Assembly: GCA_035545855.1 (NCBI GenBank)
Contig: DASZXK010000167.1
Coordinates: forward strand, 1 to 26,193
Direction: 5' to 3'
Source: Polyangiaceae bacterium
GTDB taxonomy: Bacteria > Myxococcota_A > Polyangia > Polyangiales > Polyangiaceae
Length of the DNA: 26,193 bases
Shown here: one piece after another, positions 1-26,193 of the stretch
Position numbering within the stretch: the first letter of the stretch is position 1
How the letters are laid out: every line of letters begins with the position of its first letter
The notes under the pieces: model-generated
What the model saw: the letters and a program-made list of their open reading frames with translations, nothing else
What the model was told of the DNA's origin: nothing
Database searches by the model: none
Made by a program: the position numbers and the translations under genes

Positions 1-49
1 TCTCGTCTCCGCCGCGAACCGCGCCGTTCGCGAAGGCCGGGCAGACTCG

Positions 50-247
50 GTGAGCGGCTGGGTGAGCGGCGCGCTCGCCGAGCGCGCCGAGCGGGAACGG
101 CGTCTCGCGGCGATGGCCGACGCCGTCCGGGCCTACGAGGCGGAGTTCGGCGTCATTTCCGAGGCAGAGATCGCGGCGCAGGAGCTCGCGGACCGTCGGG
201 GAGCCCGGCGTCCGGCGCGTTCCGCGCTCCGAAGGAAGAGTGGATGA
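50..247 (+). CDS. Putative antitoxin, partner of the downstream PIN toxin. GTG start. The reading frame is open to the window edge, so the gene may be 5'-truncated here.
   Basis: A 65-aa ORF whose TGA stop overlaps the ATG of the PIN gene (ATGA at 244-247). This small-upstream-gene arrangement is typical of type II toxin-antitoxin modules. No recognisable DNA-binding motif is visible in the portion present. Confidence 0.4.
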   Translation: MSGWVSGALAERAERERRLAAMADAVRAYEAEFGVISEAEIAAQELADRRGARRPARSALRRKSG

Positions 248-624
248 CCCTCGTTCTGGACGCGGGCGCGTTCATCGCGCTCGAGCGCAACGACCGAGCG
301 ATGTGGCGGCGTTTCAAGGGTGCGCTCCTCGCCGGAGAGGTGCCCGTGTCGCACGGGGGCGTCGTCGGGCAGGTGTGGCGTGCGGGTGGGCCGCGTCAGA
401 CCGTGCTCGCGCGCGTGCTCGCGTCCGTCGACGTTCGTTCGCTGGACGAGGCGGCGGGACGAGCCGCGGGGCAGCTCCTCGCCCGTTCGGGTCGGAAAGA
501 CGTCGTCGACGCCGCGGTCGTCGGCCTCGCTGGCGACGGGGATCGGATCCTGACGTCGGACCCGGGTGACCTCGAGCCCCTCCTCCGCGGCGCGGGCGTA
601 GAAGCGGTCGTCGTCCGCGTCTGA
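244..624 (+). CDS. vapC: PIN-domain ribonuclease toxin, VapC-like
   Basis: N-terminal LVLDAGAFIALE matches the PIN start pattern (hhLDTnVhI) with its acidic residue. The C-terminal RILTSDPGDL resembles the PIN terminal hhTxDxDF segment. Size is 126 aa. An AGGAAG Shine-Dalgarno sits 5-10 nt upstream, and there is a 4-nt overlap with the upstream small ORF. Confidence 0.7.
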   Translation: MTLVLDAGAFIALERNDRAMWRRFKGALLAGEVPVSHGGVVGQVWRAGGPRQTVLARVLASVDVRSLDEAAGRAAGQLLARSGRKDVVDAAVVGLAGDGDRILTSDPGDLEPLLRGAGVEAVVVRV

Positions 625-626
625 AG

Positions 627-1715
627 TCACCCGCGCTTCTTCTTCATCGCTTCCGACAGCGCCTTCGCGACGTCCTCGGCGCTCGGCGCCTCCGTCTTTC
701 CGGTCTCGGCGAGCTGCGTGAGGACCTGGACGTAGCTCTCGCCGAGGGTCGTCGTGACCGTCGCGGCCGTCGCGGCGGCGATGGCGCCGCCCGCGGCGCT
801 TCCGAGGCCGGGGACGAGCTTCAGGAGCCCACCGACGATCGCGCGCCCGGTGAGCGTCGCGCCGAGAGTGCCGGTCACCGAGGAGAGGAGCGTCGCGAAG
901 AAGGCGTCGTTCAGCTCGAGCCCGAAGGCGGCGCTCGTGCCGGCGAGCATGCTGATCTGGATGGGGACGAGGAGCGCCGCGTCCGCGAACGGAATCGGTG
1001 CGGCGCCGACGAGCGCGGCGGACGCCGCGGCGCCTGCGACGATGGCCCGCGCCCGCTTCTGCTTCAGCGCGAGGCTCACCTGCTGGGCGGCGACGAAGGC
1101 CGTCTTCTGGCCCTCGGGGATGAGCGTCATCGTGATGTCGACGAGCTCCGGGAGACCCTTCGGCGGAAGCTCCACGCCCTCGTCCAGCACCTCGTGGATC
1201 GCGCGGACGGACACCACGTTCTTCGCGCGCGGGAGGAGCCGTTGCACCTCCGCCCGGAAGCCCTGATCGGCGCGCGCCTTGGTGATGACGACCACGACGG
1301 GGACGTCGTTGTCTTCGAGGAGATCCACCAGGGCCGTCTCGCCGGGGCCGACGCGGCGCGAATCCTCGCTGATGCAGACCCAGCCGCAGTGAACGTGGCG
1401 GTTCGGATCGCGCTCCTTCTGGCGCGCCGAGACGAGCGTGCGCAGTTGAGAGAGCGTCTCGGAATATTTTTCCAGCTCGAGTCCGCGCGTGTCGATCAGC
1501 GAGATCGGCATGCCCGGCTTCTCGTATTCGCGGATCTCTTGCGTGACCGGCCGGCCGTGGCCCGTCTCCGCCAGCCGACCCTGGAAGACCGCGTTGATGA
1601 GAGTGCTCTTCCCGACGCCGCTCCGCCCCGCGATGAGCACCGTGGCGTGGCCGCGGTCGCGCATCGCTTCCTCCACCTTCTGTTTGATGAGGGGACCGAG
1701 CGCGATTTCCGACAT
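627..1715 (-). CDS. P-loop GTPase with a C-terminal DUF697 (YcjF-like) Gly/Ala-rich membrane-associated domain
   Basis: G1 motif GRSGVGKST and G3 motif LIDTRGLE are present. A TKARAD element is G4-like. The C-terminal region is Gly/Ala/Thr-rich and hydrophobic (GLLKLVPGLGSAAGGAIAAATAATV), typical of DUF697. ATG at 1715. An alternative in-frame ATG at 1664 would put the P-loop 12 aa from the N-terminus. Confidence 0.8.
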   Translation of the reverse strand: MSEIALGPLIKQKVEEAMRDRGHATVLIAGRSGVGKSTLINAVFQGRLAETGHGRPVTQEIREYEKPGMPISLIDTRGLELEKYSETLSQLRTLVSARQKERDPNRHVHCGWVCISEDSRRVGPGETALVDLLEDNDVPVVVVITKARADQGFRAEVQRLLPRAKNVVSVRAIHEVLDEGVELPPKGLPELVDITMTLIPEGQKTAFVAAQQVSLALKQKRARAIVAGAAASAALVGAAPIPFADAALLVPIQISMLAGTSAAFGLELNDAFFATLLSSVTGTLGATLTGRAIVGGLLKLVPGLGSAAGGAIAAATAATVTTTLGESYVQVLTQLAETGKTEAPSAEDVAKALSEAMKKKRG

Positions 1716-1733
1716 GCGAGAAGTAGTGTACGC

Positions 1734-3341
1734 ATGTCGGACCGAGGCAAGGTGTACGACTTCGTCATCGTGGGTGCGGGTTCGGCGGGCGCCACGCTCG
1801 CCGCGAGGCTCAGTGAAGATCCGAGGACGCGGGTGCTCCTGCTCGAAGCGGGCGGGGAGGGCGGGGACGTGCGCATCCGCGCGCCCGGGCTCTATTCGCT
1901 CCTCTGGCGCACGAAGTACGACTGGGAGCTCTACACGGAGCCCCAGGAGCACGTGGACGGCCGCCGGATGTTCTGGCCGCGCGGCAAGGTCCTCGGCGGG
2001 ACGAGCGCCCTGAACGCGATGGTGTACATCCGCGGGCATCGCTCGAACTACGACGAGTGGCGGGACCTCGGGAACCCCGGCTGGGGGTACGAGGACGTCC
2101 TTCCGTACTTCAAGCGCTCCGAGGACTATCGCGGGACACCGTCGCCTTTCCACGGAACGAACGGGCCGCTCGTCGTGTCACGCGCGCCCTCGCTGCCGAA
2201 GACGTCCGCGGCGTTCATCGACGCGCTGGCGAACCTCCGCGGGCTGCCGAAGACGGACGATTTCAACGGCGCCGAGCAGGAGGGCGTGGGCGCGTTCCAC
2301 CACACGATTTCCGGGAGCGAGCGCTGCTGCACGCGCGTCGCGTTCCTCGCGCCGGCGAGGAAGCGGCCGAATCTCACCGTCCAGTCTGGTTGTCATGTCC
2401 TCGGGGTCGTCTTCGACGGCACGCGAGCGCGCGGCGTCCGGTTCGAGCACGCGGGCAAGGTCTCCGTCGCGATCGCGGAACGAGAGGTGGTCCTCGCGGC
2501 GGGCGCGATCGGGTCGCCGCACCTCCTCCTGCTCTCCGGCGTCGGGCCGGGGGACGCGCTCCGGCACCACGGCATCCCCGTCGTCGCGGACGTTTCCGGC
2601 GTCGGCGAGAACCTCCAGGACCACCTGCTCACGGCCGTGCAGTACGAGACCCTGAAGAACGGCTCGGAGCGGCTCAGCGTCCCCGCGCTCGGGGTCTGGC
2701 TCGCGCGGTGGCTCCTCAATCGGTCCGGGCCCCTCGCGGCGTCACCGGTGGACGCCGGCGCGTTCCTGAAGCTCTCGGCGAGCTCGCCGCGGCCCGACCT
2801 CCAGTTCCACTTCGCGTCCTTCGGCGTGGATTCGCCGAACACCGACGTGAAGCGGGACGTGCCCGTCGGCCGGTATTTCGGCCTCTTCCCGAGCCTCATC
2901 TACCCGAAGAGCCGCGGGCACATCCGGCTCCGCTCGAACGATCCGATGCAGCCGCCGCTCATCGATCCGAGATACTTCTCCGAGCCCGCGGATCTGGAGA
3001 CGCTGGTCCAGGGCGTCCACCTCGCGCGGGACGTCGCGCGGACGGACCCGCTCGCGCAATACCGGGGGCCCGAGTTCTTCCCCGGGCCAGGCGTGACGAC
3101 GGACGACCAGATCCGCGCGAGCATCCGCGTTCGCGCGAACACGATCTTCCACCCCGTCGGCACCTGCAAGATGGGCGTAGACGAGAAGGCCGTGGTGGAT
3201 GCGGAGCTCCGCGTCCGTGGCGTCTCGGGGCTTCGCGTCGTGGACGCGTCCATCATGCCGACCATCGTCGGCGGGAACACGAACGCGCCGACCATCATGA
3301 TCGCGGAGAAGGCGGCGGACCTGATCCGCGCCACGCCCTGA
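1734..3341 (+). CDS. GMC-family FAD oxidoreductase (choline dehydrogenase-like)
   Basis: N-terminal FAD fold DFVIVGAGSAGATLAARLSE. The C-terminal GMC active-site region IFHPVGTCKMG is present. About 535 aa. The long ORF 1194..3341 has been trimmed to the first ATG before the GxGxxG motif. Confidence 0.9.
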   Translation: MSDRGKVYDFVIVGAGSAGATLAARLSEDPRTRVLLLEAGGEGGDVRIRAPGLYSLLWRTKYDWELYTEPQEHVDGRRMFWPRGKVLGGTSALNAMVYIRGHRSNYDEWRDLGNPGWGYEDVLPYFKRSEDYRGTPSPFHGTNGPLVVSRAPSLPKTSAAFIDALANLRGLPKTDDFNGAEQEGVGAFHHTISGSERCCTRVAFLAPARKRPNLTVQSGCHVLGVVFDGTRARGVRFEHAGKVSVAIAEREVVLAAGAIGSPHLLLLSGVGPGDALRHHGIPVVADVSGVGENLQDHLLTAVQYETLKNGSERLSVPALGVWLARWLLNRSGPLAASPVDAGAFLKLSASSPRPDLQFHFASFGVDSPNTDVKRDVPVGRYFGLFPSLIYPKSRGHIRLRSNDPMQPPLIDPRYFSEPADLETLVQGVHLARDVARTDPLAQYRGPEFFPGPGVTTDDQIRASIRVRANTIFHPVGTCKMGVDEKAVVDAELRVRGVSGLRVVDASIMPTIVGGNTNAPTIMIAEKAADLIRATP

Positions 3342-3347
3342 GCGGCG

Positions 3348-3680
3348 TCAGGCGGAGGTCGTCGGCCCGCTCTTCGGGCGGAACGCGCGTCGAATCACGA
3401 ACAGGACGAGCGCGAGGCCGAGCGCGCCGACGAGCGCGGAGCCGAGCTGCATCTTCACGAACTCGCCGAGCGCCATCCGGACGCTGCCCGCACAGGAGAA
3501 CGCATCCTTGCTCGGCGGCTCGTACCACCAGCTGATGACCGTGGGTCCCGCGAAGCTCCAGCCGGAAAATCCGAGCAAGGCCCCGACCGAGAGCTCGAGC
3601 GCGAGCCGCTTTCCCGGCGAGATCCCGGCGCGAGGGGCCGATGCAGAGGCCCCGGCGGATTCGGAAAGGTCGGTCGGCAT
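3348..3680 (-). CDS. Small hypothetical membrane protein (two predicted TM helices)
   Basis: 110-aa ORF with hydrophobic segments LALELSVGALLGFSGWSFAGPTVISWWY and LGSALVGALGLALVLFVIRRAF. Third-codon positions checked by hand at the 3' end are almost all G/C, as expected for real coding in this genome. No recognisable family. Confidence 0.45.
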   Translation of the reverse strand: MPTDLSESAGASASAPRAGISPGKRLALELSVGALLGFSGWSFAGPTVISWWYEPPSKDAFSCAGSVRMALGEFVKMQLGSALVGALGLALVLFVIRRAFRPKSGPTTSA

Positions 3681-3817
3681 GTGGGTGGAGGTACTTTTGG
3701 CGTTCGTTTCTTCGAGGAAGTCCGAAAATCACGAGGCGCCGCGCAGGCGCGGCGCTTCCCGGAGGGCAGTCTACGCCGCCTTTCGATCGGGGGTCATCAC
3801 TGTTAGATTGGGAGGTC

Positions 3818-4942
3818 GTGTCCCCCGATAGAGTCGCTCTGCCGCTCGAGGTCGTATCGGCCGGAGAAACGGATCGCGGTATCCGCCGGAGTTCCAACGA
3901 GGATTCGCTGCTGGTCCGTTCGGACCTCGGCCTGTACGTCGTCGCGGACGGCGCGGGCGGCCACAGCGCCGGCAACGTCGCGAGCGCCATCGCGACGAGC
4001 GCCGTCGCGAAATGGTTCGACGGCTCGGAGGCCGAGTACCGGGACAAGCCTGAGATGGACGCCTTCGGGCTCTGGACGGCGGCGCGGCGGCTCTCCATCG
4101 CCGTCCAGAACGCGAACACCGCCGTCATCGACATCGCGCGAACGTCGAACCGCTACCGGGGCATGGGCACGACGATCGTCTGCGCGCTCCTCTCCCCCGA
4201 GACGGGTCGTCTCCACATCGCCCACGTCGGGGACAGCCGCTGCTACCGCCTCAGGGACGGCACGCTCGAGCTCCTGACCCACGATCACTCCATCCTGAAC
4301 GACGTGATGGAGCTCTACGCCGATCTCGACGACCAGGCCCTCGGCCGTCTGCCCCGGAAGGTCATCACGCGGGCGCTCGGGCTGGACGAACGCGTCCGCG
4401 TCGCGCTCCGGACCTACCGGGCTCTGGTCGGCGACCGGTACCTGCTCTGCTCGGACGGACTCACCGGCGAGCTCGGCGAGTCCGTCCTGGAGACGCTCGT
4501 CGGCGTGAGCGCGCCGATCCCGGACGTCGTGCGCGATCTGGTGCGTGCCGCGAAGGAAGCGGGGGGCCGGGACAACATCACGGCGCTCGTCGTGGACTGC
4601 AAGCAAGGGACGGCCTCCTCCACCAGGCAGAGCCCGCCCCGGTTCACCACGACGGCGCGATTCGGCGGGTCTCAGCCCGAGATCATCGCGAGCGAGCTCT
4701 CCGGGTCCGCGGCGGAGATCGTGTTCTTCAATCCGCCCGGCAAGGACGACAAGGCCGAGCCGCACATCAGCGTCGTCCCCGTGAACAGCGTGGACGCGCA
4801 GACGATCCGGGCGCTCGACAAGGTGGCCGGGGCCCTCCAGAACGAGGAGCGGAAGTGCGTTCGGTGCTCCGCGCTCATGAGCGGCGCCCTGGCGTGCCCC
4901 CGCTGCGGGTACACGGAGTCGGAGCCGCTGTCGCGTTCCTGA
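3818..4942 (+). CDS. PP2C-family Ser/Thr protein phosphatase with a C-terminal extension ending in a Cys4 zinc ribbon
   Basis: PP2C motifs are present: RRSSNEDS, VVADGAGGHSAGNVAS, GMGTTIV, AHVGDSRCY, LLCSDGL and GGRDNITALVV. The C-terminus has CVRCSALMSGALACPRCGY (CxxC-N9-CxxC). GTG start at 3818 is preceded by GGAGG. The ORF track start at 3641 is rejected as too far upstream of the conserved N-terminus. Confidence 0.88.
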   Translation: MSPDRVALPLEVVSAGETDRGIRRSSNEDSLLVRSDLGLYVVADGAGGHSAGNVASAIATSAVAKWFDGSEAEYRDKPEMDAFGLWTAARRLSIAVQNANTAVIDIARTSNRYRGMGTTIVCALLSPETGRLHIAHVGDSRCYRLRDGTLELLTHDHSILNDVMELYADLDDQALGRLPRKVITRALGLDERVRVALRTYRALVGDRYLLCSDGLTGELGESVLETLVGVSAPIPDVVRDLVRAAKEAGGRDNITALVVDCKQGTASSTRQSPPRFTTTARFGGSQPEIIASELSGSAAEIVFFNPPGKDDKAEPHISVVPVNSVDAQTIRALDKVAGALQNEERKCVRCSALMSGALACPRCGYTESEPLSRS

Positions 4943-5036
4943 GTCGATCCGGGGCGAGGCGACCGGGCACGTCGCGGCCGTTCCGCGCGCCTCCGGCTTG
5001 CGTTCGGCGCGATCCCCTGGGAAAACACCCGTCCCC

Positions 5037-5924
5037 ATGGCCACGACGTTCACCGGCACGTACACGGCGCTCGTGACGCCGTTCGTCGCGGACGGCTCCG
5101 CCGTCGACTGGGGCGCGTTCGATCGCCTCGTGGAAGCGCAGATAGAGGGCGGCGTGAGCGGTCTCGTGCCGTGCGGGAGCACCGGGGAGACTCCGACCCT
5201 GAGGCAGGAGGAGCAGCGCGAGGTCGTCCGCCGCACGGTCGCCGTCGCACGCGGCCGGGTCCCCGTGATTGCCGGCACCGGAACGTACGACACGACGACG
5301 ACGATCGAGGAATCCCGCGCCGCGCTCGAGGCGGGAGCGACGGCCGTGATGATCGTCATGCCGTACTACAACCGCCCGAACCAGGAGGGGCTCTTCAGGC
5401 ACGTGGAGCGCGTCGCGAAGGCCGTGCGCGGTCCGGTGGTCCTCTACAACATCCCGGTTCGCACGGGGGTGAACCTGGAGGTGGAGACGCTCCTCCGCAT
5501 CCTGGACGCTTGCGAGAACGTCGTCGGGCTGAAAGACGCTTCCGGCAACGTGCTCTATTGCCAGGCGCTCGCCGCCGCGGGAAGCCGCTGCACGGTGCTC
5601 TCCGGTGACGACGCGCTGACGGTTCCGATGATGAGCGTTGGCGCGATGGGCGTCATCTCGGTCACGTCCAACCTGTACCCGGGGGAGACGAGCGCCGTGA
5701 CCGGCGCGATGCTCTCGGGAAAGCTCCGGGAAGCGCGAGCGATGCACCTCCGGCTCCTCCCGGTCCACAGCGTGCTCTTCCTCGAGCCGAACCCCGCGCC
5801 GATCAAGGCGGCGCTGTACGCGAAGGGCCGGATGACCGCCGCGGTCCGTTTGCCGCTGGTTCCGCCGAGCGAGGGGACGCTCCGGCGGATTCTCTCCACC
5901 ATCGACGCCTTCGAGGGCAAATGA
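5037..5924 (+). CDS. dapA: 4-hydroxy-tetrahydrodipicolinate synthase
   Basis: N-terminal MATTFTGTYTALVTPF matches the DapA start (FxGsxxAxVTPf). The GSTGE and LYNIPxRTG motifs are present. The ORF is trimmed from the TTG at 4998 to the ATG at 5037. Confidence 0.95.
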   Translation: MATTFTGTYTALVTPFVADGSAVDWGAFDRLVEAQIEGGVSGLVPCGSTGETPTLRQEEQREVVRRTVAVARGRVPVIAGTGTYDTTTTIEESRAALEAGATAVMIVMPYYNRPNQEGLFRHVERVAKAVRGPVVLYNIPVRTGVNLEVETLLRILDACENVVGLKDASGNVLYCQALAAAGSRCTVLSGDDALTVPMMSVGAMGVISVTSNLYPGETSAVTGAMLSGKLREARAMHLRLLPVHSVLFLEPNPAPIKAALYAKGRMTAAVRLPLVPPSEGTLRRILSTIDAFEGK

Positions 5925-6703
5925 AGATCGCATTGCACGGCGCCACGGGGCGCATGGGACTCGCCATTGCTCGTCTCGCGCACGCGGCAGGGGACACCAT
6001 CGTCGGCGCCGCCGCGGCCCCGAACGACCCCGGGCAGGGCAAGGACCTCGGCGAGCTCGCCGGCCTCGGGAGCATCGGCGTCGCGGTGACGGCCGACACG
6101 GCCTCCGCGCTCCTCGGCGCCGACGTCGTCATCGATTTCTCGAACGCCTCCGCCGTCCGCACCCTGCTCGCGCTCGCGAAGCGGGCCAAGGTGCCCGTCG
6201 TGGTCGGCACGACGAACATCGACGACGCGACGCGGGCCGCTCTGGAGGACACGGCGGCGGTCGTTCCGGTCCTGTTCGCGCCGAACATGAGCCTCGGCGT
6301 CCAGGTCCTGGCGGAGCTGGTCGAGACGGCCGCCAGGAGACTCGCGGACTTCGACGCCGAGATCGTGGAGATCCATCACCGGAAGAAGGTGGATTCGCCG
6401 AGCGGCACCGCGAAACGGCTCGCGGAGGCCGTCCGCGCGGCGCGTCCGAATTCCCGTGAGATCCATACTCGCGCGGGCGACGTCGGGGCCCGGACGGACG
6501 ACGAAATCGCCGTGTTCGGCGTCCGCGGCGGTGACGTCGTCGGCGACCACACGGTGTACCTCTTCGGCGCCGGAGAGCGCATCGAGCTCACCCATCGCGC
6601 GTCGAACCGGGACCTCTTCGCCCACGGCGCGCTCCGCGCAGCGCGCTACGTCGTCGGCAAGAAGCCCGGTCGCTACACGATCAAAGACGTGCTCGCCGAG
6701 TGA
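5921..6703 (+). CDS. dapB: 4-hydroxy-tetrahydrodipicolinate reductase
   Basis: MKIALHGATGRMG is the N-terminal Rossmann motif of DapB. The conserved EIVEIHHRKKVDSPSGTA segment is present. ATGA overlap with dapA indicates an operon. Confidence 0.95.
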   Translation: MKIALHGATGRMGLAIARLAHAAGDTIVGAAAAPNDPGQGKDLGELAGLGSIGVAVTADTASALLGADVVIDFSNASAVRTLLALAKRAKVPVVVGTTNIDDATRAALEDTAAVVPVLFAPNMSLGVQVLAELVETAARRLADFDAEIVEIHHRKKVDSPSGTAKRLAEAVRAARPNSREIHTRAGDVGARTDDEIAVFGVRGGDVVGDHTVYLFGAGERIELTHRASNRDLFAHGALRAARYVVGKKPGRYTIKDVLAE

Positions 6704-6770
6704 CCGGACCCCACCCCTCCCGCGGTCTCGACTCGCCGTCACGGCGCGGCAGCGGCGAGGACGCAGGTGG

Positions 6771-6990
6771 GGGGACGTCGCCGATCGGATAGTTTGTATA
6801 CAAACTGTCCGGCGCGGAGAGAGTCCGGCGCGGAGAGAGTCCGGGGGGAGCAGCGAGGGGGCGTCGCGATCGGATGGTTTGTATACAAACTGTCCGGCGC
6901 GGAGAGAGTCCGCGGGAGCAGAGAGTTGGGGCGTCGCGTTCGGATGGCTTGCGTGCAAGCTGTCCGGGGCGGAGAGAGCGAGGGAGCACA
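6771..6990. repeat. Three tandem direct repeats (units about 86, 71 and 65 bp) in the dapB/lgt convergent intergenic region. Two copies carry the perfect 16-bp palindrome AGTTTGTATACAAACT. The third is degenerate (GCTTGCGTGCAAGC).
   Basis: Direct reading gives unit 1 at 6771-6856 (with an internal 16-bp duplication of GGCGCGGAGAGAGTCC), unit 2 at 6857-6927 and unit 3 at 6928-~6990. The shared core is GGGG(A/G)CGTCGC(C)GATCGGAT(A/G)GTTTGTATACAAACTGTCCGGCGCGGAGAGAGTCCG. Palindromes sit at 6790-6805 and 6878-6893. Confidence 0.85.
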
Positions 6991-7040
6991 CGAGCTCGGA
7001 GCGCGGGCCGGATGCCGAGCCCGGGCTCGCCGATCTCCGC

Positions 7041-8006
7041 TCAGTGGCCGAACTCTTCGTCGACGTCTTTGTCGCGCTTCGGGGCGTCCGCGGAGCCCTC
7101 GGTGGACTCTTCCGCGCTCGCCTTCTCTTCCGTCTCGGCTTCGGTTGCGGCGGCTTCGTCGTCTGCGTCCGTGTACCAGTGCGCGGGCACCTTCTTCTTC
7201 AGGCTCACGTAGAGGCCGATGTAGCCCGCTGCCGCGGGGATGATGGAATAGATCTGGCCCTCCGTGAGGGGGAGCCCGACGGCCCAGGCCTGATATTCCT
7301 TCACGTATTCGACGAGGAAACGCCCGGTGAAGTAGATGGCGAAGAAGAGCGAGATCATCGCTCCTCGCGGCCGCTTCTCCTCGCCGAGTTTCTTGTCGAA
7401 CAGGTAGAGGGAGAGGAGCACGAGGAGCCCGAGCGCCACTTCGTAGAGCTGGCTCGGGTGCCGGTAGACGATCTGCCCGCGGTCTTCGGGGTTTCGCGGG
7501 AAATAGACGCCCCAGGTCTGATCCGTCTTCCGGCCGACGATCTCCGAGTTGAACCAGTTGCCGATGCGGATCAGCGTGGACCCGAGCCCCGCCGAATACG
7601 AGAAGCGGTCGCACCCCTCGATGAAGGACTGCCGTTTGTGGCGCGTGAACAGCCACATCGCGGCGAGCAGCCCGACGGTGCCGCCATGGCTCGCGAGGCC
7701 GCCTTTGTGGATCATGAAGATGAACCACGGGTCCTCCAGGAAGTGCTTCCACTCGTAGAGGAAGACGTGGCCCACGCGCGAGCCGACGAGCGTGCCGATG
7801 ACTCCGTAGACGACGAAGTCGCTGCCGTCCTCCTCGGAGCCTCCCGCGCGCCGGATCTGCCAGTCGAGGAGCTTGTAGCCCCCGAGGAAGACCCCCACGT
7901 AGAGGAGGCTGTAGTAGCGGATCCCGTCACCCGGGAGCGGCAGCCACTTCGGGTAGTAGAGGAGGATGGGGTCGATGTCCCAGGTGAACTTGGGAAGCCA
8001 GTGCAT
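7041..8006 (-). CDS. lgt: Prolipoprotein diacylglyceryl transferase
   Basis: The Lgt signature GGLASHGG (G-x-x-H-G-G) is present, with multiple TM segments. The C-terminus is an acidic tail (DADDEAAATEAETEEKASAEESTEGSAD). Confidence 0.9.
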   Translation of the reverse strand: MHWLPKFTWDIDPILLYYPKWLPLPGDGIRYYSLLYVGVFLGGYKLLDWQIRRAGGSEEDGSDFVVYGVIGTLVGSRVGHVFLYEWKHFLEDPWFIFMIHKGGLASHGGTVGLLAAMWLFTRHKRQSFIEGCDRFSYSAGLGSTLIRIGNWFNSEIVGRKTDQTWGVYFPRNPEDRGQIVYRHPSQLYEVALGLLVLLSLYLFDKKLGEEKRPRGAMISLFFAIYFTGRFLVEYVKEYQAWAVGLPLTEGQIYSIIPAAAGYIGLYVSLKKKVPAHWYTDADDEAAATEAETEEKASAEESTEGSADAPKRDKDVDEEFGH

Positions 8007-8140
8007 CCGAGCTCCAGAGCCCCGGGGAAATGCCCCACGGCGGCCGAGGTTCTAGACCGATTCGGATGCCAGGTCGACGGGGAAGGACACCCGGCGGAAA
8101 CGCGCGTTCGTCGCCGGGGCGTCCGTGCGCTTTTCGGTGA

Positions 8141-10465
8141 TCACGGGGAAGCGGGAGGCGTTCCCGTCTGTTCCCGCGTGAACGCGGACTTTCCCGTCAG
8201 GTACTGGAGCAGCGCGAGGGACATGAGGGGGTTCTGATCGGCGCCGCCGCCACCCCCGCCTCCGACGTACACGTCGGGGATGAGCTTCAGGTGGCTCGCG
8301 GCGATCTTCTCCACCACCTGGATCTGGCCGAAGACGTCGTTCCCCATGGCGTTCACCTGGAGCTTGTAGCTCTCGGCCGTGCTCTTGCCCTGCTCCATGA
8401 TGACACGGGCCTCGGCGAGACCCTTCTTCTCGATGGCCTCCGCGTCCGCGATCGCGTTGACGCGCGTGGCCTCGGCCGTCGCGCCGGCGGCGAGCTTCGT
8501 GGCCTTGGACGAGCCCTCCGCGCGGATCTCGTTCGCGCGCGCGTCGCCGGTCGATTTCTCGATCTCCGCGTTCGCGAGGTTCTTGGCGATTTCCACGCCT
8601 CGCTCGGACTCCACGACCTTCGGCTGCATGTTCGCCTGCGCCTTCGCGTTCTCGAGGAGCTTCCGCTCCTCCTGCGCCTGCTTCTGCGTCGCGAACGTCA
8701 TGCGCTCCTGCTCGGCGATCTGACGATCCGTCACCGTGCGCGTGAGCTCCGGCGGGAGCACGACGTCGGCGATCATCGTGTCCTTGCTCTCGATGTGGTG
8801 AATGCGGAGGACCGCCTGGATGTGCTCCTTCGCCCGGCTCTGGAGCTCCGCTCGCTTCGTGTAGAGGTCGAGCGCCTTCACGGACTGGGCGGCGTTCCGG
8901 AAGTGCGACGAGATCGCCGGTTCGAGGACCTGGGAGATCAGGTTGTCGACCGACCCCAGGTTCGCCACGACCTTCGGCGCGTCCGCCATCGCGATGTGGA
9001 TGATGACGGACACGTCCATGCTGACGTTGAAGGCGTCCGCGGTGCGGAGGGTGATCGTCTTCAGGTTCGAATCCAGCTTGTGCGCGCTGGACTCGTTGTC
9101 CGCCCAGTTCAGGAGAATCTGGGTCGTGAGAACCTTGTCTACCTTGCACACCTTGGTGTTGATGGGGTGCTTGCCGGGGCCGAGCGGTTCGGCCCAGATG
9201 CCGCGCTTGCCGTTCCGGACGATCTTCGCGTTCACGTCCGCGGACGTGGTGTCCTCCCCCTCCTCGCCGACGAAGCTCGTCACCACGGCGCACTCGCCGA
9301 TCTTCACCTCCACCATGGGGACCTGGTCGATGGACGCGAACCACGGGTTGATCGCGTAGTTGCCCGAGCGGAGCACCGGGATCTGCAGGCCCTTCTGCCC
9401 GCCCGCGGCGAGGAACGCCGCCGGGTTCTGGAAGTTGTTGTGGATCTCGAGCGAGATCTCGTCCGCGGCGATCTTGGCCGCGTCGCTGATCGGCCGGCCC
9501 TCGAGCACCGTGACGATGCCGACGGAGTCCGCCCCGATGTGCGTCCACGGGACGACCGCGCTGATCACGAAGAGAGACGTGTTGATGCGGTACGTGCCCG
9601 GCATCAAGACGTCGAGCTGGTGTCCCTTCTGCCCCCCGTTCCGGAGGAACCCGTTCCCGTCCTCGAAGTTCGAGTGGCCCTCGATCTTCCGACCGAGGAG
9701 GTTCCCTTCCGCGATGCGCGCCCCGTCCATCGCCGTCACGAGGCCGACGTGGCCGTTCGGGATGACCGTCTGCTCGCGCTTGTCGACCCGGAAGAGCGCC
9801 GTGTTGATGCGATAGCTCCCGGGCGGGAGCACCTTCACCTGCGGTCCCTTCTGCCCGCCGTTGTGGAGGAACGCGTCCGCGTCCTGATAGGCGTCGCACT
9901 CGACGGGGTCCGCGAAGATGCGTCCGACGGGGCACGGCTGTCCCGCGACGGCTTCCACGACGCCGATCTCCGTCTCGTCGATGAGGACGGCGTTCGTGAT
10001 CTCCGTCGCGAAGAGCTCCGGATTGATCTGGTACTCGCCCGGCGGCAGGATCGCGAGCTGCGGACCCTTCTCGCCGCCGTTCTTCAGGAACGCCTCGCCG
10101 TCCTGGAAGAGGTTGCACGGCACCGTCTTCGCGAAGAACTGCCCGGCGGGCATCGGCATGCCGGTGATGGCCCTGACGATTCCGATCTGGTTCGTCCCGA
10201 TGGAGATGAACTTGTGCTTGCTCACCTTGTAGATGAACGGAATGAGGAAATGCACGCCGGGTCCGAGCGTCCGCGCCTGGACGCCCACCTCGTGACGGAG
10301 CGCGACGGTCCTGCCGTCCGCCATCTGGGCGCCGAACCAGCGCCGCTCGAGCGTGATGAACTGGTCGCCGCGCGCGATCGCGATGCTCGAGAACAGGAAG
10401 ACCAGCCCGCAGAGCCCGCCGAGCACGATGGCCACGTTTTCCAGCGTGAGCATTCCCTCCAACAT
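8141..10465 (-). CDS. Flotillin/SPFH (band 7) family membrane protein with a reiterated N-terminal module
   Basis: N-terminal TM (VAIVLGGLCGLVFLFSSIAIA). SPFH beta segment TLGPGVHFLIPFIYKV. C-terminal SPFH helix plus a long Glu/Ala/Lys-rich coiled-coil flotillin region and a GGGGGGG tail. ATG at 10465 is preceded by GGAGGAATC. Between the first SPFH strands and the helical half lie 4-5 repeats of about 75 aa. Confidence 0.85.
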   Translation of the reverse strand: MLEGMLTLENVAIVLGGLCGLVFLFSSIAIARGDQFITLERRWFGAQMADGRTVALRHEVGVQARTLGPGVHFLIPFIYKVSKHKFISIGTNQIGIVRAITGMPMPAGQFFAKTVPCNLFQDGEAFLKNGGEKGPQLAILPPGEYQINPELFATEITNAVLIDETEIGVVEAVAGQPCPVGRIFADPVECDAYQDADAFLHNGGQKGPQVKVLPPGSYRINTALFRVDKREQTVIPNGHVGLVTAMDGARIAEGNLLGRKIEGHSNFEDGNGFLRNGGQKGHQLDVLMPGTYRINTSLFVISAVVPWTHIGADSVGIVTVLEGRPISDAAKIAADEISLEIHNNFQNPAAFLAAGGQKGLQIPVLRSGNYAINPWFASIDQVPMVEVKIGECAVVTSFVGEEGEDTTSADVNAKIVRNGKRGIWAEPLGPGKHPINTKVCKVDKVLTTQILLNWADNESSAHKLDSNLKTITLRTADAFNVSMDVSVIIHIAMADAPKVVANLGSVDNLISQVLEPAISSHFRNAAQSVKALDLYTKRAELQSRAKEHIQAVLRIHHIESKDTMIADVVLPPELTRTVTDRQIAEQERMTFATQKQAQEERKLLENAKAQANMQPKVVESERGVEIAKNLANAEIEKSTGDARANEIRAEGSSKATKLAAGATAEATRVNAIADAEAIEKKGLAEARVIMEQGKSTAESYKLQVNAMGNDVFGQIQVVEKIAASHLKLIPDVYVGGGGGGGADQNPLMSLALLQYLTGKSAFTREQTGTPPASP

Positions 10466-10579
10466 GATTCCTCCGAGTAAAAGGGACGGACGCGCGCCAA
10501 GGACGAGGGCACGCGAGAACCGAGGAGCGTCCGTCACCCCCGGGCGGGGTTCAAGAGGGTTTCCGTGGAACGGGACGTT

Positions 10580-11212
10580 TCAAGGGACGAGCGCCGAAAG
10601 GATCGGAGCGGGATCCTTTCCGAGCCCGTCGCTTCGCACCAGGACGCGCCCCTGGGCGTCCAGGAGGACGATCGCCGTCGAGTGGTAGAATTCGCCGTTG
10701 TCGAGCTTCCTGTAGCGGATGCCGAGCACGGCGGCGAGCTGTCGCGCGTCGTCTTCGGCGGCGCTCGCGAACGTCCATCGCGAAGGGTCGAGCGAGCGGC
10801 GCGCCATGAGCCGCGTGAGCACCTCGGGTGTGTCCCTCGCGGCGTCGAAGCTCACCATCAAGATCCTGAGGTTCTCGCGCTCGGGCTCCGGGACCAGGCG
10901 ATCGATCTTCTCCAGGTCGCTCGTGAGCATCGGGCACACGTTCGGGCAGCCCGCGTAGAACATGGAGATCAACACGGGGTGGCCACGGAACTCGTCGAGC
11001 GGCTGCCGTTTCCCGTGCTCGTCCGAGATCTGGATCTGGAGGTCGTAGACGGAGACGCCGTTCGCCGCGTCCTCCGCCGGAGGCCGTACCGGCGGCGTCG
11101 GGGCGGCGCTCGGGGACGGAGCTTCGGTCGCGGCGTCCGTCGAGGGGGCTCGTCCGCAGGCGACGAGGCCGGAGAGCAGGGCGGCGAGGGTAGCGGTACG
11201 GAACGGGTTCAC
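10580..11212 (-). CDS. SCO1/SenC-family thioredoxin-like copper chaperone, lipoprotein
   Basis: CxxxC motif FYAGCPNVCP with a downstream conserved His (YHSTAIV). Signal peptide plus lipobox LSGLVAC. The GTG start at 11212 overlaps the stop of the upstream gene (GTGA). Confidence 0.85.
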   Translation of the reverse strand: MNPFRTATLAALLSGLVACGRAPSTDAATEAPSPSAAPTPPVRPPAEDAANGVSVYDLQIQISDEHGKRQPLDEFRGHPVLISMFYAGCPNVCPMLTSDLEKIDRLVPEPERENLRILMVSFDAARDTPEVLTRLMARRSLDPSRWTFASAAEDDARQLAAVLGIRYRKLDNGEFYHSTAIVLLDAQGRVLVRSDGLGKDPAPILSALVP

Positions 11213-12000
11213 GGTTTCCTCTCGATCTCTTTCACGCACCGGAAACCGAGCCGGGACGTCGTGTAGCGGGCTTCGAGCGAACTCCGGAATGCGATGCGCA
11301 TGAACGCCGCGTAGTCGCTGGGGTTCTGGGCGTCGGCACCGGCGCCGCCGCAGAAGCGCGTCTGGTCGACGACCCCTTTCTCGCGGGAGTCCATCGTGAC
11401 CAGGCTCGCGCCGAAATCGTAGACCCACTCCCACACGAGGCCGTGGAGGTCCCGGATGCCCCAGAAGTTCGGCTTCGAACCGCCCACGTCGGCGAGCGGC
11501 CTGGCGGACGTCGGTTCGGCGTACCAGGCGAGCACGCGTTCGGTCCACGCCGGGTCATCGGCTCCCCGCGCGGACGAGTCACTCGCCGCGGCGGCGAGCT
11601 CCCACTGCCGTTCGGTGGGAAGCTCGGCCCCGCGCGCCTTGCAGTACGCCTTCGCCGAAAACCAGCTCACGTTCGTCACGGGAGCCGCCGGACGAACGGA
11701 CGCGCCGAGGCGTTCGGCGTCTTCCCAGTGCGCGAGGTAGCCGAAATCCGCGAAGAGAGGCTTCACCCGATCGCGCCGCCACTCGGGCCGCTCGTGCACG
11801 AACGCGAGGAAGGCCTGGTTCGTGACGGGCGTGACGTCCATGTAGAACGCGGGCACCTTCACCGTGCGCTCCGTCGGCGAGGCGGGGTAGAGCGGCTCGT
11901 ACACCCCGGGGCCGACGCGCGCCATGCCCCGCGGCGCCCGCTCGCCGAGCGCGGGAGCCGCGAGGAGCACGCCGAGGAGCGCGATCCGCCAGGGGATCAA
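11209..12000 (-). CDS. nirV: NirV-like protein of the formylglycine-generating-enzyme (FGE)-sulfatase family
   Basis: FGE/SUMF1-type motifs: [28 protein letters not shown], and [22 protein letters not shown]-terminal signal-like [15 protein letters not shown]. Lies immediately downstream of nirK, as in known nirK-nirV operons. The start is uncertain. A candidate TTG at 12000 overlaps the nirK stop (TTGA). Confidence 0.72.
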
Positions 12001-13505
12001 ATGCCTGCTCCGCTCGAGCCCGAAGCCCGGACGCGCGCGACCTCGGCGGGCGAGACCACACCGTGGTCGTTCCCCCACGAGTTCAGGACGTACGTGATGA
12101 CGTTCGCGATGTCGTCGTCGCCGAGGTGGCTCCATGGCGGCATCGTCGAGTTGAACGTCGCTCCGTTCACGCGGATCGGACCCGTGAAGCCGTTCAGGAC
12201 CGTCGAGATGATCTTCGTCTTCTCGTTCTTCACGAGGTAGTCCGAGCCTGCGAGCGGGGGGAACGTGTTCGGCATCCCGAGGCCGGTCGCCTGGTGGCAG
12301 GTGATGCACGTCGTCGCGAACACGGATTTGCCGGCCGCGATCTGCTGCTCCTTGGTGAGAGGCCCCGAGGTGGGCTGCGTCGCGGCGAGGATCTGCGCCG
12401 GAGCCGCGGACTTTTCTGCCACGTAGGCCGAGTCCGCCTCCTTGCCCGAATAGACCACCGCGTCTTCGGGCCCGGAGACCTTGAGCGTTCCGACGGCGCC
12501 CTTGTTGAACGCGCGGAAGAGGGAATGGTCGACGATCGCGTACGAGCCGGGAACCTGGAGCTTGAACTCGGCCATCGTCGTGCCCCCGGCGGGCACCATC
12601 GTCGTCTGGACGTTCTCCTGGACCTTCGAGCCGCCCTCCGGATAGATGCGGTCGAAGATCTCCCCGATCACGTGGAAGCTCGACGTGAGGTTCGGTCCAC
12701 CGACGCCGAAGTAGATCCGCACGGTGTCGCCGACGTAGGCCTTCAGCGCCTTGTCGCCGAGGAGCGAGCCCTCGGCTCCGTTGAAGACGACGTACGTGGG
12801 TCGTTCGTCGATGCCCTTCTGCATGTCGAACGCTTGAAGACCCTTCTCGTGGTACTTCCCCGTGGTGTAGACGTCGCCCTGCATGACGTAGAACTCGCGG
12901 TCCACCGGGGGGAGGCCCTCCGGCGGCTCGACGAGGATCATCCCGTACATTCCGTTCGCCACGTGCATCGGCACCGGCGCCGTCGCGCAGTGGTAGACGA
13001 ACAGGCCCGCGTTCAGCGCGCGGAACGTGAACTTCGATTCGTGTCCCGGCGCCGTGAAGCTCGACGCCGCGCCTCCGCCGGGGCCGGTCACGGCGTGGAG
13101 GTCGATGTTGTGCGGCATCTTGCTCGAGGCGTCGTTCTGGAGGTGGAACTCGACGACGTCCCCCTGGCGCACGCGGATGAAGCTTCCGGGCACCGTGCCT
13201 CCGAACGTCCAGAAGTCGTACTGGACGCCGTCCGCCACCGGCAACGTGACCTCCTTCACGGCGAGCTTCACCACGACGTGCGCGGGCTTCGTGCGGTTCG
13301 TCGCAGGCGGCACGTTCGGAGGCGAGGTGAGCTGCGCGAGGATCGGTTCACCCGTCGGAAGACTCGTGACGTCGAGCTCCGGCTTCGCGGGCGTCGTCGC
13401 CGACGGTTTCGGGCGTACGGTATGTTCGGAAGGAGTCTCGCTGCATCCGAGCGACAGCAGAGCGAGGGAGGAGAGCGCGGTTCCAAATCGTCCGACGTGT
13501 TTCAT
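11997..13505 (-). CDS. nirK: Copper-containing nitrite reductase NirK with a fused C-terminal mono-haem cytochrome c domain
   Basis: Cupredoxin motifs PHNIDLHAV and [18 protein letters not shown] supply the type 1/type 2 Cu ligands (H, C, H, M). The C-terminal domain carries the CITCH haem-binding motif. N-terminal signal peptide with Cys (LLSLGC), so it may be a lipoprotein like Neisseria AniA. ATG at 13505 (a GTG lies immediately upstream). Confidence 0.9.
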
Positions 13506-13757
13506 CACGGGCGAGCAAAAGCACCCGCCGTGCCACGGGCGATTTTCCTGCGTCTCGCGATGGAGCCGATGTGCGCGGGGCGCAGATCCTTCGCGCTCGC
13601 GCAGCGGGGTCGTGCGCAGAACGTGGTCACGTGCCCTACGGGGCGCACCCGGTGCGCCTGCCCCGTCGATCCTCTTCGAACGCCGAGAGCAGATTCTGCG
13701 CGTTCGCACGAAATGAGATCCGTCGCCCGTCGAGCCGCGAGGACCGGATCCGGAGCT

Positions 13758-14147
13758 CTACTCGCCCGTGGGACGCGGTGGGTCCGGCGGAGCGCCCGCG
13801 TCGCCGCTCGCCGGCTCGGTTCCGGGCCGCTTCAGCCCGGCGCCGAACGAAAGGGGTTCGTGCTCCGGCTTCGGTGGCGATGGCTTCGCGGACGACCCCG
13901 AAGGCTTCGGCGCGGATCGCGGAATGAGCCCGGCCTTCCACGCCGAGCCGGTCGACGGAGGACCCTGCCGGAAGAGCGCCGCGTCCCCCGGACGCGTTCC
14001 ACGGCTACCCGGCGGATCGAGCTGACTCGACCCGTAGCACTGCGTGCCGTACTTCGGCCCCGACTGACAGTACGTGTCCACGCAGGCGGCGACGAGCGCG
14101 GACGAGACGCAGAGAGACAGGACGCCCGTCAGCGAAGCGGCTCTCAC
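13758..14147 (-). CDS. Small secreted Cys-rich lipoprotein with a Pro-rich C-terminus, hypothetical
   Basis: GTG at 14147 gives a signal peptide with lipobox (RAASLTGVLSLCVSSALVAAC) followed by VDTYCQSGPKYGTQCYGSS. Third-codon GC read by hand is about 85%. It shares orientation with nirK and is directly upstream of it. The full track ORF (to 14336) is rejected because it would abut the divergent gene's start. Confidence 0.45.
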   Translation of the reverse strand: MRAASLTGVLSLCVSSALVAACVDTYCQSGPKYGTQCYGSSQLDPPGSRGTRPGDAALFRQGPPSTGSAWKAGLIPRSAPKPSGSSAKPSPPKPEHEPLSFGAGLKRPGTEPASGDAGAPPDPPRPTGE

Positions 14148-14338
14148 GGACGATCGGATAGCACGCTCCGCGAGCGATCCGGGCTGGCCGGGGCGTCTCT
14201 CGCCGGGGAACTGCACCGAAGAGGGCCCCGCGACTCGCCCCCAGGGAGAAACCGGAGCCGGCGCCACACGCCGCGTGCCTGCCCGGCCCCTGGTCCGGTG
14301 ACTATCGGCTGGTCCACGCCCAGGAGAAATACCCAAAA

Positions 14339-15400
14339 ATGCTCGCTTTTCGCCCCCGTGCCGCCGTCTTCGCCGTTCTCGGCTCCGCGCTTCTGGCCGT
14401 CGCCTGCGGAGACGACGCTTCCACCGCCGCCGCTCACCGGCCCGGCGGGTCGCTCGACGGAACGGGAAGTGGCGCTTCCGTGACGCCCGGCGCTGGCGGC
14501 TCGGTGAGCCCGGGTGCGGGCGGAGCGATCTCCACCGGCGCGGGCGGCACGACGTCCGGGAGCGGGGGTGAGACGTCCGCCGGCACGGGCGGCTGGCAGG
14601 AGCTCACGTTCACGAGCGACACGTTCACGGTAGCCGCCGGGGACGAGGTGTACCGCGCGCAGAACTTCGCGAACCCCATCGGTCACGACGTCGACATCAT
14701 CGAGAGCGAGTCGACGATGGCGAAGGGCTCGCACCACATGTTCGCGTTCCACGGCGCTAGCTACAATCAGGACGGCGCCATCGGGGACTCCACGGGCATC
14801 GAGTTCGCTCCGTACATCCACACCGCGCAGACGCCGGAGCAGCTCACTCGTTACCCCGCCGGCATCGGCCGCTACCTCCCGGGGGCAGACGGCATCCGGC
14901 TCCAGGTCCACTACATCAACACGTCGGATCAGGACATCCAGGCGTCCGTCTCGCTCCGCATCCGCTACGTGAACACCGATCAGGTGACGTTCCATGCCGC
15001 GGAGATCTTCCTGAACGACGTCGGCGTCCGCGTCCCGCCGGGCACGAGCACCGCGACGACGACCGTGAGCATGCCTTACGACGTGAAGCTCCTCGGCGCG
15101 GGGAGCCACATGCACCGGCGCGCCGTCGGCTTCGACTCCACGACGAACGACGGCCGCGAGATCTACACGACGACGGACTGGAACGAGCCCGTCGCGGCCG
15201 CGTTCGACCCGACGATCGACATCGCCCAGGGCGGCAGCATCACGTGGTCCTGCACGTACGACAACCAGACTGGCCAGACGCTCACCTTCGGCGAGTCCGC
15301 GGCCACGAACGAGATGTGCATCTTCAGCGGCGTCTACTACCCCGCGCCGAACGGCGCCGGCATCACGCGGCAGTGCCTCGGCCGCGGGTCGTGCTTCTGA
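14339..15400 (+). CDS. Secreted lipoprotein with a Gly/Ser/Thr-rich linker and a putative PHM/DBH-like type II copper monooxygenase domain
   Basis: Signal peptide plus lipobox LLAVACG. Low-complexity linker (GAGGSVSPGAGGAISTGAGGTTSGSGG). Then SHHMFAFHG (HHM, residues 132-134), H191, GSHMHRR (HxH, 257/259) and NEMCIF (M326). The spacing and local context match the CuH (HH..H) and CuM (HxH..M) sites of peptidylglycine alpha-hydroxylating monooxygenase. Confidence 0.55.
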   Translation: MLAFRPRAAVFAVLGSALLAVACGDDASTAAAHRPGGSLDGTGSGASVTPGAGGSVSPGAGGAISTGAGGTTSGSGGETSAGTGGWQELTFTSDTFTVAAGDEVYRAQNFANPIGHDVDIIESESTMAKGSHHMFAFHGASYNQDGAIGDSTGIEFAPYIHTAQTPEQLTRYPAGIGRYLPGADGIRLQVHYINTSDQDIQASVSLRIRYVNTDQVTFHAAEIFLNDVGVRVPPGTSTATTTVSMPYDVKLLGAGSHMHRRAVGFDSTTNDGREIYTTTDWNEPVAAAFDPTIDIAQGGSITWSCTYDNQTGQTLTFGESAATNEMCIFSGVYYPAPNGAGITRQCLGRGSCF

Positions 15401-15421
15401 GAGATCGCCGGTAGGCGAAGG

Positions 15422-15445
15422 GCCCCGCACGTTGGCCCGCGGGGC
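15422..15445. terminator. GC-rich hairpin between convergent genes (GCCCCGC-N10-GCGGGGC), a possible bidirectional terminator
   Basis: 7-bp perfect stem read directly. Located 22 bp after the stop of the 14339 gene and 13 bp after the stop of the 15458 gene. No U-tract, which is often the case in high-GC genomes. Confidence 0.3.
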
Positions 15446-15457
15446 GGGGGCTTCGCT

Positions 15458-16006
15458 CTACGGCCCGCTTCCGCCCGCGCCCTTGGAAACCCCCTGAGCT
15501 TCCGAGATCAGCGTCTGGATCGTCTCGCACTCGGGGACCTTGCCCGTCTGGACGTTGCCGCACGCCATCTTCGGCACGTCCCGAAGGCAGTTCGCGAGCG
15601 CCTTTTTCTCGGCGTCGTCGAGCTCGGCCTTCGGGGCCTTGTCCTTGAACGTGCGCGTGTTCTTGTAGCAGGCCTCCTGCGTCGGGATCTGCATGGAGAG
15701 CATCATCTTCTGCTGCGGGGGAAGAGCGGAGAGCATCTTCTCCCGGCACGTCGCGACACGCTTGCAGAGCGCCTCGGCGTAGTCGGCCACCCACTTCGGG
15801 ACCTCGATCTTCGCGGGCTCCGCGGAGGGCGTGGGTGTCGGCGTGGGCGCGGGCGTCGGCATGGGAGCCGCCGTCGGGACGAGCGCGGAGAGCGCGCCTT
15901 CGACGGAACTCGCGGTCGGTTTCTTCTCGTCCTTCGAGTCGCATCCCACGCTTGCGGCGAGTGCGACGAGGGTCACGATCAGCTGCCGGGTCGTGTTCGA
16001 AGCCAT
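15458..16006 (-). CDS. Hypothetical lipoprotein with a Pro/Thr linker and a 6-Cys C-terminal domain
   Basis: ATG at 16006 preceded by GGGAGG. Signal peptide plus lipobox (LVALAASVGC). PTPAPTPTPTPS linker. Cys-rich lysine-rich domain. No recognisable family. Confidence 0.6.
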   Translation of the reverse strand: MASNTTRQLIVTLVALAASVGCDSKDEKKPTASSVEGALSALVPTAAPMPTPAPTPTPTPSAEPAKIEVPKWVADYAEALCKRVATCREKMLSALPPQQKMMLSMQIPTQEACYKNTRTFKDKAPKAELDDAEKKALANCLRDVPKMACGNVQTGKVPECETIQTLISEAQGVSKGAGGSGP

Positions 16007-16195
16007 GCTGCCTCCCTGCAAAATCGCCGCTGAGCGGCGTGGGCGGCTCATACTACGGACGGCCGTCCACCGGACCCACCGATCGACGGGCCAGCCCGAT
16101 CGATCCCGGTCCTTCACGGCGGGCTCGATGAGCTCGACGGGCGGGTTGGTCAGGAAGCGGAGGAACGCCTACCCGGCCCCCCGACTCTGAGCTAG

Positions 16196-16300
16196 GCTCG
16201 CTCTCGTCGCTCGGGGCGCGTTTCCCGAAAGGAAAACGCTGAGATGGACCCGTCGAACCTGATCCGGCTCGTACCGGCGTAGGGAAGGCGATCCGAGGGT
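16196..16300 (+). promoter_or_regulatory. TPP (thiamine pyrophosphate) riboswitch, THI element, in the thiC leader
   Basis: Matches the THI-box consensus: GGGGCGCG ... CGCUGAGA ... GACCCGUCGAACCUGAUCCGGCUCGUACCGGCGUAGGGAAGG. The CUGAGA, ACCUGAUC, the pyrimidine-sensing stem and GCGUAGGGA are all present. Lies 40-140 nt upstream of the thiC ATG, with the AAGGAG Shine-Dalgarno downstream of it. Confidence 0.9.
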
Positions 16301-16339
16301 CGTCTTTTCGCGCCGGGTGAGCCCCCAAGGAGCCGAAAG

Positions 16340-18121
16340 ATGACCGACCGCACGTTGCCTCTCCGCGGAGCCGAAAACCCCACGAGCCGGAAGCTCGGCA
16401 CGAACCCCGGATCCTTCGCGAACCGCGCCGACGTCGGCGGACCGCTCTCCTACTCGTCGCCGGACACGCCCGGGATGCCCGCGCCGAGCGAGAAGACGGC
16501 GTGGGACTTTCTGCCGGACGGCTGGGTGAAGCTCCCGGGCGAGGACCGGGCGACCGCGCCCGCCGGCTTCGTCCCGGTGACGCAGCTCGAGCACGCGCGG
16601 CTCGGCGTCGTCACTCCGGAGATGAAGCGTGTCGCCGAGCGAGAGCCGCACCTCACGGCGGAGCAGATCCGGCGCGAGGTCGCGAGCGGGCGCATGATCA
16701 TTCCGGCGAATCGCGTTCACCTTCGTCATTCGCTCGACCCGATGGGCATTGGTCGCGCCACGAAGACGAAGATCAACGCCAACATGGGCGCGTCTCCCGT
16801 CTCGAGCGACACGGAATCCGAAGTGGAGAAGCTCCGCTGGGCCGAGCGCTGGGGCTCGGACACGGTGATGGACCTTTCCACGGGGGGCGACATCGACGCC
16901 TGTCGCGAGGCCATCGTCCGGAACTCCCGCGTGCCGATCGGCACCGTGCCCATCTACTCGATGATCCTCGGCCGGAAGATCGAGGACCTGACGGAAGAGG
17001 TGATCCTCGAGGGGATTCGCCATCAGGCGGAGCAAGGCGTGGACTACTTCACCGTGCACGCCGGGGTCCTCCGCGCGCACCTCCCGTTCGTGAAGGACCG
17101 TCTCATCGGCATCGTGAGCCGCGGCGGATCCCTCCTCGCGAAGTGGATGCTCGTGCACGGGAAGGAGAACCCGATGTACGCGCGCTTCGAGGACATCTGC
17201 GACATCATGCGACAGTACGACGTCTCCTTCTCGCTCGGGGACGGCCTCCGTCCGGGCGGGCTCGGGGACGCCTCCGACGTCGCGCAGCTCTCCGAGCTCG
17301 AGACGCTCGGCGAGCTCACGGAGCGCGCCTGGCGCCGCGGGTGCCAGGTGATGGTGGAAGGGCCGGGGCACGTGCCGTTCGATCAGATCGAGTACAACAT
17401 GAAGCTCCAGCGCCGCGTGTGTCACGGCGCGCCGTTCTACGTCCTCGGGCCGCTCGTGACGGACGTGTTCCCCGGGTACGACCACATCACTTCTTGCATC
17501 GGCGCGACCGCCGCGGCGTATCACGGCGCGAGCCTCCTCTGCTACGTGACGCCGAAGGAGCACGTCGGCCTCCCGAAGAAGGACGACGTGAAGCAGGGCG
17601 CCGTCGCGTACAAGATCGCGGCGCACGCGGCGGACGTCGCGCTCGGCATCCCCGGTTCCCGCGACTGGGACGACGAGCTCACGCAGGCCCGCGCGGCCCT
17701 CAACTGGGAGAAGCACTTCGAGCTCGCGTTCGACGGCGAGTACGCGAGGGCGCTCCACGACGAGGACCTCGACGTGGACACGGACTTCTGCGGCATGTGC
17801 GGCCACGACTGGTGCTCGGTCCGCATCTCGAAGGAGATCGCGGAGTTCGGGAGCGGCAAGGCGGCCGGGTTCTCGCGCGCGGAGGTCACGAAGAGCGCCG
17901 CGCTCACGCCGGAGCAGCAGGCGGTCCTCGAGAAGCGCGGGGTGCTCTCGCCGGAAGAGATCCACCGCCTTGCGTCCAAGACGCGGAAGGCCGTCGGTGC
18001 CGACAAGGGCGCGAAGGCCGCGTGTCACAGCGACTTCGCGGAGCCGGAGGACGCCCAGCGCGTCCAGGAGAAGCGGCTCGTTCGCCTCCGGATCGCGCCG
18101 CCGGCACCGGACGCGGAGTGA
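16340..18121 (+). CDS. thiC: Phosphomethylpyrimidine synthase
   Basis: 593 aa with conserved ThiC blocks throughout and the C-terminal radical-SAM-type cluster motif CGMCGHDWCS. AAGGAG Shine-Dalgarno 7 nt upstream. Preceded by the TPP riboswitch. Confidence 0.96.
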   Translation: MTDRTLPLRGAENPTSRKLGTNPGSFANRADVGGPLSYSSPDTPGMPAPSEKTAWDFLPDGWVKLPGEDRATAPAGFVPVTQLEHARLGVVTPEMKRVAEREPHLTAEQIRREVASGRMIIPANRVHLRHSLDPMGIGRATKTKINANMGASPVSSDTESEVEKLRWAERWGSDTVMDLSTGGDIDACREAIVRNSRVPIGTVPIYSMILGRKIEDLTEEVILEGIRHQAEQGVDYFTVHAGVLRAHLPFVKDRLIGIVSRGGSLLAKWMLVHGKENPMYARFEDICDIMRQYDVSFSLGDGLRPGGLGDASDVAQLSELETLGELTERAWRRGCQVMVEGPGHVPFDQIEYNMKLQRRVCHGAPFYVLGPLVTDVFPGYDHITSCIGATAAAYHGASLLCYVTPKEHVGLPKKDDVKQGAVAYKIAAHAADVALGIPGSRDWDDELTQARAALNWEKHFELAFDGEYARALHDEDLDVDTDFCGMCGHDWCSVRISKEIAEFGSGKAAGFSRAEVTKSAALTPEQQAVLEKRGVLSPEEIHRLASKTRKAVGADKGAKAACHSDFAEPEDAQRVQEKRLVRLRIAPPAPDAE

Positions 18122-18325
18122 AACCCGAGTTCGACTCGGCGACGCCATCCTCGCGTGCAGAGGCTTCGTCGCCACGCACCTGGTCGGCGTGGTGGGGCTG
18201 ACGAGGGGTATCTCGTCCGCACCCCTGAAGAACCCGAATCGGGGTCCCCAAGTCGGGTCTTTCGGCGCTTCGCGCCCGCGGGGGCAGGTCCTGCCGTCCG
18301 GGGACGGGAGCCGAAGAGGCGTTTG

Positions 18326-19174
18326 TCAACTCGCGTCGAGCAAGCCCCGGAGCTCGGCCGGCGCGACGCGGTATTCCGTCGTGCAGTAGTCGCAGCGGAT
18401 CTCGAGCACTTCCCCGATGGAGATGAGCGATTCGATCTCACCGCGCGGGAGCGTGGAGAGCGCGGACATGACCGAGAGCCTGCTGCACCAGCACTCGAAA
18501 TGCACGTCCGTCTCCCCGAGGGGCGTGAACGGCATCGCGTAGAGGAGCTCCTCCATGAGCGACGCGGGCGAGAAATCGCGCTTCGCGAGCCGGTCGTCGA
18601 TGGAGCGGAATTCTTCCAGGCGCTCGGTCATGACCATGAGGGGCCCGCGCTTCGCGCCGGGGAGGAGCTGCACGAGGTAACCGCCGGCGGAGACCACCTC
18701 GTCTCCGTCGAAGATCGTGCCGACGGCGATCATCGTCGTCACCTGCTCGGACACCTGCATGTACTCCATCAGCGCTTCGTTGATCCCGCCGTCGGGAACC
18801 TCCACGACGCCCTGCTGCAGGCGTCCGTCGTGGAGCGTCCGCATGAGTCGGAGGAGGCTTCCCGGGCCGAGCTCGAGCGGGCCCTGGCTTTCGCTCACCA
18901 GGCCGCGCGTCTTGCCGGTCGGGTGGGAGTCCGCGACGAGCGTGCCGGTGCTCCCCTTGCCGCGCAGGATCCCCTGGACCCGGAGCTGCGGCGCCATCGT
19001 GAGCCGGAGCAGGACCACGCCGGTGATGAGATCCCCGAAGTGCCGGGCCGTCGCCCCCTTGACCCCCTGCGCGGCCAGGGCACCCCGGACGGTGCGCGTC
19101 GTGTCCGCCGTGACGACCCGGAAGGTGCCGTCGTCCGTCATGGCGCGGAAGACCGAATCCGTGGCTTCGCCCAT
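18326..19174 (-). CDS. hslO: Redox-regulated chaperone Hsp33
   Basis: C-terminal zinc-binding redox switch CWCSRL ... CDYCTTEY (CxC-N27-33-CxxC). 282 aa, typical Hsp33 length. Confidence 0.88.
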   Translation of the reverse strand: MGEATDSVFRAMTDDGTFRVVTADTTRTVRGALAAQGVKGATARHFGDLITGVVLLRLTMAPQLRVQGILRGKGSTGTLVADSHPTGKTRGLVSESQGPLELGPGSLLRLMRTLHDGRLQQGVVEVPDGGINEALMEYMQVSEQVTTMIAVGTIFDGDEVVSAGGYLVQLLPGAKRGPLMVMTERLEEFRSIDDRLAKRDFSPASLMEELLYAMPFTPLGETDVHFECWCSRLSVMSALSTLPRGEIESLISIGEVLEIRCDYCTTEYRVAPAELRGLLDAS

Positions 19175-19246
19175 CAGAGACGAAGAGCGTACCGCCGGCG
19201 GTCCCGGTTCGCCATGCGGGATGCCGGACGCGGCCCGTTTGCCTGC

Positions 19247-19432
19247 CTAGTTCGAGTTGGCGGTCTCGTCGTCTTCGGGAGTCTCTTCCCGAGGAGACGA
19301 GAACCGGTAGCGCTCGTTCAACCAGTTGTCGAGGTCCGCGAGCTTGCACCGCGGCGAGCAGAAGGGGCGCGGCGGGAAGTCTTCCGGGGCGTCTTCCAGG
19401 ACCTTCCGGCACATGGGGCATACGATCCGCAT
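19247..19432 (-). CDS. yacG: DNA gyrase inhibitor YacG (zinc-binding)
   Basis: 61 aa with CPMCRK ... FCSPRCKLADLDNWL (CxxC-N15-CxxxC plus the conserved DL..W), followed by an acidic tail. Confidence 0.8.
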   Translation of the reverse strand: MRIVCPMCRKVLEDAPEDFPPRPFCSPRCKLADLDNWLNERYRFSSPREETPEDDETANSN

Positions 19433-19497
19433 GGCACCGAAAGGCTACCACGGCGGCCTTGCAGTGCGGCCGCTCCTGACGAAAGCTCCTCGCCCTC

Positions 19498-21573
19498 ATG
19501 GCTTCGGACCTCTTCCTCGAGATCGGCGTCGAGGAGCTCCCCGCATCCTTCGTGAAATCGGCGCTGGACGCGCTCCCGGCGCTCGTCACGGCGCGGCTCT
19601 CGGAGCTCCGTCTGACGCACGGTTCGGTACGCGCGCTCGGCACTCCCCGGCGCCTCGCCGTCGTCGTCGAGGGCGTCCTGGAGACGCAGCCCGATCTCGC
19701 CGAGGAAGTGCTGGGTCCGCCGGCGCGCGTCGCGTTCGACGCCGAAAAGAAGCCGACCCGCGCGGCCGAGGCGTTCGCGACGAAGAACGGCGTTCCGCTC
19801 GACGCGCTGTTCGTGAAGGAGACGCCGAAGGGCGACTACGTCGCCGCGCGCCGCACGGAGATGGGCGCGCCCGCCGTCGAACTCCTCGGCAAGGCGCTCG
19901 AGCGCGTCTGCGGCGAGATCCCGTTCCGGAAGTCGATGCGCTGGGGCACGGGGGACGTCGCGTTCGGCCGTCCGGTGCGCTGGCTCGTGGGCCTCTTCGG
20001 GGACAGAGAGCTGTCGTTCGAGTTCGCGGGGCTCCGGTCCGGTCGGACGACGGAGGGTCACCGGTTCCTCGGAGGTGGGCCCCTCCGCATCGAGCGGGCG
20101 AAGGACTACGTCGGCGCGCTCCGCGCGAAGCACGTCCTCGTGGATCCCGCGGAGCGAGCGAAGGTCATGATGGACCGCCTTCGCGCCGAGGCGAAGGCGA
20201 TCGGCGGCGTGCTCATCGAGGACGACTTCCTCGTGGAGGAGAACCTCTCGCTCGTGGAAGAGCCGCACGTCGTCGCGGGCGGGTTCGATCCGGCGTTCCT
20301 GGCGCTTCCCGAGCGGGTCATCCTGGACGTCGCGAAGGGTCACCAGCGCTACTTCGGCGTCCGCGCCGCGGACGGGTCGCTCATGCCGCGGTACCTCGCC
20401 GTCGTGAACACCGCGGAAAAGCCGGACAACGTCCGCCGCGGGAACGACCGTGTGATGCGCGCGCGCCTCTCGGACGCGAAATTCTTCTACGACGAGGACC
20501 GGAAGACGAAGCTCTCCGCCCGCGCGGAAAAACTCGACGGCATCGTCTTCCACAAGCGCCTCGGGACGGTGGGAGACAAGGTCCGGCGGCTCTCGCGTCT
20601 CGTCCGGGAGCTCGGCGCCGCGCTCGGGCTCTCGAAGGACGTCATCGAGACGGCCGAGGCCGGCGTCCTCCTCGCGAAGTGCGATCTCGTGACGCTCATG
20701 GTCGGAGAGCTCCCCGAGCTCCAGGGCGAGATGGGCCGGGCCTACGCGCTCGCCGAGGGCGTCCGGAAGGAAATCGCGGACGTCGTCAGCGAGCACTACT
20801 TGCCGCGCGGCGCCGACGATGCGTGCGCCCCGAGCGACGCCGGCGCGCTCGTCGCGATAGCCGACAGGCTCGACACGCTCACCGGCGCGTGTGCGATCAA
20901 CGCGATGCCGACGGGCTCGGCGGATCCGCTCGCGCTTCGTCGCGCGGCGATCGGCGTGCTCCGGACGCTCCTCGAGCGCGCCTGGGACCTGGACGTTCCG
21001 GCTGCGGTGCGCGCCGCGTACGGCGGCTTCTCCGGCGTGAAGCTCGACCTCGACGGCGCCGCGACCGCGGAGCGGCTCGCCGCGTTCCTCGCCCAGCGCC
21101 TCCGCGGCATCCTCGGCGCGGAGCTCGCGGGGGACGTCGTGGACGCCTGCATCGCCGTGAACCACGACCGCCCGGTGGACGTCGCTCGCCGCGCCCGCGC
21201 GGTCTCCACCCTGGACCCTGCCGTCCGTCAGTCGGTCGGGGAGGTCTTCAAGCGCGCGAACAACATCGCGAAGGACGCGAAGGAGGGGAGCCCCGTCCCC
21301 CCCGAGACGCTCGGGGGCGAGACGAACCCGTCCGAGAAGGCGCTCTTCGAGGCGTTCGGGAAGCTCCGGGTGACGCTCGCTCCGGGCGCGGACCCGGCGA
21401 AGAGCCTCGCCGCCATCGCGGATTTCGCGCCGGTGCTGGCGAAGTTCTTCACGGACGTCTTCGTCATGGTGGACGACGAGAAGGTCCGCGAAAACCGCCT
21501 CCGCCTCATGCGGGACATCCAGCGCACGGCCGGAACGCTCGCCGCGTTCAACCTGCTCGCGAAGGAACCCTGA
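19498..21573 (+). CDS. glyS: Glycine--tRNA ligase beta subunit
   Basis: N-terminal MASDLFLEIGVEELPASFV is the canonical GlyS start. 691 aa. Confidence 0.95.
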   Translation: MASDLFLEIGVEELPASFVKSALDALPALVTARLSELRLTHGSVRALGTPRRLAVVVEGVLETQPDLAEEVLGPPARVAFDAEKKPTRAAEAFATKNGVPLDALFVKETPKGDYVAARRTEMGAPAVELLGKALERVCGEIPFRKSMRWGTGDVAFGRPVRWLVGLFGDRELSFEFAGLRSGRTTEGHRFLGGGPLRIERAKDYVGALRAKHVLVDPAERAKVMMDRLRAEAKAIGGVLIEDDFLVEENLSLVEEPHVVAGGFDPAFLALPERVILDVAKGHQRYFGVRAADGSLMPRYLAVVNTAEKPDNVRRGNDRVMRARLSDAKFFYDEDRKTKLSARAEKLDGIVFHKRLGTVGDKVRRLSRLVRELGAALGLSKDVIETAEAGVLLAKCDLVTLMVGELPELQGEMGRAYALAEGVRKEIADVVSEHYLPRGADDACAPSDAGALVAIADRLDTLTGACAINAMPTGSADPLALRRAAIGVLRTLLERAWDLDVPAAVRAAYGGFSGVKLDLDGAATAERLAAFLAQRLRGILGAELAGDVVDACIAVNHDRPVDVARRARAVSTLDPAVRQSVGEVFKRANNIAKDAKEGSPVPPETLGGETNPSEKALFEAFGKLRVTLAPGADPAKSLAAIADFAPVLAKFFTDVFVMVDDEKVRENRLRLMRDIQRTAGTLAAFNLLAKEP

Positions 21574-21597
21574 ACGGGCCGCGGCGAGCGCCGCGAT

Positions 21598-22878
21598 TCA
21601 GCTCTCGGCGAGCGCCTGCGTCGCGGCGTCGATCGTCCGGTCGATGTCGGCTTCGGTGTGAGCGGCGGAGAGAAACGCCGCCTCGAACTGCGACGGCGGC
21701 CAGTACACGCCGCGCGAGGTGAGCCCCTGGTGGAACCTGCCGAAGCGCTTCGTGTCGCTCTTCTCGGCGTCCTTCCAGGAGCGGACGGGGCCGTCGTGGA
21801 AAAACAGCGTGAGCATCGAGCCGACCCGCTGCACGACGCCCGTCCCCTTCGTCTTCCCGAGCCCTTCGCGGAGGCCCGCCTCGAGTCGCGCGCCGAGGCG
21901 TTCCAGCGTCTCGTAGACGGAAGCATCGAGCCGTTCGAGCGTCGCGATTCCGGCCGTGACGGCGAGCGGATTGCCGCTGAGCGTCCCCGCTTGGTACACG
22001 GGGCCGATGGGCGCGACGTTCTTCATGATGTCGCGACGTCCACCGTAGACCGCGAGGGGCATTCCCCCGCCGACGACCTTGCCGAGGCACGTCATCTGCG
22101 GCCGGAGGCCGAAGCGTTCCTGGGCGCCGCCGCGGGCGAGACGCGATCCGGTCATGACCTCGTCGAAGATGGAGACCGCGCCGTGCTTCTCGCAGAGGTC
22201 GATGATCGCCTCGAGGAAGCCGGGGACCGGCGGCACGCACCCCATGTTCCCCGCCACCGGCTCGACGATGACCGCCGCGATGCGCGAGCCTTCTCGCTCG
22301 AAGAGCTCCGTCAGCGCTCCCACGTCGTTGTACGGCGCGGTCACGGTGCTGGAGACCGTCGCGGCCGGAACTCCGGCGGAGTCCGGCGCGCCGAACGTCG
22401 CCGCTCCGCTCCCGGCCTTCACGAGGAGCGCGTCCGCGTGCCCGTGGTAGGCGCCGTCGAACTTCACGATGACGTCCCGCTTCGTCGCGCCGCGCGCGAC
22501 GCGGAGCGCGCTCATGGTCGCTTCCGTCCCGCTCGAGACGCACCGGAGCATCTCCATGGAGGGGTAGATCTTCGTGACGAGCTCGGCGAAGCGCACCTCG
22601 AGCTCCGTCGGAGCGCCGAACGAGAGCCCCCCCTCCGCGGCCTGCTGCACCGCGCGGACGACGTCCGGGTGCGCGTGTCCGAGGATCGCCGGCCCCCAGC
22701 TCCCGACGTAGTCGATGTACTCGCGGTCGTCCGCGCCGACGATGCGCGCGCCCTTCGCCCGCTTCACGAACACCGGGTGTCCGCCCACGGCACGAAACGC
22801 GCGGACCGGGCTGTTCACCCCGCCGGGTAGGAGCTTCTCGGCGCGCTCGAGGAGGGACTGGGAGACGGCGTCGGACAT
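21598..22878 (-). CDS. hemL: Glutamate-1-semialdehyde 2,1-aminomutase
   Basis: N-terminal LLPGGVNSPVRAF and the class-III aminotransferase blocks (YDGAYHGH, the FDEVMTG region). Trimmed to the ATG at 22878 (MSDAVSQSLLERAEKLLPGG). Confidence 0.94.
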   Translation of the reverse strand: MSDAVSQSLLERAEKLLPGGVNSPVRAFRAVGGHPVFVKRAKGARIVGADDREYIDYVGSWGPAILGHAHPDVVRAVQQAAEGGLSFGAPTELEVRFAELVTKIYPSMEMLRCVSSGTEATMSALRVARGATKRDVIVKFDGAYHGHADALLVKAGSGAATFGAPDSAGVPAATVSSTVTAPYNDVGALTELFEREGSRIAAVIVEPVAGNMGCVPPVPGFLEAIIDLCEKHGAVSIFDEVMTGSRLARGGAQERFGLRPQMTCLGKVVGGGMPLAVYGGRRDIMKNVAPIGPVYQAGTLSGNPLAVTAGIATLERLDASVYETLERLGARLEAGLREGLGKTKGTGVVQRVGSMLTLFFHDGPVRSWKDAEKSDTKRFGRFHQGLTSRGVYWPPSQFEAAFLSAAHTEADIDRTIDAATQALAES

Positions 22879-22952
22879 GCGAGCGACGCTAGCACCGGTC
22901 CGGCGCGGCGCGCGCAGGCCCATCGCCGGAGCTTCCCGTCCGGCGCGAGCGA

Positions 22953-22988
22953 GGGGGGGGCTTGCGAGCGATATTCCAAACTGGAATA
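22953..22988. repeat. Copy A of an inverted-repeat element: G8 tract + 9 nt + GATATTCCAAACTGGAATA (a 7-3-7 palindrome). Lies in the hemL promoter region, 3' of the large lipoprotein gene.
   Basis: Read directly: gaGGGGGGGGcttgcgagcGATATTCCAAACTGGAATAca. It is AT-rich in a 70% GC background. Confidence 0.8.
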
Positions 22989-23085
22989 CAGACACGCGGC
23001 CCCCGACGGCCCGGTGACGCGTTCAGTCGGCGCCGCAGACGGCCAGCGCCCGCTTCGCTTGACGCGACGGTGTTGGCCCCGGCGG

Positions 23086-25689
23086 TCAAACACGGGCGCG
23101 CCGTCTGCTGCGTAGCAGCAGGGCCGCGACGAGCCCCCACGCCGCGGTGGCCGACGAAGTCTTCGACTGTACTGTGCGGCACCCGCACCCACCGGGATCG
23201 ACCGGGAGATGGCTCTGATCGCCCGGCAGCCCGCTAGAATCTGGTGCCGCGCTCGCGTCGTGGCGGTGTCCAGCATCGGGTCGTGAAGGGAGCCCGCCCG
23301 CTTCGCGCGGCATGGATGAATCGAGCCTACTCACGGAGGAGTCGCGGCTCGCCACGACGGCGTCGCGGACTCCGGAGTCCGTTGGCTTCTTGCCGGCGTC
23401 TCCGTCGGCACTCGCGTCTTCCGGGACGGCGCTGTCCGCGATTGCCGCATCGTGCGTGCCGGTCGAGACTGCTCCATCACGGCAACAGTCATCCCCCGTG
23501 TCGCCTGGCCGAGCGTCGCCGGGACTCGCATCGACAGTCGACTCGAGTCCGCCATCAGGAGCGAGGCCGAACAAGCGCAGACCGATCCGTGGTGTCGGAC
23601 CCGCCACGGATGAGAATGCGAACAGCGCTTCCCCTTGAATTCGGCTCGCTCCAGATGTCCACGGGAAAAAGGGCGATGAATCGAAGGTCGCGGGGGGGCC
23701 GAATTCTTCGGCGCTTTCGCTCGCGATGGTCACGCGGCCGCGAGCCGCGCGTCCGTCCCCACCCACGACGAACAACCGTCGACCGTCCGCGATGACGATG
23801 GAGCTGGAGGGCAAGGAATCGCTGAAAACGGGCGTTCCGAAAGTCCAGGATCCCGCTGTCTTCGTCAGAGTCGCGAGTCCGGTGCTGCAGGACAGCACGA
23901 AGCCGGCCCCGACCGGGGCGATTCCGCTGGCCGAAGAGCTGCACGGGGAGCCCAGCGCCTCGGCCGAAGCCCCGCCGGATTCCAGGACGTAGAGCGCACC
24001 GTTGTCGCTGAATGCTTCAGCGGAGCCGTTTTCCGAGAAGGCCGTGATCTGATATGGCGTTCCCGGAATCCCGCGCTCCGGTGCCGCGCCGCCATCCGAA
24101 GAAAGGTCAGTGCGTGCGAGGAAGCCGCCGGAGAAGCTCTTGCATCCATCGCCGCCCTCCCAGTACTCGTGCAGGCCGCCCAAAGTCCCGATCTGGTGTG
24201 CGCCGATGCCATCGAACGGCCCTGCGACGAGCAATGGTCGTGCATCGAGCAAACTCCCATTCGCGGCCATGCGAAGCGCGACGACGGCATCCTTCAGCAG
24301 ACCCCGTTCGATCCAGGTGATCCAGTAGGTCGATCCATCGAACGCGACCTGCGGCTCGACCTGGTCCATGAACGGTTCAGCCGTCCGGCGGGGGAGAACG
24401 AGGGGCGGCGAATCCAGGAAGACGCCCGACGGGGTGACGCGTGTTGCAACGATTTCCGAGCGGCGCCCGCGCAGGCTTTCCCACGCAACGAGGTAGGTCG
24501 AGCCGTCTGTCGCGACGACGGGGGCTGTCTGGCTATCCTCCGCCGTGCGACCGCCGATTTCGACCTCCCGGATGGGAGTTCCGTCCTTCGCGATCCGCAC
24601 CGCGATCGAGTCGTGTGGGCCACGCCAGGTCGCGAGATGGGTGAATCCGTCGAACGCGATCATCGATTCCGTGCCCGTCGCCCAGGGCGACGACGAAACC
24701 GGCGTGACCCCGGAAACCGCACCGTTCGCGATCCGCACGGCAACGACGGTGGAGTCATCACGCGCGAGCACGACGAAGGTTGATCCGTCCGAGTCAGCGG
24801 CGCCGACTCGTTGATCGGGCGCGAGCGTCAGCATCGGCGAGATCGGGGTCCCGTCTTTTGGATCTAGGAACACCGCGCGCACGGCGGTGACCGGTCCGGC
24901 CTTGCACCACACGGATCCATCTGGGTCGGGCGTCGGCGCGGTTGCCGTCCAGGCGTATAGGCATTCGGCGTTCGTGCACGCGAGCGCGGCGGGTTCATAG
25001 AACGCCGTCTCGCCCAGCGGAATGTCCTGCTCGATCTCCGCGCCGTCGGTCTCGCGGACACCCCGAAGTCGCAACTCCTGGCTCGAACAGGCGGTGTCCG
25101 CGCAGGCACGCGCCGCATACCAGTAGTTGCCGCCGCTGAACGCACGACCGTCGATGCGTAGAGTAAAGAGCCCGATGGCCGTGCTTCCGAGGTACGTTCC
25201 GAACGAGTCGAAACGGTTGACGGAACCGTCCCACAAGGCGAATCCGTCAGCCCCGGCAACCGGTAGAGAACCCTGGACGATGGCAACCGGCGTCGTGCTA
25301 CCGGATTGATCGAGCCAAAAGGGCTTCGTCGACATCGCAAGGAACCGGGAACCAATGAAGGCGACTCCGCTTCCACCTCCCGGAATGCCTACGACGTCCA
25401 GGTTCGTGCCGTTTGCATCGATTCGATGGAGGCGGATCCCGGAATCGGTCTGGAGTTCCACGAGCGTCACGCCGCCGCCGGCTGCGATTCCGATCGGCCA
25501 GCTACGGGGTGCGGTGGGCACGGATGCGCCCGGCGTACGCCACTCCTTTGACACGACCGGCACCTCCAAGAGGGGCGCTCTCGTGGTTCCTGTTTCCACG
25601 GACGATCGCGGCAAGGGATCGGCGCAGCCCGAGAGTATCAGGGCGCCGGTCAGTGCCCAGATCCCTTGCAATCGAACCTCCTCGGGCAT
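23086..25689 (-). CDS. Large secreted lipoprotein with internal ~50-aa repeats and a C-terminal MYXO-CTERM-type sorting tail
   Basis: N-terminal signal plus lipobox (WALTGALILSGC). Repeats carry a DGSTYLVAW ... VAxRIxxDGT consensus. The C-terminus is GGCGCRTVQ ... AAWGLVAALLLRSRRRARV (GCGC, hydrophobic stretch, then a poly-Arg tail). 867 aa. Confidence 0.8.
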   Translation of the reverse strand: MPEEVRLQGIWALTGALILSGCADPLPRSSVETGTTRAPLLEVPVVSKEWRTPGASVPTAPRSWPIGIAAGGGVTLVELQTDSGIRLHRIDANGTNLDVVGIPGGGSGVAFIGSRFLAMSTKPFWLDQSGSTTPVAIVQGSLPVAGADGFALWDGSVNRFDSFGTYLGSTAIGLFTLRIDGRAFSGGNYWYAARACADTACSSQELRLRGVRETDGAEIEQDIPLGETAFYEPAALACTNAECLYAWTATAPTPDPDGSVWCKAGPVTAVRAVFLDPKDGTPISPMLTLAPDQRVGAADSDGSTFVVLARDDSTVVAVRIANGAVSGVTPVSSSPWATGTESMIAFDGFTHLATWRGPHDSIAVRIAKDGTPIREVEIGGRTAEDSQTAPVVATDGSTYLVAWESLRGRRSEIVATRVTPSGVFLDSPPLVLPRRTAEPFMDQVEPQVAFDGSTYWITWIERGLLKDAVVALRMAANGSLLDARPLLVAGPFDGIGAHQIGTLGGLHEYWEGGDGCKSFSGGFLARTDLSSDGGAAPERGIPGTPYQITAFSENGSAEAFSDNGALYVLESGGASAEALGSPCSSSASGIAPVGAGFVLSCSTGLATLTKTAGSWTFGTPVFSDSLPSSSIVIADGRRLFVVGGDGRAARGRVTIASESAEEFGPPATFDSSPFFPWTSGASRIQGEALFAFSSVAGPTPRIGLRLFGLAPDGGLESTVDASPGDARPGDTGDDCCRDGAVSTGTHDAAIADSAVPEDASADGDAGKKPTDSGVRDAVVASRDSSVSRLDSSMPREAGGLPSRPDAGHRHDASAAPDSSGLPGDQSHLPVDPGGCGCRTVQSKTSSATAAWGLVAALLLRSRRRARV

Positions 25690-25744
25690 GGGAATGCCTT
25701 ATCCGAAACCCAAACCCGCTGCCACGTCTTGCCCAGGTCGCGAG

Positions 25745-25786
25745 GGATATTCCAGTTTGGAATATCGCCCCTGGAATACCCCCCCC
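25745..25786. repeat. Copy B of the inverted-repeat element, in reverse orientation relative to copy A: GGATATTCCAGTTTGGAATATC (perfect 9-3-9 palindrome) + extra half-site CTGGAATA + C8 tract. About 60-95 bp upstream of the lipoprotein ATG.
   Basis: Read directly. The reverse complement is GGGGGGGG-TATTCCAG-gggc-GATATTCCAAACTGGAATATCC, which matches copy A (G8 + spacer + GATATTCCAAACTGGAATA). Confidence 0.8.
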
Positions 25787-25832
25787 TGCATCTTGCTGCG
25801 TGCCGCTCGCGCCGTCAGGCTCGCTCGCGCCA

Positions 25833-26193
25833 TCAGGCTTGCTCGCGCCGGCCCTTGTCGTTCACGAGCGATCGCCAGGACTCGATGCGGGTCTGGATGT
25901 CCGGCGGGAAGTGGAATCTCGAGAGGCGACCGAGGAGGTGCGGCGTGTGGTCGCCGACGCGGGACTGGTCGTTGAAGACGCTCGCCGCGGCGTCGATGGC
26001 CGCTTCGGCGCTCTCGGCGTCGCCGGCCTCGGCGGCGAGCCAGGCTTCGGTCAGGAGCGAGTGCTGCTTCGGCTCGGGCTCCTTCACGCCGGCGCGATGG
26101 ATCTCCGCGAGGAGCGTGCGCGCGGCCTCGATGTGGCCACGGCCGAGCGCGATCTGGCAGAGCAGGAGCTTTGCCTCCACGACGCCCCAGGGG
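25833..26193 (-). CDS. 3' part of a gene that continues beyond the right edge of the window, hypothetical
   Basis: The open frame reaches the window end. The C-terminal 115 aa are Ala/Glu-rich and helical (LLAEIHRAGVKEPEPKQHSLLTEAWLAAEAGDAESAEAAIDAA). No family assignable from the fragment. Confidence 0.35.
   Translation of the reverse strand, partial: PWGVVEAKLLLCQIALGRGHIEAARTLLAEIHRAGVKEPEPKQHSLLTEAWLAAEAGDAESAEAAIDAAASVFNDQSRVGDHTPHLLGRLSRFHFPPDIQTRIESWRSLVNDKGRREQA

Follow-up and report, generated by a model that had tools for sequence, protein, structure and literature searches.

A Tandem Array of Three Palindrome-Bearing Units Between the Convergent dapB and lgt Genes of a Polyangiaceae Bacterium

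Introduction

Extragenic palindrome clusters of the REP/BIME type consist of imperfect palindromes of 25–35 nt whose hairpins differ between the strands, with proposed roles in stabilising the upstream mRNA and limiting read-through. REPs occur as tens to hundreds of dispersed copies with a GTAG/CTAC foot, usually in alternating orientation within BIMEs, and are accompanied by RAYT genes. The operators of GntR/HutC regulators follow the loose palindrome pattern (N)GT(N)xAC(N), and sopC of the F plasmid is made of tandem 43-bp direct repeats with a 16-bp inverted repeat in each.

Here, we describe an array of tandem repeats on a contig of a metagenome-assembled genome (MAG) from an uncultured Polyangiaceae bacterium. 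The window, i.e., the whole stretch of DNA analysed, is the complete contig of 26,193 bp and has a GC content of 68.9%. The array lies in the 3' region of dapB, in the same sense as this gene, and occupies most of the 337-bp gap (6704–7040) between dapB and lgt. The convergent orientation of the two genes and the length of the gap, as given in a first-pass annotation of the same DNA, agree with the Pfam assignments and the coordinates. DapB is 100% identical to an NCBI protein labelled 'MAG TPA Polyangiaceae bacterium', and a protein 100% identical to Lgt is present in NCBI and Logan.

Results

Three direct units make up the array, with 46-nt cores that are 100, 98 and 76% identical and start-to-start spacings of 85 and 70 bp (Table 1). 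TRF assigns to the array a period of 70 and a score of 224. The cores of units 1 and 2 differ by one mismatch in 46 nt; a 36-nt block is identical in both (6792–6827 and 6877–6912), and the two sequences diverge afterwards. Unit 1 is longer because GTCCGGCGCGGAGAGA, an internal 16-bp duplication that TRF resolves as 2.4 copies with 100% identity at 6807–6844, is perfectly duplicated and doubles the tail motif of this unit. The GGCGCGGAGAGAGTCCG tail (repeat family D2) is reiterated across the array, and SD-like and anti-SD-like tracts are found once per unit. The three units, the extra duplication in unit 1 and the reiterated motif at the unit ends had all been recognised in the first-pass annotation, and its proposal that the array expanded by slippage or recombination is in agreement with the perfect 16-bp duplication and the graded identity of the units. 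It had also held that the array is not CRISPR-like, which is correct: the 'spacers' are themselves repeated, the periods are 85 and 70, and a search of the window for cas genes gave none.

A covariance model of the three units has one full-length match to each of them in the window (Table 1). All else that it matched in the window with E below about 0.1 was partial, on the minus strand and confined to the palindromes of these units. A putative fourth, decayed unit at 6981–7040, ending in a GC-rich palindrome, was rejected as unproven, with an alignment p of about 0.1 and no covariance-model match. The array is non-coding, because its periods are not multiples of 3, so that the reading frame differs in each unit, and because the ORFs crossing it have no Pfam match.

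Table 1. Positions of the repeat units and flanking features in the window.
Feature	Position	Strand	Description
dapB	5921..6703	+	4-hydroxy-tetrahydrodipicolinate reductase; Pfam DapB_N, DapB_C; upstream flank
GC-rich stem-loop	6709..6775	+	CCCCACC...GGTGGGG around CTCGCCG...CGGCGAG; from the MFE fold of the gap and the sequence; outside the repeat
Unit 1 (85 bp)	6762..6844	+	core 6782–6827; near-palindrome CGGATAGTTTGTATACAAACTGTCCG 6786–6811, perfect 16-mer 6791–6806; covariance-model match 6762–6826 (83.2 bits)
Unit 2 (~70 bp)	6845..6912	+	core 6867–6912; near-palindrome CGGATGGTTTGTATACAAACTGTCCG 6871–6896, perfect 14-mer 6877–6890; covariance-model match 6849–6911 (90.4 bits)
Unit 3 (~69 bp)	6913..6981	+	core 6937–6982, 76% identical; near-palindrome CGGATGGCTTGCGTGCAAGCTGTCCG 6941–6966; covariance-model match 6919–6981 (82.4 bits)
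GC-rich perfect 14-bp palindrome	7016..7029		CGAGCCCGGGCTCG; adjoins the lgt stop; outside the repeat
lgt	7041..8006	-	prolipoprotein diacylglyceryl transferase; Pfam LGT; convergent downstream flank

The palindrome of unit 1, AGTTTGTATACAAACT, is perfect over 16 bp. That of unit 2, GGTTTGTATACAAACT, is perfect over 14 bp only, so the identical 16-bp palindrome previously assigned to both units is present in unit 1 and not in unit 2. The two centres lie 85 bp (~8.1 helical turns) apart and not 88 bp (~8.4 turns) as had been proposed; the next spacing is 70 bp (~6.7 turns), and the sites therefore share no common helical phase. The 26-nt near-palindromes have the consensus CGGAT(A/G)G(T/C)TTG(T/C)(A/G)T(A/G)CAA(A/G)CTGTCCG.

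By length alone, a perfect palindrome of 14–16 bp is not remarkable in this window. Perfect palindromes of at least 14 bp number 11, the two of the array included, and the longest palindrome reaches at least 16 bp in most mononucleotide shuffles of the window. What sets the two apart is that they are AT-rich, recur in the repeat and extend into a hairpin of 26–34 nt (fold z −4.3 to −5.7). The contrast of an AT-rich palindrome with GC-rich DNA, already pointed out in the first-pass annotation, is real, with about eight AT-rich 14-nt islands in the 26 kb, two of which are the palindrome cores. The AT-rich 14-mer GTTTGTATACAAAC is present twice in the window, where 0.04 occurrences would be expected, and a count of two was not attained in any of 100 shuffles. 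With up to three mismatches allowed, the palindrome has no additional copy ahead of a gene within the 26 kb.

Folded as RNA, the plus-strand hairpins have a stem of 12–13 pairs and a 4-nt loop, with energies from −14.8 to −17.6 kcal/mol (−16.1 kcal/mol and z −5.7 for unit 1). The minus-strand hairpins have just 4 + 5–6 pairs with internal loops and energies of −9.5 to −11.9 kcal/mol. Whole units fold at −27.1 (unit 2) and −25.5 kcal/mol on the plus strand, versus −16.3 and −15.1 kcal/mol on the minus strand. The flanks UCGCG...CGCGG extend the plus-strand stem to 17 pairs with one bulge, which in unit 2 is a bulged A. In this 17-pair model, 98% of the cells pair, and the non-Watson–Crick pairs of the plus strand are without exception U·G or G·U. 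The same positions are A·C on the minus strand; the 17-pair stem is confined to the plus (dapB-sense) strand. For the gap as a whole, the predicted fold is more stable than those of shuffled sequences on either strand (z −4.2 and −4.7). The predicted asymmetry is the best clue that the plus strand would be the one to matter, should a folded single strand have a role. The G·U bias could, nevertheless, be accounted for by the G-richness of the plus strand of the array alone (GC skew about +0.35).

The palindrome of unit 3 differs from that of unit 2 by five transitions, all from AT to GC, four of which form two symmetric T-A to C-G pairs and one of which is central. The symmetric changes look compensatory, which is weak evidence when drawn from three paralogous copies. 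As a sign of selection on the hairpin they are not significant: the covariation score of the three units was matched by 178 of 500 shuffles, and five random transitions kept all 11 stem pairs Watson–Crick or G·U in 16% of simulated trials. One of the symmetric double changes (T-A to C-G) affects the innermost positions, which sit in the loop of the would-be RNA hairpin, and fits DNA-level symmetry better than RNA pairing. Of the functions suggested in the first-pass annotation, a structured RNA or RNA hairpin is the candidate that best suits the strand asymmetry.

The hairpins are followed by GGCGCGG on the plus strand and by ATCGCGA on the minus strand, and no U-tract follows any of the three on either strand. 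Canonical intrinsic termination is not predicted because of this, and the bidirectional terminator suggested previously finds no backing in its canonical form. A scan of 6400–7400 gave no terminator-like site within 6704–7040 and no promoter-like site in or near the array. The stem-loop just past the dapB stop in the predicted fold and the palindrome next to the lgt stop may be the 3' hairpins of these genes themselves; both GC-rich hairpins lie outside the array, where each flanking gene would have kept its own.

Among the window ORFs scanned, no DNA-binding regulator, GntR domain, recombinase, transposase, Y1-transposase/RAYT or ParA/ParB was identified. The paired operator of the first-pass annotation is not supported: the array is enclosed by the 3' ends of two genes, promoter-like sites are lacking, the two spacings are out of helical phase, and no GntR protein was found among the window ORFs. 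The fit to the GntR/FadR pattern T.GT-N-AC.A, on which it was based, is generic. To our knowledge, and as compared by eye, the palindrome does not fit the LexA box, parS, dif, the attC core, the sigma-54 promoter or the PsrA, HipB and NrdR boxes. The feet of the hairpins read TCGGAT...GTCCGG and contain no GTAG/CTAC. Transposon ends were considered and rejected: terminal inverted repeats are absent, and the flanks of the gap show only a 9–12-nt repeat at chance level. A target-site duplication was rejected as well, since its candidate, the 9-bp GCTCGCCGA at 6691 and 7025, does not exceed chance and would interrupt the end of dapB.

In the data searched, the array is unique. Neither the palindrome with up to three mismatches nor the covariance model revealed a second locus of the unit in the 26-kb contig. 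No Rfam 15 family matches the array at gathering or permissive thresholds; in the whole window, only a TPP riboswitch preceding thiC (16202–16303) reaches the gathering level, and the best match within 6500–7250 is a plant miRNA model with 22.9 bits against a threshold of 168. We scanned 185,579 species genomes with the pattern CGGATNGNTTGNNTNCAANCTGTCCG, in which 20 of the 26 palindrome positions are fixed, and obtained 4 single matches in unrelated MAGs, which is about chance level (~1 chance match expected). Three of these are non-palindromic at the free positions or occur in other contexts, and a true palindrome is present only in locus L002. No related copy was found in the species-representative genomes searched, Polyangiaceae included. 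In JGI metagenomes, with many Polyangiaceae contigs, a search with a free stem and the conserved 3' flank gave 4 chance matches and no hairpin. Two scans of viral contigs gave 0 matches, and blastn against plasmids and phages gave short matches at E ~0.8 or none. A dispersed REP-like family, another option of the first-pass annotation, hence draws no support from any collection searched.

The six-frame translation of the array had 0 matches at E ≤ 10 among 5.8 billion proteins. The two matches of one frame among 1.84 billion representatives are true repeat proteins of great length, of beta-helix type and Ig-like, and were judged spurious. Run against 16 loci, the covariance model found only the units of the array, the copies in an independent assembly of the locus (L014, below) and palindromes that had been picked by the pattern scans. 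Apart from unrelated sequences, a literature search for TTGTATACAA returned nothing but cloning sites of the Gateway attB5 type, and one for REP and Myxococcus returned nothing relevant.

L002 (MAG W2P18.022, SFVC01000044.1) belongs to an unclassified bacterium, and a 40-bp sequence occurs in it as two direct repeats at a distance of 125 bp. Both copies include a palindrome that is identical to that of unit 1 at 24 of 26 positions and shares its ATAG/CTGT asymmetry. The repeats flank a TTACAA-N17-TATAAT-like sequence between two divergent genes, one for a small serine recombinase (Mpi/invertase-like) and one for TnpB. The likeness is limited to the palindrome: the covariance model matches at positions 23–48 only, and the flanks are unrelated. 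We take L002 as a lead for explanations that invoke a protein site or a mobile element, and not as evidence of homology.

The closest relatives for which DNA is available have 75–80% identity in DapB or 84% in Lgt. Ten relative loci (L005–L009, L015–L020) gave no covariance-model match below E ~0.01, and a conserved cis-regulatory element of dapB or lgt is absent at the orthologous position in the ten loci. A different gene follows dapB at 25–80 bp in each relative with DNA: thiC in L005, the gene of an unrelated secreted protein in L009, methyltransferase genes in L017, L019 and L020, and a hexapeptide transferase gene in L018. For relatives with 75–80% DapB identity, the next gene lies 25–36 bp past dapB. 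Past the 84%-identical lgt of L015 and L016, the sequence is unrelated. The first-pass annotation had named absence from close relatives as an argument against a regulatory role, and in the close relatives examined the array is indeed absent.

The conserved neighbourhood consists of dapB, lgt, thiC, hsp33, glyS and an aminotransferase gene, and has been rearranged repeatedly. The gene order around dapB, lgt and thiC differs among L005, L017, L018 and the window. In L018, dapB and lgt are separated by three sugar-modification genes that the window does not have; the window, in turn, carries an insertion of ~8 kb with copper-related genes between lgt and thiC. The rearranged gene order therefore places the array at a lineage-specific junction, that is, at a synteny break. 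The idea that the array is a remnant of the genes that intervene between dapB and lgt in the relatives was dismissed, since tblastx and blastn gave compositional noise only.

An independent assembly of part of the locus is available in Logan (L014; SRR12170516, 4,444 bp). Its lgt is identical to that of the window, and it matches the window exactly for 158 nt past the lgt stop, up to its end at 6883 inside unit 2; unit 3 is thus reproduced fully and unit 2 by half. The Logan assembly graph presumably has k = 31. Built from the lgt side, such a graph must end at 6883, because the last 31-mer that includes the unique base 6913 spans 6883–6913. The break at this position therefore reproduces the tandem order of units 3 and 2 and a second context of the 36-nt block. 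Two contexts for the block 6877–6912 are expected if units 1 and 2 both exist. Only the MAG contig shows unit 1 next to dapB, and users of the MAG should be aware that the adjacency of dapB and lgt runs across a repeat at which an independent assembly breaks.

Discussion

We tentatively favour, as a reading that may well be right, that the array is a lineage-specific local tandem duplication of a hairpin-bearing, non-coding segment of ~70 bp at the rearrangement-prone dapB/lgt junction, with hairpins that are at most RNA 3'-end structures. Unit 3 would have split from the common ancestor of units 1 and 2 in an old duplication, with cores that have since diverged by 24%; that ancestor would have been duplicated again recently into units 1 and 2, and a slippage of 16 bp would then have doubled the tail of unit 1. 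Unequal crossing-over or slippage could have been the route of duplication. Were dapA–dapB transcripts to read through past the dapB stop, the plus-strand RNA would have three stable stem-loops of 12–17 pairs, G·U included. By likeness to clustered extragenic palindromes in other bacteria, these could act as 3'-end barriers or stabilisers of the dapA–dapB mRNA, and as insulators against read-through antisense into lgt. In this reading, the array is neither an operator nor, in the data searched, one of a dispersed repeat family. It may have little or no selected function, and might just as well be selectively neutral.

Another reading, which we consider unlikely, is that a dimeric protein encoded at another locus binds the DNA of the units, which would then make up an array of operators or decoys, a partition site akin to a centromere, or a recombinase site in the form of an imperfect 26-bp palindrome with TA at its centre. 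Each unit does provide a 26-bp twofold-symmetric site with an AT-rich centre, one of the symmetric changes of unit 3 is at the innermost pair, for which an RNA hairpin has no need, and the layout resembles sopC-type centromeres and is found at a synteny break. However, no regulator, ParA/ParB, recombinase or transposase was identified among the window ORFs, the array has gene 3' ends on both sides and no promoter-like sequence, the spacings (85 and 70 bp) are out of phase, and no copy is present at the other putative inversion breakpoint, after thiC. In addition, 5 of the 14 core positions are altered in unit 3, which would normally abolish sequence-specific binding. The 24/26 palindrome that occurs twice in L002 beside a serine recombinase and TnpB would be in line with a protein site, but the match leaves out the flanks and came from a scan likely to yield about one match by chance, and no similar site was found in viral contigs, plasmids and phages. 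A bolder proposal, in our view very improbable, is that GGAYRGNTTGTATACAANCTGTCC is the recognition site of a novel DNA-binding or recombination protein common to distant bacteria, and that the array marks a recombination or centromere-like hotspot and is not a passive duplication. If this were true, the palindrome in common with the recombinase/TnpB locus of L002 would be a protein site tied to the rearrangements at the junction.

The TnpB gene next to the palindromes of L002 also bears on a mobile origin, in which the units would derive, as copies or remnants, from a small element of mobile or REP/MITE-like type that is dispersed elsewhere in the genome; the contig might then even have been joined through the repeat, and dapB and lgt need not be neighbours. 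Like REPs and the ends of IS200/IS605, the units have an imperfect hairpin that differs between the strands, the junction is unique to this genome, and the Logan assembly breaks exactly at the shared 36-nt block, which thus has at least two contexts in the sample. Units 1 and 2, however, fully explain both contexts, no second copy is present within the 26 kb or in the species genomes and JGI metagenomes, and a GTAG/CTAC foot, terminal inverted repeats and a convincing target-site duplication are absent; we regard this origin as improbable. More doubtful still is that the array encodes one or more independent trans-acting small RNAs as tandem paralogues, with the purine-rich plus-strand tails GGAGAGAG or the minus-strand tracts CUCUCUCC as candidates. 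The fold scores of the hairpins (z −4.3 to −5.7) and of the whole gap on both strands, and the recurrence of SD-like and anti-SD-like tracts in each unit, would be in line with such RNAs, but promoter-like sites, a terminator and an Rfam match are lacking, no homologue emerged from the searches, the relatives show no conservation and the covariation is not significant. As it stands, the array is an orphan, lineage-specific intergenic tandem repeat without conservation or a partner gene, and matters little in itself. Should the unit prove to be dispersed in the complete genome, it would represent a new REP/MITE-type family of Myxococcota.

Compared with known systems, the array shares with sopC the tandem direct repeats and the 14–16-bp palindrome in each unit, and differs from it in having no parA/parB (sopA/sopB) nearby, only three unequal units and a chromosomal housekeeping context; the palindrome is also unrelated to the parS consensus. 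As in GntR/HutC operators, TTGTATACAA fits the loose palindrome pattern, but the sites are placed between 3' ends without a promoter, with out-of-phase spacings and with no GntR-family gene in the 26 kb. The repeats of L002 belong to an unrelated host and, unlike those of the array, are arranged around a promoter-like site between divergent genes. Stable stem-loops past both stop codons are reminiscent of intrinsic terminators, whereas the array has no U-tract and triplication is not a terminator feature. The closest kind is the REP/BIME-type extragenic palindrome cluster. The dispersal, the GTAG foot and the RAYT gene of that class are missing from the data searched, the array being limited to three direct copies at one locus, with no GTAG and no RAYT gene in the window, but it has in common with the clusters of Enterobacteria and Pseudomonas a set of hairpins of the same type gathered between convergent genes.

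Structures flanking the array and its continuity in the assembly

Both convergent genes are followed by GC-rich hairpins or palindromes that lie outside the repeat array, the one after lgt having the sequence CGAGCCCGGGCTCG. Because dapB and lgt thus each possess a putative 3' structure of their own, the array represents extra material between the two. In an independent Logan assembly of run SRR12170516 (L014, 4287-4444), the assembly end falls exactly on window position 6883. The assembly graph, which we take to be k=31, must break at this point because a 36-nt block is common to units 1 and 2, and the continuity of the MAG contig over the array therefore rests on repeat resolution by the MAG assembler.

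Features in the window and in L002 (SFVC01000044.1)
Feature	Position	Strand	Remarks
GC-rich hairpin/palindrome, dapB	6709-6775		immediately after stop codon
GC-rich hairpin/palindrome, lgt	7016-7029		immediately after stop codon
Three internal DNA repeats (~220 bp)	9344-10105	-	67-75% identity; within 798-aa Band7/SPFH gene
TPP riboswitch	16202-16303	+	70.5 bits, exceeds gathering score
40-bp direct repeats, L002	6882-6921 and 7007-7046		two copies

Genomic neighborhood

The dapB/lgt/thiC neighborhood is rearranged in every relative examined. Only in the window genome, compared with the related loci L018 and L017, is lgt separated from thiC by ~8 kb of genes (8141-16117: Band7/SPFH, SCO1/SenC, a multicopper oxidase-cytochrome c fusion and a Cu-monooxygenase-like gene), and it lacks the three sugar-modification genes that separate dapB from lgt in L018. 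The TPP riboswitch is directly upstream of thiC (16340-18121). The DNA repeats in the Band7/SPFH gene imply a repeated N-terminal protein module, for which no Pfam match was found.

Other palindromic elements

Upstream of an 867-aa ORF (23086-25689, minus strand), the intergenic region contains an AT-rich inverted repeat, GATATTCCA-GTT-TGGAATATC, with a third half-site, TGGAATAC, after it (window 25743-25790). This element looks more like a genuine operator than the dapB-lgt array does.

In the unrelated MAG W2P18.022 (L002), both direct repeats contain a 26-bp palindrome that is identical to window unit 1 at 24 of 26 positions, with a promoter-like TTACAA-N17-TATAAT site between them. The repeats and this site are located between the genes for a small serine recombinase (Mpi/invertase-like) and TnpB, and the repeats could serve a mobile element as a recombinase or repressor site.

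Follow-up and report, generated by a model that had tools for sequence, protein, structure and literature searches.

Copper nitrite reductases that carry a C-terminal tethered cytochrome c are known from Ralstonia pickettii (RpNiR, PDB 3ZIY) and Pseudoalteromonas (PhNiR, 2ZOO). NirK is usually described as an enzyme without need of accessory genes, and its maturation is said to require no other genes (PMC4770552). The only proven copper chaperone for NirK is AccA of Neisseria, a dedicated periplasmic protein of the PCuAC family that loads the clade II NirK AniA by inserting copper into its T1 site (PMC13006917). AccA is absent from many bacteria with NirK, and an 'alternative, unidentified Cu metallochaperone' has been mentioned in this context (PMC13006917). 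In the classical nirK-nirV loci of Rhodobacter sphaeroides 2.4.3, Phaeobacter and Sinorhizobium, nirK is followed directly by a gene for a PF03781 protein in the same orientation. The function of this protein, NirV, is undefined (PMC10356946). A third type of locus is annotated in Ralstonia solanacearum (aniA-RSp1502-RSp1501) and Azoarcus sp. KH32C, where nirK is followed by a gene for a protein of the formylglycine-generating enzyme (FGE) family and a gene for an SCO family protein, the latter two overlapping by 4 bases. In the literature, RSp1501 and RSp1502 appear only as 'putative signal peptide-encoding genes' (PMC4453514), and we found no published description of the nirK/FGE-like/SCO triad. 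In papers on Bacillus and Chloroflexi, SenC is mentioned only in connection with oxidases or NOR.

The window analyzed here, a stretch of 26,193 nucleotides from a Polyangiaceae metagenome-assembled genome (contig DASZXK010000167.1), contains these three genes in the same order, and the NCBI gene calls already match this annotation. All are located on the minus strand: nirK (11997–13505, 502 amino acids), the FGE-like gene (11209–12000, 263 amino acids) and the SCO1/SenC-family gene (10580–11212, 210 amino acids, NCBI HVU04679). In agreement with the first-pass annotation, which had reported a three-domain NirK, an FGE-family protein and SCO1/SenC connected by start-stop overlaps, profile searches and NCBI calls establish these identities and both overlaps are present, each comprising 4 bases. 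At TTGA (11997–12000, minus strand), the TGA of nirK (11997–11999) overlaps the TTG at 11998–12000 with which the FGE-like gene begins, and the protein read from this TTG has the same length as in the NCBI call. At GTGA (11209–11212, minus strand), the TGA of the FGE-like gene (11209–11211) overlaps the GTG start of the SCO gene (11210–11212). Lone 4-base overlaps are common in operons. GC3 amounts to 0.89 across the three genes, a value typical of the contig. In a consensus scan, the gene junctions and the stretches between them were free of terminator-like sites; the sole such site inside the operon resides on the opposite (plus) strand within nirK. No sigma-70-like promoter appeared in the scan, which is uninformative for a myxobacterial contig with 69% G+C. 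While the Ralstonia cluster sits beside norB in a denitrification island, the triad in the window is isolated amid housekeeping genes.

The deposited NirK sequence (HVU04681) is exactly that obtained from the ATG at 13505, which is thus the best start; the GTG at 13508, which would yield 503 amino acids, was rejected in favor of the deposited start. The protein scores 352 bits against TIGR02376, above the equivalog cut-off of 296.3, and its SSFHV motif assigns it to clade II. A second sequence hallmark of the NirK class is also present, with all positions aligned and identical in RpNiR as read in the translation. The window NirK is a full-length match to RpNiR (660 bits, residues 50–496), with the same succession of a cupredoxin core and a C-terminal cytochrome c; PhNiR is likewise a cytochrome c-tethered relative. 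The core is 72% identical to NirK from R. solanacearum. As previously noted from the sequence, a class I cytochrome c domain is fused to the core in the same polypeptide (12075–12341, minus strand; PF00034, E 2.3e-12, residues 390–478 of the 503-residue translation). It carries the heme motif CITCH at 12294–12308 and aligns with the cytochrome domain of RpNiR. Compared with RpNiR, the window NirK differs solely in its signal peptide, which has a lipobox, and in its N-terminal linker, which is longer and rich in Pro/Ala. The earlier proposal of a Cys-containing signal peptide that may be lipidated fits a lipoprotein-signal pattern ending in LSLG-C at Cys21 (13443–13505, minus strand), a pattern match read from the sequence. 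Of 79 homologous NirK N-termini, 52 show a lipobox-like motif. The enzyme is periplasmic, probably lipid-anchored, and carries its own electron-donor domain in the manner of RpNiR.

Conservation was assessed in genome loci retrieved via the FGE-like gene, the best 80 of at least 591. In every one of these with enough room, nirK lies upstream of the FGE-like gene, and the SCO gene follows downstream in 77 of 77 loci with room, 76 of them recognized by tblastn and one (L089) by inspection. The order nirK, FGE-like, SCO is kept on one strand across about ten phylum-level names, and the triad is also present in metagenomic relatives (loci L001 and L002–L005 and the P0046 contig). With this order and 4-base overlaps at both junctions in the window, the three genes qualify as a conserved operon. 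The two junctions behave differently. Of 79 loci, 40 share the 4-base ATGA/GTGA overlap between the FGE-like and SCO genes, another five have an overlap of 1 base, and in 73 the two genes are no more than 31 bases apart. Between nirK and the FGE-like gene the spacing varies, with a 4-base overlap in 11 of 79 loci and a gap of at most 30 bases in 67 of 79. Since all related loci show this gene order and about half of them the FGE-like/SCO overlap, we consider the arrangement to be selected. The flanking genes vary by lineage (L001–L005, P0046 contig, Azoarcus, Ralstonia); since they differ in each, only the triad stays together. Two genes near the triad in the window, a divergent Cu2_monoox_C-like gene (14339–15400) and a Band 7 gene on the downstream side, were rejected as members, as neither occurs in any related locus. 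As the cluster is also annotated in R. solanacearum (RSp1501-RSp1503) and Azoarcus, it is special neither to Myxococcota nor to this contig. The locus is an ordinary copy of a widespread, conserved, uncharacterised three-gene nirK cluster.

The small ORF upstream of nirK (13758–14147, minus strand, 129 amino acids; NCBI 'hypothetical protein' HVU04682) had been proposed as a small secreted Cys-rich lipoprotein directly upstream and as a possible fourth member of the operon. Some features speak for such a role: it has the same orientation as nirK, a plausible lipoprotein signal with a lipobox-like ALVAAC, a call by the NCBI pipeline and a moderately raised GC3 of 0.82. However, with this GC3 and a GC2 of 0.68 its coding signal is weaker than that of the triad, its mature part contains only two cysteines beyond the lipid-anchor cysteine, and a gap of 252 bases lies between it and nirK, so that of the first description the ORF and the lipobox stand, and the richness in cysteine and direct adjacency do not. 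Profile searches found no family match, 5.8 billion protein clusters contained no homologue, and tblastn returned no match in 88 related loci. The upstream neighbors also differ from relative to relative. The gap holds a GC-rich hairpin followed by CTTTTGCT (13522–13541, minus strand, 17 bases upstream of the nirK ATG), a possible terminator or 5' leader structure. This hairpin counts as weak evidence, because the three hairpin/T-run sites in the region are not above the shuffled expectation of 2.2 ± 1.9. Being without homologues and absent from the related loci, the ORF is not regarded as a member of the cluster, and we consider it very improbable that it is a fourth functional component.

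The SCO protein matches PF02630 with E 3.2e-16 and 60 bits (gathering cut-off 22.8), and its best PDB matches are the SCO proteins 4HDE, 3ME7, 2K6V and 4WBJ. It possesses a lipobox (LVA-C), a CPNVC motif (10934–10948) and a downstream histidine, His177. The copper site typical of SCO proteins, Cys-x3-Cys plus a distal His, is therefore represented by C89, C93 and H177; these residues, along with P94 and D127, are identical in 82 of 82 nirK-linked SCO proteins. As judged from these motifs, the protein is lipid-anchored and has an intact predicted copper-binding site. It shares the thioredoxin fold, the Cys-x3-Cys plus His arrangement and membrane or lipid anchoring with the SCO1/SenC/PrrC proteins that assist, together with PCuAC, in the assembly of CuA and cbb3 oxidases. 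In contrast to these proteins, which serve cytochrome oxidase and pair with PCuAC, it is linked to a type 1/type 2 copper enzyme and pairs with an FGE-fold protein. Two-domain NirKs without cytochrome c (L029, L042, L060, L089) are still accompanied by the FGE-like and SCO genes. This ties SCO to the copper enzyme and not to the heme domain. For the same reason, it is unlikely that SCO serves to reduce the CxxCH motif of the cytochrome c, and this role was rejected.

SCO proteins can be thiol-disulfide oxidoreductases rather than copper donors, and a role in redox or oxidative-stress protection has been reported for some bacterial representatives. SCO, possibly with the FGE-like protein, might thus keep cysteine residues of NirK reduced or shield them from nitrosative or oxidative damage by NO produced by NirK itself. 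In line with this, SCO has a thioredoxin fold and shows a weak match to AhpC/TSA (PF00578, E 1.4e-4, below the cut-off), and the FGE-like protein has kept just two conserved cysteines. A pure oxidoreductase would not need the histidine, though, and the copper triad of two cysteines and His177 is invariant in all 82 proteins. We therefore regard this role as unlikely.

The FGE-like protein, predicted to be secreted via a Sec-type signal peptide, falls into the FGE family as anticipated: it matches PF03781 with E 4e-34 and 118.9 bits over profile positions 11–255 of 255. This membership, together with a weak resemblance to FGEs of known structure (E about 1e-10), would be in accordance with a true formylglycine-generating enzyme or another oxidase that modifies NirK or another exported protein post-translationally. 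The active site argues against this. In S. coelicolor FGE, the copper-binding active-site cysteines reside in an LCHDSYC motif; alignment to this enzyme ('YLCHDSYCNRYR') reveals that both are replaced in the window protein, and the protein was not filed as a true FGE for this reason. Furthermore, there is no sulfatase or FGE target motif nearby, and the scores with the NCBIfam equivalog models all stay far under the respective cut-offs. From its sequence, the secreted FGE-fold protein cannot be a formylglycine-generating enzyme, and an oxidase function of the kind outlined above is hardly credible. Across the family, Cys217 is identical in 87 of 87 members and C255 in 84 of 87. These are the only two conserved cysteines and, with the FGE cysteine pair missing, no copper site is recognizable in the protein.

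By position, the FGE-like protein resembles NirV: in all related loci, as in the window, the gene that immediately follows nirK in the same orientation encodes a PF03781 protein. To our knowledge, no function has been assigned to NirV since 2001. The first-pass annotation had termed the protein NirV-like and the function of NirV undefined, and the latter statement agrees with published accounts (PMC10356946, PMC4770552). The former holds for position and superfamily and fails at the level of sequence, since the protein is distant from alphaproteobacterial NirV. Its alignment with Phaeobacter NirV, which served as reference in place of the defining R. sphaeroides sequence, spans 130 residues at 28% identity (pairwise E 5e-5); this match is no better than that to true FGEs, and orthology is thus not indicated. 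When a plasmid collection was searched by tblastn with the window protein and with classical NirV, Sinorhizobium was the one organism name common to both, and it occurred just once in the former search (25% identity, E 3e-7). A Rhizobium rhizogenes FGE-family match was rejected as nirK-linked, as it sits in a Bat/VWA cluster and not beside nirK. Moreover, classical nirV differs from the window gene in partnering another, two-domain NirK clade (34–38% identity), in encoding a membrane-anchored rather than a predicted secreted protein and in lacking a following SCO gene. The FGE-like proteins of R. solanacearum and Azoarcus, on the other hand, are 44–47% identical to the window protein. Two or more distantly related FGE-fold subfamilies are accordingly gathered under the name 'NirV', and each goes with a NirK clade of its own. 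Neisseria has a gene of the window type right after aniA (41% identity) and, alone among the relatives seen, lacks an SCO gene behind it. It possesses AccA, which belongs to another protein family than SCO and is encoded elsewhere in the genome, whereas the window contains no PCuAC gene and SCO stands in the operon instead.

A functional link between the copper enzyme, the FGE-like protein and the copper chaperone is likely, and conservation of the triad in all loci with room makes the case for it much stronger than the window alone would. With respect to the first suggestion that coupling of a copper enzyme with a chaperone fits NirK maturation or copper delivery, the link is what comparative evidence favors; the role itself we infer, and it is well motivated. 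We propose, with a probability of roughly 60%, that the three genes form an operon in which SCO and its FGE-like partner supply copper to apo-NirK. nirK, the FGE-like gene and the SCO gene would be expressed from a single transcript, to which the small upstream ORF would contribute no conserved part. Translation may be coupled across the overlaps, and coupling of the FGE-like and SCO genes would provide both proteins in fixed proportion. SCO and its partner would then load the type 1 and/or type 2 center of newly exported apo-NirK with copper, and SCO may keep the type 1 cysteine ligand reduced until copper comes. SCO with PCuAC at CuA of cytochrome oxidase and AccA at Neisseria AniA would be analogues of such a process. 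Counted against the proposal are the variable nirK/FGE-like junction, the lack of a recognizable copper site in the FGE-like protein, the oxidoreductase activity of which SCO proteins are capable, the published view that NirK matures unaided, and the results on classical nirV and on RSp1501/RSp1502 taken up below.

Alternatively, the two accessory genes could be co-regulated passengers with a task in periplasmic copper homeostasis at large or in tolerance of NO/nitrite stress, and be dispensable for NirK. Disruption of classical nirV reportedly left nitrate reduction unaffected (PMC1262709). Heterologous NirK is active without such genes, and AniA has been reconstituted with Cu2+ alone (PMC13006917). 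When RSp1501 and RSp1502 were added to an aniA construct in R. solanacearum, partial complementation was not improved (PMC4453514). For mere passengers, however, strict synteny with nirK in every related locus, over about ten phylum-level names and with frames that often overlap, would be unusual, all the more as the flanks change by lineage and the triad alone stays together. We consider dispensability for NirK quite improbable and favor copper supply to apo-NirK.

The window itself adds nothing unusual to this picture. The triad is found almost without exception in clade II NirK loci retrieved via the FGE-like gene. More tentatively, and with somewhat less than even odds in our estimation, the FGE-fold and SCO proteins could constitute a two-component system dedicated to inserting copper into clade II NirK. 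Its conservation would reach from Betaproteobacteria as far as Myxococcota, Bacteroidota and Verrucomicrobiota, and it would be the alternative metallochaperone of NirK bacteria without AccA. For this missing chaperone, the triad offers a specific candidate that is easy to test, since the carriers R. solanacearum and R. pickettii are genetically manipulable and the structure of R. pickettii NirK is already solved. A two-component system of this kind, if real, would give a NirV-type protein its first function, the FGE fold, without catalytic activity, serving as adaptor or copper relay between SCO and apo-NirK.

The complete contig, from a metagenome-assembled Polyangiaceae bacterium, has a G+C content of about 69%, and its real genes show a GC3 near 0.9 and a GC2 near 0.5. 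The reading frames for NirK, an FGE-like protein and an SCO protein on the minus strand (10580-13505) each have a GC3 of 0.89. NCBI protein calls for the genes in this region are HVU04679 to HVU04683. NirK (11997-13505) matches TIGR02376 with 352 bits (cut-off 296) and ends in a cytochrome c domain (PF00034, E 2.3e-12), whose CITCH haem motif can be read at 12294-12308 on the minus strand. The deposited start is the ATG at 13505, giving 502 amino acids; a GTG three bases further upstream is not used. The N-terminus ends in LSLG-C, which by its pattern fits a lipoprotein signal and agrees with the cysteine-containing signal peptide noticed earlier. The stop codon of nirK (TGA, 11997-11999, minus strand) overlaps a TTG (11998-12000), also the start used by NCBI, that opens a 263-amino acid FGE-like protein with a Sec-type signal peptide. 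In profile searches, this protein (11209-12000) matched PF03781 over its full length (E 4e-34). Its stop (TGA, 11209-11211, minus strand) overlaps in turn the GTG (11210-11212) of a 210-amino acid SCO1/SenC protein (PF02630, E 3.2e-16) with a lipobox (LVA-C), a CPNVC motif and a distal histidine. The first-pass annotation, which had proposed a NirK with fused cytochrome c, an FGE-family protein and SCO1/SenC chained by two 4-base overlaps (TTGA and GTGA), was thus right about three of the four genes, and the role in NirK maturation or copper delivery that it hypothesised is reasonable. In itself the copy on this contig is unremarkable: it is already annotated, and the cluster is very widespread.

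Relatives of the FGE-like protein number in the thousands at 55-75% identity, and the order nirK, FGE-like gene, SCO gene was found in every neighbourhood examined, among them the metagenomic contigs L001, L002-L005 and P0046. The trio is also present, in this order, in Azoarcus sp. KH32C and on 118 Ralstonia megaplasmids, where it is annotated as nirK, formylglycine-generating enzyme family protein and SCO family protein, the last two overlapping by 4 bases. When a single genome was scanned for each species, at least 591 loci were found, and the best 80 of these bear names from Myxococcota, Gamma- and Betaproteobacteria, Bacteroidota (including cultured Flavobacteriia), Ignavibacteria, Verrucomicrobiota (Chthoniobacter flavus), Planctomycetota, Nitrospiraceae, Methylomirabilia, Acidobacteriota and Neomarinimicrobiota. 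Among these best 80, every locus with room has a NirK core upstream of the FGE-like gene and on its strand; the cytochrome c domain was detected in all but four and in most shares the open reading frame of the core. Downstream, tblastn located an SCO gene in 76 of the 80 loci, and one that it missed, in locus L089, was found on inspection (CKVAC ... FSHS). Since the other three loci end less than 430 bases past the FGE-like gene and leave no room for SCO, the gene is present in 77 of 77 loci with room. Measured from the start codon nearest the upstream stop, a procedure that favours short distances, the FGE-like and SCO genes overlap by 4 bases (ATGA/GTGA) in 40 of 79 loci and by 1 base in five, and in 73 they lie within 31 bases of each other; nirK and the FGE-like gene are less tightly joined (4-base overlap in 11 of 79, at most 30 bases in 67). 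From order, overlap and conservation, we predict that the three genes form a single operon. Some loci of Ignavibacteria and Bacteroidota have an extra gene between the FGE-like and SCO genes, encoding a 198-amino acid secreted protein in L033 (5792-6388) and a 468-amino acid porin-like protein in L047 (5665-7071). The SCO proteins of both these loci carry an N-terminal HSCCS motif, and that of one Arenibacter locus (L056) an N-terminal CPMHC...CSVCKM motif resembling an extra metal-binding module.

Alignment shows the NirK of the contig to be a typical cytochrome c-tethered enzyme: over residues 50-496 it matches the solved RpNiR of Ralstonia pickettii (PDB 3ZIY, 660 bits) with every copper ligand identical, and its core is 72% identical to that of R. 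solanacearum NirK. Two-domain, AniA-like NirKs, seen in four loci (L029, L042, L060 and L089), likewise have FGE-like and SCO genes downstream. The presence of SCO beside two-domain enzymes speaks for a function at the copper enzyme and against one as reductant of the CxxCH haem motif, which we rejected on this ground. All 82 nirK-linked SCO proteins share the residues C89, C93, P94, D127 and H177, and this copper site stays invariant even as overall identity falls to about 26%. A purely redox function of SCO appears unlikely.

In the FGE-like protein, both active-site cysteines of the Streptomyces coelicolor enzyme (LCHDSYC) are replaced, and the only cysteines conserved in the family are C217 (87 of 87) and C255 (84 of 87), together with H186 and a WEW motif. 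To judge from this alignment, the protein does not belong to the true formylglycine-generating enzymes, and modification of the FGE type, for which the fold might speak, is very improbable. We favour, with a probability of roughly 0.6, an arrangement in which one operon provides SCO and an FGE-fold partner for copper loading of NirK. NirK would be exported and probably lipid-anchored. A likewise lipid-anchored SCO would bind copper at its Cys-x3-Cys plus His site and either hand it to apo-NirK or keep the type 1 cysteine in its reduced state until the metal is delivered. The FGE-fold protein, which would be produced at a constant ratio to SCO via the overlapping start, may be a non-catalytic partner, acting as an adaptor to NirK or as a relay. 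The functional linkage of the three genes is much more secure than this specific division of labour.

NirK maturation has been described as needing no other genes (PMC4770552). The downstream genes could serve a co-regulated copper or NO-stress function that NirK does not need; given how regularly they follow nirK, we consider this quite unlikely. In Neisseria gonorrhoeae, an FGE-like open reading frame lies directly downstream of aniA (L008, 4935-5690; NZ_CP119140.1, where it is without annotation). It encodes 251 amino acids (PF03781, E 1.7e-36), is 41% identical to the protein studied here, and we found no mention of it in the AccA/AniA papers; no SCO gene is present at this locus. Neisseria is also the organism whose AniA is known to receive its type 1 copper from a different chaperone, the PCuAC protein AccA; PCuAC does not occur in all NirK bacteria, and the same study discusses either an 'alternative, unidentified Cu metallochaperone' or simple thermodynamic explanations (PMC13006917).

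Classical alphaproteobacterial NirV, repeatedly described as of unknown function (PMC10356946), is likewise a PF03781 protein encoded directly after nirK. However, Phaeobacter NirV shares only 28% identity with the FGE-like protein over 130 residues (pairwise E 5e-5), no better than the latter's match to true FGEs. In a plasmid collection, tblastn with the FGE-like protein retrieved mainly Ralstonia, Azoarcus and Neisseria, whereas classical NirV retrieved mainly Phaeobacter, Sinorhizobium, Rhizobium and Agrobacterium; the sole shared name, Sinorhizobium, appeared once in the former search (25% identity, E 3e-7). Classical NirV is furthermore membrane-anchored, is not followed by an SCO gene and partners another NirK clade (34-38% identity to the NirK core studied here). 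On account of the low identity, the nearly separate host lists and the different NirK clade, the earlier label 'NirV-like' is fair for position and fold but not for sequence, and the comparisons place the FGE-like protein in a separate subfamily. We found no description of a nirK/FGE-like/SCO unit in the literature.

The small open reading frame at 13758-14147 (minus strand), suggested earlier as a fourth, lipoprotein-encoding member, is not part of the conserved unit. A plausible lipobox (ALVAA-C) is present, and NCBI lists the frame as a hypothetical protein; its codon signal is weaker (GC3 0.82, GC2 0.68). No Pfam or NCBIfam model matches it, a search of 5.8 billion protein clusters returned only itself, and tblastn against 88 related loci gave no hit; it may or may not be a real gene specific to this lineage. 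The upstream neighbour of nirK differs in each relative (PFK, CBS-domain protein, EAL regulator, aldehyde dehydrogenase, DUF2249/norB). A gap of 252 bases separates the small frame from nirK, with a hairpin and T-run just before the nirK start; such sites are no commoner in the region than in shuffled sequence. The gap also holds a 17-base palindrome (GGCGCACC-G-GGTGCGCC, 13642-13658), a possible regulator site or weak hairpin.

Elsewhere the contig carries housekeeping genes: GMC oxidoreductase, GTPase, PP2C, dapA/dapB, lgt, a Band 7 protein, thiC (16340-18121) behind an ordinary TPP riboswitch (RF00059, 70.5 bits, 16202-16303, plus strand), hsp33, glyS and an aminotransferase, besides an 867-amino acid frame at 23086-25689 (minus strand) that has no Pfam match. 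As no nor, nos or regulator genes occur on the contig, the nirK unit stands isolated there. Divergent to it on the plus strand lies HVU04683 (14339-15400), a 353-amino acid 'hypothetical protein' with a lipoprotein signal, HH..H, HxH and M motifs and an above-cut-off match (27.7 bits) to PF03712, the copper type II ascorbate-dependent monooxygenase C-terminal domain. This would add another putative copper protein beside the unit. It is absent from all related loci, although a Cu2_monoox_C gene occurs some 4 kb upstream of nirK on the P0046 contig. On the other side, the gene for the 798-amino acid SPFH/Band 7 protein (8141-10537, minus strand), found in no related locus, starts 42 bases past the SCO stop (about 115 bases if the first ATG is used) and could be reached by read-through from the nirK unit. 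The prolipoprotein diacylglyceryl transferase gene lgt (PF01790, 7041-8006, minus strand) lies about 2.5 kb from the genes for the two predicted lipoproteins NirK and SCO, probably by coincidence.

What gives these findings their value is the pattern across the family: synteny is near-universal, the SCO copper site does not vary, the link holds with or without the cytochrome c domain, and NirV-type proteins fall into two distinct subfamilies. This pattern brings an old question within reach of a simple deletion experiment in Ralstonia.

Follow-up and report, generated by a model that had tools for sequence, protein, structure and literature searches.

A predicted tethered protein of the PHM/DBH structural class in a Polyangiaceae genome, and its place beside nirK

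What is the protein encoded divergently from the copper nitrite reductase gene nirK in a Polyangiaceae genome, and does its position there say anything about its function? The initial annotation of this DNA had read the gene as that of a lipoprotein with the copper ligands of peptidylglycine alpha-hydroxylating monooxygenase (PHM) and of DBH, and had proposed that it forms a co-regulated copper regulon with its neighbours. PHM, DBH and tyramine beta-monooxygenase (TBM) are the textbook non-coupled two-copper monooxygenases, and so the question is both whether a bacterial protein belongs to this structural class and, if it does, what it may do. Throughout, ‘the window’ refers to the whole stretch of DNA that we analysed, 26,193 nucleotides of contig DASZXK010000167.1; all coordinates are positions in this window.

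The gene and its predicted export

The gene begins at the ATG at position 14339, which is the first start codon past the upstream in-frame stop and which is preceded by a GGAG some 12-17 nt upstream. Its GC3 of 0.92 is usual for coding sequence in this contig of roughly 69% GC. The encoded protein is 100% identical to the NCBI entry ‘hypothetical protein VHE30_23170, Polyangiaceae bacterium’, and no NCBIfam model matches it. The translation contains the motifs H132-H133-M134, H191, H257-M258-H259 and E325-M326-C327, separated by 58, 66 and 67 residues, exactly as the initial annotation had listed them. The features of the gene are the following.

14339..15400, plus strand: complete gene of the PHM/DBH-like lipoprotein, stop codon included (353 aa; ORF listing and translation)
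14339..14407, plus strand: predicted lipoprotein signal peptide, residues 1-23 (MLAFRPRAAVFAVLGSALLAVAC), with C23 as the predicted lipidated Cys (sequence reading, Cys conservation)
14408..14590, plus strand: Gly/Ser/Thr/Ala-rich disordered tether, residues 24-84 (pLDDT <50 over residues 24-71)
14591..14989, plus strand: predicted N-terminal beta-sandwich domain, residues 85-217, counterpart of the CuH (electron-transfer) domain of PHM
14732..14740, plus strand: H132-H133-M134, equivalent to PHM H107-H108-M109, with two putative CuH ligands (both His in 102/102 family sequences, Met in 91/102)
14909..14911, plus strand: H191, equivalent to PHM H172, putative third CuH ligand, in an LQVHY motif identical to that of PHM (invariant, 102/102)
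14990..15397, plus strand: predicted C-terminal beta-sandwich domain, residues 218-353, counterpart of the CuM (O2-activating, substrate-facing) domain of PHM (PF03712, structure matches)
15107..15115, plus strand: H257-M258-H259, equivalent to PHM H242-T243-H244, with two putative CuM ligands (all three invariant, 102/102)
15251..15253, plus strand: C305, equivalent to PHM C293, predicted to form a disulfide with C327 (invariant; same 22-residue spacing as PHM C293-C315)
15314..15319, plus strand: M326-C327, equivalent to PHM M314 (CuM thioether ligand) and C315 (invariant, 102/102; within the signature TFGESAxTNEMC)

The N-terminus of the protein has R5 and R7, then an uncharged hydrophobic stretch, and then A-V-A-C23 (LLAVAC followed by G). 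We judged this lipobox by eye, and it presumably fits PROSITE rule PS51257. Among homologues, C23 is kept after a hydrophobic stretch in at least 90% of sequences (alignments A1 and A2). Position -3 of the lipobox is Ala rather than Leu, which counts against a lipoprotein. The tether that follows is hypervariable among homologues in both length and sequence, and in many paralogues this region holds a Cys-rich module that the protein studied here does not have. Taken together, the lipobox, the conservation of C23 and the predicted disorder of residues 24-71 support the earlier view that the protein is a lipoprotein on a flexible tether.

Fold, ligand sites and known relatives

The initial annotation had proposed two Pfam models as a check on the PHM/DBH assignment, one for each domain, and these gave different answers. 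The C-domain model, PF03712, matches the protein above its gathering threshold (27.7 bits against a cut-off of 23, E 2.2e-6), with only residues 288-336 matched; at E up to 0.01 it also recognises 93 of the 102 members of the family. The N-domain model, PF01082, finds no match in the protein even at E <= 10, and only 2 of the 102 relatives match it. The N-domain is recognised only by searching the family profile against the PDB, and by structure. The family profile aligns with residues 29-281 of the PHM chain, that is, with both domains, at E 3.5e-5, and with DBH at E 7.8e-4, and the six ligands are in register. A single-sequence phmmer search against the PDB was also tried and returned matches to the low-complexity linker only; the family profile was required.

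The AF2 model of the protein has a block-mean pLDDT of at least 89 from about residue 81 to the C-terminus, with 258 residues at 90 or above. When this model is compared with the PDB by Foldseek, each of the 31 best matches is a PHM or DBH entry (best E 2.5e-13; target-normalised TM about 0.70), and the superposition of the model on PHM spans 262 residues at 3.1 A. The model contains the two-domain beta-sandwich fold of the catalytic core, and its six residues fall in the ligand columns, such that, judging by the superposition and the register of the alignment, they would converge on two copper sites. Two outcomes had been named beforehand as speaking against the assignment, namely the lack of any profile match and a fold in which the ligands are not clustered; we looked for both, and found instead a significant profile match and a predicted fold that puts the six residues in the ligand columns. 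The PF03712 and family-profile matches, the fold and the ligand register all agree with the earlier proposal of a genuine PHM/DBH-type catalytic core.

How strongly are these sites conserved? An hmmalign alignment places the six residues on H107, H108, H172, H242, H244 and M314 of PHM, and it further pairs Y105 with Y79, Q189 with Q170, and C305/C327 with the C293-C315 disulfide. All six ligands, together with C305 and C327, are invariant among 102 sequences whose mean column identity is 28%, which argues for selection on both metal sites. By analogy with PHM, C305 and C327 probably form a disulfide. The central Met of the HMH motif, M258, is an invariant specific to the family, and many further invariant non-ligand residues (Q108, N112, S131, N194, W281, P284, N309, FGESA and N324) lie in motifs around the ligands. 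The positions that correspond to PHM C81-C126, 107 and 151, are each Cys in 95 of 102 sequences; the protein studied here, P0003 (a paralogue in the same MAG) and P0004 have neither.

The protein may therefore be compared in detail with the catalytic core of PHM (PHMcc; PDB 1PHM, 1OPM, 1SDW; EC 1.14.17.3). The two share the six copper ligands in register, the local contexts HHM, LQVHY and EMC, the equivalents of Y79 and Q170 and the cysteines of the C293-C315 disulfide, and they are comparable in size, each being a minimal core without extra catalytic domains; the C81-C126 pair is kept by the family although not by this member. However, the identity to PHM is only 16-18%, and R240, N316 and Y318 of PHM are replaced by G255, I328 and S330, and Q272 by A287. 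In the 1OPM structure, N316 and Y318 are substrate-binding residues. No family sequence has Arg at position 255, which is occupied by A, V, G or S, and 99 of 102 have Ile at position 328. In PHM, R240 binds the carboxylate of the substrate (PMC12164859). Because the carboxylate-anchoring residues are absent, the substrate is probably not a glycine-extended peptide bound in the manner of PHM. Unlike PHM, moreover, the protein lacks both a PAL domain and any transmembrane or cytosolic tail, while the bacterial lipoprotein anchor with its disordered tether, the invariant Met between the two CuM histidines and the failure of the PF01082 model are peculiar to it or to its family. A PAL or lyase partner is not fused to the protein, and no partner gene recurs in 79 family loci. 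On sequence grounds, then, the protein is not a PHM orthologue.

Other known systems are more distant. DBH, tyramine beta-monooxygenase and MOXD1-2 (PDB 4ZEL) differ from the protein in that it lacks both the DOMON and the dimerisation domain: no DOMON domain was matched ahead of its catalytic core, where residues 24-84 are the low-complexity tether. The structural match to these enzymes is weaker than that to PHM. PNGase F-type double jelly-roll proteins (PDB 1PGS) belong to the same PHM/PNGase F structural superfamily, with a much weaker structural match; PNGase F is a metal-independent amidase, whereas the complete two-copper ligand set is conserved in the family described here. The initial annotation had called bacterial PHM-like proteins poorly characterised, and indeed we found no paper on bacterial PHM/DBH-like proteins, in a search that covered few subscription journals and is hence weak evidence of absence.

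The family and the genomic neighbourhood

Among 185,579 species genomes, the signature FGESAxxN[EV]M occurs in Polyangia only, and single assemblies carry as many as 10, 8, 5 and 5 signature loci. In metagenomes, the family accounts for 582 clusters at 50% identity (E <= 1e-30). We searched for partner genes by clustering the 1,738 ORFs of 79 loci all against all, and by Pfam annotation of 98 immediate neighbours and of five giant neighbours. No conserved partner gene was found in these 79 loci and 98 neighbours; tandem paralogy is the sole feature clearly tied to the family, and tandem family copies are the commonest immediate neighbour (7/98). Ser/Thr kinases, sigma-54/FHA activators, nitronate monooxygenase genes, a TPR giant protein and M16 peptidases each occur in few loci. 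Looking for particular functions, we found no electron donor (DOMON, cytochrome b561 or cupredoxin) fused to the protein or conserved near the family loci, no conserved cop, cus or cue genes near them, no precursor-peptide gene or conserved biosynthetic context at them, and no conserved neighbour among them that hints at a substrate.

The neighbourhood in the window itself consists of the following features.

10580..13505, minus strand: nirK(-cytochrome c) / FGE-sulfatase (NirV-like) / SCO1-SenC module, given as context only (Pfam and NCBIfam matches)
10580-11548, minus strand: SCO1/SenC
11209-12309, minus strand: FGE-sulfatase/NirV-like gene
11997-13505/13709, minus strand: NirK fused to cytochrome c (TIGR02376, 352 bits against a cut-off of 296)
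13506..14338, no strand: gap of 833 bp from the likely NirK start (ATG 13505, minus strand) to the PHM/DBH-like gene
13758-14145, minus strand: possible small lipoprotein ORF in the gap (candidate of 129 aa; GC3 0.82)

These matches bear out the statement that the gene lies beside nirK and SCO1 in divergent orientation in this contig. The initial annotation had gone further, to a shared divergent promoter region. The intervening gap is 833 bp long, and it has neither an FNR/NnrR-type box nor a sigma-70 match. That is, no TTGA-N6-TCAA box occurs anywhere in the window at <=1 mismatch, and neither the sigma-70 nor the sigma-54 consensus is matched in the divergent region, with the proviso in both cases that myxobacterial regulators and promoters may not fit such patterns. 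The divergent region contains short, imperfect, two-copy repeats. For the small ORF in the gap we found no homologue among the loci; the full ORF (13758-14336) matched nothing in Pfam, and the 129-aa candidate nothing in NCBIfam.

If the adjacency mattered, we might look for it elsewhere. Within +-10 kb of the family loci, nirK, nirV and SCO1 occur in 0 of 79. Conversely, we examined 80 loci with relatives of the NirK-cytochrome c protein (53-84% identity), 44 of which extend for 2 kb or more upstream of nirK: none of the 80 has a PHM-like gene, while SCO1 is kept in 59. The closest homologues with recorded gene context, P0004 (71% identity) and P0007 (58%), lie in unrelated neighbourhoods. 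The gene resembles the NirK accessory genes nirV and sco1/senC in its proximity to nirK in one contig and in the cell compartment of its product, but nirK-(nirV)-sco1 is a conserved module of which a PHM-like gene is never part in either set of loci. The claim of a functional nirK link and a co-regulated copper regulon finds no support in this comparison. We conclude that the place of the gene beside nirK-nirV-sco1 is most likely incidental, and the adjacency should not enter annotation as a functional link.

Candidate functions and what the family may offer

We consider it probable, at roughly 0.72, that the protein belongs to the PHM/DBH structural class as a non-coupled two-copper monooxygenase, tethered to the membrane outside the cytoplasm. 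Under this reading, Sec export and lipidation of C23 would leave the two-domain beta-sandwich core attached through some 60 flexible residues. If homology is a guide, the electron-transfer copper (CuH) would be bound by H132, H133 and H191, and CuM by H257, H259 and M326; CuM would bind O2 and abstract hydrogen from a substrate that sits in the cleft between the domains, to give a hydroxylated product. Ascorbate is unlikely to be the reductant; bacteria are not known to supply ascorbate to the periplasm. The many, sometimes tandem, copies per genome point to varied extracellular or periplasmic substrates and not to a single housekeeping role.

This monooxygenase reading must be weighed against three others. 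It is very improbable that the protein is a co-regulated partner of nirK-nirV-sco1, serving copper handling or delivery for NirK, or nitrogen-oxide chemistry or detoxification. The divergent position beside these genes invites the idea, as does the fact that NirK also looks like a lipoprotein by its sequence, so that both products would share a compartment, and there are crystal structures of PHM with nitrite at the CuM site (PDB 3mib and 3mlk). But the adjacency is absent from the family loci and from the loci of NirK relatives alike, the closest homologues sit in unrelated contexts, the 833-bp gap shows no box of the FNR/NnrR type, and the presence of up to 10 or more paralogues in one genome speaks against a dedicated accessory of NirK. 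A non-catalytic copper-binding lipoprotein, which would reuse the PHM scaffold for buffering, sensing or resistance, is also improbable. Such a role would accord with an extracytoplasmic protein whose His- and Met-rich sites are invariant, with an invariant M258 and a near-invariant M134 besides, and for which no reductant partner or substrate-binding motif is identifiable. Yet the asymmetric His3 / His2Met pair, the Met-adjacent disulfide and the two-domain cleft are all exactly kept over a mean identity of 28%, which fits the needs of catalysis and exceeds those of metal buffering; many further invariant non-ligand residues cluster around the ligands, and no cop, cus or cue genes are conserved nearby.

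The protein might, alternatively, be a true peptide-modifying enzyme, an analogue of PHM with different recognition that alpha-hydroxylates or amidates secreted peptides of myxobacteria, or gives them a BURP-like cross-link. At loci L013 and L015 an M16 peptidase lies immediately upstream on the same strand, and a similar His2Met site is used on peptides by the copper BURP cyclase (PMC12164859). We regard this as hardly likely, in view of the family-wide absence of the R240, N316 and Y318 equivalents and of the lack of a PAL/lyase partner, a precursor-peptide gene or a conserved biosynthetic context; the M16 neighbour, moreover, is confined to 2 closely related genomes.

A bolder proposal is conceivable though doubtful: among copper enzymes with the PHM fold, the Polyangia family may form a functional class that is new, monooxygenases tethered at the surface or in the periplasm and independent of ascorbate. 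They would receive electrons from a c-type cytochrome, a cupredoxin or a similar protein donor, or from a small redox shuttle, and would oxidise extracellular substrates, for example polymers of prey or plants, lipids or secreted metabolites. If this is true, the many paralogues per genome would represent substrate specialisation, much as in LPMO families, and the cytochrome c domain of the neighbouring NirK could supply electrons opportunistically in this organism.

As far as we know, the PHM, DBH and TBM enzymes on which mechanistic work has been done are all eukaryotic, glycosylated and rich in disulfides, and hence awkward to produce. The family described here is a large, multi-copy and uncharacterised myxobacterial one that has all six copper ligands without the substrate-binding residues of PHM. 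As a compact bacterial family of about 270 residues, with the whole ligand set and a different substrate pocket, it could give tractable model enzymes for the crossing of electrons from CuH to CuM. Since the cultured and fully sequenced strain Minicystis rosea DSM 24000 has one member (locus L041), experiments are feasible. The assignment would also offer a name for hundreds of ‘hypothetical proteins’, represented by the metagenomic clusters counted above, and the family could bring to light new copper-dependent oxidation of C-H bonds in the envelope or secretome of myxobacteria.

A predicted secreted protein with a PHM/DBH-type core

The window is a complete contig of 26,193 bp from a Polyangiaceae MAG, with a GC content of approximately 69%. 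Its ORF at 14339-15400 (+) encodes 353 amino acids; the first possible in-frame start is the ATG at 14339, which is preceded by a GGAG, and the ORF has a GC3 of 0.92. Translation places every residue cited in the initial annotation where that annotation had put it: C23, H132-H133-M134, H191, H257-M258-H259 and E325-M326-C327. C23 closes MLAFRPRAAVFAVLGSALLAVAC and is followed by a stretch rich in Gly, Ser, Thr and Ala (residues 24-84), whose first part, residues 24-71, is disordered in the AlphaFold2 prediction. In many paralogues the tether carries a Cys-rich module, approximately GC(T/S)xAPxCGxCxxCxxxCxCxxxxxxxCxxxC (columns ~105-145 of family alignment A1), which is seen in homologues P0003, P0004, P0012, P0017, P0018, P0030, P0048, P0097 and P0118 and is absent from the window protein. 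Some longer relatives have extra Cys-rich N-terminal modules, and their tether region gives weak matches to Dickkopf_N, Dumpy DPY and DUF7107.

That the protein resembles peptidylglycine alpha-hydroxylating monooxygenase (PHM) and dopamine beta-hydroxylase (DBH), as the initial annotation proposed from its ligand set, is supported by several independent results. The Pfam C-domain model Cu2_monoox_C (PF03712) matches residues 288-336 only (27.7 bits against a cut-off of 23, E 2.2e-6), and the N-domain model PF01082 has no match. A family profile derived from an alignment of 102 homologues (A2) and searched against the PDB finds PHM chains at E 3.5e-5, with profile positions 98-335 on chain residues 29-281, so that both domains are spanned; human DBH is matched at E 7.8e-4. 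The AlphaFold2 model, based on the same alignment, has block-mean pLDDT of at least 89 over the region that runs from residue ~81 to the end of the chain, with 258 residues at or above 90. When this model is compared with the PDB by Foldseek, the top 31 matches are all PHM or DBH (best E 2.5e-13, target-normalised TM ~0.70). The mapping below was obtained by aligning the window protein and a PHM fragment to the family HMM.

Residues of PHM, their counterparts in the window protein, and their role or conservation (CuH, electron-transfer copper; CuM, O2-activating copper)
H107, H108, M109; H132, H133, M134; two CuH ligands and adjacent Met in PHM
H172; H191; third CuH ligand in PHM
H242, H244; H257, H259; two CuM ligands in PHM
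M314, C315; M326, C327; CuM thioether ligand and disulfide Cys in PHM
Y79; Y105; conserved
Q170; Q189; conserved
C293; C305; disulfide partner of C315 in PHM

None of the six ligands varies among the 102 sequences, and neither does the C305/C327 pair, at a mean column identity of 28%. Both cysteines of the PHM disulfide C81-C126 are kept in 95/102 family members; the window protein (A107, S151) and its closest relatives P0003 and P0004 have lost both, and these three have acquired a Cys pair near the C-terminus instead (C346 and C352 in the window protein), the pattern to be expected of a real disulfide. From the structural superposition and the alignment register, we infer that the six residues converge into two copper sites.

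A family of the Polyangia

A database search found 187 clusters (90% identity) related to the window protein; where a source is named, the label is always 'hypothetical protein', and the organism, if given, is always a Polyangiaceae bacterium. P0003, a paralogue in the same MAG, is 66% identical. We searched 185,579 species, each represented by a single genome, for the family signature FGESAxxN[EV]M, which gave 95 confirmed stretches and 79 retained loci, all from Polyangia and including the cultured Minicystis rosea DSM 24000. Single assemblies contain 10, 8, 5 and 5 loci. Tandem arrays occur, with three genes in a row at L001 (331-4517) and others at L002, L016, L046 and elsewhere; of the 98 immediately adjacent genes, 7 also encode PF03712 proteins. 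When 1.84 billion cluster representatives were searched exhaustively by HMM, 582 proteins passed E <= 1e-30, a number that rises to 2,560 at E <= 1e-10.

In loci L013 and L015, from two related MAGs, a large M16 (insulinase-type) peptidase gene lies directly upstream on the same strand (5651-9790 and 6313-9654), separated from the PHM-like gene by 16 and 146 bp; these neighbours could hint at peptide substrates.

The nirK neighbourhood

The adjacent genes are those that the initial annotation described:

10580-11548, -, SCO1/SenC
11209-12309, -, FGE-sulfatase (NirV-like)
11997-13505, -, copper nitrite reductase NirK fused to a C-terminal cytochrome c (TIGR02376, 352 bits against a cut-off of 296)

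The likely N-terminus of this NirK resembles a lipoprotein signal. When the three proteins were compared by tblastn with the 79 family loci (±10 kb), no match was found at E <= 1e-5. Conversely, among 80 metagenomic loci containing NirK-cytochrome c relatives (53-84% identity), SCO1/SenC follows nirK in 59 and none has a PHM-like gene, with at least 2 kb upstream of nirK available in 44. A clearly NirV-like FGE-sulfatase gene stands between nirK and SCO1 in 6 loci; the remainder have a gap of ~900 bp, which may hold a more divergent gene. The closest homologues with recorded context, P0004 (71% identity) and P0007 (58%), lie among TetR, FMN-reductase and tautomerase genes and among YbeY, transaldolase and ApbE genes, respectively. 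Because co-location is 0/79 and 0/80 and these contexts are unrelated, we conclude that nirK-(nirV)-sco1 is a conserved module of which the PHM-like gene is not a part. The most striking claim of the initial annotation, a copper regulon shared with nirK, fails to hold up; co-regulation with nirK in the source organism alone, though conceivable, has nothing to support it.

If NirK starts at MKHVGRFG (ATG at 13505), the gap to the PHM-like gene is 833 bp, in which we found neither a sigma-70 consensus nor an FNR-type box, patterns that myxobacterial promoters and regulators may not follow. TGGCACGGCGGGTGCT at 13520-13535 (-), some 15 nt ahead of the probable nirK ATG, has 2 mismatches to the sigma-54 -24/-12 consensus and overlaps a terminator-like hairpin call; ~33 matches with three mismatches or fewer are expected in the window by chance, and as a promoter the site is unconvincing, being too near the start codon. 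The gap also holds a possible small lipoprotein ORF, 13758-14145 (-), with GC3 0.82 against a genome norm of ~0.9. It reads M/V-RAASLTGVLSLCVSSALVAAC, then CVDTYCQSGPKYGTQCY, then a tail rich in Pro, Gly and Ser; no homologue turned up in the 79 loci, NCBIfam gave no match for the 129-aa candidate, and Pfam gave none for the full ORF 13758-14336.

Other features of the window are as follows:

15458-16117, -, downstream convergent gene for a probable lipoprotein of 219 aa; LA_2478/LA_2722/LA_4182 family (NF047485, 53.7 bits against a cut-off of 38), no Pfam match
16202-16303, +, TPP riboswitch RF00059 (70.5 bits, E 3e-12), directly upstream of thiC (16340-18121), the expected arrangement
23086-25689, -, ORF of 867 aa with no Pfam or NCBIfam match

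At L019 (JAHBVX010000004.1, 10001-20976), a family member with 40% identity is found ~6 kb away from Hsp33 and GlyS, two genes that also flank the window gene on the same side; L019 has no nirK. This suggests that the right flank is partly syntenic and that the nirK module was placed independently.

Probable chemistry and its alternatives

In PHM, Y318 and N316 hold the glycine-extended substrate together with R240 (structure 1OPM). R240 forms a salt bridge to the C-terminal carboxylate of the substrate (PMC12164859). The window protein has S330, I328 and G255, respectively, at these three positions; across the family, position 255 is Arg in 0/102 and position 328 is Ile in 99/102. The replaced anchors rule out a PHM orthologue, and the lack of a DOMON domain rules out a DBH-type protein. 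A PAL domain is likewise absent, and the family loci show no recurrent partner gene. Since the core is kept while the anchors, DOMON and PAL are absent, the metal sites probably work as in PHM and DBH on a different substrate.

We consider it likely, with a probability of about 0.7, that the window protein is a two-copper monooxygenase of the PHM class; our confidence in any specific substrate is much lower. Once exported and lipidated at C23, the protein would present its core outside the cytoplasm at the end of the tether. There, CuH (H132, H133, H191) would take up electrons, and CuM (H257, H259, M326) would bind O2 and hydroxylate a C-H bond of a substrate in the cleft. The family-specific invariant residues Q108, N112, S131, N194, M258, W281, P284, N309, F317-G318-E319-S320-A321 and N324 may serve to bind the substrate or to couple the two sites. 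The fold, the ligand register, the invariance, the family distribution and the lack of conserved context are direct results of the analysis; copper binding, lipidation and catalysis, as well as what can be said of substrate class and reductant, are inferred from them.

A peptide-modifying enzyme with a different mode of recognition would suit both the nearest structure, PHM, and the M16 peptidases just upstream in two related loci; we think it unlikely, given that the PHM anchoring residues are absent and that there is no biosynthetic context. It is equally doubtful that the protein binds copper without catalysis, for the exact retention of an asymmetric His3/His2Met pair with its adjacent disulfide, and of many invariant non-ligand residues, is hard to reconcile with such a role. 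A role linked to NirK is more improbable still, being contradicted by the comparative data from both sets of loci.

The protein is not categorically new: its fold and metal sites are those of a well-known group of enzymes, and the C-domain of many family members is already recognised by Pfam. What is new is the recognition of a coherent, Polyangia-restricted lipoprotein family with many copies per genome, in which a complete copper ligand set is joined to a remodelled substrate pocket without a DOMON or PAL partner; our literature search found no publication on such a family. For copper enzymology and myxobacterial biology alike, it is a useful lead that can be put to the test.

Follow-up and report, generated by a model that had tools for sequence, protein, structure and literature searches.

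In the MAG of an uncultured Polyangiaceae myxobacterium with a genomic GC content of 69%, a real and non-random repeat, made of a G8 run linked to an AT-rich palindrome and present as two copies in inverted orientation, surrounds DNA that a relative lacks at the corresponding junction. This DNA carries one lipoprotein gene, which is compositionally atypical, or foreign, and whose homologues are only distant. As a structural observation, this finding is well supported. We tentatively read the two copies as the inverted ends of a non-autonomous cassette of ~2.8-2.9 kb, which would have delivered an acquired surface lipoprotein gene between a TPR-domain gene and hemL. The 2.9-kb insertion as such looks like ordinary genome plasticity. 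The window, i.e. the whole stretch of DNA analyzed (26,193 nt), is a complete 26-kb contig of the MAG, whose assembly includes proteins HVU04689-HVU04691 (locus tags VHE30_23205 and VHE30_23210); an independent Logan contig of 4195 nt carries an identical hemL of 441 aa (P0288).

Structure of the repeat pair

The coordinates of all features are collected in Table 1. At the core of the repeat is a perfect inverted match of 21 nt, GCGATATTCCAAACTGGAATA, between the two copies. Read along the plus strand, copy A consists of the G8 run, CTTGCGAGC and GATATTCCA-AAC-TGGAATAC, a palindrome of the 7-3-7 form. Copy B, read in the same way, consists of GATATTCCA-GTT-TGGAATATC, which is a perfect 9-3-9 palindrome, followed by GCCCC, TGGAATA (25772-25778) and the C8 run. 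In both copies the G8/C8 run is on the outer side of the palindrome. The spacer between this run and the 21-mer is 9 nt long in copy A and 12 nt long in copy B, and the two spacers are mutually unrelated, so that identity along the arms is patchy. A first-pass annotation had proposed that an inverted pair of this composition surrounds the lipoprotein gene, that copy B has perfect 9-3-9 arms, and that it contains an extra half-site; all of this was borne out. The extra half-site is explained by a 14-nt tandem duplication, in which TGGAATAyCsCCCC occurs twice.

Table 1. Position of the repeat copies, tandem repeats and genes in the window.
Feature	Position	Strand	Remarks
hemL (glutamate-1-semialdehyde 2,1-aminomutase)	21598..22878	-	TIGR00713, 595 bits
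TPR gene stop to hemL start	22879..25832	.	2954 nt, including the lipoprotein gene and copies A and B; relative L164 has 43 nt here
G8 run, outer side of copy A	22953..22960	+	sole G run of at least 8 in the window
Copy A	22968..22989	+	21-nt block 22968-22988; 7-3-7 palindrome 22970-22989
867-aa lipoprotein gene	23086..25689	-	lipobox signal peptide, ~50-aa internal repeats, MYXO-CTERM-like tail below threshold
Copy B	25746..25768	-	9-3-9 palindrome 25746-25766; 21-nt block 25748-25768 on minus strand
14-nt tandem duplication, TGGAATATCGCCCC / TGGAATACCCCCCC	25758..25785	+	TRF: period 14, 2 copies, 85% matches
C8 run (minus-strand G8), outer side of copy B	25779..25786	+	sole C run of at least 8 in the window
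18-nt tandem repeat, 2.6 copies	25804..25850	+	reiterates the last codons of the TPR gene and its stop codon
TPR-domain gene, 3' part, cut by contig end	25833..26193	-	C-terminus at the same residue as in relatives

A perfect inverted match of this length was absent from 200 first-order Markov simulations, in which the longest perfect inverted repeat per simulated window was 14-20 nt long and 21 nt was never reached. Similarly, no match to the 19-mer was found in 100 shuffles. G/C runs of at least 8 nt occur only twice in the 26 kb, as the G8 and C8 of the repeat copies, and AT-rich 19-mers number six in the whole window. No further copy of the repeat was found within the contig beyond these two, both of which are extragenic. 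Some 7- and 8-mers resembling a half-site are present inside lgt (7244 and 7292), and were judged to be chance occurrences, being in coding sequence. The possibility of an assembly chimera at the 21-mer was also rejected, as both reads and final k-mers exceed 21 nt by far and two inverted copies are not expected from a chimera.

The extent of the similarity between the two copies was estimated from their flanks. The inner flanks of the palindromes score 14, and flanks compared in direct orientation 12-13, for a null mean of ~16.5 (the null having been measured for the outer-arm comparison). These scores, all under the null mean, indicate that the similarity ends at the inner edge of each palindrome. 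On the outer side, weak further similarity is detected over ~50 nt, in the inverted orientation only (empirical p of 0.007, versus 0.24 in direct orientation). This outward similarity is GC-rich, of low complexity and marginally significant, and because it overlaps ancestral TPR codons on one side and native hemL upstream sequence on the other, we keep it as a weak observation only. Each copy forms part of a longer, imperfect stem-loop that has G-rich and C-rich bases (fold z-scores of -4.0 for copy B and -2.6 for copy A).

Elsewhere in the window, around positions 6768-6985, a second and unrelated hairpin repeat is present as three tandem units, each comprising a G run, a GC-rich linker and an AT-rich perfect palindrome. 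One of these units displays compensatory stem changes.

The enclosed gene and the TPR-hemL junction

The lipoprotein ORF is the only coding signal in the repeat-bounded segment: the ORFs of the segment have no Pfam match on either strand, and no credible gene lies on the opposite strand. Its product had been annotated at first pass as a MYXO-CTERM lipoprotein. Only the 867-aa start yields the lipobox, LILSGC. The C-terminal tail aligns with TIGR03901 over the full length of the model (positions 1-34 of 34), but with 15.1 bits for a cut-off of 20. The GC3 of the gene is 0.74, versus 0.92 for both hemL and the TPR gene (about 0.90-0.92 for the neighbours). An exhaustive HMMER search retrieved 2786 distant relatives, so that the label of “orphan gene” was withdrawn. 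The closest homologues are 31-37% identical, and type-IX-secretion sorting domains (tails) were found in 7 of the 10 best homologues checked. Exact look-ups of hemL and of the lipoprotein returned no record.

Relatives were then compared at this junction. In a related contig, L164, the end of the TPR gene and the start of hemL fall on the same residues as here, and 43 nt separate the two genes. This junction contains neither the lipoprotein gene, nor the palindrome, nor a leftover single copy of the repeat, which makes the 2954 nt found here lineage-specific. In the synteny check suggested at first pass, the lipoprotein gene is thus absent in the relative, and no single repeat copy remains at the empty site. 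This empty-site evidence comes from one syntenic relative, and the polarity of the event, i.e. a gain here versus a loss in L164, is deduced from composition and from this single syntenic relative. Among the TPR relatives that were looked up and have DNA available, the closest is L192, and its TPR gene is followed by an unrelated signal-peptide gene. The presence of a different exported-protein gene at this place indicates that the junction is variable.

The lipoprotein gene and hemL are co-directional, and one repeat copy stands upstream of each. The dyad centre of copy B is 67 nt before the ATG of the lipoprotein gene, and that of copy A 102 nt before the ATG of hemL. Copy A had been placed in the hemL promoter. 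It does lie upstream of hemL, 92-110 nt from the ATG, but outside the core promoter, ~95 nt upstream of a -10-like TAGCGT (22886-22891, 7 nt before the ATG) that is conserved in relatives. Five relatives (L121, L122, L164, L165 and L166, L165 being read over ~57 nt upstream only) do not have the palindrome in front of hemL, and it is therefore not a conserved hemL operator. Homology with relatives on the hemL-proximal side may reach ~22925. As already remarked in the first-pass annotation for recombinases, no transposase or recombinase gene was found in the scanned ORFs of the contig; no regulator gene was found on it either. Past copy B, the contig continues for 400 nt.

Copies of the repeat in other genomes

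A scan of genome contigs with GCGATATTCCANNNTGGAATA gave 36 matches, mostly in low-GC Bacteroidota and Prevotella. No further copy was found in Myxococcota genomes among 185,579 species representatives, a set that does not include the source MAG. The dyad also occurs in two unrelated bacteria of high GC. In L153, 2 nt separate its end from the following LysR-family gene, which is divergent to a PF03601 gene, and in L159 the distance to the following PadR-family gene is 14 nt. In metagenomes, two contigs had the G7-linked form, but their GC is 43% and they have no relation to this organism, and the G-run-linked form was not found in related high-GC contigs of JGI metagenomes. Viral scans returned only low-GC phage families, in which the shared 18-mer is part of sequence that is conserved and probably coding. 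No plasmid matched the 2954-nt segment, and Rfam returned nothing at the locus, even at E<=1.

Origin and possible role of the repeats

How did two inverted copies come to surround one gene? The explanation we prefer, and hold as possible rather than probable, is that of an inserted cassette. The lipoprotein gene would have been acquired horizontally and placed between the TPR-domain gene and hemL, and the segment, with one passenger gene and no transposase inside, would resemble a mobile insertion cassette. The G8 run would form the outer tip of each end and the AT-rich palindrome an inner protein-binding module, and the enzyme acting on these ends, a transposase or a recombinase, would be encoded at another place in the genome. 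The position of copy A upstream of hemL would then be a mere by-product of insertion. Several observations argue for this scheme, namely the perfect 21-nt inverted repeat with the sole G8/C8 runs on its outer sides, the similarity ending at the inner palindrome edges, the empty site in L164 together with the variable junction in L192, and the low GC3 and distant homologues of the cargo. That no transposase or recombinase gene lies in the segment is as expected of a cassette mobilised in trans. On the other hand, the patchy arms, the lack of a further Myxococcota copy and of the G-run-linked form in related JGI contigs, and the lack of a Tn3-like end beyond GGGG count against it. By direct reading, no target-site duplication of 2-10 bp was found at either candidate boundary (the G8 tips are flanked by AGCGA versus TGCAT, and the extended arms by ..GGTCC and CTTGT..). 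With no such duplication and no transposase found, a mobile element is not demonstrated. Cassette ends had been one of three options raised at first pass, next to shared operators and invertible sites, and it is the option that gains most, from the absence of the gene in L164 and its foreign composition.

Mobile insertion cassettes such as MIC231 of Bacillus cereus and TnXax1-IR of Xanthomonas resemble the present locus in that short inverted repeats enclose one or a few passenger genes and no transposase, in the similar length and G-rich tips of these repeats, in their surface or secreted cargo of foreign composition, and in the existence of an empty site in a relative (PMC4337579). In the TnXax1-IR cassettes, the inverted repeats are 33-97 bp long and their G-rich tips are GGGGG or GAGGG (PMC4337579). 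The locus differs from them in having no 5-bp, or any, target-site duplication, in its patchy arm identity, and in that its repeats are unrelated to any IS or Tn end compared. Members of the Tn3 family generate a 5-bp target-site duplication. Compared by eye with the 38-bp inverted repeat of Tn3, the repeats share GGGG and chance-level matches only. We know of no cognate transposase for them.

Alternatively, although we find it rather unlikely, the two copies may be operators, perhaps a lineage-specific pair, for one transcription factor encoded elsewhere, which would co-regulate the lipoprotein gene and hemL or loop out the segment. The perfect dyad symmetry, AT-rich in a 69% GC genome, the position of each copy upstream of one of two co-directional genes, and the third half-site in copy B all fit such a role, as does the same dyad directly upstream of the LysR- and PadR-family genes of L153 and L159. 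Moreover, the dyad ATATTCCA-N3-TGGAATA matches T-N11-A, the generic LysR form. However, the five hemL relatives lacking the palindrome keep the -10 by the ATG, so that the shared-operator option is weakened for hemL, whose conserved core promoter is elsewhere, and no regulator gene is nearby. Relative to the downstream genes, the G8 runs are on opposite sides of the dyad, which makes the same promoter role at both genes impossible. The identical, non-symmetric central triplet and flank would be unnecessary for an operator, operators of the LysR or PadR type leave the G8 linkage and the inverted-orientation identity unexplained, and copy A still had to arise by copying. Other types of regulatory site were examined and gained little or no support. 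A scan of 22700-26000 revealed no sigma-70-type promoter or intrinsic terminator, and no terminator-like U tract is present. The sigma-54 consensus is TGGCAC-N5-TTGCW, whose GG and GC are invariant and spaced by 10 nt. In the direction of the genes, the sequence of the two copies is TGGAATATC[G/C]CTCGC, a weak match that has the correct GG-N10-GC spacing and deviates at 4 of the other conserved positions. By reading, ECF-type GGAAT -35 elements lack a corresponding -10 at a suitable distance, and the spacing is wrong for Fur-type or parS-type dyads. Type-1 operators of the CsoR/RcnR family are composed of a G/C tract flanked by AT-rich inverted repeats, as in NreA TATCCtctcgggggGGATA (PMC12724321). 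Like the locus, they have both AT-rich inverted repeats and a G7-G8 tract, and TTGGAATATCC occurs in the nre promoter (PMC12724321), but their G tract is between the arms. The G8 run of the locus is instead on the outside of a complete palindrome, at a distance of 9-12 nt, and is not itself flanked by inverted repeats.

The remaining explanations concern the repeats as such. They may be members of a species-specific family of short hairpin repeats dispersed in the genome (REP-, BIME- or MITE-like), found in consecutive intergenic regions by happenstance and possibly acting as UTR stem-loops in RNA. Such elements need no target-site duplication, their species-specificity would account for the missing matches elsewhere, the stem-loops formed by both copies are in line with this idea, and the unrelated hairpin repeat of the window is of the same build. 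We nevertheless consider it improbable, as two adjacent copies in 26 kb are not expected unless the family is very abundant, and neither an Rfam match nor a terminator-like U tract was seen. Nor is it likely that the repeat is a non-functional scar with no present role, a short inverted duplication made in place by the illegitimate recombination that inserted the gene. The ~50 nt of outward similarity, in inverted orientation only and overlapping ancestral host sequence on both sides, would be accounted for, and the neighbouring 14-nt and 18-nt tandem duplications point to a slippage-prone region; yet this similarity is GC-rich, low-complexity and marginal, and neutral decay should not spare the G8 and the 21 nt while the 9-12 nt between them diverge. 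Finally, we give little credit to the possibility that the copies are recombination sites at which a recombinase encoded elsewhere flips the 2.76-kb segment, turning the lipoprotein on or off. One way of reading the site is as an asymmetric 7-bp core, CAAACTG, between 7-bp arms, and with the inverted orientation and the identity of this asymmetric centre, strand exchange would be possible. The gene product is a surface protein, and flanking G8 runs are reminiscent of phase-variable loci. Inversion switches (hix/gix, fimS) similarly have short inverted repeats around a few-kb segment for a surface structure. In contrast to them, the locus has no recombinase gene in or beside the segment (with the contig ending to the right as stated above), a whole gene inside with no credible alternative on the other strand, and a site geometry that differs from the 12-2-12 of hix. 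Evidence for a second orientation is lacking, and the odd-length centre is ill-suited to serine invertases. The pdif modules of Acinetobacter plasmids, in which genes lie between inversely oriented XerC/XerD sites (11-6-11, 28 bp, many per replicon), are alike in being single-gene modules between inverted, short, dyad-symmetric sites with the recombinase encoded elsewhere. They differ in that the site here is 9-3-9 or 7-7-7, chromosomal, and known in two copies. Integron attC sites were rejected, because they would stand in direct orientation.

As a more speculative proposal, with slim chances of being right, the G8 and 21-bp dyad might be the mark of an as yet undescribed mechanism by which surface-protein genes are moved or flipped one at a time in Polyangiaceae. 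The AT-rich core (7-bp arms, CAAACTG) would be the target of a recombinase encoded at another place, which would either invert the 2.76-kb segment, causing phase variation of the lipoprotein, or exchange cassettes at the TPR/hemL junction.

If the dyads were operators or inversion sites, they would imply regulation or phase variation of a surface lipoprotein, neither of which is documented in this group. If the cassette explanation is true, the locus would be a compact example of how myxobacteria gain surface-protein genes, as single-gene units with their own inverted ends. The insertion would have taken place beside an essential haem-biosynthesis gene while leaving its promoter undisturbed, and its ends would represent a new family of non-autonomous elements, worth searching for in Polyangiaceae genomes.

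The inverted repeat and its surroundings

At one end of the window, where all genes are on the minus strand, two copies (A and B) of a repeat unit lie in inverted orientation on either side of a single gene, predicted to encode an 867-aa lipoprotein (Table). The window corresponds to an entire 26,193-bp contig of a Polyangiaceae MAG (proteins HVU04689-HVU04691), and its GC content is 65-73%. On re-reading, both copies were found where the first-pass annotation had placed them, and as it had described them.

Coordinates of the repeat copies and of neighbouring features
Feature	Position	Strand	Details
hemL	22878 to 21598	-	TIGR00713, 595 bits
-10-like hexamer of hemL	22886-22891		within the conserved TGCTAGCGTCG
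Intergenic region with copy A	22879-23085		207 nt
Copy A	22953-22960 (G8); 22970-22989 (dyad)	+	G8, CTTGCGAGC, then GATATTCCA-AAC-TGGAATAC
867-aa lipoprotein gene	25689 to 23086	-	
Intergenic region with copy B	25690-25832		143 nt
Copy B	25746-25766 (dyad); 25772-25778 (TGGAATA); 25779-25786 (C8)	+ strand reading	GATATTCCA-GTT-TGGAATATC, GCCCC, TGGAATA, C8
TPR-domain gene, partial	25833-26193	-	stop codon 25833-25835

The two copies have in common, in inverted orientation, the perfect 21-mer GCGATATTCCAAACTGGAATA. Its 19-mer core did not recur in any of 100 shuffles. When the window was simulated 200 times with a first-order Markov model, the longest perfect non-overlapping inverted repeats measured 14-20 nt, never 21. 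Only six 19-mers of the window contain at least 13 A/T, two of which are copies A and B, and the G8 and C8 runs, each flanking its palindrome on the outer side, are the only G/C homopolymers of at least 8 nt in the 26 kb. At its smallest, the unit is therefore a G8 run joined by a short linker to the dyad, present twice and inverted. The extra half-site of copy B stems from a 14-nt tandem duplication (TGGAATAyCsCCCC, two copies). When the flanks of the two copies were compared, no similarity was detected inward of the palindromes. Outward, a weak similarity extends over about 50 nt, in inverted orientation only (empirical p of 0.007, vs 0.24 in direct orientation); we give it little weight, because at copy B it overlaps the conserved last TPR codons, and at copy A sequence native to the hemL upstream region. 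Next to these codons, an 18-nt tandem repeat (25804-25850, 2.6 copies) repeats the final codons of the TPR gene and its stop just 3' of the real stop.

In the direction of the genes, the two copies read TGGAATATC[G/C]CTCGC, which has the spacing of a sigma-54 promoter but matches the consensus poorly. No sigma-70-type promoter or terminator was found in the repeat region (22700-26000). Operators of the CsoR/RcnR type also associate a G tract with AT-rich repeats (PMC12724321), but there the tract sits inside the dyad, whereas it is outside the palindrome in copies A and B, and this candidate was rejected. Among the scanned ORFs of the 26,193-bp contig, a domain search revealed no transposase, recombinase or transcription factor. 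Elsewhere on the contig, a TPP riboswitch (16202-16303, RF00059, 70.5 bits) precedes thiC, and a copper-related cluster (10580-15400) codes for SCO1/SenC, a formylglycine-generating-enzyme-like protein, a multicopper oxidase fused to cytochrome c, and a protein bearing a Cu2 monooxygenase C-terminal domain.

The TPR/hemL junction in relatives and the enclosed gene

The hemL upstream regions of six Polyangiaceae sequences (the window and relatives L166, L165, L122, L121 and L164) were aligned. In five of them, TGCTAGCGTCG, which includes a TAnnnT -10-like hexamer, is conserved 6-8 nt before the ATG. The promoter of hemL thus probably lies directly against the start codon, and the mRNA may be leaderless. 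One copy of the repeat had been placed in the hemL promoter; copy A is indeed upstream of hemL, but some 95 nt further than the -10-like element, outside the predicted core promoter. The hemL ORF of an independent assembly (P0288, a Logan contig of 4195 nt) is 100% identical to window positions 21598-22923, including a 15-codon upstream extension.

The nearest hemL proteins elsewhere are 80-83% identical. In L121, L122, L165 and L166 the genes next to hemL differ from those of the window, and no palindrome was found upstream of hemL (over about 57 nt only for L165). L164, recovered with the TPR fragment as query, is 66% identical over the TPR C-terminus and 73% over hemL. Its TPR reading frame stops at the equivalent residue (..WRSLVNDRSRRGQD against ..WRSLVNDKGRREQA), and after 43 nt hemL begins from the same start residue. 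The 2954 nt that separate the two genes in the window, and contain the lipoprotein gene together with copies A and B, are therefore absent from L164; the synteny comparison proposed in the first-pass annotation thus finds a relative devoid, at this junction, of the lipoprotein gene and of the palindrome. Among the TPR relatives that were looked up and had DNA available, L192 is the closest (TPR 71% identical); 3' of its TPR gene lies an unrelated gene for a signal-peptide protein (581-1066), and the palindrome is absent from this junction. Judging from these contigs, the junction after the TPR gene is variable between lineages.

The lipoprotein gene has a GC3 of 0.74 over its whole length, lower than that of hemL and of the TPR gene (0.92 each) and of most others (0.86-0.93). 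A word-indexed protein search returned the protein itself and two weak matches only, and an exhaustive HMMER search 2786 representative proteins (E<=0.001), the best of which are 31-37% identical, in 6-10 stretches, chiefly over a repeat module at residues ~330-490. Type-IX-secretion C-terminal sorting domains are present in 7 of the 10 best homologues checked, and there are weak matches to beta-propeller families. The description of the product as a MYXO-CTERM lipoprotein holds in part: a lipoprotein signal (LILSGC) opens the 867-aa frame, and the Cys-rich, hydrophobic, Arg-rich tail aligns with MYXO-CTERM over its full length, but at 15.1 bits, below the cut-off of 20. In the NCBI annotation (HVU04690.1, 811 aa), the start is 56 codons downstream, and the signal peptide and lipobox are left out. 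The picture is that of a repeat protein anchored at the surface and foreign in composition, and we infer that its gene was horizontally acquired.

Further occurrences of the dyad

Among 185,579 species-representative genomes, a set without the source MAG, GCGATATTCCANNNTGGAATA had 36 matches, none of them in Myxococcota. The G-run-linked form was found on two unrelated contigs of JGI metagenomes (43% GC), and in viral contigs the 18-mer was confined to low-GC phage families. Genomes of Prevotella and Hoylesella (L125, L128, L130, L139, L149, L154, L155, L160) have in common a multi-copy sequence, ..atcaaGCGATATTCCATCGTGGAATAtctcgaaag.., which one strain carries on three contigs and which resembles a repeated element or gene. 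The dyad GCGATATTCCA-N3-TGGAATA also lies directly upstream of two regulator genes. On a contig of a Solirubrobacteraceae MAG (L153, 4164-4184, 74% GC) it stops 2 nt short of a LysR-family gene, which diverges from a PF03601 gene; in an uncultured bacterium (L159, 1469-1489, 65% GC) it stops 14 nt short of a PadR-family gene. Other high-GC bacteria thus have such dyads at promoters of regulator genes that are likely autoregulated, where they are likely autoregulatory operators.

Within the window, the spacer that separates dapB from lgt, two convergent genes, contains three tandem units of ~70-90 nt (6768-6985). In each unit a G run is followed by a GC-rich linker and then a hairpin. The hairpin sequence is GGTTTGTATACAAACTGTCC in the first two units and GGCTTGCGTGCAAGCTGTCC in the third, where two compensatory changes (T>C / A>G) preserve the stem. 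These units had no match in Rfam.

Possible origins of the repeats

We tentatively favour, at somewhat less than an even chance, the view that the repeats are the ends of a unit akin to a mobile insertion cassette. One event would have left identical inverted units at either end of DNA that is specific to the lineage and foreign in composition; the cargo would be a single gene, with no mobility gene, and such cassettes have been described (PMC4337579). Against this, the repeat boundaries carry no target-site duplication, the linkers between G8 and dyad are unrelated in the two copies, the ends, compared by eye with the Tn3 inverted repeat, do not resemble it beyond GGGG, and no further copy was found in the searchable collections, of which the genome set lacks the source MAG. 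For these reasons, we describe the unit as working like a mobile insertion cassette, and do not class it as one.

That the copies are paired operators is unlikely: their dyad symmetry fits and, by analogy, the dyads before the LysR- and PadR-family genes may point the same way, but the inverted G8 linkage would be left unexplained, and the dyad is not ancestral at hemL. Membership in a dispersed hairpin repeat, consistent with the extended stem-loops that both copies can form and with the second, unrelated repeat of similar build at 6768-6985, appears rather improbable. The same holds for a neutral scar, which would not readily account for modules that are perfect while the linkers between them are unrelated. 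Inversion between the copies, which their identical asymmetric centre would permit, has a low probability, given that no recombinase was found on the contig and that a second orientation is not in evidence.

From the sequence comparisons, the element is best described as a lineage-specific insertion bounded by inverted repeats, which carries an acquired surface-lipoprotein gene beside hemL. Genes of exported proteins may have landed repeatedly at the TPR/hemL junction.
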